From positions 22,258,001 to 22,322,000 of the forward strand of contig NC_079171.1 of NCBI RefSeq assembly GCF_947568905.1: a stretch of DNA of 64,000 nucleotides, in the 5' to 3' direction. Shown here piece by piece: positions 1-64,000 of the stretch. The notes below the pieces were generated by a model, which was given only the letters and a program-made list of their open reading frames with translations, was not told the DNA's origin and searched no databases. This DNA comes from Ostrea edulis. Taxonomy: Eukaryota. Both the position numbers and the translations under genes were made by a program. How positions within the stretch are numbered: the stretch's first letter is position 1; each line of letters opens with the position of its first letter.

Positions 1-519
1 TGAGCTCATTCATTTAACACGGGAAATATAACGCGGTTGCTGTTAACAGCTGCGATTATTTTCTTTCAAATCAAGCAATATATCCACAATAAAACGTACT
101 AAGGTATGGGAAAGCTTGTCTGGAATTTAAAATCATTTGCGGTACTTTCCAAACCATTTATTTGTTTTAACTGCGGGGTTGTCAATGAAGTATACCGCAG
201 TGAAGGCGACATTTTTGCGGAAGCATTATGGGTAGTCCCCATCATTTTTTTGCAATCGGATCACGTGCTCGTCCTTTTCCGTAACCGGTAAGAAGCTTTG
301 CGGTTACGGAAATAGCCGAGTAATTACGATTGCATTTTTTAGCTGATGAAAAGCAAATCAGGTGACTCAATTGCGTAATCATTGGAGCGAGCGCATCGCG
401 TCGCTTCGCTCGCTATTGATATAACACACAATCAACAACAAAATCGCGGTGTAATTAAGTAAGAACAGTTGATTATACACAAAACTTCTTTCATTCAATC
501 AATAAAGCAAATACCGTAT

Positions 520-1440
520 AGTCGGTTTTTGGGCGAGTATATAGATTTGGTCTATTTCGGCGAATTCCAGAGATTCGCTAAAATAAAAATCCTTATAATC
601 AAGTACAACGGCCGGTATACATATACATTGTATACATACAAAAATAAAAACCTAGATCACCAACAGTTTATCCACCAAAATTAATGGTATACCTTGTAGA
701 CCCAAATCAGCCAAGTTTCTGACCGCAAAAATAAATACAGATAAAAAAAAAACGGCAATACGGTACACTATTATGACCCCTGGGTCGAGGCCTCTGCTGA
801 TGGACTGTTAGTCCCCGAGGGTCTCTACAGCCCAGTAGCTAAGTACTTCGTTACTAGCTTGAAAATACGGATGTATATTTAATTGCTGTGATAAAATTTA
901 GAAATTCATTTCAAAATTAAGGATTATCTCCCTCATGCATAGCTCTTATCCTTAGAGGAATTTGACTCCACTTTTTGGCACACTGTTTTCCCCTATAATA
1001 GCTCTAGCAAGTTCATTGTTATTTCGGATTTCAAAAATTTCGGTTGAGCATCACTGAAGAGATATTATTTGTCAAAATGCGCATCTGGTGCATCAAAATT
1101 GGTACCGTATAAGTTTTACATCCTTAACTCCAGATGAGGGTGACCGATGATGAAAAATTCTCTCATTTGAATTGAATTGTACCGTATAGTCGTTTTTTTT
1201 GGCGGGTATACAGATTTGGTCTATTTCGACGATTTTAGAGATTCGATGAAATAAAAATCCCTATATTCAAGTACAACGGCCGGTATACATATGCATTGTA
1301 TACAAAAAAAAACAAAAACAAAACAAGTTCATCAACCAAAATACCGGCAATACGGTGCACAAAGATCAATCGTAAATATATCCCTAACTCCAGATGACTG
1401 ATAATGATAAAATCTTTCATTTGAATTAAATTGTAATTAT
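520..1440. repeat. Local segmental duplications around the inserted repeat
   Basis: ccgtatagtcg...tacaacggccggtatacatat at ~520-630 recurs at ~1182-1300; cc(c/t)taactccagatga...tttgaatt at ~1122-1180 recurs at ~1382-1435. Confidence 0.75.
772..1111 (+). mobile_element. Penelope-like-element-derived repeat fragment carrying a degenerate hammerhead-like motif
   Basis: Contains CTGAAGA-gat(attattt)gtc-aAAA-tgcgc(atctg)gtgca-TC at 1054-1094, a hammerhead core layout; resembles an abundant oyster repeat recalled from memory; boundaries approximate. Confidence 0.5.
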
Positions 1441-1732
1441 GGTGAATGCAGTTTTGCTTATAATTACAACAACCAAAACATTGAGTTCTTCATCATTTAT
1501 GGTGAAGCATACCTTTTATTATTTGCGAACATGGCAAATAAAAATCGGGGGGTAAACGAAACTAAGAGATGACAATAAAATCATTCTGTAGGTGTTACGC
1601 AAATCTTAGAGCATACATCTTAAAAGTAATTTTCCATTGATCCTACGGAAACTAGAAGACCGAAGGTAGGACCATTTCTCCATTTCATTCAGGTACACCC
1701 CTGAGATTTCCTGATCCTTCACTAAAACTTAC

Positions 1733-1972
1733 GATCATTCCTATACCAGGTCTGTACCTGGTATAAACTGTAAACTTTCCCGAGATCAATCCTGAGCCAA
1801 GCAGATTGTTGACCAAGGCCGGAATGAGAGCAAGATCGGTCTTCTATCATCCGTAACAAATCAGGCCGACCGTCCACGGTTCTAGAGGCTACGAAATCTT
1901 GAAGTGTTGTGCTCATTTCGGCTGTTGTGAAGTTTGGAATTACCAACTCATCTATAATGTCAAACAATACAT
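1733..1972 (-). CDS. Internal exon encoding the N-terminal half of an F5/8 type C / fucolectin (FTP)-like domain
   Basis: Translation ...ASRTVDG...CSHSGLGQQSAWLRIDLGKVYSLYQVQTWYRND matches the A-x-x-x-V-D-G / CSH / W-x-x-I-D-L-G motifs of F-type lectin domains; acceptor AG 1974-1973 (an alternative AG lies ~20 nt downstream), donor GTAAG at 1732; phase 1/1. Other exons not established. Confidence 0.65.
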
Positions 1973-2340
1973 CTATTTAAAATTTGCAATGAAATGGAGA
2001 AAAATGAAGAAAAATTAACGAACAATTATCTCTAGCATATAGTTTGACAGCAAACATGTATGTTAACCGGCCATTTGGAGGCACCAATCATATACATGTA
2101 CCACTAAGAGACTGGCTAAAACAAATAGCACATCGCTTTTTAATGATGGTTCATTGTGTACTAATGCGCTGAAAAGCCTGATATAAACAAATGAATAGTG
2201 TGCATTATAATCAGGTTTATCATATTTATTGGTACATGGGTTTTTATGAATTATCTAGAGTAATATTTAGATAATTGAGTTTGGAAACTGCATAATGTTA
2301 TCATTTAACATATACGCAAGACAGTTACTGAGCAATGTTT

Positions 2341-2590
2341 AAACAGCTGTTATTGACCTCCGTTAGAACAGCCGTTATTGACCTTCGTTAGAACAGCTGT
2401 TATTGATCTCCGTTAGATCAGCCATTATTGACCTCCGATAGAACAGCCGTTATTAACCTTTGTTAGAACAGCCATTATTGAACTCCGTTAGAAAAGCCGT
2501 TATTGACCTCCGTTAGAACAGCCGTTATTGACCTCCGTTAGAACTGCCATTATTGACCTCCGTTAGAACAGCCATTATTGACCTCCGTTC
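2341..2590. repeat. 25-bp minisatellite (gccgttattgacctccgttagaaca), about 10 copies
   Basis: Direct inspection. Confidence 0.9.
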
Positions 2591-2794
2591 AAATAATCAG
2601 TGAGGTAAAAATATGGGGTTGGAAGTGCCTGAACAGGAGAAAAATTAGTACTTTAATTGGTTAAAATTTTGACCTCACGATATATAGTGATTTTATTAAC
2701 ATCATAAATATATCATTAAGCCCGGTTTTATCATAGGGCGGTCAGCATATTCATCAAAAGCATTTCTTTACCCAATGAAATTCAATGAAGTTTC

Positions 2795-4838
2795 TACGAA
2801 AGCCCATTGAGCTGGGAAAAAATTAGCGTTATAACGCGAAAATTTCGCATAACTTTTGCGAATTAACGCGAACCTTTCGCGCGAAAAAAAACGTGAAACA
2901 TTTTATATAAATATAGTTATTAGAAAAGAACCCGTAACTAGTACAATGAACAAAGACTAACAAAGACTAACGTTTATGCATTTAAAAGTAACCTTAAAGT
3001 AGGGATCTAGTAGCGTGACGTCATGTCCGGATCGAACTCTGGTATTGGTTCACGTACTATTATTATCAAACATATTTTTACATTTAGCTGTATGTTTTTT
3101 AATTTAGTAAAATGAATACAATAACACTCAATCACTTATATTTGAGTAGACTATGGCTCCAATCTTCTTTCCATTTTTTGTCATCTAATTCACACATAAA
3201 ACCAGAGGTACATATTTGTTTAATTGATATACAGGGGTATTACATGTTAAAATTATCTGTAAATTAAAAAAAATTCATGATATGCGATAATGCACTTGTG
3301 GAATTAAATAAAACAATTCTGCACTTGTTATATATTTGTTATCTTGTTATATATTTGTTATCTTCTATTATGTGAAAATCATCTTCAAAATGGCTATTTT
3401 GGACAAAAAATGTAAATATAAATTGAGATGCTGTGAAAATATTATGCTGAGAAAGGGCAGATTTTTAAAATGTATTTTAACAAGCATTCATATATGAACA
3501 TAATATGTGAGTTTGAATGAAAAATCACAAGTCAAATTTTTTAAATATTCATATTAGTGGTGTTGCAGTGCCGTATTTTTGACTGCCGAGGGCCTGTATT
3601 GAGTTCAATTTTGTACCACCATTATTAAAAAACATGAAATTGTGTTAAAATTTCACTTTTAATTATTTAGTTAAACATATTTATTTCATATTTGAGGAAA
3701 AAAATTGCAGCATCATACCTCCAACAAAATTTTATGGACATATTCTAGGACTTCTTCAATGAATTTTGATATTACCGTTTGACAAATGGGGGTGCACGTA
3801 ATAAAAATACCATAATTTACTCATTATACTGACAACCCCCCATTTTTTTGTTTTTATCATACCCTCAAATGAACAATCTAAGTATTTAAACTCAAATTTT
3901 TGAGAAATCACAAGTAGGTCCAGGACTAGGAACCTACCTTAAAGTTTAAAGTAAAGAACTATATACACACGCTAACACACCTACATTTTACACACGCACA
4001 TTTCAGAATGTTTGGTACATATGCTATTAAAGTTTTATTTAATGCAAAGTAGAATTCATATTTGTAATTGATTAATACCAGTGTTGCTTAGCTAGCAACA
4101 GCTTTTAATACGAAGGTATGAAATTTCTTCCGTTGAAATCAAGCCTTAAAATGTCACATAATTTCAAAGAACTATCAACCACTAAATTTCTGAATTTGTT
4201 ATGTTATTGAGTAAACTATGCTTTATCTACATTTGCTTTTGATTCATTTGATATCCTGAACAACCCCAAGAAAGCGCTTGATGACGTAAGTTCTCACAAT
4301 AAAAGACTTTTCCAGGGCTATGTTCCTTGGCTGTCATCTTTTACGGGGAAAAAAATCCATAGAATTCTCACAGCAACCTTTAATGTAACTAACTGTTTTA
4401 TAATTTTGTCATTTGATATGCTTTTGGTTTGGTATATTATCTAGAAAGACCTCTCCTATGTGACAATTAATAACACAAAATATGTACAACAGAATCAAAG
4501 GTCATTAAGATAATCTTCTTAAAGCAGTCAAAGTATGTCAAGAAATGTGCATATACAAACTTACAAAGTACAACTGGACAAGTCTATCGTTATTTTTTCT
4601 TTATTGTAATGAACAAATTATTTCATGCTACTTTTTTAATATTGAGCGCATTCAATTCATAAGTTCGTTTTTATAAACAAAATCTACGCTTTATAACCTA
4701 CAGTGTAAGTTTCACGTTAATCGCTAAAGTTACGCGTTTATTCGCGAGAGTTTCGCGTTAATTCGCGTAAATTATGCGATATACATGTAACACGAAAAAC
4801 AAAATCAGCTACAAAAATGAGCTCAATGGGCATTCGTA
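2795..4838. mobile_element. Non-autonomous TIR DNA transposon, IS3EU-like (TAY..RTA ends, 6-bp TSD)
   Basis: Left end TACGAAAGCCCATTGAGCT (2795), right end AGCTCAATGGGCATTCGTA (4838), 18/19 match; flanked by AGTTTC at 2789-2794 and 4839-4844; cgcg-rich subterminal repeats at both ends. Confidence 0.75.
2998..3938. mobile_element. Kolobok-like non-autonomous element nested in the IS3EU-like element
   Basis: TTAA at 2994-2997 and 3939-3942; ends AGTAGGGATCTAG / CTAGGAACCTACC (RR..YY termini, imperfect 13-bp TIR). Confidence 0.65.
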
Positions 4839-5347
4839 AGTTTCCATCTCAAATTCTATGAGGAAAATGAAAATAGAATTATCTACTTTGACATCCAAAA
4901 ATCTGAAGGTGTCATGACATTATCATTTACGGGGGGGGGAAAAGGAAAATGTTTTTATGCCTTTGAGTCGAACCTAGAACATTCATTTTTGTTGTTTAAT
5001 GCAATAATGAACAGTGTAACAAAGCGTATAAATTAAGGCACTTGGGTTAAAAAGTTCTTATCCTCTGATAAAAAAAAAAACGTACCATAAGATAGAGAGT
5101 ATCCGAGCAGAAAAGTGTAAATTAACAGTCCGGGTTTCATCTTTCCACCCATTGCTGTCCACCGGGTTCTGAAATTAGAGATTACTATAGCTCCAATGTT
5201 TCATATAAATTATGTATGTGTAACACGCAGAAATAGTATTCGTGTATAAGCAAATAGTCACCTTTGTTTCTTAGTTTTCTAGTGAGGCCGTTGAAGATCA
5301 TTCACTTTGATTCACATTTCTAACCTGATTTTTTCACTTTGATTCAC

Positions 5348-5669
5348 CAGGGCCGTAAATTACATGGAGGCGGAGGAGGCAGCTGCCTCCTCCAACTTTT
5401 GAGCCAAAAAAAATTAAAATTTAAAGTTCATTAGAATTTATGTTGTTTCCAATAACTAAGAACATGATACCTCCCTTAAAAAGCATTCCAAATCTTTCTT
5501 TTAGAATGAGTTAGTCAAGTAACATCTTAGAAGGCCCTAGAATCAAGGATTTTGCACGAAACGTGTTCAGTGTGCACAAAATGTGCTCAGCGTCTGGGGG
5601 CCTAGGCGGCCCCCAGACCCCCGCCTAATTTCCTGCCTCCTCCAAATTGAAGGTTAATTTACGGCCCTG
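5348..5669. mobile_element. 322-bp hAT-like MITE with 5-bp TSD
   Basis: Perfect 15-bp TIR CAGGGCCGTAAATTA; TTCAC duplicated at 5343-5347 and 5670-5674; sits inside a short tandem array (ttcacatttctaacctgattttttcactttga). Confidence 0.75.
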
Positions 5670-5877
5670 TTCACATTTCTAAACTGATTTTTTCACTTTG
5701 ATTCACATTTCTAACCTGATTTTTTCACTTTGATTCACATTTCTAACCTGATTTTTTATTAGTGGCCCAATTATGTATAGAACTAAAGAGCCTCTATTGC
5801 AGTGTTGAAATGATCAATTTAAGTTCGATGAAAATATATATCGTTATATACATGTAGCATATCTCACAGAATGCTAC

Positions 5878-5938
5878 TGTTACACCCCAAATCGTCGCCG
5901 GCGACGATTTGGGATGGGCGACGATTTAGGGTGTAACA
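5878..5938. mobile_element. 61-bp palindromic TGT...ACA mini-element (internally deleted TIR element)
   Basis: TGTTACACCCCAAATCGTCGCC ... GGCGACGATTTAGGGTGTAACA; flanks tgctac / tgcaac. Confidence 0.55.
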
Positions 5939-6081
5939 TGCAACTAAGTGAAATTTATCATTATAGCATATCTCACATAATGCAACAATAACTTATCACC
6001 AAGTGAAATTTATGATAATCAAAGATAAAATATATCACATGTGTATGATAGCAGACTACAAAAAAGTAAAGACTCTGTAAA

Positions 6082-6178
6082 ACTGAATTAAACATAAATA
6101 TGTAAAACTTAATTAAACATAAATATGTAAAACTTAATTAAACATAAATATGTAAAACTTAATTAAACATAAATATGA
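6082..6178. repeat. 25-bp tandem repeat (aattaaacataaatatgtaaaactt), about 4 copies
   Basis: Direct inspection. Confidence 0.85.
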
Positions 6179-6546
6179 ACGAATTACATGAAACGTGCTT
6201 AAAAACCCACCGTACCTAGTCCGTGAGAAGTATATGCCGTGGGTGTAGATTCAGTTTCTTGACTCGTCATTATGAGATCATAGTGACTACTCTAAAGGTG
6301 ATCGCCGTCCAGTCGTTACAAGCGGAAGACGTATATCTTCACCGGAAAAGGGCAATTAAAAACCCTGTGTTACTTCCTGTTGAACAACATTGTGATGAGT
6401 GATCGGCTCTGTAGTGTACATGTACATTGCGTAAAAATTTAATTAAGTGCGATCGCTCCTTGTCAGTATCTTTTTTAACATATCATATAAACTATCAAGT
6501 TATCCTTTAGAAAGGGATTGCAATACGTGTTTCTAACAAACAATTT

Positions 6547-6674
6547 CAGTGGCGTAGCTTCCATTGAGGCAACCGAGGCAGATGCCTCGGTAAAAAAAAA
6601 CAACCACCTTTTACGTTGTTAAAATGTCGATAGACCCCCTGCCTCGGTAATATGCGAACCCAAGCTACGCCTAT
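6547..6674. mobile_element. Short hAT-like MITE
   Basis: Ends CAGTGGCGTAGCTT / AAGCTACGCCTATG are imperfect inverted repeats; TSD not clear. Confidence 0.5.
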
Positions 6675-7099
6675 GAGTTTAAGGTATACTGTCAATCGTC
6701 ATTGTTCGTGGTGGTTTGATGTTCGTGGATTTCATGGGTACCTCTTACACACGAATTTAAGTGTCCTCAAACATTTTTTTTAAACCAAGTAGAGTTATCT
6801 CTCCTAGTGACATCATAATGCTTACCCTCGAAATTACCTCCCCACAAACCAGCAAAATTTTGCATACCCACGAACATTGGCCCCCATGAATTAAAATGAT
6901 TCCACAGTATTTGCCGTTTAAAAAAGCAGATCGTGTATTTTGTCAGTATGATAAACGATGAAAAATAATACGATTTGACAATTTCGGCAAATTATATACG
7001 GTTCGGTTATTAAAGGAATACTGCTCTACGCAGTATAAGGAGAAAACGATGATTTTCTATTGTATATTTATGAGGAATCACGTGTTTCATACCGATTGT

Positions 7100-7322
7100 T
7101 AGGCCGTTCTTAGCACACTGATTTTGACTACGGATAGCTCCGTTTACTTGATCAAGATATAGGGCTCACGGCGGGTGTGACCGGTCAACAGGGGATGCTT
7201 ACTCCTCATAGGCAACTGATCCCACTTCTGGTATATACAGGGTTCCGTGTTTGCCAAACTATCTATTTTGTATTGCTTATAGGAGTTGTGAGGTTGATCA
7301 CTGTCCGTTATCTTCACCTTTC
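7100..7322 (+). mobile_element. Penelope-like dispersed repeat fragment
   Basis: gatcaagatatagggctcacggcgggtgtgaccggtcaacaggggatgc... recurs at ~11945-12130 (-), ~30215-30400 (-), ~45245-45410 (+) and ~62400-62620 (-); the last copy is contiguous with RT-like coding remnants. Confidence 0.75.
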
Positions 7323-7525
7323 ACGTATAAAGTGTGGATGTACCGTATCTAATTTAATGCTTTATTTTTCTAATTAGGATTGCACACAGTCCTATGGCTA
7401 GGAATATGCTCTCCGCTATGTAATAGCCTCAATAGATATTAGGAGAGGACGTTCTAAGTTTTAAGAACTTGTGCTCAATCCTTTTGTTATACCATCTAGA
7501 CAATAAAATTTGTTCAAATCAGATA

Positions 7526-7526
<1 letters not shown>

Positions 7527-7588
<62 letters not shown>
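7527..7588. repeat. (AT)n microsatellite, followed by a 37-bp x3 repeat (~7640-7750) and poly-T (~7800-7831)
   Basis: Direct inspection. Confidence 0.9.
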
Positions 7589-7589
<1 letters not shown>

Positions 7590-7797
7590 CTTTGACCTTT
7601 AACTTCAGAATAAAGGGCCATCCCTGTACATGTATTTAATCTGGACTGTTATGTTCAAATTCAACAGGGGACACAATCTGGACTGTTATGTTCAAATTCA
7701 ACAGGGGACACAATCTGGACTGTTATGTTCAAATTCAACAGGGGACACAATTAATCTGGTCTTACGGTGACTGGCTTCGAACAGGTGGAAGATATCT

Positions 7798-7837
<40 letters not shown>

Positions 7838-10800
7838 TCGTCCCTATGGAATAAAATTCGTTCCTATGTATATAAATCAAAAATCTTATGAAATATCTAA
7901 ATATAATTATTGATTTCTATTATCAATACGTTTCATTTTTATTCATTATTTTTATTTTTATGAAATCACGATTTTATACGAAGTTTTTGCAACAAGTACT
8001 AGGCCTACCCGGAACAACAGTGGGTAAAATATAGAAGCAACTTATTACATGTACGAATTTCCAGGTATTAATTAAAATAATAAAGTTGTAACAGGAAAAG
8101 TTATTTTGGTCTGAATTTGCCACATCTGCAAATATTTATCTATATGTATATAACTTGGTTATTGATATCATAAAAAACAACCACGACGTGCAAATGAGGC
8201 GTGTTTAGCACATAATGACATCATCATCTTTCCCAACATCTTCTAATACTTGTAATAAGATATTTTGAGACACACCTGCTATCAGATTTTGAAATAATTT
8301 ATTTTTAAGTTTTGCTACATTTTTAACCAGACACATCGATATCCAAAATTGAAACCTAAACTGGCATGTAAACGGCGAGATTAAACATTCATTTTGAAAA
8401 AAAAAAAATAGCATGTTTTGACGATGTTCTTTAAAATTAAAATCAAAATACATTTTCTTTAAAACAAAATATATGTTAATGAATTGATCGACACTAGTAA
8501 ATTGCACATAAATAACATAAATATTACATGTATTTTTCAATTCGTCACATTTGTGGATGGAATGTTTTGTAATCTCCGTCTCCCTAGCTTGACGTCACTT
8601 CCTTTAAATCCGCCTTCCTATGGATTGACGTCACATCCTTTGATTATACGTGGTGACATCGAATCGAATTCTTTCTTTGTTATGCCTCCATCCCCTTGAA
8701 AAAAAAATGAATTTCAAATTGCATTATGCATATTCATTCCGAATTCAATCTGTGATGTAATACTTCATATTCCTTCACGAAAATGACCGATTCGGAGTGG
8801 GGAAAAGAACATATTCTATAAGTATGTATTGCAATAGACAGGTCTTTCTTAACAAATTTTATTGTATGTTTGGGAAGGGGGTGGCCTTTAGATACATATT
8901 TTGTGCATTATAATTGCACAACAGAATGTCAAATTTCAACTGAAAGGAAAAACTGTACATTCACTGTATATTGTAGAAGAAAGCTATAATGCCATTGTTG
9001 AATTGTCATGATTTATTATTGTTCTTTGACGACTGCGTTGGTTCAGGGATTGGTTTTTTTATTGTTATATATAAACATGAGGTCCAGCTGTATTTTATTT
9101 TCCACATGTTTTCCATGAATGAAATGCATCCTACAGTTCACAATCAATGACTATTATTTAGTACACTTACCTGTGTGAAATATTCCATAGACTGCTTGGT
9201 CTATCCTCAGTTTAATTCATATATCCTACACATTTTTATCATATGTTCACACAGAGTTAAGTACATAGAGGCTACCATTGTATGACATCATCAACAGTGA
9301 AGTTGGCGTATTAATTCAAAGTTATACAAACTTACCTTATTGCTACTATGTGTTGTTGTTTCATTTAGAATTCACATAGGTGATGAGATTTAATCAATAT
9401 GATTTAGTCTTTTATTGTTGTTATCATTACTATTTTGTGCATGCCCAAGGATACATTTTCTTCCTTGTAGGTAGTGAAGTCACAAAATGTAGTGCAGTGA
9501 ATTCAGCATCTATTTGAGTCAATTAACCGGGCAAGTTATTCAATTAAATTCATTGAGTTAATTAAAATAACTTGTATATCATTCTTGTATCAAGATGACA
9601 GTGTTTATTGCATGATTTAAGATCAGTTTTTCCTGTCAGGAACTGTCAGGAAAATTGAGTAATTTGATTGGCTAATTCCTAGCTGCTGAAACTGTATAAG
9701 AAAGGAAGAAGCTCAATTCAGTTAGACAGCTGTCTCAAGCACATCAGTGTCAGGACAAAAACTGAGAGAAACTTAGGTACAAAAATGATTTTGTTGACAG
9801 GAGATCATAATCGTTATAAAGAAACTATTCAATACTTCCCTATTTAATACCGGTATTTGGATTACTACAATTACTTGACAACTGAAGAATCCTGACAAAT
9901 AAATTCCTGACAAGTAAAATCCTGACAAATAAATTCCCGACAGAATCCTGAAAATTGAAATTCTGACATCTTATTTTCTGACAATTTAATTCCTGACAAC
10001 CTAAAATTATTGAACATAATTATTATAGTAATAATTAATTCCTGACAGCAAGTAGATTCTCTTTGCCAGAGTTATTTCCCTTTTATTCCCCTTTACTGAA
10101 CAATGCTATTGAAACGAATTTGCTATTATCTCTGTGTGATAAATATTTTCCTATATATTCCTTTTATTTGAGTTAAAGTTGTGAAACCGGAAATGAATTG
10201 AAAGTTACCAATACATTGACCAATCAGATAGCTAAATTTTAGCCAATCATAATGCTCAGTCACTATTCAATCAGCTTGAAGCTGTAGGGTATAAATACTG
10301 TGAAACCAAGTCAGTCTACACACTTTAGGCAACTATCTAAATTATTTGGACAAATTCAAGCACAGAGCTGGTGGGTTTCTGCACTGGATCCGATGGGGTG
10401 CTCCCTCCGTACCTCCTTTGCCGCCTCCTAAACACAGTCTTCAAGAAGACCGTCTCCCTGGTTTTACTGAGGGAGATCCGAGGGTCGATCGACCACAGAC
10501 GAAGAATAGCAAGCTACCTTCAAGAAGCCCTTCCCCCCGACTATACTGTGGGGATCCATGGGCAATCGACTCTAGGAAGAGGAGATGGACCCATCAACCA
10601 CCTTCTGGAGGACCTAACCATCCCCGGATCTTCAGGAAGACCCGTCCCCGTTTCCAGGAGATCCGAGGGTCGATCACCATCGTCGCCTCGCCGCAACAAA
10701 CCAAGTGTAGCAGGGCCCCTACTGGGCAGTCTGCACTATAAATCTTCACTATCGTCGTGGTATTCTACACACATCTGGACCAAGAACATCGATTAAAAGA

Positions 10801-11944
10801 GAAAGCTTAACAATGGTAAGGTATAGACCTGGCTGAATAAGTCTTTCCTATACAAAGTCAGTAATAATATAACTTTATTAAATACTTTACATAGGAATGA
10901 GACATTGCTCACCTTTACCCTCATTTCCGCCACATTATTCTCATTAATACAGACTGAGTCAAATTGAGCAAAGACAAAGCAATATTGAGTAATTTAAGTG
11001 AGTAATTTTGAGTTGATCAAATTTTGCTATAATTGTACGTGATTCCATTGTTCTTTGTCAAATAGCTAATCGTTTGAACTGATCATTGTCTCAAATCATT
11101 TTACTGCCAATCGCTGTTCAATATTTCGAAATAAAGCCGAGAGGACCCACATCGCTAATCAATATTTTGAGCAAGTAGCTCGGTCTAAATTGAGAAGCCA
11201 CGGTTGCACGCTACACTATTTTCATTCTTTTGAAACCTTGAGCTACCTCCCACCACTCGTAAGACCCTGTGAAAGGTTATGATTATATACAGGTTGTGAT
11301 TCCCAGATGACATTGTTTAATGATGGACCAACGCAGTTTTGTTTATCTTTATGCATTGTTGATGTGAAGAAAATAAACATTTGATCTATAAAAAAGTTGT
11401 GATTATACGTGATGAGGATTATTCGAGGCCAGCCTGTTACAGTATTACAACAAGCAGCTCTCCAGTGGGTGCATTACTTCTGTTGATTAATGAGACTTCT
11501 GTTTATTTGTACGTGCTTGTGAGTGTCTGCTTATTTATTATAATAAATATTCGAGGGACCCGCACTGCCTTGATATCGTTTATCATTGGAAGAGCAACCA
11601 ATCCTCTTCCCAGATTATTTGATCAATCACTTTCATGGACACAAATTATTTGACCAATCACCTTCTTAGGCACATATCATTTGACCAATCACATTCATAA
11701 ATATAAGCCATACTGATTTCCCATGATTTTACAATGTATCTGGGAAGGATACGGCTCTCAAGTACGTCTGTTATTTTCACAAAACTTTAGCTAATCTGAG
11801 TATATGTATACACTGGTAAGCAGTGCATATAAAAATAAGTAAGTAACGTGTAGAAAAAACTTTATGTACAACATTCATAAGGTGTGCTCAAATATGCTGC
11901 TTCAGTTGTTTAAGATGTATGTTCTTTATACAGTGTTGTGAGAG

Positions 11945-12420
11945 GTGAAGATAACCAGCATGCAGCGATCAATCTCATAACTCCTATAATCAATACAAAA
12001 TAGGGAGTTGAGCGAACACGGACCCTGGATATACCAGAGGTGGTATCAGGTGCCTAGTAGCAGTAAGCATCCCCTGTCGACCGGTCACACCCGCCGTGAG
12101 CCCTACATCTTGATCAGGTAAACGGAGAAGACTGTATTTGCAAACAAGATCCCCATAACGACTATTAAAAACACTGTTAATATAAAATTGTTGTCAGTAG
12201 CCTGCCTAGAATTAGACATTTGACATACGAAGAACATGTTTGGGTATGGAATCACTTGGGAGGTATATACATGTACATGTGATAATGGAAATTCAGTATT
12301 GCTACTTAGGTATAGATAATTTTGAAGGATCTAAGGGTTACTTTTATCACGAACTAGAGTTACCTTTGAATTATATTGATATCAAAGCCGATTTAAAGAT
12401 GACCAATCAGGCATCATTTG
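11945..12420 (-). mobile_element. Penelope-like fragment
   Basis: Reverse-complement copy of the 7100 repeat, plus sequence similar to 62700-62890 (gataatggaa...tattgctac). Confidence 0.65.
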
Positions 12421-13258
12421 TTAAATTGTAGTCGCTAGTTTCGATGTTTTAAATCATTTACATGTAGTCATATGATGAATAAAAACTCTTCTCTCTATTG
12501 ACTTTTGACTTAGGTCTTGTAGTCTAGCTGTTAGCTGCAAATCTGTAGTTCTCTGGGGAAAATGATTGGGGCAGATCAGAGAGCTACAGATTCATCCCTT
12601 ATAAAAACGATTTATGGCGCAGGGTTTTTGGGGTTTTTTTGCGCACGATTGAAGTCTTATATCGCTGTACCTTTGTCTCCAAATTTTTATATAAATATTT
12701 CCTACTACATTTCCTTCAAACATTCATTGATATCCTATTCGAACCAAAAACTCACGGCTTCAGGTCCGTAGCACTCTAGCTGTATACAATAATGGCTGAT
12801 CGGGTATTGTTTCGTAGGCTCAAATACTAAATAGCCAGTTTCGCTGTATTGAACCATTCAGTCATAGGATAAAATAATTATTATGAACCCTCGAATTACA
12901 ATTCACCCTCTGGACTTGGTAAATACTGGACTTATCAGATAGTTAATATTGTATATACATGTAGTAGCATTAATACAGATCTTTCAAAGCATTTTGCAGT
13001 GTTATATCAATAGAGCTGTTTATATAATTAATCATGGGGTTTTTTTCCAGAAGAAATACTATATTTTATGTAATTTTCTTTTTGCATGATATATATATAT
13101 AATCATATATAATTGTCTGTGTATATAATACTCTACATATTCGTGGATATTACATGGTTTTCCATTGGTCAACACAAATAGATAATATCGAATATTACAA
13201 CGTTCATCATTACATAAAGGTGTATGCGTTGCATATGATACATGTATATTCTGTTTAC

Positions 13259-16209
13259 CTTTAATATTATCCAGATCGTTGAACAAATCAAAGCCCAAAT
13301 TCGAATCCACAAACAATTTAATCATCTCCTTACGAGTTATGAGATCGTCCCCGTCCTGATCATACATGCGGAAGTGACATTGATTGGCAATAATCATTAC
13401 GTCATAGTATCCGGGATTCTATCAGAAGGTGAGAGAAAAATACAATTCAATAATTCCATTATCTCAGTACTTAGTCATGATATGCATGGTATGAGTTATG
13501 AATTCGACATATAAACAATATATCTACAAAAGCATTTGCTAAATACTTGCCTCGTCATTATCAGTTGATCTTTTGAACATCCAGCTGACGGATACACCGA
13601 AGTCCGGATTGGAACCTTTATTTTTTGTGCCTCTGGCTGTAAATTTCCAGTTGCCTTTTCTGATACTAAAACTACCTCCCCCGTTTCCTCGAAAATCGGT
13701 CGCTGCCGAAGCTCCAACATCCCATTTTGAACCTTGATGTTCAAGTTTTATCTGAAGCTGTCGTCCAGTTTTGGTATGTATGGTATCAAAAGTAACACTT
13801 GTATCTTTACAGTGAACTATCGCCAGGAGCGTTGCTAAAACGCAGATGAAGTTTATTCCCTATGAAAATGATAAGAATGATATCAAACTATCATACAAAT
13901 ATACAGTTCAGACTGTTTCTTAATCTACATAAAGAGTCAAAGGTCTATCAATTTTCTGGATCCGCCACTGTGCTCGTATCATAACTCGACGTCATTAATT
14001 ACAAGGAATTCCGTCTACGTCATTAATTAAATTTAGTTTAGAAAATGTCAAGGGCAGAGTATCATTTGATCAATTTTTTCTTTACCAGCTCAACACACTT
14101 CAACACGACCTAGCAATGAAAAAAGACACGTGATTTTCACTTCTAATGTCGGACGTTTGGAGAAGGAAATCACTGTCTGTATCACACGTCTTAGGGTTGA
14201 GCGGCACCGGGATCAAGGATCGAATCTACGACCCCCTAGTTACGACCCCAGGCTGTCGCGATTGGTTCCACACGTACAATGTCATCCTCACATCTAAATT
14301 TACTAGCGTGTTGTAATCGGAAATTGTGTTTGCATAGTTGTTTTACGTTACTTCTACAAATTTTCGTTCATATTGAGACCAGGAGTAGACATTTAGACCC
14401 ATGCATAGGGCTCAAGGTTGTAGCAGTGAGTTCTTTATCGTGCCTACACTTGACGCAATGATAGTTCTTTATCGTGCCTACACTTGACGCAGAGTTCTTA
14501 ATCGTGCCTACACTTGACGCAGTGAGAGTTCTTTATTGTGCATACTATTGACGCAGTGAGAGTTCTTTATTGTGCCTACACTTGACGCAGCGAGAGTTCT
14601 TTATCGTGCCTACACTTGACGTGACACAAAACCTTGCAGAGACGACTACGTCTCATACTTGGGTTTGAACTCGGGCTACCCGAGTTGTAATCGAACGGGG
14701 GAGAGTTTCAAATCTAGTGACACTGTGACACATGAACTGTACCCAACATTAACCCTGCCTTCTACGATGGTTAGAGTGGTAGCAATATGGCGGTCGTGTA
14801 ATGATACTGCGCATGTGTCAATTTTCAAACGAGGAATGTGATTGGCTGGAGTATTATACATGGGAGTGAGAAAGAACATTGGAATATTTACCCTACTACA
14901 TGTAGGTACGTATTCGGGTAGGAACCATGCAATGTTTTATTAAGGTCTCACCCAAAGAGCTATAACTTTCACTAAGGATCAACCACTACCTACATATAGA
15001 TTCTGACGTGTCTTAGATTTAATACTGTATCTGAAGCAGGACTCGACTCCGTGATCGCTTAGTTATGTACAAAGTAAACAGTCTAACCATCATATTGGAT
15101 GACCTTTATTAGAAGAATTGAATTAACCTTGAAATTTTAGCCACTAGAATTATCTAAATAAATTGCACTTTAAAAAATGTGTGCAATGGTTATACCTAAC
15201 ACGAACATCAATTTGTTTACAACTTCATTAAAGGTCTTGCGTAAAAATATGACATTTTACAGGAATATATACATGTAATTGTATTTCTACTGAACGAAAG
15301 AGTTTTGCTTACAATTTATACTAAGACTCAACATTGTAGGGATTTGTAATGAAGGGATGTCTTTGAAATATAACCGTTTCTTCATATTTCAAATTTGGGA
15401 AAAACTGTATTTCTAAAACAAACAAAATTAAGACTGTCAGTTGGAAAAAATTATTTGCAGTTACCATGCATCAAAGTGTGTATTGTGAGTTTGAAATTGC
15501 ATAATTATGTAAATATCTAAAGGTAAATTGCACGTGCAAGGTTTGATATTTGACGCAGTAAGAATATATCAAATAAAGTCTGTTATCATTTCTCATTAAC
15601 TTGTGATTATTAATTACTGCAAACAATGGGACATTTTGAGTTGTTCTGCTGGTGTGTTGTACAGATCTTCCGGCACGTTTATTTTCCCACATCTAGCGGG
15701 CTGATAACGGAATTCTGAGCAGGATTGGAAAGCATTAAATAATATACAATGTATTTATTGTGTTCAGTCATGACGAATTGCGAAATCGGAGAGAAAACTT
15801 GGAGTCGGTGTATTGATCAGCCTCCAAAACAAACGTCTTCTCAGAGAATAGTTAGATAGTTAATATTAACATAATAATAATTGACATTACATGTAGCATA
15901 ATCCTGTAATGACCCTGTGTGAAAATTTGTTTGCTAATTTTAAATCACTTCGAAAATTGTTCACACATACTAAGCCGTATTACCTATGATTGACCCTAGT
16001 ATTGACCCTAGCATTGGCAGGACTTTGGTGTTCAAGTTTTATCGTTAAATTCTTATCCAAAAAATCTGCGACTCTTAATTTCTACATGTCGGAAGTTTGG
16101 CGAAGGAGCAAATTATCTACTTATTTTAACTTCTTAGAAATCACACAGCCAAGGAATGAGTAGGGTTGTAGTTCATATAACGAACGTCCTATCCACCGAG
16201 TCACCGAGA

Positions 16210-16262
<53 letters not shown>

Positions 16263-16398
16263 TTGCCAAGAAATAAGCCATAACTATTCATAAATTGGAG
16301 GACACGGATGAGCGTTTTCCATACGATTAAGGATAAAAAGGTTTAAATGTAACGCTATCAAAATCTACCATTCAGATTTCAGCTAAATGACTTACCAT
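13259..16398 (-). CDS. Paralogue B: secreted precursor = signal peptide + 78-aa cationic beta-strand peptide + KR site + EF-hand domain (last exon not found)
   Basis: Exons 16398-16396 (ATG|GTAAGT), 13859-13551 (309 bp, GC donor GAG|GCAAGT), 13418-13259 (160 bp, phase-1 donor). Protein MGINFICVLATLLAIVHC-KDTSVTFDTIHTKTGRQLQIKLEHQGSKWDVGASAATDFRGNGGGSFSIRKGNWKFTARGTKNKGSNPDFGVSVSWMF-KR-STDNDENPGYYDVMIIANQCHFRMYDQDGDDLITRKEMIKLFVDSNLGFDLFNDLDNIKG... Phases and exon layout match paralogue A; exon 1 is assigned from TATA spacing and a perfect donor. Confidence 0.8.
14440..14720 (-). mobile_element. Degenerate tRNA-derived SINE with internal tandem amplification of its core (agttctttatcgtgcctacacttgacgc units)
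   Basis: The core ctttatcgtgcc...gtgacac is shared with the SINE at 23010-23235 and repeated about 6 times; a B-box-like gagttcaaacc follows on the minus strand. Confidence 0.55.
16214..16260. repeat. (CT)n microsatellite
   Basis: Direct inspection. Confidence 0.95.
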
Positions 16399-16429
16399 TT
16401 CTGTTGTGAGTAGAATTGTAGTTGCGTAT

Positions 16430-16461
16430 CAATGAAATTCATAACAAGACTCCTTTATATA
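16430..16461 (-). promoter_or_regulatory. Core promoter of paralogue B (TATA + Inr-like)
   Basis: TATATAAAG starts at 16461 on the minus strand; TTCATT with its A at 16433; short exon ending ATG|GTAAGT. Confidence 0.6.
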
Positions 16462-16914
16462 TGTTGGTTATTTGTTACTTTCTAATTTTACCGGTTTCAG
16501 AAATCGTAATGTGAATCTTGATTTAAATATGTCATGTCACATGGTACGACCCGCGTCAAACGAATATTCAACAATTGATCTCTCGCTGTTTGCAATTATT
16601 ATCACATGATTATGTAGATGTAGAATTAAAACATACTGCACTTTGTTTGTTATTTTGGAAAAATTAAAGTACATCATGATTCTGCCTCCCTTTTTAACGA
16701 GATCAAGGATAGTGATTTGAGTTTTGTCTATCCATCTGTCTGTAACATCTAAAAAAAAAAAAAAAAAAAAAGACAGGTCAAAAGTCAAGCCTGACCATAT
16801 CATGTTTTTTCTGACTGGTACGATATCGTAAACACAATTTACAAGAATTCCTATGACTTTAAAATGACCTAGTTCAGAGGTTCATGTTAGCTCTAAAGTA
16901 ATTGTGGTAAGAAT

Positions 16915-17510
16915 TTGGTTTCTTGGTGATGTAATGGGAACCAAGTGTGTATACGATACCAAAAATGTAACATAAATCCTGATCCACATGGCATGCACGA
17001 AAAAACATAACAGGAAGACTGTGTGTATGCTAGGACTGAAATAAGTCTATATTCTCCTCACTGTCAATAGTACCTGGTGATAACCTGCTCATGACACCAA
17101 AAATGTTACGGGAACCCAGTGTGTATACGACACCAACAATGTAACGTAAATCCTGGTCACGGCACCAACAGTAACAGGACGGGAGAAAATACAGCAGACC
17201 AGACCGGGATTCGAAGTCGGGCGCCCGGAATCCTCTAGTCAGGCGCTCTAGATACCGACTGAGATATCTGGCCATCGGCGATTAAACCGCTACATTCCTC
17301 TCTCCTCAAATATCTTCACACTTGAGGACAATAACCTAGGATCTTTTATCACCTGAAAGTCAAGAGATGGTCAACGGCACAAAATGTAACAGGAAGGAAG
17401 AGAATGCAACGGACCAGATCGGGATTCAAACCCAGTGCCCCTGAATCTCTCATTAGGTGCTCTATAACCTAAATTATCTGTCAACGGCGATCGTATCCGT
17501 CTGACCGCTA
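16915..17510 (-). mobile_element. Cluster of tRNA-headed SINE copies
   Basis: Reverse-complement homologues of 44008-44108 at ~17170-17275 and ~17385-17500 (gaccagaccgggattcgaa; cgggattcaaaccc). Confidence 0.65.
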
Positions 17511-19474
17511 CAGTGATATCGTCAATACCAATGGAAATGCATTTAAACAGTTTTAAGATTGTGAAAAAATGATAGCTTGCATTTTTTTCTATATAAACGA
17601 TATATGGTGAAGTCCTTTCGTTCAGGGTTGGTGGGAGGTGTTGTGGGGGCTAGGATCTTTAAGTTCAATGACGCTGTAGCATTGAGTATGTTTATGATTT
17701 TTAATGACAGAATATCAACCCCTTTAGGTAATAAAAGGGAATTTATTACCATTGCAGATGTAGCCTTTATTTGTTTAACGTAGTCTCCATGACAGAATAT
17801 CTCATGTCTTTTTTAAAGTCATATGGTCAAGACCTTATGATCATTTGGGAAAGAAATTATTTCTTTTTTAGGAAAAGTATTACCTTTTTTATCATCAAAA
17901 TATTAATCATAACTTTAAATGGTTGACATAATATTTTCCACTTTTCGTTTGATCTGATAATCCGCGCCAGTCAACTCGACGCGATACGACTCTTTGGATC
18001 AAGTTACTGTAGTAATATTATAATTCTAAACACGCTCGATTTGATCAATCTTTAACTTTCTGTAAAAAAAAATCGTTTTCTAGAAGTCCTTTGAAAAAAA
18101 CTACATTCTTTTAATACATATATATGTTCTGTATTTTTATCGAAGTTTATGAAATGAATACTAAGTATGCAATTCTTATCCTTTGAAATGAGATTAAATG
18201 TAAAGAAAACCATACTGCAAAATTAACAAAATCAATTCGATTATGTCGTGAATTAATGCAGTATCACAAACCCCCGCTAGCGCCATCTAGCGGTAGAGAA
18301 TCGCAATACAGTGGGCTGGCAGTCATTACACTGTAACATATACTCATAAAAAATTAAAAGTGTTCTCTTAATTATTTTGAGATATTTTAAAATACTTAAA
18401 ACTTTTTAACTGAATTTCATTTGATTCGTTGCTTTCTTCAAATGAATTGATGCGCGTGAATGGAATTCAAACGCGATCATTGGAAGAAAACAACGGTTCA
18501 ATCATGAATATCTTTAATTCGCCGAAAGAGGGCTGTATACTTTATTTAGAGAGAGCTTTAATTTGACGAATGAATGAAAGGTATCTCCAACTGATTAAAA
18601 GCTCTCTAATTAGAACTGAAGATAAAGCGCTCCAATACGTGTAATATCAGAGGGTATCCCCAAAATAAATAGAAGAAAAAGGAGAAATACAAATTATAGA
18701 ACATTTGTTGATTTGGAGACATGATACATGTAGGTACTGATGTTAAATCATTGTTTATTCTGGAATGAGAACTGCCGACGTAGGACCTGTTAGGTGCTCC
18801 TATTGAATCGTTCCGAATAACAATTCACGTAGAAAGAACAACAATCAGCTGGCGATATCTTCAATGATTTGAGTTGTGGGGTATAAAGTTTTGAGTACAG
18901 CCATGCTAATTTAATGTGCCGTCCGAGAAAGGAACACAATTGCGGTATAGTTTTCGGTATTGAAAACTATTATAAAGATTTTCAGTTCCATGGCTGAAAA
19001 AGTCACTGTTCAAAAGCCATTAGCAAGATGACTGCATAGTTCTCGTTACAAGGAGGGGGAAAGTAGGACGAGGGTAGGGAGAGGAGAGAGCAGGATGGGG
19101 GGGGGGTGGAGAGAGAGCAGGACGGGGGGTAGGGGTAGGGAGGATATGGATTTGCAGTCTCGGAGTGTTCTTGTCTTCGTTGTTGAGTGTGTGGTCGGGT
19201 CATTGAATATACGAAAGCAGAACTACATATGTATTAAAAATAAATAGGAAGTTTATATGTACAGAAGTTTTTCGAAACTTTGTTCTTCAATACAATTTAT
19301 TTCATCTATCAGGACACATTTGAAATATACAAAATTCACATAATAATAACAACAAACATTGTATATAAAATAAAGTATTGCACTTTCGGATTGTTGTGGG
19401 ACTGTATGTGTAATTTCCCTGAAATCATTTTACGAACGGATTACAATTACATCACTTTCGGTAACGTAATGTGA

Positions 19475-21044
19475 CTAATAACTGGCGCATCCATTGATTA
19501 CGAGTGGCGCCATTTCGTCGAATTCCTCTTTTGTGATTCGACCATCTCCTGAAATAATAATTTTAAAAAAATTAAATTATGAAATGATAAATTTAAAAGA
19601 CAAAATTTACAAGAATTATCGATCAATACAAAGTGACAACTAATATTACTTTACAATTGTCCTATATACCAAGTCATCAGTCAATATACATGTACTAATT
19701 TGTCTGTCAATATACTAATTTATCAGTCAATATACTAATTTGTCAGTCAATATTCTAATTTGTCAGTCAATATACTAATTTTATCAGTCAATATACCAAT
19801 TTATTAGTCAATATACTTTATCAGTCAATATAGCAAACTATTACATGAAAGGCTCTCATTGCGCTGATCTTTGGATCTTGAAGAATGCATATAATATATG
19901 TATAAGTAAACTTAATGAATATTCATAACAGATTATTAGACCAAGCACATACCTTTGTTGATATCAAGATCATAAAATAGCTGAGATCCGAATTCTGGGT
20001 TTTCAAACAAGTTGGTCATTTCCTCCAGAGTTATGAAATCGTCCAAATTATCATCGTAGCTATTGAAGTGGCACTGATTGGCTTGGATTAAAATGCTAAA
20101 TTTTCGTGGAACCTGTGATTGAAAACGTGTGATTGAAAGAAACATATTCACAAGAAATCAGAAAGAATATGCGAACACATGATTAAAAACAAAGAATAAA
20201 TAGCGAAACTGCGCGAGCAATCGTCCCCACCCACCCCAAAAAATTAAAGCAAACACTAAAAGGTAACAATTAACTGGCACTTTCTATCATTTACTTAATG
20301 ATTTAGACCATGCAAAACAAATCAAGCATGCAGAGCCAGTAATATATTGTACATGTGCATTTTTTTCTTTTTTCTTGAGGGTGATAAAATGGTTGTTACT
20401 GCCATGAATGAGTTAATAGAATGGATTAAAGTCCCAAAATCAAACCGGACAAATCATATATTTGATGTGTCATTCTCACAGACACTGTCTTCTTAATCTG
20501 TATACTTACGTCATTCGTTGACCTTTTGAACCGGATTCCTACGCTCACTCCGGCTTTCCAACCACCACCAAAATTGGTAGAGCCCCATCCTTTAAAATTC
20601 CAATTTCCGGATTTGTGTCCGACTGTAAGCTTAAGTTCCGGTCCTTTATTTCCGGTTCCCAATCCCAGATTAGCTGACCAGGGCTGGCCATAGCCCAAAG
20701 ACAGCAATGTTGATAGGACGCAAAAAGAATAGAGCTGTATCTAGAAATTAAGAGAGCCCCTCGTTGTAAAATTGGCAATATATAATGTACATTTGAACAA
20801 CTCGCAGAAGAATTTTCATCGGTCAAAAACATATTGAGATTTTCTTACTCTAAAATTAACATTGACACTAGAATTAAAATCGAGGTGCTTAAGAATGTAA
20901 TAAGTCATTCGTTGTTAAACGTTGGAACTGAGTGGTACAAATGTTTTTCAAAAAGTTGATGAATTTCTAGCTTAGAAGGAATACTTCAACTTCATACTTC
21001 TTTAGTTTTAATTCTAAAAGCAGTTTGAGATTACTAACCTTCAT
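19475..21044 (-). CDS. Paralogue A: complete 156-aa secreted precursor = signal peptide + 53-aa Gly/Trp-rich cationic peptide + KR site + two-EF-hand acidic pro-domain
   Basis: Exons 21044-21039 (ATGAAG|GTTAGT), 20740-20510 (231), 20112-19953 (160), 19548-19475 (74, TAG); all GT-AG and phase-consistent, 471 nt. Protein MKIQLYSFCVLSTLLSLGYG-QPWSANLGLGTGNKGPELKLTVGHKSGNWNFKGWGSTNFGGGWKAGVSVGIRF-KR-STNDVPRKFSILIQANQCHFNSYDDNLDDFITLEEMTNLFENPEFGSQLFYDLDINKGDGRITKEEFDEMAPLVINGCASY. AATAAA on the minus strand at ~19296-19301. Confidence 0.9.
19700..19832. repeat. Short ~18-bp tandem repeat (gtcaatatactaattt...) in intron 3 of paralogue A
   Basis: Direct inspection. Confidence 0.8.
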
Positions 21045-21099
21045 GTTCGTCTTGTCAAGTTCCAAATCCTGTTATAATTAATGTTAAAGTTGAATAGTT

Positions 21100-21203
21100 T
21101 TAATGAACGAAAGCCCCGGTCGTATTTATATATATACTTGAAGAGGATTGTTCATTTTTCCAAACATATGAATAAGGGGTTTCCCTGATTTTTAATGACG
21201 TAA
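21100..21203 (-). promoter_or_regulatory. Promoter of paralogue A: TATA box, NF-kB/Rel site, CRE/CEBP-type site
   Basis: TATATATAAATA (minus) within 21123-21136; GGGGTTTCCC at 21176-21185 fits GGGRNNYYCC; TGACGTAA at 21196-21203. Confidence 0.7.
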
Positions 21204-21704
21204 GAATAAATTCATTAGCATAGTGGATTGACGTTTCGTATAAAACCGCAAACAAGGTAAACAGCACGCTTGAGTGAGGATGCAGTTCATAGGTAATACC
21301 GACTAAACCACGTAATAACTATCATGTATAATTCATGTTTTGTTTCTCTTGAATTACCAAAAGTTTTCAAAAATTGACGTATTACATAATTTTCTTATGT
21401 ATTTTTTTTGTTTTTGTTTTTGTATTTGTTTTTTTTTTTTTTTTCGTTCATAGTGTGTGTTTTATCGTTTAATGATAACATACACATTATGAACGGAAAA
21501 CAAAAACAAAAAACAAAAAAAAACAACCCAAAACAGAGAAAAAACTACATAAGAAAATTTATTAAATTTTGATATGATCAATGTGATTTATTGAAATATT
21601 GATCTATCTTTGCAGAAGGATAATTCTAAAGATATTCGTACAAAACATGTTCAAGTGTTAATATTGTAGAAAAAAAATATATCAACATTCTATATATGCA
21701 TCTT

Positions 21705-22990
21705 TACGAAAGCCCATTGGGCTCATTTCCGTAGCTAAAAAATAATATTTTGCGTTACAACGCTTAACTTTCGCGAATTAACGCGAAACTTTCTTGTTAT
21801 ACAGCGTAACTTTCACGAATAAACGCGTAACTTTCGCATTATAACGCGTAACTTTTGCGAATTAACGCGATACTTTCGCGAATAAAAGCGTAGATTTTGC
21901 TTATAAACACTAATTTATGGATTGAATGCGCTCAATATCAAAAACAGTAGCATGAAATAATTTGTTCATTACAATGAAGAAAAATAACGATAAACTTGTC
22001 TAGCTGTACTTTGTAATTTTGTAAATGCATATCTTTTGATATAATTTGACTGATTCAAGAATGTAATCTTATTCACCTTTAATTCAAATTTTACATATTT
22101 TGTTTTATTAATTATCACATAGGAGAGGTCTTTCTAGACAATAGAAATATATTAAAACCAAACCAAAAGCAAATCAAATGACAAAATTATAAAACAGGTA
22201 GTTACAAAGGTTGCTGTGAGAATTCTATGGGTTTTTCCAAAAGATGACAGCAAAGGGACAGAACAGGGGCGGATCCAGGATTTGTGGTTAGGGTGGCGCA
22301 ACTTTATGAGACAGATGGTCTGCGGCCGTCAGTGGTGGGGACCTAGGGGGCGAAGTCACCCCCCCCCCCAAAATCTCCTGGATGTTACAGATTTTATAGG
22401 GCTTGAATTATATCTCCTATGTATTCATTTTTACTATTTCCTGTCATTTTCAATTAGGTGAAATTAATAAAATGACGCAAATTTTAAGGGTTTTTGGAAA
22501 TAATGTAAGTTCTCCCAATAAAAGTAATTCAATGAATCAAACGAATTTGTCATTTATTTCCCCAAGAGTGGAAGAAATTATTCCTTCTTTTATCGTTAAC
22601 ATTTTTATAAACAAGAGACCACGATTTTCTGCTACTCCATAACCTTGGAAAAGTGTGGATTCATCTTTTATTGGAATATCTTAGGTCACCAAGTGCTTTC
22701 TAGAGACATTCTGCGGGGTTTTCAAGATATTAAAAGAATGAAATGTAGATTAAACATAGCTTACTCAGTAACATAAAAAATTCAGAGATTTCGTTTATTG
22801 ATAGTTTAAGGCTTGATTTCAATGGACGAAATTTTATACCCTCATATTAAAAGCTTTTGCTAGCTAAGCAACACTGGTATTAATCAATTACAAATATGAA
22901 ATCTACTTTGCATTCAATAAAACTTTAATAGCATATATACCAAAAAAATTCTGAAACGCGCGTGAATAAAATGTAGGCGTGTTAGATTGT
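21705..22990. mobile_element. Second, inverted and truncated copy of the IS3EU-like element, with a CAGGGGCGGATCCAG-type insertion from ~22263
   Basis: Starts TACGAAAGCCCATTGGGCTCA; collinear reverse complement of ~3960-4838 (e.g. gcttgatttcaa, gctagctaagcaacactggtattaatcaattacaaatatgaa). Confidence 0.8.
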
Positions 22991-23009
22991 TAGTATGGGT
23001 ACGGGTATA

Positions 23010-23235
23010 TTGTTTAACGCCCCTCTCGAGAACTTTTCACTCATATGGAGACGTCACCACTGCCGGTGAAGGGCTGCAAAATCTAGGCCTATGATCGGTG
23101 CTTACGGCCTCTGAGCAGGGAGTGATCTTTAACGTGCCACACCTGCTGTGACACAGGAATTCGGATTTTGCGGTCTCGTCCAAAGGACCGTCCCATTTAG
23201 TCGACTCTTACGACAAGCAAGGTGGTACTGATGGC
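23010..23235 (-). mobile_element. tRNA-derived SINE body, same family as 38760-39010 and 57330-57645
   Basis: Shared tail ctctcgagaa.ttttcactcatatggagacgtcaccactgccggtgaaggg and core cgtgccacacctgctgtgacac. Confidence 0.8.
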
Positions 23236-23248
23236 ATATTAAAAATCT

Positions 23249-23890
23249 CCCTTATAGATCACCAATCCCTACTGTACATGCCCCTACAGAGCACCAATCA
23301 CTACTGTACAAGCCCCCTTACAGAGCACCAATTATTACTGTGCATATCCCCTTAAAGAGCACCAATCACTACTGGACATACCCCTTCCAGAGCAACAATC
23401 ACTATTGGACACGCCCCTTCACAGAGCACCAATCACTACTGTACACGCCCCTTACAGAGCACCAATCACTACTGTACACGCCCCTTACAGAGCACCAATC
23501 ACTACTGTACACGCCCCTTACAGAGCACCATCCACTATTGGACACATCCCCTTACAGAGCATCAATCACTATTGGACACACCTCCCTCTTACAAAGTATC
23601 AATCACAACTGTACACACGCCCCCTACAGATCACCAATCACTACTGGACACGTCCCTTTACAGAGCACCAATCACTACCGTACTCCCAATCTTACAGAGC
23701 ACCAATCCTCGTTGTGCACCCACTTACAGAGCACCAATCATTACTGTACACGCCCCCTTACAGAGCACCAATCACTACTGTATACGCCCCCTTACAGAGC
23801 ATCAATCACTAAGTACTGCACGCAAGACACGTTACAGAGCACCAATCACTACTGTGTACACCCCCCCCCCTCCTCAGCACAAATCACTGC
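23249..23890. repeat. 33-bp minisatellite (gccccttacagagcaccaatcactactgtacac), about 19 copies
   Basis: Period 33 measured at 23447/23480/23513; explains the three overlapping repetitive ORFs. Confidence 0.95.
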
Positions 23891-26800
23891 TGTGAAAGAT
23901 CTTAAACCTGAATCCCTATGTGGATAATGGCTGTATATTTACTACTTCTGTATGACAATGTAGCATTTTTTTAAATTATGCAAATGCCTTAATCTATTGC
24001 AACGATCTCTCTACCTTCCCTAGACTGTACACGGTATTCATTTAGACCTTACATACCACATAACATGCTCCATGTGTACAGCATTCACACTAGGGAAATT
24101 TGGGGCTAATTTTTTATTAATAAATCTGTGATCTTCTATATTTCCAAGCGTGCAAAAAATGCACAACATTAACCTTAAAATTGACTCTTTTTATGGCATT
24201 GACAAGTCTATATATACAATCAAAAACATATCATTTCGACGTCCGGGTACTTTTGAATACACTTGGTTGTACGGTAAAAATCCGGGTTCATAAAGCCGAA
24301 GGTGATTTCATGACGGACATCCGTAGAATAATAAAACAGATCTATACAAAAAAAAACACATCTTATGCCCATAACATATGTGTAAACAATTTTATTTTTC
24401 TTCATAACCTATACAACTATTTCTCATTTCTCCCTATTTTTTACGGATCATTCCGATATGACTCCATTTTGCATTCGTAAACGAAGCATATGCAAAAGCA
24501 TAATTTAACGTACTCAAATACGTGCACGTCTTAGTACGCTACAGCACTTTCGCCTACTTTATCGGTTACGTTTTTATTCGTTATCGCTTTGTTCCCTTAA
24601 ACATATCGCTCTTTTAAAAGGAATTAGCGAGTTCAGATATGCCATAACGTTTTGAAACACACTGTACATAATATCACAATATCATGAATATTCGTAAGAA
24701 TACTTTAGTTATTATTATTTTTTTTTTATTTTATTTTTTACACTTTCCATGTACAATGATTATTGCAGAGGATGACTATCGGCATTCCAAAAGCACTTGT
24801 TTCTGTAAATAACTTAGGACCTCTGTATATTAATAATAACACAAGGTATCTTGTGTTATTATTAGTATAGAGAGGTCGTAAGTGTTTCACAGAAACATTA
24901 GTGCCTGTGCGGCATTCCCTGAATTTGTAGATTTTTAAAATTCTTTTTTATATCTTTATGTAATGGCACATGATATGCGTAGGTTTTTCAAGTTTTCACA
25001 AAAATACGATTATCTAAATACGGTTATCTAAATGTGTAGCCTATCACGTAATAATTTTAAATGATTAAATGTAATTATTTCACTTAAACATTTATATAAC
25101 CCTAAAACGCTTTACATGCATAACAAACTGAAACAAAGAACAATAAATACATAAAAAAAAAAAAAGTTTCTACATTCTTATTTATTATCAATGGAAAAAT
25201 CAAGTTAAAACATGGGGTTTTATTCCTATTGTTTTACGTTTCCTCGTGCTGCACAATCCCGCCGCAGCTCTGATTCCGCCGAGTGGGGTCAATCAAATGA
25301 ACACCAATGTAGAGATGAAAGCATTTCATTTACAGAAAATGATGAAATTATATTTGACCGTTCCACAAGAAAACACTCGCGGCTATATAAACCCAGGTTT
25401 TTTTTTATGCTGTAGCTGTCCTTTAACAATATGAACCCGGTTTTTCGAATATCCAATTAATTACGCTGCGGCCACAATCTAAATACGGTAGCGCATTACC
25501 GCACCAACATTTTATTTGATGGTTCGTTAAAACACCTCTTATGAAGATTTCTAGTATTTTTTATGGCGAAATTACCATAAGAGGTTTGTTAACGAGCCAT
25601 TAAATAAAATTTTAGTTTAATGAAGTACCTTAAAATCCGACCTTCTCTTACCGTTACACCTTCTCCATTGTGACGGTTAAAGAAGATTTAATTTTAATAA
25701 GACCGACTGCAGCCGCGGAAAGGATATGAATTACTAGATGGTCTCGGTGCAGTGATGCACTACGCCCCCGACTATCAGAGACATGCACTGTGTTACATAG
25801 ATGTACATGCACGTGCATGGTTTTAAACTTTGACAGGTTACCTTGACTTTTTATCTGATATTAAACTTTGACCCCGACCTCAGTTCCGTACATCCCTTTA
25901 AAATCAGGACACAATGTCTATCTGTAGACAGATGGGCAGTATAAAATAATACGCCCCTGTTCTTCTGTCTTGAGAAGCATGAAAATAAAACATGCCCACG
26001 GTTCTTCACAACACCGTGCTACCATTGTACACATTAAAGAACCTCTTTGTTAATCATCGTTACACAAATTTTTTAAATTTCAAATATCATGTATATGTTT
26101 CAAAATTTGAGATGTTCCTAAAATTGATCAGCTGATAGCTAAGTATGAATCAACTTTTATTCAGGAAAAATATCACATAACGCATGAGGAATAAAAACAG
26201 ATAGCACTCATAAGATATACAGAAATGTTCACGAATAGATGTCGTCTCTATATTGTAACATCGTCAGTATATTGCAACATCATTTCTCACTCATTCCACG
26301 CACACATACATGTACATTATTATAATAATTCATACATTATATGACACACCTATAAAAATTCACATTTTCTAACAAGCTCTATTCATTACCACAAAGTTTG
26401 TCAATATCCCAAAATGAAAGAGAAAATTTTAGTTAAAAAATGAAAACATGTATTTATCATCTTTAGTAACAGTCAGTCCTCTGAAAATTTCGTTGTTAAA
26501 CATTTTTCTTACCAAAGCTTGCATATCTAGAATTATTTGTATTCTTACTTCCACATATATATATATATATATATATTCCATACACTGAAGACTCTTTACA
26601 TGAATATACATCACACATTGATTAGAAATAAATTTTAGTTAGGAAGCAATCTGATGACATGTATGACAATCCTTAATTTATGACAAACACTTCACACACA
26701 CTAAAAATTAGATCTACATGTATACACACAATCCACTCATATATATTTTTTTCATGTGATAAAAATGTTCCTCAACCTCTCCATTTATAAATATGCTCTA

Positions 26801-29740
26801 CACAAACTCCTTCTCAATAGCATGAAATTGAGGTAATATTAAATTAAATACGGACCATGACGAAGGGAGATAACTCATTACAAAATATATGCTATACTGT
26901 AAGTACAGAATGAAATCATCTTATAAAACAGGGGCAATTATTACATACAGTATCAGATTTTAGGAATATCATATTTCTTTACTGCAGATATCAATTAAAT
27001 TCCTCAAATATTCAGAATGTTAAGACTATAATGTCAATTTGGTTCAACTCATAAACACTTATTTCAAATTCTCTTAAATTTATGTTTGCTCCAGAAAATC
27101 GTTCATTCAAATTGCAAAAATAAAATAATAATGTTCACAAAATTTAGTTCTGTGCATTATTTGATACCTGAAACTAGAATATATCTACTTTGTGTATATT
27201 GCTGTTTATAAATCGACAAATGCCCTTGAATATGCCTTGTTATCTCTTCCAAATCAATAAATACACGTAATACACACACCAAATACCATATGAAAAAATC
27301 TAGCTTGTATTCGAACATAGAAAGTTACATCATATCTTTACCCATTTTAAACATCGTAACCTGTAACTCATGAACAGTGTAAAATGTTTCAGATTACTTT
27401 ATTTCAAATCAAACGGTAAAAAATTTGTTTCATTACTTTTTTTAATAAAAAATTTATAGCTATGAAATTTTTAAGTGATTTATATTATTTATTTTTATAT
27501 TATCAAATTATTAAATTGTAAAACTTATATTAACATAACATGAAGCACTATTAATAAAATACTGTACGTGATGCCTACATGTAACATGGAGCACTTTCAG
27601 CAAAATATTTGAATTCTGTATTGTAACATTACACGTGGCCGTTGCACTCAACAGCCGAAGGACTAGGTAACTGGTGATATAAAACGTATGAATGAAAACC
27701 CATCTAGATGATATTTCTGGCCCTAATGCTAAAAAAAATCCTTCAATTTCTCTGAAAATCAGTAATTTTGAAGTTGAAATCGCCACAAATTACAATTTTC
27801 CATTCTGATTCCTCTGGAAGATAATGTTAACCATTTCCTCGAAAATTGTCAATCAGTAATTAAAATAAAAATCACAGGCCATGTAGATTAACCAAAACCA
27901 GATTCATACACTTATAATGTCATCCTGATAAACATGAATATACAAGGATTAAAATTTGTCAATTAGCAGAACATGATCAACACATATGGTACATACTGTC
28001 TGAAGTCAGAGAAACATACAATATATGGGACAATTTAAAAACAAACTGGCAGGAAACCCATATTACAGTACATAGTCATTATATTCACTGCTATGACTAT
28101 CATTAATTCTGCATGTCTTATCTACATGTATTCTACTTTATGTACACAGTTATCTTACCTTGAAATGTACATGTATACAGTTTTTAATTAAAGTAAACAA
28201 AATAAATAAAAAGAATCAAATAAGATTATTCAGATGACCTACGGTAGTTCTTTTCTGTTACAAGATGAATGAAATGAACAAACTTCATCTCAATGATTTA
28301 CACAATCTAACACTGGCTGTGTGTTAGAAGACATGATTGTAGAAAACTGATTTCGAATGATTCACGGTAGTCCTTTACAGATTGTCTGTATACAATATAA
28401 ATATGTAGCAGACCCCCACCCCACCCCACCCAATATCCATCACTCTCAGTTACTAGGGTGTATCGTATCATCTTGCCATTTATCAGTAGATCATATAATT
28501 CTAATTGAAAATTTTCCATGCAATAAACCAAAAGCTGTGTTCCTTGGATATCATCTTTCCAAATATGATCATTGTGGGGTTTGTTTTGTTTTGTTTTTGT
28601 TTTTGTTTTTTTTGGGGGGGGGGGGGGGGTCTGTTTCCTTGGTAATTTATTTTCTTTTAAATGAATAACTTTCAATTAACTTTGCATCCCCTCCTTTGAT
28701 TGCGAGGGAAGCTAGAAATTTACTGGCAAGTTCTAGTGGTAAGCTTGCTAGGGTGGTGTATAAAGAAGGGAAAAGTTGGTTTTTTATCACAAGATGGCAG
28801 CAAAGGACGTTACCTGCTGATGCATCTATAACCTATGTGAAATTACTGGGCATAATGTATGCAGCATGCTGGAAGGACAACAAACCTAAATCTCTGTTCT
28901 TCAATGCCGATCTTCCTCAAACTTTGATAATCATGACAGATTTACCTTTGATATCAAAGTTACATTCTAATTAAAAAGTATACTTTTCATGACAACACAG
29001 TTAAGAAATCCCATGAAAACCTGTTGTATATCATAAAAGTTTCATTTACTAATTAAACATAATCTAAAATGAAATATATTATACACACAATATTTTCATA
29101 TGTACAAAAACTTACGTTTAATTTATCTAAATTTGCTACTTAAATACAAGATTTTTCAATCTAAAATGCCAGGTTTCTGTGCAGAGCTCAAAAATTCAAA
29201 GTAGGTTCATTATAAATTTACATTTGTAAGACAACTGAAAAATTGTTGAAAGCAGTAAACAAGCTTGGAGAAGCAAATGAAGCAGTTTCTTTGAAGCATA
29301 CACTGTAGATGTACAAGAGAGAAATATATACTTAAATCTGTGGAAAGTTTCTAAATCACACCAGATCATGTCACACTTCAGACACCAAATTTCTTACAAA
29401 TTACCGGAAAGTCGGGAGAATGGGCAGTGATCCAGTAACACTTGTACAGCATATATTGAGATATAAAAAAATGACAACCCAAGGTTCATACATTGTTGCA
29501 AGAATCATTAATTACCTATCCCTGCTGCACAATATTATGCTCTTATTTCAACAAATGATAAAACAAAGAAATTTAAAAGAAACAGATTTTCTGAACATAC
29601 AACTCTAGTCCTCTGATATGAAGACTGTCTTTCAACAGTAATCACAATATCACATTAATTATCGTTAACATATTCCTAAGAAAACTTGTACGGCAGAATT
29701 TAAACTACATATTCCTGAAGAGGCTACATGAACAGACTGT

Positions 29741-32700
29741 TTACGTCCAATCCTCATCGTCGATATGGAAATATGTGAAACTCCTAAGCCAGTGAAGGGA
29801 AATGTCGTACACAGTGAAACTGGTTCCCACAGCAATCGGGCCTTTGATCCAGTTCATGCTGAGTCCTTTGTAGAGACCCCTCCAGCCCTCGGTTCTCCAG
29901 ACCAAACATACTGTCTTGTAGATGGAGGTGTAGTCGTGGCTGTGGCCTGTCACCCCTGTAATACAGCCATCAGAGTGAGTGAAAGGTCAAGATAACGAAC
30001 AGTCTTGATCAAGTAAAGGAAGTAATCTGTAGTCAAATTGGTGTGAAATAAATCACCGTTTATCAGCAAGGAAGTTATTTTTGCAAAGTCTCTTTTAATC
30101 ACAAAATAAGATTATTAAGTATACTTTTACATGTATACATAGTGTACACAAATCTCAATCATCGAAGAGCTTTACAGAATGTATATACATGTCTCACTAA
30201 TATGTAACTGGAAAGGTGAAGATAATGAACAGTGATCAATTTTGTGACTCCTATAATGAATACAAAATTAAGAGTTGGCCAAACATGGACCCCTGGACAC
30301 ACCAGAGGTGGAATCAGGTGCCTAGGAGGAGAAAACATCCCCTGTTGACCAGTCACACCTGCTGTAAGCCCTATATCTTGATTGGGTGTCATCCGTTGTC
30401 AAACATTAGTGTGTAAACAACAGCAAACAATTGGTATGAAAGATGTCAGACAGCATTTGACCCATTGACAGGTACAATGTAGTATTGGCAAATTACATTG
30501 TTATAATGTCATAGAATTTGCGACATGCTACTAAATTTAGTACAATATCAAAATGGAGGGAAAAGTCTACAAAGTGGGGCATCCTCATACAGGGCACATT
30601 GGAATATTTCCATGGAACCTAGAGTTATTAAAACACAATATCGACCCTGATAGTACATACTACACACAGGATAAATGTCACCCTTATTTTCACCCTTATC
30701 CTACAAGGATGATTTTAAAACTCAATGAATAAAATTCTTTCATTACTTTAGAGTAGCAAGAAATAAACATGGGCAAATTTAGATTTGAACAAAACCATGT
30801 TCCATTGTCTTTGGATGAAAATAAAACAAGGCAAAAATTTCCCTCTATACAGTAAGTCAATTATAGGACTTCACTCTGACAACTTGAAACATATATACAT
30901 GTACATTTAATTATCAAGGCAACAATACATATATTCTTTCCCCAAATTTTACAAATGCTGTAGAATTTTGCAAAAATACTGAAATATACAATAACAGTGC
31001 ACCAGATAACACATTTGCACCTGTAGATGTCTTACCATGAAAGTTACAGATGGTCACAGACAGACATAAGAATATGTTCAGTGATTCCAACACACCCACA
31101 GTGACACACACACAAACAGAAAGAATCCTACCTGCTGTTTGCATCCTGCGACGTACAATGTCCAATGGATAAGAAGCAGATTGCCCTAATAAACCAGCCA
31201 CTGCACCAAAACTCATCCTCTCAATGGGGGTGGGGTCCCGACCATCACAGTGACCTTGAAAAACATTAAGAGGTTCATATGCATATGTAGCTTACAATTG
31301 ATTCAATCAAACATCAGAAGCCTCTGTTATAAATTGGAATTATGAATTAAACATTTGTGCGTCGTGATCGAGTTTCATGTTACAACAAGTCATTTCAAAA
31401 TATTTACATTTCCAATGTTTTCACCTTTGATATCTTTACAAATTCTAATGAGAACCATTTCCTCATCAACTCAAACAATTCATGTATGATTTTTTATATA
31501 AAATATATACAACGATGACTAAGTACACATGATCCACATTTGATTAATTACACTTGGCGCTTTCGCCGTGTAGTTCGGCTCTTCAGAGTGCAACAAGTTT
31601 TACAAAAAGAGTACAATGTACTTGTTGATATATACAAGTAATATATTATATATGAAATAAAATTCATTTTTGAAATTACATGAGGGTATGAACTGCAGTG
31701 TTTCACACGGTCACACTTTTCATGAAGTGTTAATGCGCCTCATGAAGCGTGAAGTGTCGCATTTCATTCAGTCCTGGAATAATCACAATAAATCACCAAT
31801 TTGATTTATATTCAAATAATTTAATTCTTATTGTATCCTTGTCTCTGATTGGTCAATTTCCAATTGAGGAATGCAGGTTATTTTTGTATAACCAAGTTTG
31901 GTCAGCTGGTTTGGTAAGGGGACACACCCCCTTGACAACCAGAGCTGGAACTATTTTTTTTCCCCTCTCTCTCTAAATTTACATTGCAGCTTCACTGTTT
32001 ATAAAGCGTAAACTGACCCAAACCAGGTTATACTCGTATAACTTGCCACGGAATTAAAGTAATTCCTTAAATAGTATCAAAATATACATCTATGTTGTTT
32101 CAGTGTATTTCATTTGATAAAATAAAACCTGTCTTTTCCACTTTAAAAACCTTTACATTCATAAAATTTTGCAGGTCGATTGTACTAAGGTGGACATAAA
32201 GTGCTTCATTATTTTTACACACTCATAGTACAAAGTACCTTCATAAATACACTTCAATAAAATCTACACAGTATCTACTGGATTTCATCTTAATATGTTC
32301 TGCCCTCCTCTTCTTTAAACAGATAGTTGAATTTGCAAAAATCTCTGACAACACAAGCGATTAAAATACTTTGCAGATTGTGGGAAACACTAGGCACTGA
32401 GTGTGGCTGACTTTAATTGCTGTCGTGTTGAACTTTCATTTTTACATGTGACAGTGACCAATGTCTATCAAAAAGCATTGACCTTAACAATTGAGCTCAT
32501 AAACTAAAGAATGTTTGTTTTGTTTATTTCAAAAGATAGACCAAGGGAGAAGTATTAGAGAGACAGACTGTTGTTCATAATTGTCCATGGTAACAATTTT
32601 CACCTAAAAATGTGAAAAGCATCCAAATGCTGTAAACCAACTATTATTCACATGTGAAAATTTTCCGCAATGTTCACAAAAACCTCTAAGTCGCGACGTG

Positions 32701-35700
32701 AACCAGTCCTTTAATGTCTCTCATATTTGTTTCAGATTGTTTAGCTTCTGAAAATTAGTCGCCAAGAACCAGTTTATCACTGGTAAAACACAAAATACAG
32801 TTGTTATTAGTCACCGAGAACCAGTTTATCACAGATAAATCACGAAATTAAGGCGTTATAGTAACCGAGAACCAGTTTATCACTGGTAAATAACGAAAAT
32901 TGTTATTAGTCACCTAGAACCAGTTTATGACTGGTAAATCACGAAATAAAGTAGTTGAGAATAAAGGTTGGCTTAACATACGTATGCTTACAGTACCTGC
33001 ATGCCACTTCTTCAGAGTTTCGTATGTGAAAAAGCTGGCCCCTGAGTAAGGAATCGACCCCAGTACTGTGGGTGTGAAGCCCCTGTAGAGATTGGCAGGT
33101 CCTTCGGATTTCACAATGTGTCGAAACACTGCCCACAAATTGCTGTACCTAAAAGATATTTAAAACAATGAAGCTACTGCTTGGTGATATCAACCTATTT
33201 TGAGGCAGTTTGTGCTTTTTTAACAGTGAATCAATGTGGATTTATCACAATATGAATGTTGAGGACTTAACCACAATATGAATGTTGAGGACTTAACCAC
33301 AATATGAATGTTGGGGACTTATTAACCACAATATGAATGTTGAGGACTTATTAACCACAATATGAATGTTGAGGACTTATTAACCACAATATGAATGTTG
33401 AGGACTTAGTAACCACAATATGAATGTTGGGGACTTATTAACCACAATATGAATGTTGAGGACTTATTAACCACAATATGAATGTTGAGGACTTATTAAC
33501 CACAATATGAATGTTGAGGACTTAACCACAATATGAATGTTGGGGACTTATTAACCACAATGTGAATGTTGAGGACTTATTAACCACAATATGAATGTTG
33601 AGGACTTATTAACCAAAATATGAATGTTGGGGACTTATTAACCACAATAGGAATGTTGAGGACTTAACCACAATATGAATGTTGGGTACTTAATGACAAT
33701 AGGAATGTTGGGGACTTATTAACCACAATATGAATGTTGAGGACTTAGTAACCACAATATGAATGTTGGGGACTTATTAACCACAATATGAATGTTGAGG
33801 ACTTATTAACCACAATATGAATGTTGAGGACTTAACCACAATATGAATGTTGGGGACTTATTAACCACAATGTGAATGTTGAGGACTTATTAACCACAAT
33901 ATGAATGTTGAGGACTTATTAACCAAAATATGAATGTTGGGGACTTATTAACCACAATAGGAATGTTGAGGACTTAACCACAATATGAATGTTGGGTACT
34001 TAATGACAATAGGAATGTTGGGGACTTATTAACCACAATATGAATGTTGAGGACTTGACCACAATATGAATGTTGAAGACTTGACCACAATATGAATATT
34101 GAAGACTTATGTACAGTTTAAATGTTGAGAACTTTTCTGTTTTGTGAATATTGAGGACTTTCTGTTGTGTAAATATTGAGGACTTACTGTTGTGTAAATA
34201 TTGAGGACTTACTGTTGTGTAAATATTGAGGACTTACTGTTGTGTAAATATTGAGGACTTTTCTGTTGTGTAAATATTGAGGACTTTTCTGTTGTGTAAA
34301 TATTGAGGACTTACTGTTGTGTAAATATTGAGGACTTACTGCGCTTTAACAGTGACTGCCATTCTGGCCCTCATCAGGTCCAGTGGATATGTGAGAGATG
34401 AGGATGTTACTCCAGCCATAGACCCCGCCAGGAAGCGCAGGTGTGGAGGAAGATGTCTACAGTACAATCAAAATAGTCACTATAGACACAATATAGACAC
34501 TATAGGCACACATAAACACAATATAGACACACTGTAGACACACTATACATACAGACACAATATATACACTATATGCACACATAAACACATTATAGACACA
34601 ATATAGACACACTGTAGACACAATATAGACACATCATAGACACAATATAGACACACTATAGACACACTATACATACAGGTGTGGAAGATGTCTACAGTAT
34701 AAACAAAATAGACAATATAGACAGGGCTCGAAATTAGCGAAAAATATTCACAAAATGCAAGTACATTTGAAAAACAGCGAGTAAAAATAGTGGACACTCG
34801 AAAATCTTAGCAAGTGGCGATTTACAAACTATGATCATATCGTATCCATTTTATACGGTGATGCGCTATTCGTTTTTCTTAAACTTGCACTCTGAATCAT
34901 ACAAACGCTTACATGAACGACCGAAATCAACAACCGTTTCTATCTGGATTTTTCTTTTATGATATTTTAAGAAACTCAGAGTCAAACAAATGCTTTAGAG
35001 GTCGGGCATCGCATTATGATGAAAAATAGACATGAGCCACGAGTCCTGTTCACCTATAGGGGTGATTAAATTGGATTCGAAGTATGAGGTTTTTGTTATT
35101 CATTTATCTAAAAAAAATTCGGAGTCTATGTTTTACCAAGTCTTCCTGTAGTCATTTTTATCAGAATCATCAGAATGTCCTATCTAAATTAATTTATTGT
35201 CATATTGAGGTCAGGTTGTAGTGATGACACGAGTGCACTGCTCACCGCATAAACGATTATCAAAAAAGTTCATTGGGCTCATGATTGTGCTTCTTATAAG
35301 ACCATGAGTCCGGGATTTGCTTTGAAAAATCACTAGTGACAACCCTGATGTGCCATGAAATTGGGAGACTGGATCTAAACCTGCGGTAAACAGGTTGGGA
35401 ATTAGAGGTGCGATAATCAAGAGGAGACCTAAACATTGCACCATATGACCTACGTAACTTAGTGTCTTATTCCAAACGATGCCTGTTGACCCACTAGGCT
35501 CAGTAATGATGGGGAAAATCATTGATTAAAAAAATATGAAAAAAGAGCACTACTTCTTTATTTTTATTTTAGCTTGTAGGTTTTCATTTTAGCCTGTGGA
35601 TTTTTTACCCACAGGCTAAAAATAGCCTGTGGTAGAAAAAGTTAATTTCAACCCCTGTACAGACACAATATAGTCACTATACAGCAATTTTTTTCCTTAT

Positions 35701-38098
35701 ATAACTGGTACCGATAAACGGTACCATTCCCAATGCCAAAAACCATTAATTTTTCCCAATTTTGAGACTAAAAATTCCCAATTTACTACTTCTTGTTTTG
35801 TAGAACTCTTTTTTCTTTTCTTTTAGTTGAAATCATTTGCCGATACATTGGTAGAAAATTCCCAATTTGTTCGATTTTGATGCTATTTTTCCCAATTGAA
35901 TGGGTACCGGTACCAGTACCAATGGGTAGAAAAAAATCGCTGTTATAGACACAAAATAGTCACAATAGACACACATAAACACATTATAGACACAATATAG
36001 ACACACTATACATACAGGTGTGGAAGATGTCTACAGTATAAACAAAATAGACAATATAGACACATTCTAGACATACTATAGACAAATTCTAGACATACTA
36101 TAGACAAATTCTAGACACACTACACATACAGATGTGGAGGAAGATGTCTGCAGTATATACACACTCAACACCATCTATACACACTCAATACACACATGTA
36201 ATATGTATATACACTCAATATATACACACTCAATACATACACAATATGTATAAAATACACACTCAATACATACACAATAGCTCACACACTCACTTACACA
36301 CAAATGGTCCCATCATTCTCACAATGAATTGAAAGGGGATAATAACCAAAATTTTAAAATATAATTTTATCGCATCCCCCCCCCCCTCTCCCCAAACTGC
36401 AGGGGAAAATTCTGGAGAACTGGGCTTGCTGTGTGTGTAACCACTAAACAAAACTTCTGAAAATCTGTGTTCAGCTTCTTACTGTTTCCTCTTGTCTGTG
36501 CTCAGCAGGCGTTTATACTGTTCATGAGCGGTGTACTGGATAGAGGCATAGGGAATGATCCGCACCATGGTGGCCGAGTTCCCTCTCCAAAGCTTAGTCA
36601 CCCCCTCCTTCTTCACCGTGTCTACGAGGAACAGAATCGCCCCTCTGAAGGAAAACTGTCTGTTGGAAACTGTAAGGATATCACAGAAAATTACAGTTTG
36701 TCAATACTATCTTTTTAGTTGAATTTCGTTTTGAGAGGACTCATTTCAGTAATGTTCTCATAGTATATTAGAAGTTGATTTCTGATCTATCCCAGACTTA
36801 CATAGTTGAGAGGTGCTTTTACAGACTTACTTTGGAAGTTGATTTTTGTTCTGTCCAGCGGTGCTATCACAGTCTTCGCCACGGCTCCGGCCATTGCTCC
36901 AGCAATTAGAGACGTAATAATTTTGTTGTGGTTTGGCACCTACATATATCACAAGACATTTTCAAAACATAATTCAAAAACATTAAAAATGTCATACACA
37001 AACATTGAAGTGTCATACACAAACAATGCAGTGTCATACACAAACATTGAAGTGTCATACACAAACATTGCAGTGTCATACACAAACATTGAAGTGTCAT
37101 ACACAAACAATGCAGTGTCATACACAAACATTGAAGTGTCATACACAAACATTGAAGGTCATACACAAACATTGAAGTGTAATACACAAACATCTTTATT
37201 TCACAATGTAAATAAATCCACAAATGTTTCTTAAAACAAGTTGTCTTAAGCAGAGTATTCCTAAGAACAAATTCTCTTCAACTGTGACGCTTTCGTAATC
37301 ATGTGACACTATGTTTCACAAATGACAAAAATGATGACATCACTGACAAGTTCCCGTACCAAAGTTCACATAGATTTATGAGAAAAACAAGACCCCTGAC
37401 TAGTTTCAAATATTATATATATTTAAATAAAGTCAAATAAAATCTTTACTTACCTGTATATTTCAAAGTTTATTAAAATATTTTCTTAACTGTTTGCTAG
37501 TATAGTTAATATGATAGTTTAACAATATTAAAATGTGTTTGAAATCAACAATTATTTATGAATGTTTTTTTATTATTATTCAATTATGTAATGTGCAATG
37601 GCCAATCGTTTTCATATCTACTGAGCCAAGGGATAGTAAACGTTTTCTAATGACCAGTAAATGTCTAAGCTGATAGCTCGGTATCCTGAGGTCAGCGAAT
37701 AAAAATAGAGTCATAGAAGAAAAATGGAGTTTTGATTGTAACACACTAATTGAAATTGGACTAATTGCATTTAATTTCTACTTACTTTCTATCAATCTTA
37801 TTTCTTAAAATCTTTCACAATCATTACTTCTGTATATTTCACCATAAACTCATATATGTTCCTTTTGACAAATTGGATATTTGGTAGACGTTACATTTGG
37901 GGAATTTGGCTAAGATTTTTACCTTTCACTTAAACTTACTTTTAAATTAATTTCATGTTCCCTGTGGGTGATTTCATCTTCGCTGCCCTCATGCTCCGCC
38001 ATTGTGACTTGAATATCTCTCATGGATGCCCCCCGCATGGCTATTTCTGGAATAATCTGGTCGGCCTTTTCCGTCTTCATGGTTTCTTGATTATGCAT
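29741..38098 (-). CDS. SLC25A42: Mitochondrial coenzyme A transporter (SLC25 carrier)
   Basis: Exons 38098-37940 (start codon uncertain), 36939-36831, 36669-36483, 34456-34340, 33148-32997, 31254-31132, 29955-29741; all GT-AG and phase-consistent. Carrier signatures [32 protein letters not shown]; subfamily motifs [27 protein letters not shown] and [14 protein letters not shown]. Confidence 0.92.
30215..30520 (-). mobile_element. Penelope-like repeat fragment in the last SLC25A42 intron
   Basis: Reverse complement of the 7100 repeat (gaaaggtgaagataatgaacagtgatcaa...caccagaggtggaatcaggtgcctagg). Confidence 0.7.
33245..34335. repeat. Compound intronic minisatellite: 29/26-bp units (ccacaatatgaatgttgaggacttattaa) grading into 25-bp units (ctgttgtgtaaatattgaggactta)
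   Basis: Direct inspection; both units share ttgaggactt; runs right up to the donor at 34339. Confidence 0.95.
34470..36310. repeat. Low-complexity (acacaatatag)-type repeats with duplicated exon-start fragments, interrupted by two TIR elements (34722-35657 and ~35682-35942)
   Basis: TIRs CAGGGCTCGAAATTA / TAATTTCAACCCCTG and CAGCAATTT / AAAATCGCTG; three copies of gtgtgga(gg)aagatgtct(a/g)cagta. Confidence 0.75.
36975..37185. repeat. 21-bp minisatellite (gtcatacacaaacattgaagt), about 10 copies
   Basis: Direct inspection; explains repetitive ORFs 36806, 36906 and 36949. Confidence 0.95.
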
Positions 38099-38759
38099 TG
38101 ATGGGGTTTCTAACTGTTTTTGGCAATGTTGGTTTTTCTTATACAAACATCACATTCTGCTTGCTGCAATGTAATTCAAAATTACAAGTTTAATGATTTT
38201 GTACAAATTCTAAAGAATATTGCATTGAAAGAAAATTACATGTATAACCTGATCCATAAATCAGAGGGAACATAAATACAGCTTCCCTTAACTGTTAATT
38301 CATATATAATTCAAAATAGTATCCATCATGCTGCATAGCATATCATTTAGCTCATAATATAGATAATTTGTTCCAAGTAAATCACTGTAAACCAACTTTT
38401 ATTCAAGTGTGAGAAAATTTCGCAAGATTCGTGAGAACTTAATAGTCGGAAATTTATCGTCAGTTCATCACAAACCAGTCCTTGAATGTCTGTCATAGGC
38501 TTGAAAAAGGCTCAATCGCGAAAATTACTTGCCGTGAACCAGTTTACCACAGGTGAATCGTGAAATAAAGTAGCAGCGAATTTACAGTATATCAAAAGAG
38601 TCAAAAGTAAATCAAAAGTATATATCGCATACTAGTCCAAATTAACAAAATTAATTATTCATTCAATTAAAACATGTCTTGTCTAGTAAATTAATTTTCC
38701 TGTTTATGTAGATATCCTCTCAGTCTGATTCTACTGGTAAAGATCACTATTATTCCCAT

Positions 38760-39012
38760 GGAGATCCATGTTAGAATAGGTCCTCAGTACTTGCTTTTCA
38801 TAAGAGGTGACTAAATGGGATGGTCATTCGGATGAGATTGCAAAAACAGTGACCCCGTGTCACAGGTTTGGCACAATAAAGGTCCCTCCCTGCTCAAAGG
38901 CTGTAAGCACCAAGCATAGGTCTAAATTTTGCAACCCTTCACCGGCAGTGGTGACATACGTCTCCATATGAGTGAAAGATTCTCGAGTGGGACATGAAAC
39001 AATATACAACCA
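38760..39012 (+). mobile_element. 5'-truncated SINE with (caac)n tail
   Basis: Homologous to 57330-57645 and the reverse complement of 23010-23235. Confidence 0.75.
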
Positions 39013-39227
39013 ACCAACCATAACTATATTATATTAATTTTCAATTTCACATTGGCAAAAGAAAAAGATGGTACTCAGATAACTCTAGCATGCATTATAA
39101 AATACTATCATAAATAATAATAATTAAATGTCTAAAAGTGGGCAAAAAAACCCAATCACATCAATGGTGATGGATGGAATCAACTTTCATCTTTAAAACT
39201 AAATTGCTTTCCATATGTTCTTTTTAA

Positions 39228-39746
39228 AGGGACTGGTTCACGATTTTTGAAAAAATATTTTTCACTTTATATGTTAAACATCAAAAATATTATAAATCAT
39301 TTAATGTTGACAGCCAAAATTTTGACCTTCTGAATGCAAGAATAAAAGCAATATTTTAGCCTTAAATCTGTGTTATGTAAACAAAGACTCGAGTCTTTTT
39401 ATGTATGCAAACAAACTAGTGAAATATTAATTTTGTAATATAAAACATCTCAATTTTGCAGTCACAAATTTTAACATTTAGATGACACATTTTACCCAAA
39501 GAATGTTCCATATGTGAAAGATATAATAAACTTAAATCAATATCCATTTCTTCTAAAAATTTCGTAATTATAACATACCACAATCTTCGTTTACAAAACA
39601 AATAATAAACTCTCTAAAATGAGCTTCTGTGATAATGTATAACCTTAATTTTTATGTAAAATCTTGTAAACACATTAGACAGTAGATTTTAATCATTAAA
39701 AGTGAAAAACACAATTTTGCATGGGGAAAATCGTGAATCAGTCCCT
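39228..39746. mobile_element. Kolobok-like MITE (519 bp)
   Basis: 19-bp TIR AGGGACTG(G/A)TTCACGATTT; TTAA at 39224-39227 and 39747-39750. Confidence 0.8.
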
Positions 39747-40075
39747 TTAAGGTGTATGAAAGCCCCAGGGGCCATTTTATTTATTACCTCTTACAACTTA
39801 TTTGTTATATTTTTTTTGTTACAACTTATTTATTATAATTAATTAGTAGGGCTTCTGTATAGGTAGACCTAACAGACAAAAGTTTTTTCAAGTATGTTTT
39901 TACGTTTAGAGGTCATATCAGGTGTGTAGCAGCCAGGAAAGAAAATTAAGTGCACGCAAAATTGCGGCAAGGGGTCTTGAAGCCAAGTGGCTCCAGGGCA
40001 GAACCTTTGTGGGGTCCAGGGGTGAAGCTCCTGGGTTTTACCAATGAGATCACCTATTTTTTGTGCATATAAAAA

Positions 40076-41140
40076 CAGGGTTGGCAAAAAAGTGGTCAAT
40101 ATGAGTATTGACCGGGCCGGTGGTCAATACTGGTTAAAACCGGTCAATACTGGTCAATAGTGGTCAATACTGGTTGATTGAAAATTGTTTGGTCATTATA
40201 GTCTGTGTTGTTGGTTATTTTAAATGTTTCAGTGGCCATTATGGTAAATACTGTAATTCATAACATGCACTATCAGTTTATAATATACTTGCAAGTCATA
40301 ATATTAAATAAATAATGTAAATGACTCAATTAAATAGGGGAAGATATAAAAGTTTATTGTAAAAATTAAAAACTGTTTCGTGGCCGTATTACTTTGGCAC
40401 TGACAACAGCATTGCAGTCTTTACATCTTGCTGTGGTCTTGTTGTTGTCCTCAACAATATCATAGAAATTCCAAAATGTTTTGTTGAAGCCATAGATAGT
40501 ATGATGGGGGAAGTGTTTTCTATTTCTATTCAAATTCTTTAGTTTATCAAGAACTACCTATTGTTTCAAATCTTCATTTAACTGTTAAATAAACATTTTA
40601 GGGGGTGTGCTGGTGATGTTTTCATAACAATAACATGTACACTGGTCCTCTCTGGTCCCAGAGTATGCTAATTAACATCTGTCAACTCTGTTTCCTGTGC
40701 TCAGGTACATCTCCTGCTCTGTACATTGCAACACATTGTTTATCTACAGCATCAGTCACCCAATTCATATTAAATCACTGTGTTTATTTAATGTCCTGTT
40801 ATTCTTAATCTGTCCAGGTACATGTATAAGAAGATCCTATTGTCTAGTTATGCTATATGTGACCCTCTTTTATAGTTCTGAAGATATTATGGTCACAGTT
40901 TCAGCAAACCAAATATATTAAACTTATGAAATTACATCTAATTATATAATGAAAATTATTGATGACCAATTGATCCATATATCATAATGAAAAGGCTTAA
41001 TTTATCTTTGCAAAAAATATGCAAAAATAGGAAAATGGACAGTTTAAATCTCAATTGACCAGTATTGACCACTTAGGGAGTATTGACCGGGATGGTTAAA
41101 ACCAGTTAAAACCGGGGGCGGTTTTAACCGCCCAACCCTG
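40076..41140. mobile_element. hAT non-autonomous element (1065 bp)
   Basis: Ends CAGGGTTGG / CCAACCCTG; 8-bp TSD TATAAAAA at 40068-40075 and 41141-41148; subterminal ggtcaatac repeats. Confidence 0.85.
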
Positions 41141-42750
41141 TATAAAAACAGGGTTTATTAACTTCCAAAATAAAAAGAATTCACAAATTTATTTTCTAAC
41201 ACATTTTCTGATGCCAACTCACCATGTGTACTTAGACTCAGTGATTTTTCTACATTTTTTACAAGGGTTCTGTGGATTTCGAATTGGGAAAAATCAATTT
41301 TATCGTAAATAAGTTTTGAAATCACATTAAACATTAATTATCTTTATTTTACACATCTAATTTTCTTTAACCTTCTAAAATTTTCAACTATTCTATCCAA
41401 ATCATCATTCCCATACCCAAATTTATATTCCGGGAGATGTTTACATCAGAAGCTATGCACACAGTTACATCATGGCCTCACAGTCCTCTCATACCCAAAT
41501 GTTAAAAATGTAGAAAAATCACTGTCCTCTCTTTTCAATGATGTATACGCAGCTGCACACTTGCATATTGGCGTAGCGCGCCTGCTCTGCATATTTAAAA
41601 AGGATCTTTCGTACAAACTATTACTTTATATGGTCAATGAAATGTTTATCTGACTTTTGCAGAACACAATTGAAGATCAATCAAACATGTGCTTAAATGC
41701 ATGTTAATTAATATACCTCCACAGTTGAATACACAACCAACGAGATTGTATTTGTTAAAGAAAACTTCAAAAGCATTAAAAAGACATTCACAAATTTTGC
41801 AAACTGAGAGTTTATATAAACTCTTCTGACTGTTGAATAGATAAATGTCAAAGAGCAGACACTACACTAACTCAACAAGCTGAGACTTATTTGTTAGGCT
41901 GTAAATCTTTCAAAATATCAAAATAGAAAAAATCAACATGATATATATGAATAGTATTCCCTAGTTTTGATTTCTCTTAAAAATTATAAAGCTTCATTCA
42001 TAAGAATATTAGAAATGTTGACACAAACATTACTGACTGCTGTCATAATCTCTTAATATTAAATATCATAGTACACAGGGAGTCTCACACAGGGATCCGG
42101 GGGTGCTTATGCAATACATGTAATACTAGATTCATGCCCTCTAAAATGCGATTAAGTTTTTCTCATATCTAAATATTTTTTCAATAATTGACCAGAGCAA
42201 TTATTTTACTTTGGACAATATAAGTCTAAACCGGGCAGTCAAATATGAGTTACGTGCCCGATCGGATAACGACCGAATTGTTAACCTTCCTATCAAATAT
42301 AAAATGCTCCATGACGTACACATATATCGATGCAACTCCCCTCGTATTTAACGCAGACGACATTTACTGAGGAAACCTCACTAAAGCGATATTTACTAAT
42401 TACATAAACTTACTGTTTATGAATGCAGGTCACAATAAATGCAAATTTATATTCCGGGAGATGTTTACATCAGAAGCTACGCACACAGTTACATCACGGC
42501 CTCAGTCCTCTCAACACAAATGTGTTGATTTTAGAGTTATCCCCCGTTACATTTCATAGTTCCGCATAGAATGTATTTTTGACTTTCTTGTTTTACATCC
42601 TGTTAAAGAAATGAAATAATACAATCATAACACATTACAATATCGTTTGTCAGAAATCCATTCAATTATTTTATATTTGATGACATCTTATGAAACTTTA
42701 GAAGCTCCGCAGAAAATTGTTTACAAAGGGGAATAATCGATCAAACCATC

Positions 42751-45700
42751 ATGGTAATGATATCTGAATTTGAAAATAAAAGTGAGAAATTTCTTTTCCT
42801 TCTTGCGATCTAACTATTTCTTTTTTATTTTACAGGCAAAGTTTTTCAGTCAGACGGATATAGACAGTAAGTAAATGCTTCCTATTTTCTCACCTGGCCG
42901 ATTTTCGCACCTGTAGATCAAGTGACCACGCCCACAGACGGCTAGCATACCTTGTATTATACCTTCTGTTGTAAATAAATCTGAAATACCTTTTATTCAT
43001 TTCCTTTAAAACTTCATAAAACAGCACGCAAACATTGAGTAGTTATGGTAATGGCTTAGCACTTGTCACTATGATATATATACATACAGTATTACATACT
43101 TGCCACTCTGTATATTTCCCTCTACATACTCCAGAAGAAATAAAGAAACTAGTTAAATATACTCAAGCTCAATCAACTTTGCAATATTTCTATTACTATC
43201 ATTACGGTATCTTTTTATGTCAAGTATGCAAATATTAATATGCATCATGTACATGTACATAGTCTCAGATGGGTGACTGTATTGTTCTCTAGAGATTTAT
43301 TGCATGAATGGGGAAAATAGATTTGTAATAAGCCTCGACCTAATAGCTTATTAGGATAGACTCCACGAAATAAGTAATTCTGTTTTGTATTTTGTGTTAT
43401 TGCTTAATTTGTTTAAAAACAACAACATCTGTATTGTTTTAGAGTTCAAGGAATGCTTCTTCTTCCATGCAAGGAGGGGGCACATTTCCCAGGAGCAGGA
43501 GTTGTCCCTTATAATGAGGTCACTGGGATATAGTCCCACCCCACAGGAGGTGTCCAAGTACTTCAATAAGTACAACAAAGGTAAATTCCAGCGCAGTCTA
43601 TGTATCACAGCGGAGCTGAGGTCTCACACAAACTGAGTATACATTTATACCATGATTGCTTTGATATATTCCTCAGAAACATGAAAGTTAGAAGAGAAGT
43701 AGGTCAGAGTTTTGGGGGCTGACCTTGATTTGTTCTCAGGTGACCCTGGGGGAGGAGATAGGGGTAGGGAGGGGTATATGAATCCGCTCGGAACCGACTG
43801 GTGTATATATATGGGATCCTTAATTTGCCTCTTCATTTTCAAACAATGCTGGGCTGCTTCAGGCCCTTATTTAATGAATGCATCACCTCTCACTTTCTAC
43901 CTTTGCCTTCATTAATTCATTAGATGCTCCATGTTTACATTATATATCGAAGCCATAAATGATGTATACTGTATATGTGTGTAGCGGTCGGCCGGGTTCG
44001 ATCACAGGTGGCCAGTTAGCTCAGTTGGTAGAGCACCTGACTAGAGATTCAGGGGGCCCGGGTTCGAATCCCGGTCTGGTCCGTTGCATTTTCTCCCTTT
44101 CCTGTTACATGTGCATTCTAATTCTTCTAGATAAACACTCTATGTATACGAGTAATTTATTTAGAAAGGAAAATAACTCTGACCACCATTGGAAACCCAG
44201 TCGGTCACACATCTTGAGGTAAAAGAAGTGTGACTGATCGTGGATTTCCGACATCGAACTCTGACCAGCAGATGAAATACTGGGTCTGCAATCCAGGAAT
44301 TGTTGAAAGGGGAGGGGAGATTCTACCATTCATTTTGGTTTTCACAGGGGGGAGGGGTGTGCAGCCTCAAAATGCATCATTTATTTACATTTTTTTAGCA
44401 AAATTTTCTAACAAAAGGAGGGGGGGGGTCTGACCACTGGACACCCCCCTCCTTTCTGGATCTGCCACAGATACATTTGTTGATATGGTTAAACCTGACT
44501 TTGAGATTATTCGATATTTTCAGCTCAGTGACACCTGATTTATAGCCTTTCTGATCTCCTATTGTCTGGTGGTTACCTCTAATGTCCGTCCGTCTGTAAG
44601 CTTTACACATTTTCAACTTTTAAGAATCTTCAGGTACTGCAGATTCAGTTTCCTTCAAATCAGGACCCATGAATAGGATGGGACCTCATTAAGGGATCAA
44701 AGTTTTACATTGTTATATCTTTGAAAAAAAAAATTCTACATGATTATTATATAATTATATAATGATATGCAAGCATTCCAATGTAGTGCTGATTCATATA
44801 TGTGTCTGGGATTGGCTTAAATAGGAAATCAAAGTTTTACATGAGAATATATAAGAAATTCGTAAAAAACAATAATTCATTATTATATGTCACAGGGCCA
44901 CATTAAATCATATCAATATATGTAAATCTTCCTCTGAAGAGCACAGAGACTAAAATGACTTAGGTGAGCATTGTGGCCCGTGGTCAATTTATGTTGTTGT
45001 TTTTTTTCCTAGACAATAAAATAGAATTTGCCTCATTCCTGGAAGCAATGCACGACCAATCAAGTGCTGAAAATCCTGAAAAAGAATTACTGAATGCCTT
45101 TAAGTCACATGACAAAGAGAAGAGGGGTTATGTTAATGCAGCCGAGGTCCAACATATCATGATGAACATAGGAGAAAGACTGAGTCGACAGGAAGGTAAC
45201 ATTCAAAATGTTTCTCTTGAGTTAGAATTTATAACTCTGTTTGCCTGATCAGGATATAGGGCTCACGGCAGGTGTGACCGGTCGACAGGGGATGCTTACT
45301 CCTCCTAGGCACCTGATCCCACCTCTGGTATATCCAGGGGTCCGTGATTGCCCAACTCTCTATTTTGTATTGCTTGTGGGATTGATCACTGCTCATTATC
45401 TTCATCTTTCATTTAAGAAATAAATTTCATTTTTGAAATACAACTGTATATATACATGTATGAGACATGAATCTATATTTATGGTATCACAGAGTTCGGG
45501 TCCAAAATGGGCGTAGCCCGTGTGGGTATTCACTGAGGGTATGAACTGTGATACTTTACGCCTGGATTATTCATGCAGCATGTTAGTATGCCAGTGTAAA
45601 GCAGTTCAATCCCTTATGCATTGTATGTATTTTCAAAAATGAAATTATTTTTTATATTTTTATTACTGTCAGAGATTTCCCAGCTGTTAAAATAGTCGTA

Positions 45701-46813
45701 CTATTTTTATCAAGATTCATGTGCACATCATTCACATTCATGAAGGAATAGCTATTATATCAATTGGTAAAGATGAATGAATGAAGGCATAAACATCGGA
45801 AATGTATAATTTGAGGATTGTATAGTTGTCAACTTACCACACACACACTAAAATTGGAGGGTGACACTTGACATTAGACAGTTTCAATTCAAATTTTATT
45901 TACATAATCAACCCCACAGAAATTAATATCAATTTCCTTAAAACATATTCCTGTACAAAATGTTGGTATATTCCACACACTTGTTTATAATCTTGCCACC
46001 TACTTTCAGACTGTTAAAGGTAAATTGTAGACATGCTTGTTTGTCTGTTCGTACATTGTAACTCTAAATGATCTGAATATTGAATGAAGACCAGGACCAA
46101 TTTATAAATAATAGGACGGGACAATGAGCAGATCATAGCACTCCACAAACACATCTGTTATTTCAGGAATACTGCCATACTGATACACCCTCCCCCCTCC
46201 TAAAAATGTAATAGCTTTGAAAATAATTTATATGAAATGTTTGAATTGTGTTTTACAGACATCTTTGATGGATTTATGTATTAGATATAATTTGTTGAAG
46301 ATATGAATGTTTTGATAGATGTATATTTGTAGCCATTACATGAACTATTTTGTATTGAACACATGAATGCTTTGATGAATTTGTATATGAAAACTATAAT
46401 AGATTTTTACATGCACTCTTTATTGTTTGAAGTTAGGAAAGTTTTAGATTTTACACAAACTCTTTAGTGTTTAAAGATATGAAAGCTTTGATACATGCAT
46501 GTAGCTCAGTGACAAAATGTAGTGCCAAGCCAATCTGATTGAAGTCATGCAGCTCCTCGATCCGCTCTTTAGCAACAATATAAAAAAGGAGCTAATTTTA
46601 ATCAGAACGGTGGTAAGCTTGCTGGTCACTAAGTCTCCTATCCTTCTTTTATAGGACAAAATACAGGTTAAATACTTTGATTTTTCCACGTCGATAGAAT
46701 CCTTTCTGTTTGCAGTTGATGCTTTATTCCGAGAGCTTGGTGTTCAACCCGGAGGACAGATACGCTACAATGATTTCGTGAAAGCACTGCTGACTCCTGT
46801 TCCGGACTACTGA
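42751..46813 (+). CDS. CALML4: Calmodulin-like protein 4 orthologue (150 aa)
   Basis: Exons 42751-42753 (ATG|GT), 42836-42866, 43443-43580, 45013-45195, 46716-46813; protein MAKFFSQTDIDKFKECF...MRSLGYSPTPQEV...ENPEKELLNAF...DKEKRGYV...GERLSRQEVDALFRE...LTPVPDY. N-terminal MAKF-x-S-Q and C-terminal P-x-x-D-Y are CALML4-type rather than calmodulin-type. Confidence 0.85.
44008..44108 (+). mobile_element. tRNA-derived SINE head (A box TAGCTCAGTTGG, B box GGTTCGAATCCC) with short tail
   Basis: Cloverleaf-like but with an 8-nt anticodon loop and an acceptor-stem mismatch; related copies at 17170-17500 and ~48395-48470. Confidence 0.75.
45245..45410 (+). mobile_element. Penelope-like repeat fragment in a CALML4 intron
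   Basis: Matches the 7100-7322 repeat. Confidence 0.75.
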
Positions 46814-47344
46814 GTCCAGTCTTTTGGTCGTGTTATTTCCAGGACCACCACACAATCAAAAGTCGCCTGAAAGACAAATGTACATTAAAGAGGGAGACCA
46901 ATCTCCAACAATAGACTTATTCTGATCAATACAATGAAAACAATGCTTAAAATTCTGAGTACAATGCTACATGTTAACATATAGAAGATATATCTACATG
47001 TATTATTAGAGTATTTGAATGGAGTTAGATAAGATATTGGTTAAGTAATCCACAGCATTTCCACATGTATTCTGCATTTTTGATTTATTTTGCCCATACC
47101 GTGATTTAAAAGTACACACATGATTATATATTCAATATTAAAATTGCATTTGTGTATATATATATAACCTACATTAATGTTGAACATTGTAATCATGAGA
47201 AGTTGTGAGATAAAATGTAATGATTTATAGTGAATTCTATTTTTGTGTGTTTCGTGTTCTAGCTCGCCTGTTACTGTCGTGACTCTCCACTGCCAACCCT
47301 CATGATCGAGAAAAATGGAGATCTGAGGTGAGATCTGCCTTGCA

Positions 47345-47510
47345 TGCAGCTAGCCAGCTATCTGAAAGGGGACCATTGGTATGGACAATGAGCTAGCCAG
47401 CTTATCTAGAAAGGGGGCCCACTAGAGTGGACAATGAACTAGTCAGCTATCTGGAAGGGGGACCCACTGGTGTAGACAAAGCCCCACTGGTGTAGACAAT
47501 GCCCCATGAC
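47345..47510. repeat. Degenerate ~45-50-bp tandem repeat (agctagccagctatct.gaagggg.cc.actgg...gacaatg)
   Basis: Direct inspection, about 3.5 copies. Confidence 0.7.
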
Positions 47511-49363
47511 CTGCACGTAAATTAAAGGAACTGACTGACATCGATAACATCAGTGTCTGATAGTGTCATAAACTTCAATCTTGGCTTTATCTTTTGGACC
47601 AATGGGGATAGGGCTCTGTTATTCATTTGGTTCCTAGACTTTTGACATGTCATTGACCTTGAAATTTGACCTATTTTTAAAAATCTTGAACCATGGTGCT
47701 ATATCTTTTGAAATTAGGGAAATGTGGTTGAGTGGAGTCACACTTCCTGACAAGTTAATACACTGTCTACTGAATTAGTAGTCAATCGATAACAGGATCA
47801 TATCAACCAATGTTAATGTTGTCTTTGAATGAACTGCATAAAACTTATAAGATGCAGTTTACCATCGGTCAGGTTTTCAGTTGTGAAATTTCTTAAATAT
47901 TTTTACAGGATTTGTCTGCCTCTGACAAATAAATTGAAGGGAGAGATTTTTTTCTAAATATTAAAAATATGGCTTCACACAGCCTTTTTACTGAGAAGTT
48001 TCTTTGACGTTTTAAGTATTATTCTACTTTTTCCTCAAAATAGAAATTCTGGTGAATGATTTTTCAAAATAATTCAATTGAAATGGACATCAAAGATGAT
48101 GTGTTCTCTCAGCATGAGTCATGATTAATCGTACATCTGTGTCGATTAACTTACTGAATTGTCAATTGTGAACATCGATGGGTATTTGAAATAAATTTAC
48201 TGTCACAAGTAGGTCATCCATACATGTATATGATTACATATGTACACATAATTATGTAAATATATATATATATATATAATAGAGAGAGGGGGGGGGAGCG
48301 AGAGAGAGGTTGTAGTTTGAAAATGTTAATGAGTATATACACTATTACATGTGTAGTTCAAAGTGTAGTGTTCAAATTGGGTTCCGATACCGCGCTGGTA
48401 CCAGTTAGCGCACCTGACTCCAAAGTTCAGAAGGCCTGAGTTCGAATCTCGGGCTAGTCCTGCTCTGACAGCCTCTGGCACTGATAGCTGAAAATGTTTG
48501 CCAGGGGATTAAGATCCTTAGTTATTGTCTTCAAGGTGTGAAGACATGTTGAGAGGGATGGATGTACCCAAGGTACAACTTAATCGGTAATATACGAGAG
48601 TCCTGGTCTAAAGGTAGAATCCCGCTTTCGTGCGTCGTATTTTTCCTTTCTGTTGTAAATGTAAAATCAGGGACATGTGATATATGATTTATTGACCAAT
48701 TATGGACCCACAAGGGGCACATATACAAAGAACAGTTAAGATTTAAGACATATACAAGAGAGAGACACATGCAAAGCATACATGTATTTAACAAAGTTTT
48801 GATTACAATACAATTTAGATTGATTGCAATTTAAAGTGTATCGTAATCAAATCTATGTCAAATATGTCTCTGGTAAAATGTTTGATATAAATATGAAAAT
48901 TATTACTATACTTCTGAAACATATGCAGTGCCGATAAGCGGTATTCGGTATGAATGCTAAATCTGTACATCGATTTCAAATTGATGTTTGTATTCGTGTG
49001 CTCAGTATTGATGAAATTCATGCATTAATCAATGGTGTGTCTGACATGTGAAATGCTTTCTCTGTAATCCGTAACACAGGTACTCGACGTTTTAAATATA
49101 TGACCTATGATAAAAAAAATTATCTTCCTATAGTTTGTTTATAGGAAGACATTTTTTTTTTAATTATAGATATTTACAACCTCGAGTGCCTTTGATCCGT
49201 AATTCGTATTTTGTTCGATCAAATGATACTACATGTAAAACAGGAAGATTCTTTCTGGGGCTTGATAACCTACACACTCGCTGTAGAATTAGAGGGGTTA
49301 CATGTACATGCACGGTAGTTGTAACACCCCCTCCCCTTCCATTCAATTGCATGAATATCTAAA

Positions 49364-49395
<32 letters not shown>

Positions 49396-49609
49396 GTCCG
49401 TTTTGCCAGTTTGGACTCTGCAACCCCACCCCTTTCGCTCCTTTCTGGTGACGGAAAAGGAACAGACTTTGGTCGCAACCAATATCCCTTTTGAAAAAAT
49501 TCTTGATGGGATTCAATATATCATTTTGAAATCAAGAAATCACCCCTCTGTTTCAAAAGGACTTATGCTACTACATGTATGAACTTAACTTTTCAAACCT
49601 TTAAAAACT

Positions 49610-50470
49610 TAAAGACAAGAGACCCACAGGCCTTATCGGTCACCTGAGTACTAGTTAAAAGTATCAATACTCCTAAGGGCTATAAACTCTAGAAACAATA
49701 TCCTGTTCTGAATATCTAAGCTAAATTCTAACATTCAGCAACCGTATAAAACAAGATGTGTTCTTAAAACTTAAACGTCATCAATAGTGCATACATTGAG
49801 GAAAGGCTTCATATGATATGATAAATGTACAAACATTAAACAATATGACTGATCAGGACACATCCTAGAGTGATCAAAACCCTGGGTTGTGAAATTCACC
49901 TTTTTTGTACATTCTTTTCTGCTATTCCTAAATATCCATTTAGATTTTATACTGTATCGGCAAACTTCAAGTCCTTTAAATCATGATAATAATTTTGACA
50001 CCACCCTTACCCCAAGGATAATGACATTTACAATTTTGGTAAAGGACTACCTACTACTTCTAAATATCCATTTAGTATCAATAGCACTAAAGATGTTATT
50101 CATTTAAATGTTTTACACATAAACACTTATACTATATACTAAGTTTCGCCCTACCCTGGGGGTCAGAACCCCTACCCCGGGGATCATGAAAATAACCATT
50201 ATGGTAGAGGCCTTCCTACTCTACATCACTATGCATTTAGTGTTTCTTACACATGGTGCGGTTGTAGAGAAGAAGATTTTTGAAAATTGGTCAATTTTGT
50301 CAGTTTTTCCCCGGTCCCTAAGGCCACAGGAGTCCTGAAATTTACAATTTACCCCCCCCCCCCCCTTGTCCCAAAGATGCTTCATGCAAAAATTTGAAAA
50401 TAATTGGAATAGTAGTTATCAAGAAGTTAAAAATGTTTAATTGTTAATGTATGACGCATGGCAACGGACG
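49610..50470. mobile_element. Non-autonomous Helitron/Helentron-type (pearl/CvA-like) repeat; related fragments at ~44500-44900, ~52960-53250, ~58295-58710, ~59660-60910 and ~63150-63565
   Basis: Shared acaagag...ggcctta.cggtcacctgag start motif (49615, 59665) and (gtcc)/(gaca) microsatellite-plus-hairpin ends (44586, 58330, 63525). Family assignment from recall only. Confidence 0.45.
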
Positions 50471-51382
50471 GCAACAATTTTCAGGTGATCTAAAAATCTT
50501 CATCTTATTTTTGTGAAAGGTGGGTTCTTACATGTATATCAGAATATGAAGCAAATCTTATCATAAGATCGAGTCCCTCTGCTCTTCAGACATGCATTGT
50601 TTTTTACCGGTTTTTTTTTTTTTTTTTTTTTTGGTTGTTGTTGTAAATATGAGCCTATAATATGAATAAAATTGTGACAAGATGTCATATGGACTTGGTG
50701 TGCATGGATAGCTTAGAGAAACAGAGAGGGCGGAGCCGCTCTCACCCCTCCGACGCCCACCTGTATTATATAAATTCTCTCATTAAAAAAAGTTTCCATT
50801 TAATAAAGAATATTGTGCTAAATATGGACAGAGAATGGGTACCGGGAATAAGAAGACCTTTTGATCCGCTCCAGTAGAGTATATGTGAGCGGATCTAGCA
50901 TATAATTCTAATTTAGTTGACTAGAAGTGATCGGATCTATCATATAATTCTAATTTAGTTAGACCAGAAGGTATATGTAAACAAATATTATGGTGGGGAA
51001 AAAACACCCCTACCAGAATCAGGATATTCTTTTAATTTATGATTTCCACCTCATATCATCTATCAAAAAGTGGTGAAACACAAATGACTTCTATGACAAT
51101 AAAATTGATAAATTCTAAAATTTGAAATATCAAAACTGTCAGAACGAGTCCGCTTACTTTAAAACAATATGTGTAATTAATCGACGCCATTTGATTTTTC
51201 GCTACCAGAAAAAAAAAATCTATAATGTTGAATATTTAACAATATAGCGTTGAGGATTCTACTTTTATAAGAGGATGGTACGTAAGACTGTGTCCATTTT
51301 AGCAATCAGCTGATTCAAACACAACGCCACTGCATTTACAATTATCATAAATTTTAAACATTGATTTTTGCATTGCAGTAGC

Positions 51383-51386
<4 letters not shown>

Positions 51387-51434
<48 letters not shown>
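51387..51434. repeat. (GA)n microsatellite
   Basis: Direct inspection. Confidence 0.95.
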
Positions 51435-51436
<2 letters not shown>

Positions 51437-54400
51437 CTTCAAACCTTTAATCAATTACAATTTTTAACATGCCACGCACGTGCCCCTTCTCTGGTATTTT
51501 AAGACTGACACACTTCGACTCATCTTTACGCAATCGATAAATCGCTCGTGACCCCATAAGAAATATGTGCCCCGACCTAGAGAATCGAGGCAGACGAGTC
51601 CAATAGAGCGACGGGGGAAAATCCTGGTGACCTATATAAGTGAGGTCAATGACTGACGGTGGGACACGACGACCTACCTTTGCTCTAATTCTACCAGGGC
51701 AATGTTCGGTGATGAACCACCATGACCTGAAAAATTAAGATTACGCAATATACAGGCTCTGCGTGTTACCAGCTAAAGGTGCACATATCGTTTTGTTTAC
51801 TATAGTCTTGTTTATAAATATAACGATCGAGTTCAACAAACCAGGGGGAAAACCCAGAACGTTAGACATGCAGTGTCACGTATTCCACTACCAACTAAAT
51901 CTATAAAAAACCGAAATATATTAAGTTTATTTGTAAATTTCAGAACATCTACAGTGTAATACCGTAAGAGATATTTGAGCTGTTCGTGCGTAGGGGGCAG
52001 AGATACAAGCTGTTAATTAATGTGTCGGGGGCGGATTCAATATATTTTACAAACGATCCGATGGGGATTGAGGATGCAAATGAAATTTGCTCTCATGGGC
52101 GGTGTACAAGTGTATTGTAAATGCCTGTGTAAATTTTTAGTGTACATTGTACTGGTATGTATTAATTGTGTGGGTCTGTCTATTCCCGTCAAGATTAATT
52201 AAACTCCTATTGCCACATATTGCACTCGATGATTTTAATATGTAGACTTTTTTTGTTATCAGCTTTTGTAGTTTAGTTTTAGTTTCCTTTTCAATTTAGT
52301 TTTCCTTTCTAGCGAAGAAGGGACAGGTCGTTCCGAAAATTTGACAATTCACTGTTGTTCGTGTCGTTGGTCATTTTTAGTGCTTTTTATATCCGTTTTC
52401 ATTTGACCTCGTATCTACTCTACAAGATAAGATCCGACACTTTGGGTGTTAAGTGTTGTTGGATTTAAGTGATGTGTGTGTGTGTTGATTTTACTTTCCG
52501 TTAGTCTGTGTGAATTGAATTACATTTTCGAATCGCAGATGTGACTCGACATACGTGTACTTGTACATGTGTGAATCTGATCAACTATAACATTGTTAAA
52601 TTTTGTAAAGAATACAAATTTTTAAGACAGTCAAGACAGTTTCAATCAAATCGGATGTACATGTAGTATATATACATGTAGTTTATTATTCATATGCTGG
52701 TATAATACTTAGTGATATTGTCCATTTACTTACGTATACACCTAATTTGCAATTCATATAACATGCATGTACTCGTCTCTCTCTCTCTCTCTCCCCCCCC
52801 CCCCCCCCCCCCAATGCTACATTCACATGTAGTTTGCAGTTCATGTAACCTGTAGCTAATGTTGTAACTTTTTAAAAATATTTCCTTCTTTACATAGCTG
52901 TCTTGCTGTTATGCCCTCTGATAAACTTACCTTATCTATATCCACCCCTCCCCCCGTGCCCCGAAATTAAGCATTAATTGGTACATGTAGTTGTAGCAGA
53001 ACTATTCAAGATATTGAGCAGTCAATATCTTCCATGTCCAGTTTCATCCTTGACCTTTGACCATATGACCTCAAAATCAATAAGGGTCAGCCATGTACTC
53101 CTTAGGCTGTACATTTACCAGTGTAACAAGTTTGATGTCTGTCAAGCAAAGGATTCTCATGGTATTGAGCGGACAGTATCTGCCTATGTCCAATTTGACT
53201 CTTGACAATGTGACTGAAAATTAATAGGCGTACATCTGATATTAATTTCCACACTAGTCTGAACGTTGCTGCCATAGGCGAGAAACCACCCGGTGACCTG
53301 GACTAGTAAATGTCCGAGTAGAATTAAACAGGTGAAATCGAGAGAACGGTGGCGTATATATATTTGTTATTTTAAAAATCTGTTGCTTGACATTTGGCAT
53401 GCAAGTAGCTAAAACATTAATCTATGCAAGTAGATCGGCAAATTACTCATATCGCATCTAGTTTCTGACTTTTTAAGCATTAGAAGCGAGTCGGTAGTTT
53501 ATTTTTATCTGGGTCAAGAGTTAGACCCCTTTCTATATCTATGGTACATGTACCACATAGTTCGGGCCCCAGAACGGACTTAGCCCCTGTGGTTGTTGCG
53601 TGTTGCGTTAACTTCCACAAGACACCTTGCAAGCGTTCTTTATATGGTATAGGTCATTCTTAATTTACTATTGTGAAACTTGAGTTAAGACTAAGATGGT
53701 CACCATCATCATAGACATGGCGATCTTGGTCTCAATACAGCTTCGTAAACTCTCAAACTTTTGGCATTTCTTCTAACTTCTGTTGAAATTTACTCAGCAG
53801 TGTTTGAAATTGGTTTAAAACTTGGTATAGATCACCGGTCTATGCCAAAACAAAATGACATAGACCTCATCGAATTGGCATAGACCACAACATTGAAAAA
53901 AAAAAAAACCCACAAAATTAAAACATTATCATTTACTTCTAATGTACTTAGAAAGCATATTTTCTTTACATGCTTTCCATAACAATGTCCTCCTTTCCTC
54001 ATAACTTTTATCAGACGTCGACTTTCGGGATAACTCTATTGCTTTAAACTTTGAAAGATGGCATAGACAATTTGGTCTTTCCCAATTAGAATTGGCATAG
54101 ACCGGTGTCATTTGACATAGACTCGGTCTATCGTTGATTTCGAACAGTGACTCCGAACACGACATTTACCGAAAACGTTCAATATTTTACAGATCTATAG
54201 CTACCATATAATCCTCAACTTTGATCAGAAAAAGTTTATTGGTAATTTTCAGCTCAGGTGACCTACACCAGTCAGCATTTCAACGCCCAAGAGCCTACTT
54301 GTGACATTCACAGGGATGTAACTATGAAGTAACTATGAAGGATCGTGTCCCCACCCCACTTTTTGACAACGTACTTTCCCCATTATTTCAATTTATAGCC

Positions 54401-55368
54401 CATCCCATTTTATACAGTACTTGATTGTGAATGTTAATGGACACGTAAGCTTGAGATCCGATGAATTGAATTAGTACACAAGGATCAACCTTTGACCCCC
54501 CCCCCCCCCTTTATCTCTCCGATTTTGCTTTTCTTTTCTTTCTGCTTGTAAACTAAATATAAAGTGAATTTCTTCTCCGGATGCCTTCTCTGCCCCCCCC
54601 CCCCCCCCCTCTCCCCCCTTTTCATCACTTTGAAAATCAATCCTATTTGCTCATTCATTGCATAAAAGAGACAACACTTTCAAATATATAAAAATTTAAT
54701 CTGCTGATGTATTAACGCACATATGATATATGTTAATCTACAAAATATAAACACTGGTACATCTCCGGTATAAACACATACATGCATATTCAATATTCTT
54801 TAAAAAAGTTTTCTGATTCAAGCTGTATCAATCAAATTTAAAAATATATATTCAAGATAATCTGATATAAAAATAAATTATAAACACTGCATTTAAAACA
54901 TGTTAGCATTGTCTCCAACCATTGGGTAAACATGCTATTAAAAGTTTAAAACAATGCTAGTAAACATCAAAATCTGAAATCATAAGCAATGCGAGTTGTC
55001 GGAAAATGTGCAGTTCCATTAAATAATGATAATAAATACATAATAAAACCAAACTAACATCCCCATTGTTATGTAATACAATTAAATACATTGTCATTCA
55101 ATGCTAGTTTAAATATCCTGGTGTTGAAAATCAGAAATGTATCCATGAAATCGATTATATTGTATCTAATATAATGTCTCTCCACACATGCTTGTATGTT
55201 TCTACTAAAATGAAATGTACCTCTTAAGGAATACACGGACTATCTGTAGTACGTGTTTCATTTCATAAGATATTGACCGTTTCCCACTAACAGCATATCT
55301 ACATGGTTACCACCCATAAAGCTTTCTGTTATTCAATTCATCCATATTCAATTGTACACATTCCATGG

Positions 55369-58300
55369 CTAGACATCACATTTGTAAGGTTTATCACCAG
55401 TATGTGTCCTCATGTGTTTCCGTAAGTTTTGTGTATGACTGAACGCCTTCCCACAGACATCACATTTGTAAGGTTTATCACCAGTATGTGTCCTCATGTG
55501 TGTCTGTAAGCTTCCTGTTACACTGAACGCCTTCCCACAGACATCACATTTGTAAGGTTTATCACCAGTATGTGTCCTCATGTGTTTCCGTAAGTTTTGT
55601 GTATGACTGAACGCCTTCCCACAGACATCACATTTGTAAGGTTTCTCACCAGTATGTGTCCTCATGTGTGTCTTTAAGTCTCCTGTCTGACTGAACGCCT
55701 TCCCACAGACATCACATTTGTAAGGTTTATCACCAGTATGTGTCCTTATGTGTTTCTGTAAGCTTTGTGTCTGATTGAACGCCTTCCCACAGACATCACA
55801 TTTGTAAGGTTTATCACCAGTATGTGTCCTCATGTGTGTCTGTAAGCTTCCTGTTACACTGAACGCCTTCCCACAGACATCACATTTGTAAGGTTTATCA
55901 CCAGTATGTGTCCTCATGTGTGTCTGTAAGTGTTGTGTCTGACTGAACGCCTTCCCACAGACATCACATTTGTAAGGTTTATCACCAGTATGTGTCCTCA
56001 TGTGTTTCTGTAAGTTTCCTGTGTCACTGAACGCCTTCCCACAGACATCACATTTGTAAGGTTTATCACCAGTATGTGTCCTCATGTGTGTCTGTAAGCT
56101 TCCTGTTACACTGAACGCCTTCCCACAGACATCACATTTGTAAGGTTTATCACCAGTATGTGTCCTCATGTGTGTCTGTAAGCTTCCTGTTACACTGAAC
56201 GCCTTCCCACAGACATCACATGTGTAAGGTTTATCACCAGTATGTGTCCTCATGTGTGTCTGTAAGTTTCCTGTTACACTGAACGCCTTCCCACAGACAT
56301 CACATGTGTAAGGTTTCTCACCAGTATGTGTCCTCATGTGTGTCTGTAAGTTTCCTGTGTCACTGAACGCCTTCCCACAGACATCACATTTGTAAGGTTT
56401 ATCACCAGTATGTGTCCTCATGTGTTTGTTTTTGTCCTCACTTCCTTTGGCAGAACGCCATCCTCCTATTTCGTTATTGGTGCGTTTGGTTAAGGGTTTC
56501 CTTCGTTTGGTAGGAGTATAAAATCCAAAGCCTTCTGTATTATTTTCTCCCTGTTCAAACAAAAGACAAATGATATTTAGTATGCACAATGCTTTAGTAG
56601 AGAGAGAGAACGAGAGATTTTTGATCTAATTGATATAAACGTAAGCTCTGTTGACTTTTTAAAGGACTATAACTTCAGTTATCTAATATTCGCTTTCTAT
56701 TACATCTTTATAGTTTCTGGATCTCATATCATATGCTTCCATTTTGGGGTAAAGTCGCCCGACTCGACAGATTTGATAACAATTTGATTGTTATTGTTTT
56801 CTAGTCTCTGATCAAATTCAAATTGAGGAACGTGGGTTATTTTTGTATAACTTGGTTTGGTATGGTACCCCCCCCCCCCCGACAACCAATCGAGGAAACT
56901 ATTTCTCCCTTTCCAAATTTACGTCATAACACGGTTTTAGCCCTTCTCCGTAATAGAAAGTCAATGTGTGCAGTAAGATACTTCGGTTTAATACACATAT
57001 TCTCGTTGTCAAGCAAGACGTATAAAGTCTACTTGTACTAAACCACTGCTGTAAAACATCTTTCTCTGTATGGTGATCGAATATAGAGTGAAACAAAGAT
57101 AAGTATTTAATGATTTACCAAGTAAACATTGCCCTGTTCATTTTGAAATACATTTCTCACTAGAGAAGGGGGTGGGGGTATTGCTTCATTATTTGATCCG
57201 CCTTTGAATAAGGCAAAAAAAAAAATTAAAAAAAAATCATACGTCACATATCAGATGACGTCAGTCACATGGATATGTGGATTGCGATTTGTCACTGCTT
57301 ATACATATTTTCTTATTAGAGTTTAGAGCGTTCGCCCCGCATGCGGAAGGCCGGGGTTCGAATCCCGGCCGAGACAGATCCAAGTCGTTAAAACAGGTAA
57401 TGACAGTTCCATTGCCAAATGCTCGGCATTAGGTGTGAATGTCATAGGTCCTTGGAGATGACCTTAAAACCGGATGCCCCATGTCACAGTAGGTGTGGCA
57501 CGCTAAAGAACCCTCACTGTTCAATGTCCGTAAGCGCCGAGCAAAGGTCTAGATTTGAAGCCCTTCACCGGTCTTGGTGATGTCTTCATATGAGTGAAAA
57601 ATTCTCGAGAGAGACGTTAAACAAGATACAATCAATCAATCAATATTCTCTTATTAGCAATAATGTTGCATGCAAAGGGCAAGTTGTCATGTATAGTAAA
57701 AATTTCATAGAGTTAAAAGTCGTAAATTATAAAATTGCATTTTCTGATATTTGATGACTTATTTTGAGTAGACCTAAATAATGTGATATTTCCCGTATTT
57801 TTCTTTTAGTCGGAGCTGAGCCAGCTTAGCGATTTCAAAGTCGATCTGTAAAGCGCAGCGAAATACGCATTGCATGCATAGCTTACACATATTTTGCCAT
57901 GACAAACTCAATCTAATTAAAATTAGATGTTGGATCCGCTCGTATACTCGCTACACAAGCGAGTATGCAAGCGGATCTAACATCTAATTTCAATTAGATT
58001 GTGACAAACTTCAAATCCAATAGGTCAAATTATATTAAATTTTACAATACAATAAATAGGTAAATAGGCCCCGTAGAACAAAAATTGCTGCTTTTGAAGA
58101 CACTTCGCCGTGGTTGCTAAGTGAATCACTGTGCGGCTCAATTGACGTGTATTTTTTTTTTTTAAATACAATTTATATACATTTTGAAAAACGAAAGTCA
58201 GTGCCTTTGTCTTTTGAATTAAATTGTTAGGAAATACTTTCATTCTGGAGTATCTTATACAAGTATAACATGGTTTGGGTCAGTTTACTGGGTTTTTATA

Positions 58301-61300
58301 CGCCCGTCTTAATTATGGTATGGCGTTCACGTCCGTCCGTCTGTTAGCTTTTTCGTGTCCGACCCGTAACTTAAATACTACAAGGCCTAGAATCATTCAA
58401 CTTTGTCTTAAGATACATCTTGGGTAGAAGGTGTGTCGCACATTAAAACCAGGTCACTGTGACTTTTCATTAAGAAGATATGGCCATATATGGCAAAAAC
58501 TTGTCCGGCTCATAAATTGAAAACTATTAGAGCTAGAATCACCAAAATTGGTCAACTAATGCATCTTAGGTCAAAGGTGTGTCGCATCCTACTTTAAGGT
58601 CACTGTGACATTTAATTAAGGTGATATAAAAAAAAAAATGTTTTAATGGGTACAATCTATACTGTTAACAATATGTGACGGGCGTATCATGTGCCGTGGC
58701 GGTGCACTTTATTTTTAAATAATCCGCGAAGCCTATAAATTTTTACAACCAAGGTTAGAGTACTGCATGGGGTTAAACCCGGTATTTTATGAATAGGTTT
58801 CAAGATCAAATTTACAGTGGGCATAAAAGGAGTTTATAGAAACCTGTAGCAAGTAGAAAAACTGTGTACACATGTATTTTGGAAGATAATAAATAAAGAA
58901 AAGAAAGGGCTAACAAAACAACATTACCCTACCCCTTTTTTATTTTAAATGACATTTAATACAAAATTCAAACCTATTTCAACAATTCCTACAAAATAAA
59001 TTCTTTGTGAGGAAATAACAGACCAGGTTCAATTCATTTCCAGCATTTTAAAAAATCTTCTACATGTACTTTCTTTTCCGGAATTTCATATAAAAGGATT
59101 CGAATTATTCGGGACACGTACATGTAACAACATGATTATTAGTACTTTATTGAAGCTATGAATTTTCAATTCGAATAGGGAATCAATACTACATGTAGGA
59201 AAATATGCGAGGGTTTTCGATATCAAATTATGACATGTTTTAAGCAGCAATATAAGACATCAATCATGCGCAGAAAATGTGTCGTAAATCGAAAGTTACT
59301 ATAAAGTACATCTAACAGGTAGATTCGTTGTTTTCTGGTCTATCCAGTTTTCCTCGACAGTTCACTAAAGGTGCAGTTCTGCAGCTAACATTCTAAATAG
59401 GGATTTACACGATATGTCATTTACTGGCGTTATTTCCAAAAATGAAATCACATTAAAATTAAATAAAAATGCTCACCTTCAATTCAAATGCAGTATTACT
59501 AACAACTTGGATGTTTTCTTTCCCCTTCTTGCGACAGTGGGGTATATGGTTTTGAAGAAAGACAGAAGTACTAAAGCAGATATTGCAATGCTGGCACGGA
59601 AAAATATCTGTAAAACACAATTTTGTTGTGATTGATTGAGGTATGGTTGAAAAAAAAAATCTCATAGGCCTTAGCGGTCACCTGAGTATGCACAGTTTTA
59701 GGTATCATTGTGTTAAATGTTTTTCATTCTTTGTACTAGATCACAGTGAAATGCTTTCTATATGACAAATCAAGCCCCACCTCTAGTACCTGAACCCTAG
59801 GAGGATACACAATTTTTGTGGAGAGTTCAATGTCCACTATAATCATGCAAACATTTTTCCTCATTGAATTCAAAAAGTAATGAAGATTTTCAGAAACATT
59901 GTAAGATCTAATGTATAATTCTCAATTTTTGACCAACTTAGCCCCACCTTACAACCTGATAGGGCTCATTGCATTAATGCAAACAATTTCCCTTCTTGGT
60001 GTCCACAAGTAAAGAGGATTTCTAAAATGTGTGTGAATTTTGGCGCCACCCGGGGGGGGGGGGGGGGGGGGGGGTTTGTGTGTAGTGTACTATGAACCAG
60101 GGTGTCCGGGTAGCGCTGTCTCAGCATTAGTTTTATTTTGGAGGGTATAGTGGTCGTTAGCTCAGAAATGTGGCTTTCCTCCGGGTACTCGGTTTCCTCC
60201 CACAAAATAGCCCCCTAGCGCCAACATCCGTCTAAGTATATATAGCTAATTTTCATTGTTGTTTGCACGTCGGACTTTGGAATATTATCTATAATTTCAG
60301 TTTTGTAGCGGGCTCAATGCTCATTATAATCATGCAAACATTTTGCCTCTTTGATATCCAGAAGTAAAGCAGATATTCCAAGATATTGATATTGCATTTT
60401 CGATCTATATCAACTTAGACCCACCCTGTGGCATGCAACCTGAACCCAGTGGTCATGAATTCCACAATTTTGGTAGAGGGTTTATTATAAACATGGCAAC
60501 AGTTTGACTGCCCGATGTCCATTTCGGAGATATAATGCATTTCAATATAATGACCAAGTTCTCCTTACCATGTGACATGAACTCTGAAGCCAAGGGTAAT
60601 GCATTTCACAGTTTTTGTAAGGCTGGCTTTTTCCTTAGTACTGTACATGGTATAATTTTATGCCTACAGTTTGACTATTGATGTCAAAGTATAAATAAGT
60701 TTTTCGATGATGAAATTCAGTTTGGTTTTGATCACACCCCTCAGGTCCCAAGAATCAAAGATCAATGAAATTCACCCCACCCCCACCCCATACATGCTAT
60801 AAACATGTATACCAAAAATTGGTGGAAATTAGTTAAGATGTGTAAGGGAACTTGAAAATGTTCAAAAGTACACGACTGACAACCAACGACGGATGAAAAG
60901 AGATGGCAATAAGTCATAGTGACGCAAGTGAGTGGAAACGGTAAATGTACATAATACGTTTGTCACAAGCTTATGTATTTTTATTTTTTGGAAGTCATGA
61001 ATTGTAGAAATTTACTTTAGGTGGTATTAGCCATAATCAAGCTACGATAAACGGCATGAAACTAACTTTTTATGTCAGAGTCCAGCCGGATACGATAACT
61101 TCATTTCCTTAGAATTTTTTTTATCAGTCAAGTTTTCCGGAAATCATGATATAAAATCTTATTCATTCTCATCATAAAAATTTATTGCTCCTCCATATTA
61201 TTTGGCTTCTGTTTCACAGACTCAGAATTTCATCAGTGGATGACAGGTAATTGGGAGGAGCTAGAAGAACAAATTAAGTACCCTCCTGGTTCCATATGAC

Positions 61301-62163
61301 ATTAAATTTCAAATAAAAGGACAAAACCCCTGCAAGAGAGGTCACAATGGATCAAAATTACATGATCGAAAGGGGTCTACATAAAGTTTCAGCTTGATAT
61401 GTGACATAGAGAAGTGAAAATAGAAAACCCTGAATGGACGGAGGGACGTGATGCTGTACCACAATACATGTCTAAAGACAGGTTTGTTTAAAATGTGTAT
61501 ATATGACGGAAATTGGATTGAAGATGGTAGCAATATATTTCAGTAAATTGATACATGTATATACAACAATTTAATTAGATTAAAAGTTCCAATACCAGAA
61601 TTTGCGATTCTTTTTACATAATTCATTTATTCTCAACCTTCTTGAGTTTTGACATTTAATTCGTTGCAAATATTCGAAAATGCCAGCAATACATGTATAA
61701 CTGAAGTAATACATTTATCAATCACTATTGAATATGAAATACGATAAACTGTATCGCAAGAATATGTATGATACGCCCGTCTAGAACTACAGGTGCAAGA
61801 CACATATATACTACAAGTATATACATGTACAGAGTATGTTTGCATACACAAATCGCAAGCTGTAACGTTGTCATTGTCATTTGCAAATCATCAACTGAAC
61901 AAGTTCGATGGTCTCAGATCGCAGATTGAAATCATTGTGATAGAGATGACCCAGGCACGTAAAAGCTAACGGATGGACGGGAAAGCTATACATCAATACG
62001 CTCCGTGAAAAGACGAACGTATAAAAATTACACCCACCATCACCATCATAACGTTGAATGTCTTTAGGCAGTAACAGACTTTGTCCATGTTTGTATTTGC
62101 AGTGTTTTGCTAGGTATTCTTTGGTGCTAAACCCCATCTGGCACCAATTACAACAGAACATTT
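55369..62163 (-). CDS. 3' part of a PRDM9-like C2H2 zinc-finger gene: single-finger exon, C2HC-finger exon, terminal exon with 12 tandem near-identical fingers
   Basis: Exons 62163-62038 (FCCNWCQMGFSTKEYLAKHCKYKH, phase 1/1), 59607-59477 (FPCQHCNICFSTSVFLQNHIPHC, phase 1/0), 56550-55369 (phase 0; 12 x 84-bp KCDVCGKAF...HMRTHTGDKPY, ending KCDV-stop). The phases chain exactly. Upstream exons (SET/KRAB/SSXRD) were not found in the window. Confidence 0.8.
57330..57645 (+). mobile_element. Near full-length tRNA-derived SINE with B box and (caat)n tail
   Basis: ggccggggttcgaatcccggcc B box at ~57349-57370; core gtcacagtaggtgtggcacg; tail gatacaatcaatcaatcaa. Confidence 0.85.
57909..58001. mobile_element. 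93-bp foldback MULE-type MITE
   Basis: 44-bp arms with 4 mismatches around a 5-nt loop; perfect 9-bp TSD TGACAAACT at 57900-57908 and 58002-58010. Confidence 0.8.
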
Positions 62164-62399
62164 CTGCAAAAGAAAAAAAATGCAGTTATTCTATAGAATC
62201 GTGAATAGCAGTTACTATGCAGCGCTACAATGAACACATGTTATATTACCCACTGCAAATGCAAATTATCACGCTCTGCAAATAGGTGTTATTATTTGCA
62301 AGTTCTACGTTATAAAGTATTAAAAACATGCTAAAAAATACTTCAAAAACACGACCGTTGTGACAACAAGGATGATTTTTTTTCAAATATTCTAATGAA

Positions 62400-63060
62400 A
62401 GGTGAAGATAACGAACGGTGATCAATCTCATAATTTCTAGAAGTAATACAAAATAGAGAGTTGGGCAAACACAGACCCCTGAACACATCAGAAGTGGGAT
62501 CAGGTGCCTAGGAGTAGTAGGCATACCCTGTTGACCGCTCACACCCGCCGTGAGCCCTATATTCTGATCAGGTAAGAGGAGCTATCGGTAGTCAAAATCA
62601 GTGTGCCAAGAACGACCTAACAATCAGTATAAAACACTTCAAACAGCATTTGACCCAATGAAAGGTTGTATTAACATATTAAATCGTTATAAGACCATAG
62701 AATTTGCAAAATGCTGACTTTATACGAGACTGTTGAAACGGTCAGAAACTCTGCACCATCAACTTGTTTGTCAATAGCCTGCCTCGATTTAAAAACTGAC
62801 CATACGCAGAACAAGCTTTTGCGTATTGAATCATTTGAGAGATATGAACACAATATACAGGTGATAATGGAATATTGCTACCTAAATATGGGAAGTTGAC
62901 GATGGAGAAGCTGAAATCATCCAGTTTGCCATACAGTTGAGTTATCAGTTTGCAGTTAATATCTACTTTCAATAAAAATCCAAGTATGAAGATATTATTA
63001 ATTCGACTTCACAGGGATATATCGACATATGAATGAAAATTATCATTGTTAATAGATAAA
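62400..63060 (-). mobile_element. Penelope-like retroelement remnant (RT C-terminal region)
   Basis: ORF 62742-62972: QLYGKLDDFSFSIVNFPYLGSNIPLSPVYCVHISQMIQYAKACS resembles the LYDKRDDF...NFP...SNIP...AYGVYISQLIRYARAC stretch of Penelope-like elements; contiguous with the dispersed repeat seen five times in the window. Confidence 0.7.
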
Positions 63061-64000
63061 ACATCGTCGACATATCTAAATGTCAAATTATATAAGAATT
63101 TATTTTTGGACGAGCAGACGTATACTATCTTTTAATTTTTAGAATTTTTGAAGTTTTGATATTTTGTACAGATGAAGTGAATTAGATGAACTCGATGCCT
63201 TAACTATCCAGTCTTCACACTGTAAAAAGAAATGCAAAGAACTAGACAGAGATCCGCCAACCATGAGACGAAGTTTCACAACTCATTTGATAACCACATA
63301 TCAAGTTTCAGATTTCTAAGTTACAGCAACTTAATGAAAAGTCCAGAAAACTACATTCGCCATAAAGCCCCATAAATCTCGTAAAAATCAGTCCACTGAC
63401 ACGAAATTTGAACTAGATCTGTAAACATATATATTCCAAGTAAATCACATACCAAATTTCAGCTTCCCAAATCAAAGCATTATGAAAAGAAAATCCAGAA
63501 AACTGATTTGTGACCAAGAAAGATAGACAGACAGAGTGTAAACTAGCAGCCTCCTTCAGCTATGCCGGTTGTGGACTAAAACCAAAACAAGAGAGAAGTT
63601 GATTTTTGTTTCATGCAACATATTGCTCGTCTTGTGTAGTGTCTCAAGACTTGAAAAGGAAAGTAACGACAGTTTGAAGAATCACTGTATTAAATTGCGC
63701 GTAAAGTTTGGTAGAACTTAGTATCGTACACGTATCAGTGTGTCACTACAAATTGTGCATACTTATAGCTTACAGCAGATGTCGGCATGGTAAGGAACCC
63801 TTACTGTACATGTATGCAAATAGCACTCAGCGCCTAGCACACTCATACATATACTCCCCCTACATATCCGGTGTCGCATAATTTACGTTCTAGGTAGTCA
63901 TTAAGTGAAAAGAATTTGTTATGAAAAGATTACACAGGTGAAATATCAAAGTTAACCTTAAAAATGATAGCCAAGGTAAAAGTATGTCAAACTTCGAGGT

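What the first reader, a model, noticed from the sequence alone, without database searches (positions are those of the whole stretch)
13259..21044. Tandem family of secreted 'beta-strand cationic peptide + KR + EF-hand' precursors: candidate undescribed oyster antimicrobial-peptide system
Seen in the sequence: two paralogues with the same exon layout (tiny ATG exon; signal + peptide + KR-S-T exon; 160-bp EF-hand exon), which the ORF track shows only as fragments. Predicted mature peptides are 53 aa (13 Gly, 4 Trp, net about +5, N-terminal Gln, no Cys) and 78 aa (net about +6, no Cys). Each ends in Phe directly before Lys-Arg. Established: dibasic sites are cut by proprotein convertases and trimmed by carboxypeptidase; Cys-free Gly-rich peptides ending in an aromatic strand occur in insect attacins/diptericins; mussel mytimycin precursors carry a C-terminal EF-hand extension but their mature peptides are Cys-rich. 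Inference: an attacin/diptericin-like effector on a mytimycin-like EF-hand pro-domain, a combination I do not recognise among described bivalve AMPs (defensins, big defensins, Prp, myticalins, macins).
Basis: partly seen in the sequence, partly recalled or inferred. Interest (0 to 1): 0.92.

Follow-up and report, generated by a model that had tools for sequence, protein, structure and literature searches.

The report
Oyster beta-peptide plus EF-hand precursors
Two neighbouring, highly transcribed flat-oyster genes encode secreted precursors that join a cysteine-free, positively charged beta-sheet peptide, through an invariant Lys-Arg site, to an acidic calcium-binding (EF-hand) tail; the peptide part belongs to no described family and is most plausibly an unstudied immune effector, but its function is untested.

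Summary
The window is Ostrea edulis. The two minus-strand genes are NCBI's "uncharacterized" LOC125662238 (156 aa) and LOC125662418 (182 aa). Gene 2 therefore runs down to 8618. Public RNA contigs cover only the exons of gene 1 and cross introns 2 and 3.

Each protein has a signal peptide, then a cationic (+4 to +6), Cys-free, beta-amphipathic peptide ending in Phe. An invariant KRS(T) follows, then an acidic EF-hand pair with two invariant Cys.

A profile of the peptide domain against 1.84 billion proteins found only 14 relatives, all of this same family. They come from Ostrea, Saccostrea, Crassostrea virginica and metagenome contigs, one from a hydrothermal vent. No attacin, diptericin or gloverin match appeared, so that homology claim is not supported.

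The layout parallels mussel mytimycin precursors. A weak, repeated match to the bacterial YadA membrane anchor ends exactly at the Phe before KR. A kappaB-like site is conserved in the promoters of three species.

An antimicrobial role is the best reading (about 0.5) but is unproven. I found no paper on this family. Earlier notes of this scan on the same window raised the beta-signal and two-EF-hand ideas.

The parts
21176..21185 (-). kappaB-like site GGGAAACCCC in the proximal promoter of gene 1, about 135 nt upstream of the ATG
   Evidence: It is the only GGGRNWYYCC match in the 64-kb window. It aligns with GGGAATTCC in the orthologous promoters of Saccostrea echinata and S. cucullata, beside two conserved ACGTCA boxes and the TATA box.
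21125..21130 (-). TATA box of gene 1 (TATAAA)
   Evidence: conserved in the three-species promoter alignment A5.
21039..21044 (-). Gene 1 exon 1, coding part: ATG AAG, followed by donor GTTAGT
   Evidence: the spliced CDS equals P0001; contig depth over 21028-21091 in run X2.
20510..20740 (-). Gene 1 exon 2: rest of the signal peptide, the peptide domain, KR and STND
   Evidence: very deep RNA contig coverage; joint 20112|20510.
20528..20686 (-). Gene 1 predicted mature peptide: 53 aa, QPWSANLG...VGIRF, net +5, pI 10.6, 13 Gly, 4 Trp, 0 Cys
   Evidence: Beta-type amphipathic periodicity is z 3.5 against shuffles. Four strands are predicted.
20522..20527 (-). Lys-Arg, the predicted proprotein-convertase site; FKRS is conserved in nearly all family members
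   Evidence: Alignments A1 and A2. Cleavage itself is inferred.
19953..20112 (-). Gene 1 exon 3 (160 bp): linker, Cys93, EF-hand 1 (loop DDNLDDFITLEE, 20020-20055) and the start of EF-hand 2
   Evidence: Pfam EF-hand_6 at E 6e-5 and EF-hand_7 at E 6e-4, both below the gathering score. Joints lie on both sides.
19475..19548 (-). Gene 1 exon 4: rest of EF-hand 2, Cys153, and stop TAG
   Evidence: joint 19548|19953 in runs X1 and X4.
16396..16398 (-). Best candidate for the ATG-only first coding exon of gene 2 (ATG|GTAAGT, TATA box about 65 nt upstream). Inferred, not shown.
   Evidence: The NCBI model P0006 starts M|GINF, so the first exon supplies only the ATG.
13551..13859 (-). Gene 2 exon 2: signal (13809-13859), 78-aa peptide (13575-13808, net +6, 0 Cys, ends WMF), KR (13569-13574) and STDNDE; GC donor GCAAGT
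13259..13418 (-). Gene 2 exon 3 (160 bp): Cys, EF-hand 1 (DQDGDDLITRKE) and the start of EF-hand 2
8618..8694 (-). Gene 2 exon 4: rest of EF-hand 2, the second Cys, and stop TAG

Best explanation
These are two tandem members of an undescribed bivalve family of secreted two-part precursors.

Shown:
- Each gene is transcribed and spliced into an mRNA of four coding exons.
- The product has an N-terminal hydrophobic leader.
- Next comes a 38-78-aa Gly/Trp-rich, Cys-free, cationic domain (pI about 10) with strong beta-type amphipathic periodicity. It ends in an aromatic residue.
- An almost invariant (F/W)-K-R-S motif sits at the end of that exon.
- An acidic (pI 4.1-4.9) pair of EF-hands follows, bracketed by two invariant cysteines.

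Inferred:
- The leader is removed. In most members this exposes an N-terminal Gln that can cyclise to pyroglutamate.
- A furin/PC-type convertase cuts after KR in the secretory pathway, and a carboxypeptidase removes K and R.
- This releases a free cationic beta-sheet peptide with a ...V-x-V-G-I-R-F carboxyl end.
- The acidic, Ca2+-binding, disulfide-locked EF-hand module neutralises or chaperones the peptide until release. The C-terminal anionic extensions of mussel mytilin, myticin and mytimycin precursors are thought to do the same.
- The released peptide is a host-defence effector acting on microbial envelopes.
- The amphipathic 9-11-residue strands with aromatic ends fit a membrane or outer-membrane target.
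- A conserved kappaB-like promoter site fits Rel/NF-kB control.
For: Gene models match the NCBI proteins exactly.

RNA contigs lie only on exons, are very deep, and cross introns 2 and 3.

The cationic peptide and anionic tail are complementary in charge in all six full-length members.

Beta-amphipathicity exceeds shuffles, with z 2 to 3.5 and at most 3 of 1000 shuffles reaching it for both window peptides on the Kyte-Doolittle scale.

FKRS is invariant or nearly so in 17 sequences. The module boundary coincides with an exon boundary.

The same three-module, three-coding-exon layout occurs in Saccostrea, C. virginica, an unidentified 945-kb contig and a hydrothermal-vent metagenome contig.

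Between orthologues the peptide is 83-87% identical, against 55% for the EF-hand part and 37% for the signal. Between paralogues the peptide is only 32% identical, against 53% for the tail. So the peptide is the constrained, functionally diversified part.

The architecture parallels mytimycin precursors.

A kappaB-like site, two ACGTCA boxes and the TATA box are positionally conserved in three species.

Tandem copies recur in three genera.
Against: - No processing, activity, tissue or induction data exist for any member.
- Strong conservation of the peptide across genera is unlike many fast-evolving bivalve antimicrobial peptides.
- The kappaB-like site is absent within 1 kb of the one C. virginica copy whose start is known. 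From my own knowledge, Rel/NF-kB sites have also been reported in shell-matrix gene promoters of pearl oysters.
- EF-hand matches are below Pfam gathering scores. EF-hand 2 is non-canonical in Ostrea and C. virginica.
- Structure models are poor (pLDDT 35 and 44), so the fold is not established.
- The RNA runs are coded and only guessed to be RNA. Tissue and condition are unknown.
Confidence: 0.5

Rival explanations
1. An unprocessed, secreted calcium-binding structural protein of shell matrix, mucus or another extracellular matrix. The Gly-rich beta domain would self-assemble or bind a scaffold. The acidic EF-hand pair would bind Ca2+. KRS would be a structural linker, not a cleavage site.
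For: - Small secreted EF-hand proteins are known shell-formation factors in molluscs: EFCBP, PFMG1 and SMP5, plus acidic EF-hand proteins in larval shells of C. gigas and Pinctada.
- Transcript depth is very high, as is typical of matrix genes.
- The N-domain is Gly-rich and the tail acidic.
- Two invariant Cys fit a stable extracellular domain.
Against: - SMP5 is described as all-helical, with three EF-hands and no beta strands.
- The profile search found no shell-matrix protein sharing the N-domain.
- The invariance of F-K-R-S at an exon/module boundary, and the cationic/anionic split, are the hallmark of processed precursors.
- The peptide domain, not the Ca2+-binding part, is the most conserved part.
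Confidence: 0.2
2. A precursor of an endogenous signalling peptide (hormone-, cytokine- or pheromone-like). It would be processed at KR as proposed, but the peptide would act on a receptor of the oyster rather than on microbes.
For: - The peptide is 83-87% identical between Ostrea and Saccostrea while its flanks drift.
- The predicted N-terminal Gln is conserved in most members, and so is the dibasic site. Both are common in neuropeptide precursors (established knowledge).
Against: - 38-78-aa Gly/Trp-rich amphipathic beta peptides are unlike known molluscan neuropeptides.
- There is no amidation Gly before KR.
- The number of predicted strands varies from about 3 to 6 among members.
- Tandem copies recur in three genera, and the two window paralogues have diverged strongly in the peptide.
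- Transcript depth is extremely high.
Confidence: 0.12
3. The peptide domain is a true homologue of insect attacin/diptericin/gloverin glycine-rich domains.
For: Language-model feature search lists gloverin, attacin and diptericin clusters at scores of 0.77-0.79. Composition is similar: Cys-free, Gly-rich, cationic, with an aromatic C-terminus.
Against: - No Attacin_C, Attacin_N or Gloverin hit at E up to 10 for any of 16 members.
- No arthropod protein appears among the hits of the profile search of 1.84 billion proteins.
- The tool rates scores under 0.9 as leads only, and shuffled proteins reach 0.8 a third of the time.
- A fold search of Swiss-Prot models returned no attacin, although the query model was poor.
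Confidence: 0.05

Closest known systems
Mytimycin precursors of mussels (Mytilida)
   Same: Both have a signal peptide, a cationic mature peptide, a di- or polybasic site followed by Ser or Asp, and an acidic C-terminal extension with two EF-hand loops. In both, the EF-hand part sits on its own exon(s) (PMC8004829). Both occur in pteriomorph bivalves.
   Different: - The mytimycin mature peptide is Cys-rich (about 12 Cys). Here there is no Cys, and the peptide is a predicted beta-amphipathic Gly/Trp domain.
- Typical mytimycin extensions lack this family's invariant Cys pair, though a few sequences in the file carry a single Cys.
- The mytimycin extension has a longer inter-loop linker and ends right after EF-hand 2.
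- By eye, only generic EF-hand likeness is visible.
- No tool alignment was made, because it would have required typing sequences.
Insect glycine-rich antibacterial proteins: attacin, diptericin, gloverin (Pfam PF03769, PF10793)
   Same: Both are Cys-free, Gly-rich, cationic and secreted, are released from precursors by convertase-type cleavage, and have an aromatic C-terminus. Language-model likeness is 0.77-0.79. [quoted passage not shown]
   Different: There is no detectable sequence homology. The insect proteins have no EF-hand module. The phylum and gene structure differ.
YadA-like membrane anchor of bacterial trimeric autotransporters (Pfam PF03895) and the C-terminal beta-signal of outer-membrane proteins
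   Same: - Nine of 16 peptide domains give sub-threshold YadA_anchor matches (best E 0.004). In every alignment inspected (seven members) the last hairpin is laid on profile positions 27-34 to 60 of 60, so the profile's last residue falls on the Phe/Trp before KR.
- The ESM Atlas model of residues 21-77 superposes on YadA anchors with TM 0.73-0.80 by query.
- Hydrophobic residues sit at positions 1, 3, 5 and 7 from the predicted new C-terminus.
   Different: - All scores are below the gathering score (17.6 against 22.7 bits).
- The reverse searches of the family profile, and of two single peptide domains (P0001, P0015), against PDB sequences find no autotransporter.
- The profile search finds no bacterial protein.
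- Predicted strand number varies from about 3 to 6 rather than a fixed 4.
- The organism is eukaryotic, the genes have introns, and the domain is fused to EF-hands.
Small secreted EF-hand proteins of molluscan shell formation (EFCBP, PFMG1, SMP5)
   Same: Both have a signal peptide, small size (about 130-220 aa), an acidic character, two to three EF-hands, and occur in molluscs.
   Different: Those proteins have no cationic beta domain and no conserved dibasic module boundary. SMP5 is described as free of beta strands.

Membership tests
Attacin / diptericin / gloverin | Significant match to Pfam Attacin_C (PF03769), Attacin_N (PF03768) or Gloverin (PF10793) | tested here: not met
   There was no hit at E up to 10 for the two window peptides or for any of 16 family members. 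No arthropod protein appeared in the profile search of 1.84 billion proteins.
Attacin / diptericin / gloverin | Cys-free, Gly-rich, cationic secreted domain ending in an aromatic residue | tested here: met
   All six full-length members have 0 Cys, 10-13 Gly, net +4 to +6, pI 10.0-10.6 and end in Phe. This is a resemblance of kind, not evidence of kinship.
Mytimycin-type precursor | Signal peptide, then mature peptide, then di/polybasic site, then acidic C-terminal extension with EF-hands | tested here: met
   for this family. PMC8004829 text and supplementary alignment for mytimycins.
Mytimycin-type precursor | Cys-rich (about 12 Cys) mature peptide | tested here: not met
   There is no Cys in any mature peptide of the family.
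Mytimycin-type precursor | Specific homology of the EF-hand extension | tested here: inconclusive
   By eye, only generic EF-hand motifs are shared. The Cys pair is absent in mytimycins and the linker length differs. A word-based search with residues 80-156 found only the query itself. No alignment by tool was made.
YadA_anchor (PF03895) / outer-membrane beta-barrel | Match at or above the Pfam gathering score | tested here: not met
   The best match is 17.6 bits (E 0.004) against a cutoff of 22.7. Nine of 16 members match at E up to 10.
YadA_anchor (PF03895) / outer-membrane beta-barrel | Last strand with alternating hydrophobic residues, ending in a C-terminal aromatic residue | tested here: met
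   This holds only after the predicted removal of everything from KR onward. Phe or Trp precedes the basic site in 15 of 16 members, and every alignment inspected ends at the last position of the Pfam profile.
YadA_anchor (PF03895) / outer-membrane beta-barrel | Four strands per protomer forming a trimeric 12-stranded barrel | tested here: inconclusive
   Four strands are predicted for gene 1. C. virginica peptides are 38 aa (about three strands), and the gene 2 peptide is 78 aa (about six). Models have low confidence, and oligomers cannot be modelled with these tools.
EF-hand pair (PF13499 and related) | Pfam match and canonical Ca2+-ligand positions in the 12-residue loop | tested here: inconclusive
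   E values run from 5e-5 to 2.5e-3, but scores of 18-23 bits are below the gathering scores of 25-30. The EF-hand 1 loop has D/N/D at positions 1, 3 and 5 and Glu at position 12 in all full-length members. EF-hand 2 is canonical in S. cucullata, carries a one-residue insertion in both Ostrea genes and is degenerate in C. virginica. The Atlas structure search gives EF-hand pairs at TM 0.58-0.70.
Convertase-processed secretory precursor | Conserved dibasic site between modules, and cleavage in vivo | not testable with these tools
   The site is conserved: KR in most members, RKR or KKR in two. Cleavage itself needs peptidomics.
Shell-matrix EF-hand proteins | Presence in a shell proteome or mantle-specific expression | not testable with these tools
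   Runs are coded without tissue information. No paper names these loci.

The most novel reading that the evidence does not exclude
The mature peptides may be animal-made mimics of the C-terminal beta-hairpins of bacterial outer-membrane proteins, closest to trimeric-autotransporter anchors.

Cutting at KR and trimming would create a free ...V-x-V-G-I-R-F carboxyl end that imitates the bacterial beta-signal. The peptide would then act in one of two ways. It could engage the beta-barrel assembly machinery, or envelope-stress sensors that read such ends. Or it could insert and oligomerise into barrel-like pores in microbial membranes. The EF-hand tail would mask the signal until release.

This would be a host-encoded counterpart of beta-signal-mimicking antibiotics such as darobactin.
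Probability: 0.12. Interest if true: 0.92.

Novelty: new variant of a known kind. Interest (0 to 1): 0.7.

Why it matters
Almost all described bivalve antimicrobial peptides are disulfide-rich. A 2025 paper calls the myticalins one of the very few known molluscan antimicrobial peptides lacking cysteines (PMC12294457, abstract listed).

A conserved, very highly transcribed, Cys-free beta-sheet peptide family would add a new effector class for the flat oyster. It occurs in oysters, and related genes lie on two unidentified contigs, one from a hydrothermal-vent metagenome. The flat oyster's restoration is limited by disease.

The family would also show that the unusual "peptide + basic site + EF-hand tail" design of mytimycins is not a mussel oddity. 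It would be a recurrent way for bivalves to package cationic peptides, which makes the role of the EF-hand module testable in two independent systems.

The peptide has no cysteines and is 38-53 aa long in several members, so it is easy to synthesise and test.

If the resemblance to outer-membrane beta-signals is functional, it would point to a new natural mode of attack on Gram-negative envelopes.

Tried and rejected
1. Reading exon 3 through into the intron. Rejected: both exon 3s end in a donor inside an EF-hand loop. A fourth exon exists, and the NCBI models and RNA joints confirm it.

2. Further copies in the window. None were found beyond the two.

3. Homology to any Pfam family for the peptide domain. 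Only sub-threshold YadA_anchor and OMP_b-brl matches appeared.

4. PDB sequence searches with the family profile and with single peptides. Nothing relevant came back.

5. AlphaFold2 on the single sequence, then on a 17-row alignment. pLDDT was 35 and 44. The Foldseek searches of PDB and Swiss-Prot models gave no hit below E 0.09 and are meaningless.

6. Word-based searches. With gene 2 exon 2, no candidates were found (the length window and word filter explain this). With the EF-hand part, only the query itself was found.

7. The search for related loci with the family alignment. I did not repeat it, since the exhaustive profile search had already shown no bacterial or viral relatives.

8. Internal hairpin duplication in the gene 2 peptide. 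Not significant: 86 of 500 shuffles reach the score.

9. Promoter similarity between the two paralogues. None was found.

10. tRNA or Rfam elements in 8-22 kb. None were found.

11. Literature searches for locus names, peptide motifs, and oyster EF-hand or glycine-rich antimicrobial peptides. No description of this family turned up.

12. Tool alignment of mytimycin EF-hand extensions with this family. Left out, because the sequences exist only as text of a supplement and would have had to be typed.


Full report
**Observation**

The finding lies on the minus strand. Reading the DNA and rebuilding the exons gives gene 1 as follows:
- Exon 1, 21044-21039 (ATG AAG, donor GTTAGT).
- Exon 2, 20740-20510.
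- Exon 3, 20112-19953 (160 bp).
- Exon 4, 19548-19475, not listed in this finding.

Exon 3 ends in a donor in the middle of an EF-hand loop. Exon 4 supplies the rest of that loop, a C-terminal helix, a Cys and the stop codon.

Gene 2 has the same plan:
- Exon 2, 13859-13551, with a GC donor.
- Exon 3, 13418-13259, also 160 bp.
- Exon 4 far downstream, 8694-8618.

Gene 2 therefore reaches about 4.6 kb beyond the finding's lower bound. The first coding exon of gene 2 supplies only the ATG. The best candidate is ATG|GTAAGT at 16398, with a TATA box about 65 nt upstream, but this is inferred.

The two genes are paralogues well beyond chance: tblastn E is 1e-6, 8e-13 and 9e-7 for exons 2, 3 and 4. 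No third copy lies in the window.

**Identity of the genes**

A word-based search with exon 2 returned a 156-aa NCBI protein, 100% identical to my model: LOC125662238 of Ostrea edulis, "uncharacterized protein". It also returned 161-aa orthologues in Saccostrea echinata and S. cucullata. Gene 2 is LOC125662418, XP_048750586.1, 182 aa, also uncharacterized. Both spliced models translate exactly to these proteins.

**Transcription**

Two runs guessed to be RNA hold about a third of the sampled words of 19900-20800, which is the exon share. When laid on 19300-21200, contig depth is confined to the four exons. It is extremely high in one run, with word depth up to about 200,000 over exon 2.

Contigs join 19548 to 19953 and 20112 to 20510 with GT..AG ends on the minus strand, in three runs. 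The intron 1 joint was not listed, but exon 1 has depth in run X2. Gene 2 is held only weakly by the same two runs, at 0.14 of words. Tissue and condition are hidden by coding.

**Anatomy of the proteins**

The gene 1 peptide is 53 aa with 13 Gly, 4 Trp, net +5, pI 10.6, N-terminal Gln and no Cys. The gene 2 peptide is 78 aa, net +6, with no Cys. Both end in Phe just before Lys-Arg.

In six full-length members:
- The peptide has net charge +4 to +6.
- The remainder has net charge -4 to -11 (pI 4.1-4.9).
- The remainder holds two invariant cysteines, one before EF-hand 1 and one near the C-terminus.

The peptides show beta-type (about 170 degrees) hydrophobic periodicity above shuffles, with z 2 to 3.5. 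Helical periodicity is below expectation. Both AlphaFold runs predict four strands for gene 1, though at low confidence.

EF-hand 1 has canonical ligand positions in all members. EF-hand 2 is canonical in S. cucullata, has a one-residue insertion in both Ostrea genes and is degenerate in C. virginica. Pfam EF-hand matches have E 5e-5 to 2.5e-3 but fall below the gathering scores. The Atlas structure search returns EF-hand pairs.

**How wide and how known the family is**

I ran a profile of the peptide domain against 1.84 billion representative proteins. It found 14 proteins at E up to 0.001, all of this family:
- The two Ostrea genes and the Saccostrea orthologues.
- Two C. virginica genes of 148 aa, "uncharacterized".
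- Open reading frames called on eukaryotic DNA in metagenome assemblies.

Where enough DNA is held, the EF-hand exons follow the peptide exon. This is so in an unidentified 945-kb contig, in a JGI contig with a gene-2-like orthologue, and in a contig of a hydrothermal-vent metagenome. The last has RKR in place of KR, a 160-bp-type EF-hand 1 exon with the Cys, and a last exon ending in GC. The three-module design is therefore old and reaches beyond oysters. That the vent contig comes from a vent mussel is only my guess.

The motif (F/W)-K-R-S is invariant or nearly so and sits at the end of the peptide exon.

Between Ostrea and Saccostrea orthologues, identity is 83-87% for the peptide, 55% for the EF-hand part and 37% for the signal. 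Between the two window paralogues the peptide is 32% identical and the tail 53%.

Tandem copies also occur in C. virginica and S. cucullata.

No paper in the library holds the locus names or characteristic peptide strings. Topical searches found no description of the family.

**Comparison with known families**

(a) *Attacin, diptericin and gloverin.* No Pfam match appears at E up to 10 for any of 16 members, and no arthropod hit appears in the exhaustive profile search. Only a language-model likeness of 0.77-0.79 exists, which the tool rates as a lead. Kinship is not supported. Likeness of kind (Cys-free, Gly-rich, cationic, aromatic end) holds.

(b) *Mytimycin.* The paper and its supplementary alignment confirm the mytimycin layout: a Cys-rich peptide, a polybasic site, then an acidic extension with two EF-hand loops. 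The authors think this extension was acquired as an exon. The layout is the same here. The differences are a Cys-free effector, a Cys pair in the EF-hand module that typical mytimycin extensions lack, and a shorter inter-loop linker. By eye only generic EF-hand likeness is visible.

(c) *YadA-like anchors.* Nine of 16 peptide domains give sub-threshold matches (best E 0.004, 17.6 bits against a cutoff of 22.7). In every alignment inspected, the last hairpin lies on the end of the profile. The profile's final residue thus falls on the Phe/Trp that would become the C-terminus after KR removal. The Atlas model of residues 21-77 superposes on such anchors at TM 0.73-0.80 by query.

Several results count against homology:
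- The reverse searches find no autotransporter.
- No bacterial protein was found.
- Strand number varies among members.

I read this as convergence on the sequence grammar of membrane beta-hairpins. It is a clue to mechanism rather than to ancestry.

(d) *Small secreted EF-hand shell proteins* exist but lack the beta domain and the basic boundary.

**Promoter**

The only GGGRNWYYCC match in the 64-kb window is GGGAAACCCC at 21176-21185. It lies about 50 nt upstream of the TATA box and about 135 nt upstream of the ATG of gene 1. The count in the window is not above chance; the position is what matters.

In the orthologous promoters of S. echinata and S. cucullata the aligned position holds GGGAATTCC. 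It is flanked by two conserved ACGTCA boxes and the TATA box. One C. virginica copy has no such site within 1 kb.

This fits Rel/NF-kB control, and so immune regulation, but is not proof. From my own knowledge, Rel sites have also been reported for shell-matrix genes in pearl oysters.

**Mechanism proposed**

Shown: secretory-type leader, charge-complementary modules, conserved basic boundary at an exon junction, beta-amphipathic peptide, EF-hand pair with a Cys pair, high transcription, conservation and tandem duplication.

Inferred:
- Signal cleavage exposes Gln in most members.
- A convertase cuts after KR and a carboxypeptidase trims the basic residues.
- A free cationic beta-sheet peptide is released and attacks microbial envelopes.
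- The acidic Ca2+-binding tail neutralises or chaperones it before release.

I put this at 0.5. The rivals are an unprocessed Ca2+-binding matrix or mucus protein (0.2), an endogenous signalling peptide (0.12) and true attacin kinship (0.05).

The most novel reading not excluded is that the trimmed peptide mimics the outer-membrane beta-signal, or forms barrel-like pores (0.12).

**Verdict**

It is wrong if read as attacin/diptericin homology, and it is untested as to function.

This is a new variant of a known kind of system (a bivalve cationic-peptide precursor with an anionic EF-hand extension) built on an orphan peptide domain. Interest is 0.7.

**Limits**
- The runs are coded and only guessed to be RNA.
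- The structure models are poor.
- No tissue, induction, processing or activity data exist.

Noticed in passing
window 55369-56589 (-): A 406-aa open reading frame made of about 13 tandem C2H2 zinc fingers (Pfam zf-H2C2_2 at E 9e-149). I confirmed only the zinc fingers.
   Followed up: partly
window 13545-13550 (-): Intron 2 of gene 2 uses a GC donor (GCAAGT) instead of GT. The NCBI protein model agrees with this junction.
   Followed up: partly
window 21748-21908 and 14428-14655: There is a 21-bp minisatellite (about 8 units) roughly 700 nt upstream of gene 1. A 34-bp tandem repeat lies upstream of exon 2 of gene 2, probably inside its first intron.
   Followed up: no
window 16190-16250: A (GA)n/(CT)n microsatellite shows up as RERERE / SLSLSL open reading frames. 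It lies just downstream of the candidate first exon of gene 2.
   Followed up: no
window 19523-19548 with 19953-19965; 8669-8694 with 13259-13271: In both Ostrea paralogues the EF-hand 2 loop has one extra residue (K-G-D-G) compared with the canonical 12-residue loop of Saccostrea cucullata (K-D-G). The insertion sits exactly at the intron 3 junction. Calcium binding by EF-hand 2 may be lost or altered.
   Followed up: partly
L003 3534-4718 and 8001-10339; L007 3001-6337 and 6887-9337: The family is tandemly duplicated in Crassostrea virginica and Saccostrea cucullata too, so local duplication recurs in three genera.
   Followed up: partly
L004 408-3731; L005 437-631: A family member with the full peptide / RKR / EF-hand exon layout lies on contigs of a hydrothermal-vent metagenome. 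It presumably comes from host animal DNA in that sample, but the host is not identified.
   Followed up: partly
window 20117-20373: One contig of a marine metatranscriptome (run X4, 95-99% alike) joins 20117 to 20373 with 11 foreign letters between, instead of using the intron 2 junction. It may be a related species' allele or a mis-assembly.
   Followed up: no
L006 219-578 and 956-1315: Two open reading frames of the same length (119 aa) were called 740 nt apart on the JGI contig that carries the gene-2-like orthologue. This may be a local duplication of the peptide exon.
   Followed up: no

What the first reader, a model, noticed from the sequence alone, without database searches (positions are those of the whole stretch)
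20528..20686. Mature peptides end in a bacterial outer-membrane-protein beta-signal-like strand (possible BamA decoy or pore-forming beta-hairpins)
Seen: peptide A ends KAGVSVGIRF and peptide B (13575-13808) ends DFGVSVSWMF. Both have hydrophobic residues at -1 (Phe), -3, -5 and -7, and the upstream sequence reads as alternating beta-strands joined by Gly/Asn turns. Established: Gram-negative OMPs end in such an amphipathic strand with a terminal Phe (OmpX/Ail-type ends resemble G-x-G-(Y/I)-R-F), which BamA recognises, and darobactin kills by occupying that site. KR removal would expose exactly this free C-terminal Phe. Inference: a host peptide mimicking the beta-signal, or oligomerising into a beta-barrel.
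Basis: inference. Interest (0 to 1): 0.8.

Follow-up and report, generated by a model that had tools for sequence, protein, structure and literature searches.

The report
Oyster peptides ending like bacterial OMPs
Two neighbouring flat-oyster genes encode secreted, probably immune peptides whose conserved last strand looks like the tail signal of bacterial outer-membrane proteins; the resemblance is real at motif level, but nothing yet shows that it targets the bacterial BamA machine.

Summary
The window is Ostrea edulis DNA, not human, with no N runs. Coordinates 20528-20686 (minus strand) encode the 53-residue mature part of LOC125662238. Its paralogue LOC125662418 lies 7 kb away.

Both precursors have the same layout: signal peptide, a cationic Cys-free Gly/Trp/Phe-rich peptide, an invariant KR-ST site, then an anionic two-EF-hand extension. 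This is the layout of mussel mytimycin precursors.

Both peptides end in Phe with hydrophobic residues at positions 3, 5, 7 and 9 from the end. Among 12 oyster homologues this last strand is the best-conserved segment (Phe in 11, Leu in 1).

Six of 13 mature peptides give sub-threshold Pfam hits to the YadA-like outer-membrane anchor. Each hit ends at, or one residue before, the residue that precedes the KR site. Reversed sequences give none.

There is no sign of homology with any bacterial protein. An exhaustive profile search of 1.84 billion proteins found 11 hits; the named ones are all from oysters. The AlphaFold models are of low confidence.

One divergent paralogue keeps the strand but not at a terminus, and the basic penultimate residue also fits a furin site.

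The BamA-decoy or barrel idea remains an attractive, cheaply testable inference. The likelier reading is a new oyster-specific family of beta-sheet host-defence peptides.

The parts
21176..21185 (-). kappaB-like palindrome GGGAAACCCC, about 135 bp upstream of the ATG of gene A. It sits between CRE-like ACGTCA boxes and a TATA-like box.
   Evidence: One search gives the site. Searches show the same layout (GGGAATTCC) at the same distance in the Saccostrea echinata and S. cucullata orthologues. The window-wide count is not enriched (3 matches against 4.2 expected).
21039..21044 (-). Gene A (LOC125662238) exon 1: ATG AAG, then a GT donor.
   Evidence: The spliced product is identical to P0001.
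20510..20740 (-). Gene A exon 2: the rest of the signal peptide, the 53-residue mature peptide, and KR-STND.
20528..20686 (-). Mature peptide A (Q21-F73): net charge +5, 25% Gly, no Cys. Four predicted beta-strands.
20528..20560 (-). Terminal 11-residue amphipathic strand WKAGVSVGIRF. One face is W, A, V, V, I, F. This is the beta-signal-like element.
   Evidence: The YadA_anchor Pfam alignment ends here.
20522..20527 (-). Dibasic KR site, within an R-F-K-R|S furin-type context.
   Evidence: KR-S is invariant or nearly so in 12 homologues. Cleavage itself is inferred, not shown.
19953..20112 (-). Gene A exon 3: start of the anionic extension, with the first EF-hand.
   Evidence: EF-hand_6 and EF-hand_7, weak.
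19475..19548 (-). Gene A exon 4: completes the second EF-hand loop (DLDINKGDGRITKEEF) and carries the stop codon.
15088..15093 (-). Gene B (LOC125662418) exon 1: ATG ATG, then GTTAGA. NCBI starts the protein at the second ATG.
13551..13859 (-). Gene B exon 2: signal peptide, the 78-residue mature peptide, and KR-STDNDE. It ends at a GC donor (AG|GCAAGT).
13575..13808 (-). Mature peptide B: net charge +6, no Cys. Six predicted strands. It carries a 25-residue insertion relative to A.
13575..13604 (-). Terminal strand of B, DFGVSVSWMF.
   Evidence: YadA_anchor E=0.085, ending at the Phe; strand 87-98 of P0006.
13569..13574 (-). KR site of B.
13259..13418 (-). Gene B exon 3, with the first EF-hand.
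   Evidence: (EF-hand_6 E=5.8e-5).
8618..8694 (-). Gene B exon 4, with the second EF-hand and the stop codon. It follows an intron of about 4.5 kb.

Best explanation
Genes A and B are tandem paralogues of an oyster-restricted family of secreted precursors. Each has a signal peptide, a cationic Cys-free Gly/Trp/Phe-rich beta-sheet peptide, an invariant KR (R-x-K-R in A), and an anionic two-EF-hand pro-domain.

Inferred mechanism:
1. The anionic EF-hand extension neutralises or chaperones the aggregation-prone peptide in the secretory pathway.
2. A furin- or PC-type convertase plus a carboxypeptidase releases a peptide ending in a free Phe, probably with an N-terminal pyroGlu.
3. The peptide acts as a membrane-active host-defence effector on bacterial envelopes.

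The conserved last strand is a membrane-length amphipathic beta-strand capped by Trp and Phe. It most likely serves as the inserting or edge strand through which the small sheet enters a membrane and pairs with other copies.

It looks like an OMP beta-signal because it obeys the same physical rules. Specific engagement of BamA is possible but not needed to explain the data.
For: Shown by tool results:
- The gene models equal the NCBI proteins.
- The mature peptides carry +4 to +6 and the extensions -4 to -11.
- The extensions hit EF-hand Pfam models, all below Pfam's gathering scores.
- The layout matches mytimycin: signal peptide, peptide of about 54 residues, dibasic site, EF-hand extension of about 75 residues (PMC8004829).
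- Identity to P0001 in the last strand is 92% for one Saccostrea (P0002) and one Crassostrea (P0005) orthologue and 83% for P0003; KR-ST is 100% in all. The signal peptide is 20-33% and the extension 49-58%.
- AlphaFold2 predicts beta-meanders of 4 strands (A) and 6 strands (B).
- A kappaB-like site with a TATA-like box and CRE-like boxes is conserved in position upstream of the A orthologues in three species.
- The family is lineage-restricted and multi-copy, with large indels between paralogues.

Inferred: cleavage, secretion, antimicrobial activity and the role of the last strand.
Against: - There are no expression, peptidomic or activity data, and no paper mentions these loci.
- Orthologous mature peptides are more conserved than the signal and pro-regions. 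It would also fit a signalling or structural peptide.
- AlphaFold confidence is low, so the beta-sheet model is only indicative.
- The kappaB-like site is a single short motif. It is absent upstream of B and not enriched across the window.
Confidence: 0.45

Rival explanations
1. Specific beta-signal mimicry. The freed C-terminal strand binds BamA strand beta1 (or BamD) by beta-augmentation and blocks outer-membrane protein assembly, as darobactin and the C-terminal peptides of lectin-like bacteriocins do.
For: - The full C-terminal OMP signature (F, hydrophobic at 3, 5, 7, 9) is present and conserved.
- The [aromatic/hydrophobic]-x-[aromatic/hydrophobic] dyad that darobactin and the Llp peptides use is present.
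- Five of 12 homologues also have the Gly at -6.
- K/R at -2 occurs in 31% of 12,949 real OMP termini.
- Pfam YadA_anchor hits are directional and end at or next to the last mature residue.
- The ending is close to that of Lom.
- A free 12-residue PhoE C-terminal peptide modulates Omp85 channels at micromolar levels in a Phe-dependent way (PMC1634882).
Against: - A and B have Ser, not Gly, at -6.
- The motif is short and is generic for amphipathic strands.
- The same study found that a Lys at -2 abolished the effect of the PhoE peptide on E. coli Omp85.
- The C-type paralogue keeps the strand but follows it with GGSSRRR.
- A 53-78 residue peptide would need to reach the lateral gate from outside, and it has no recognisable delivery domain.
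Confidence: 0.12
2. Self-assembling mini-barrel. The 4-strand (A) or 6-strand (B) units oligomerise into an OMP-like beta-barrel pore, in the way that trimeric autotransporter anchors build a 12-strand barrel from three 4-strand units.
For: - Strands of about 10 residues have a hydrophobic face capped by Trp and Phe, like the aromatic girdles of OMP strands.
- The only recurrent Pfam resemblance is to the last hairpin of the 4-strand YadA anchor.
- The highest-probability (0.44-0.57) rows among the non-significant fold matches are OMP barrels such as AlgE and BtuB; OmpK36 also appears at 0.35.
Against: - All fold matches have E>=0.04 and come from low-confidence models.
- The PDB profile search found nothing.
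- A local HMM and an hhalign comparison against nine real TAA anchors give noise-level scores, and reversed sequences score the same.
Confidence: 0.18
3. Not an antimicrobial. Either the protein works uncleaved as a secreted calcium-binding protein with a Gly-rich beta domain (for example shell matrix or adhesive), or the conserved peptide is an endogenous signalling peptide.
For: - The mature peptide is strongly conserved between genera.
- An EF-hand plus a Gly-rich domain recalls biomineralisation proteins; the literature search turned up mainly such papers.
- There is no functional data at all.
Against: - The invariant KR-ST boundary, the charge partition (+5 against -11), the mytimycin-like layout and the conserved kappaB-like promoter element fit an immune pro-peptide better.
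- The Saccostrea paralogue that lacks the EF-hands keeps the Gly-rich domain. This argues that the peptide, not the EF-hand part, is the common functional unit.
Confidence: 0.2
4. True homology. The peptide exon descends from a bacterial outer-membrane anchor acquired by horizontal transfer.
For: Six of 13 members hit PF03895 up to the end of the peptide, with a best E of 0.0038.
Against: - All hits are below the gathering score (17.7 at most, against 22.7 bits).
- The exhaustive profile search of 1.84 billion proteins returned 11 hits; every named one is an oyster protein, none resembles a bacterial OMP, and the unnamed ones look like ORF calls on oyster DNA in metagenomes.
- hhalign probability is 0.4%.
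- The gene has a typical bivalve exon structure and conserved synteny.
Confidence: 0.03

Closest known systems
Mytimycin precursors of mussels (Mytilida)
   Same: - The order of parts and their sizes match: signal peptide, cationic peptide of about 54 residues, dibasic or polybasic site, and an anionic extension of about 75-85 residues with two EF-hand loops (PMC8004829).
- One mytimycin lacks the EF-hand part, just as the Saccostrea C-type paralogue does.
   Different: - The mytimycin peptide has 10-12 Cys, whereas the oyster peptides have none and are Gly/Trp/Phe-rich beta-strands.
- The extensions are similar only at the generic EF-hand level (A: 32% over 56 residues, pairwise E=0.001; B: no alignment).
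- The oyster extension has its own Cys pair (ANQC...GC).
- Common origin is unproven.
C-terminal signature / beta-signal of bacterial outer-membrane proteins (for example Lom/Ail/OmpX endings, PhoE DDIVAVGMTYQF, PorA AASVGLRHKF)
   Same: - Terminal Phe, hydrophobic at 3, 5, 7 and 9, and frequent K/R at position 2.
- Amphipathic strand of about 10 residues.
- Lom ends GVGYKF, against oyster GVGVGIKF.
   Different: - These are eukaryotic secreted peptides, not part of a bacterial barrel.
- Ser replaces the consensus Gly at -6 in A and B.
- There is no detectable homology.
Natural beta-signal mimics: darobactin and the C-terminal peptides of lectin-like bacteriocins (L-type pyocins, LlpA/B)
   Same: They present a hydrophobic/aromatic dyad on a beta-strand that could pair with BamA beta1.
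   Different: - Those are bacterial products: a 7-residue cross-linked RiPP, and lectin-domain proteins that dock on BamA loop 6.
- In the Llps the dyad is never the terminal residue.
- The oyster peptides have no delivery domain, and no binding has been shown.
YadA-like trimeric autotransporter anchor (Pfam PF03895)
   Same: - A unit of four beta-strands of similar length.
- The last hairpin plus terminal aromatic align in register.
   Different: - All scores are below the Pfam threshold.
- There is no coiled-coil stalk.
- There is no similarity to actual YadA-family sequences.
Glycine-rich antibacterial peptides of insects (attacin, diptericin, gloverin)
   Same: Cys-free, Gly-rich, cationic, released by convertases and directed mainly at Gram-negative envelopes. 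This is from my own knowledge, not tested here.
   Different: There is no Pfam hit to any of these families at E<=10, and no such protein appears in the exhaustive search.

Membership tests
OMP C-terminal signature (Struyve-type, as quoted in PMC1634882) | Phe (or another aromatic) as the last residue | tested here: met
   A and B both end in F. In the family, F occurs in 11 of 12 and L in 1. This assumes the KR is removed, which is inferred.
OMP C-terminal signature (Struyve-type, as quoted in PMC1634882) | Hydrophobic residues at positions 3, 5, 7 and 9 from the C-terminus | tested here: met
   A has I, V, V, A. B has W, V, V, F. In the family, positions -3, -5 and -7 are hydrophobic in 12 of 12 and -9 in 11 of 12.
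Beta-signal consensus zeta-x-G-x-x-[aromatic/hydrophobic]-x-[aromatic/hydrophobic] (PMC10945584) | Gly at position -6 and a polar residue at -8 | tested here: not met
   A and B have Ser at -6 and Gly at -8. Gly at -6 occurs in 5 of 12 homologues.
Beta-signal consensus zeta-x-G-x-x-[aromatic/hydrophobic]-x-[aromatic/hydrophobic] (PMC10945584) | Aromatic/hydrophobic dyad at -3 and -1 | tested here: met
   I-x-F in A and W-x-F in B. It is conserved in all 12.
Beta-signal (functional definition) | Recognised by BamA beta1 or BamD and needed for BAM-dependent assembly | not testable with these tools
   No complex prediction or assay was available.
YadA-like anchor, Pfam PF03895 | Score at or above the Pfam gathering threshold (22.7 bits) | tested here: not met
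   The best score is 17.7 bits (E=0.0038). Six of 13 members score between 10 and 18 bits, and reversed controls give none.
YadA-like anchor, Pfam PF03895 | Similarity to real family members, and a preceding coiled-coil stalk | tested here: not met
   A local HMM of 9 anchors scores 0-4 bits, the same as reversed sequences. hhalign probability is 0.4%. A signal peptide directly precedes the peptide.
Mytimycin | Cys-rich mature peptide (a 10-12 Cys array) | tested here: not met
   The mature peptides A and B contain no Cys.
Mytimycin | Signal peptide + peptide of about 54 residues + dibasic site + anionic EF-hand extension | tested here: met
Mytimycin | Sequence homology of the extension beyond the generic EF-hand | tested here: inconclusive
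   A against Mgal_A gives pairwise E=0.001 (32% over 56 residues). B gives no alignment.
Attacin / diptericin / gloverin | Match to the family profile | tested here: not met
   None of these families appears at E<=10, and none among the exhaustive-search hits.

The most novel reading that the evidence does not exclude
An animal encodes a mimic of the bacterial outer-membrane-protein insertion signal. After convertase processing, the oyster peptides present a free OMP-type C-terminal strand. That strand either jams BamA (a host-made analogue of darobactin or the Llp peptides), or lets the 4-6 strand units be taken for OMP substrates and assemble as leaky mini-barrels in the Gram-negative outer membrane.
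Probability: 0.12. Interest if true: 0.9.

Novelty: new variant of a known kind. Interest (0 to 1): 0.55.

Why it matters
Oysters suffer mass mortalities in which Vibrio takes part, and few of their antibacterial effectors are known. These genes define an undescribed, oyster-restricted family; every NCBI entry reads 'uncharacterized'.

The precursor design is shared with the mussel antifungal mytimycins, but the payload is completely different. That points to exon-level swapping of effector modules onto an EF-hand pro-domain.

If the conserved Phe-terminated strand does engage BAM, it would be, as far as my searches show, the first animal host-defence peptide known to exploit beta-signal recognition. 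That surface-exposed target is currently pursued with darobactin and the L-type pyocins. The peptides are short, linear and free of disulfides, so the idea can be tested directly with synthetic material.

Tried and rejected
1. Sequence search of the PDB with exon products and with the family profile gave no meaningful hit.
2. The word-index search with B's exon 2 found nothing. This was my error: the 183-residue precursor lies outside the 1.75x length limit, so the blank says nothing. B was recovered later.
3. Homology with attacin, diptericin or gloverin was rejected: no Pfam or exhaustive-search hit.
4. Horizontal transfer from a bacterial TAA anchor was tested. I fetched YadA and eight plasmid-borne relatives and built a local HMM and an hhalign comparison. 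Scores were at noise level and direction-independent. The Pfam resemblance is therefore motif-level only.
5. Foldseek of both AlphaFold models against the PDB gave nothing significant. The models are too uncertain for this.
6. Literature searches for the locus names, and for host peptides that target BamA, found nothing relevant.
7. Window-wide enrichment of kappaB-like sites is absent. Only the position of the one site upstream of gene A is conserved.
8. The window is not human. No N runs were present, so nothing was filled in.
Full report
**What the window is.** The 64 kb window has about 35% GC, contains no N, and shows spliced genes. My four-exon model for the gene under the finding translates to a 156-residue protein. 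That protein is identical to NCBI 'uncharacterized protein LOC125662238 [Ostrea edulis]' (P0001).

**Anatomy of gene A (minus strand).**
- Exon 1 (21039-21044) encodes Met-Lys.
- Exon 2 (20510-20740) encodes the rest of a 20-residue signal peptide, a 53-residue peptide (20686-20528) and KR-STND.
- Exons 3 and 4 (19953-20112 and 19475-19548) encode an 81-residue acidic extension. It has two EF-hand loops and a Cys pair.

**Anatomy of gene B.** Gene B (LOC125662418, P0006) lies 7 kb downstream on the same strand and has the same exon plan: 15088-15093, 13551-13859 (with a GC donor), 13259-13418 and 8618-8694. Its 78-residue peptide has a 25-residue insertion relative to A.

**Charges and processing site.** The mature parts carry +5 and +6, and the extensions carry -11 and -8. 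The A site reads R-F-K-R|S, a furin-type motif. This assignment rests on established knowledge of proprotein convertases; cleavage itself is inferred, not shown.

**The observation.** A ends KAGVSVGIRF and B ends DFGVSVSWMF, each followed by KR.
- The published OMP C-terminal signature is a terminal Phe with hydrophobic residues at positions 3, 5, 7 and 9 (PMC1634882). Both peptides satisfy all five positions.
- Composition-preserving shuffles place a reduced version of this pattern (aromatic last, hydrophobic at 3, 5 and 7) at the C-terminus in only 0.1-0.2% of trials. A and B are homologous, so this is a single observation.
- Against the eight-residue beta-signal consensus zeta-x-G-x-x-[aromatic/hydrophobic]-x-[aromatic/hydrophobic] (PMC10945584), the dyad is met. 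The Gly at -6 is Ser in both peptides.
The Saccostrea cucullata orthologue ends GVGVGIKF.

**Conservation.**
- The word-index search, an exhaustive HMMER profile search of 1.84 billion representative proteins, and cluster look-ups recovered one small family.
- The named members come from O. edulis, Saccostrea echinata, S. cucullata and Crassostrea virginica.
- The unnamed members are prokaryote-style ORF calls in metagenome or read-archive assemblies. They look like calls on oyster DNA: where I checked, they read through into intron sequence.
- Only 11 proteins reached E<=0.001. None is a bacterial OMP or an insect Gly-rich peptide.
- In a 12-sequence alignment the last strand plus KR-ST is the most conserved segment. 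Identity to P0001 in the last strand is 92% for P0002 (Saccostrea) and P0005 (Crassostrea) and 83% for P0003. The whole peptide is 67-87% identical in these three orthologues, the extension 49-58% and the signal peptide 20-33%.
- Residue counts from the C-terminus are: -1, F 11 and L 1; -2, K/R 10; -3, I/F/W/M/L; -5, V 11 and F 1; -6, S 7 and G 5; -7, V/I; -8, G 11; -11, W 10.

**Counter-example.** S. cucullata has EF-hand-less paralogues next to its A-type gene (P0007, and its cluster-mate P0015). Both keep the domain and the strand (GAGVKFRF) but continue GGSSRRRGGGG. There the Phe would not be terminal.

**Is the OMP likeness more than composition?**
- I scanned 13 mature peptides against all of Pfam at E<=10. 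Only one family recurred, PF03895 (YadA-like membrane anchor), in 6 of 13 members including both A and B. E-values ran from 0.0038 to 0.83.
- Every hit aligns the last 26-35 residues to the C-terminal part of the 60-position profile, running to position 59 or 60. Each ends at, or one residue before, the residue preceding KR.
- All scores are below the gathering threshold (17.7 bits at most, against 22.7).
- Reversed versions of the four best hitters gave no Pfam hit at all. The match is therefore directional, not just Gly/Val alternation.
- The likeness does not extend to real sequences. A local HMM of YadA plus eight plasmid-borne relatives scores the oyster peptides 0-4 bits, the same as their reversed forms. 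hhalign gives 0.4% probability. The family profile finds nothing in the PDB.
- I conclude that this is a motif-level, probably convergent resemblance to the consensus last hairpin of an OMP anchor. It is not homology.

**Structure.** AlphaFold2 with the shallow family alignments predicts a signal helix, a beta-meander and a helical EF-hand domain.
- In A, four strands fall at residues 23-29, 37-45, 48-59 and 63-74, with pLDDT 35-49.
- In B, six strands of 9-12 residues have pLDDT 65-71.
- Foldseek found nothing significant. Among the noise for A, the highest-probability rows (0.44-0.57) were outer-membrane barrels such as AlgE and BtuB; OmpK36 also appeared at 0.35. Any long-stranded meander would produce this.
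- The terminal strand of A, WKAGVSVGIRF, has one face made entirely of W, A, V, V, I and F, with aromatic residues at both ends. That is the geometry of a membrane-spanning beta-strand; this reading is my inference from the sequence.

**What it most likely is.** The closest known system is the mytimycin precursor of mussels: a 23-residue signal peptide, a 54-residue peptide, a dibasic site and a 75-residue EF-hand extension (PMC8004829).
- The oyster genes share this design but carry a Cys-free payload.
- Similarity of the extensions is only at the generic EF-hand level.
- A kappaB-like palindrome lies about 135 bp upstream of the ATG, flanked by CRE-like boxes and a TATA-like box. It is conserved in position in Ostrea and in both Saccostrea orthologues. 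This is weak but consistent support for immune regulation.
- Synteny with a mitochondrial-carrier gene is conserved.

I therefore favour an oyster-specific family of convertase-released, membrane-active beta-sheet host-defence peptides. In this reading the last strand is the inserting or edge strand (confidence about 0.45).

They remain open.
- BamA decoy, about 0.12. Free OMP C-terminal peptides do act on Omp85/BamA in a Phe-dependent way. Beta-signal mimicry is an established killing mechanism for darobactin and the Llp bacteriocins. K/R at -2 is common in real signals. Against this, the same K/R is the P4 residue of the furin site; Lys at -2 abolished the PhoE-peptide effect on E. coli Omp85; and the peptides have no evident delivery module.
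- Oligomeric mini-barrel, about 0.18. This is suggested by the strand lengths and the YadA-anchor analogy, but nothing here supports it structurally.

**Remaining rivals.** A non-immune role keeps about 0.2, because the orthologous peptides are unusually conserved and no expression data exist. This would be either a secreted Ca-binding or structural protein, or an endogenous signalling peptide. Descent from a bacterial OMP is nearly excluded (0.03).

**Verdict.** The family itself is new, with no paper and no annotation. It is a new variant of the invertebrate pro-peptide AMP design. The peptides are linear and disulfide-free, so the decisive experiments are simple.

Noticed in passing
window 21176-21185, with L001 ~9860-9870 and L002 ~9865-9875: A kappaB-like element (GGGAAACCCC in Ostrea, GGGAATTCC in Saccostrea) sits about 135-140 bp upstream of the ATG of the A-type gene. 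It lies between conserved ACGTCA boxes and a TATA-like box, and its position is conserved in three oyster species. It is absent upstream of gene B.
   Followed up: partly
L002 13887-18115 (S. cucullata; its product is P0015, cluster-mate of P0007): The Saccostrea gene next to the A-type gene encodes a longer Gly-rich domain of the same family, with no EF-hand exons. It ends ...GAGVKFRF-GGSSRRR-poly-Gly. It occupies the position that gene B holds in Ostrea.
   Followed up: partly
window ~29744-38146, minus strand: Exons of a mitochondrial-carrier (Mito_carr) gene lie upstream of gene A. They are 80-93% identical at protein level to the gene that flanks the Saccostrea orthologues, so synteny is conserved.
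   Followed up: partly
window 13549-13556: Exon 2 of gene B ends at a GC-AG intron donor (GAG|GCAAGT). The paralogue A has a GT donor.
   Followed up: yes
window 55369-56589, minus strand: A long open reading frame encodes at least 12 tandem C2H2 zinc fingers (a KRAB-less ZNF-like gene or exon).
   Followed up: no
window 44010-44082, plus strand: Rfam finds a tRNA (54.6 bits), but ARAGORN reads a four-base anticodon (agag). It is probably a tRNA-derived repeat or a pseudogene.
   Followed up: no
window 23249-23927: A 34-bp minisatellite (about 17 copies) creates a spurious 195-codon ORF rich in Pro, His and Thr.
   Followed up: no
window 19693-19832 and 33246-34341: There is a 20-bp minisatellite (7 copies) inside intron 3 of gene A. 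Large 29-bp and 25-bp satellite arrays lie inside the Mito_carr gene region.
   Followed up: no
L014-L016 (ENA metagenome assemblies), P0013/P0025 cluster: A further family member ends GVGVKLKF-RKR. It is seen on 15 or more short contigs of metagenome assemblies, presumably oyster DNA in microbiome samples. No EF-hand exon lies within about 850 bp downstream.
   Followed up: partly
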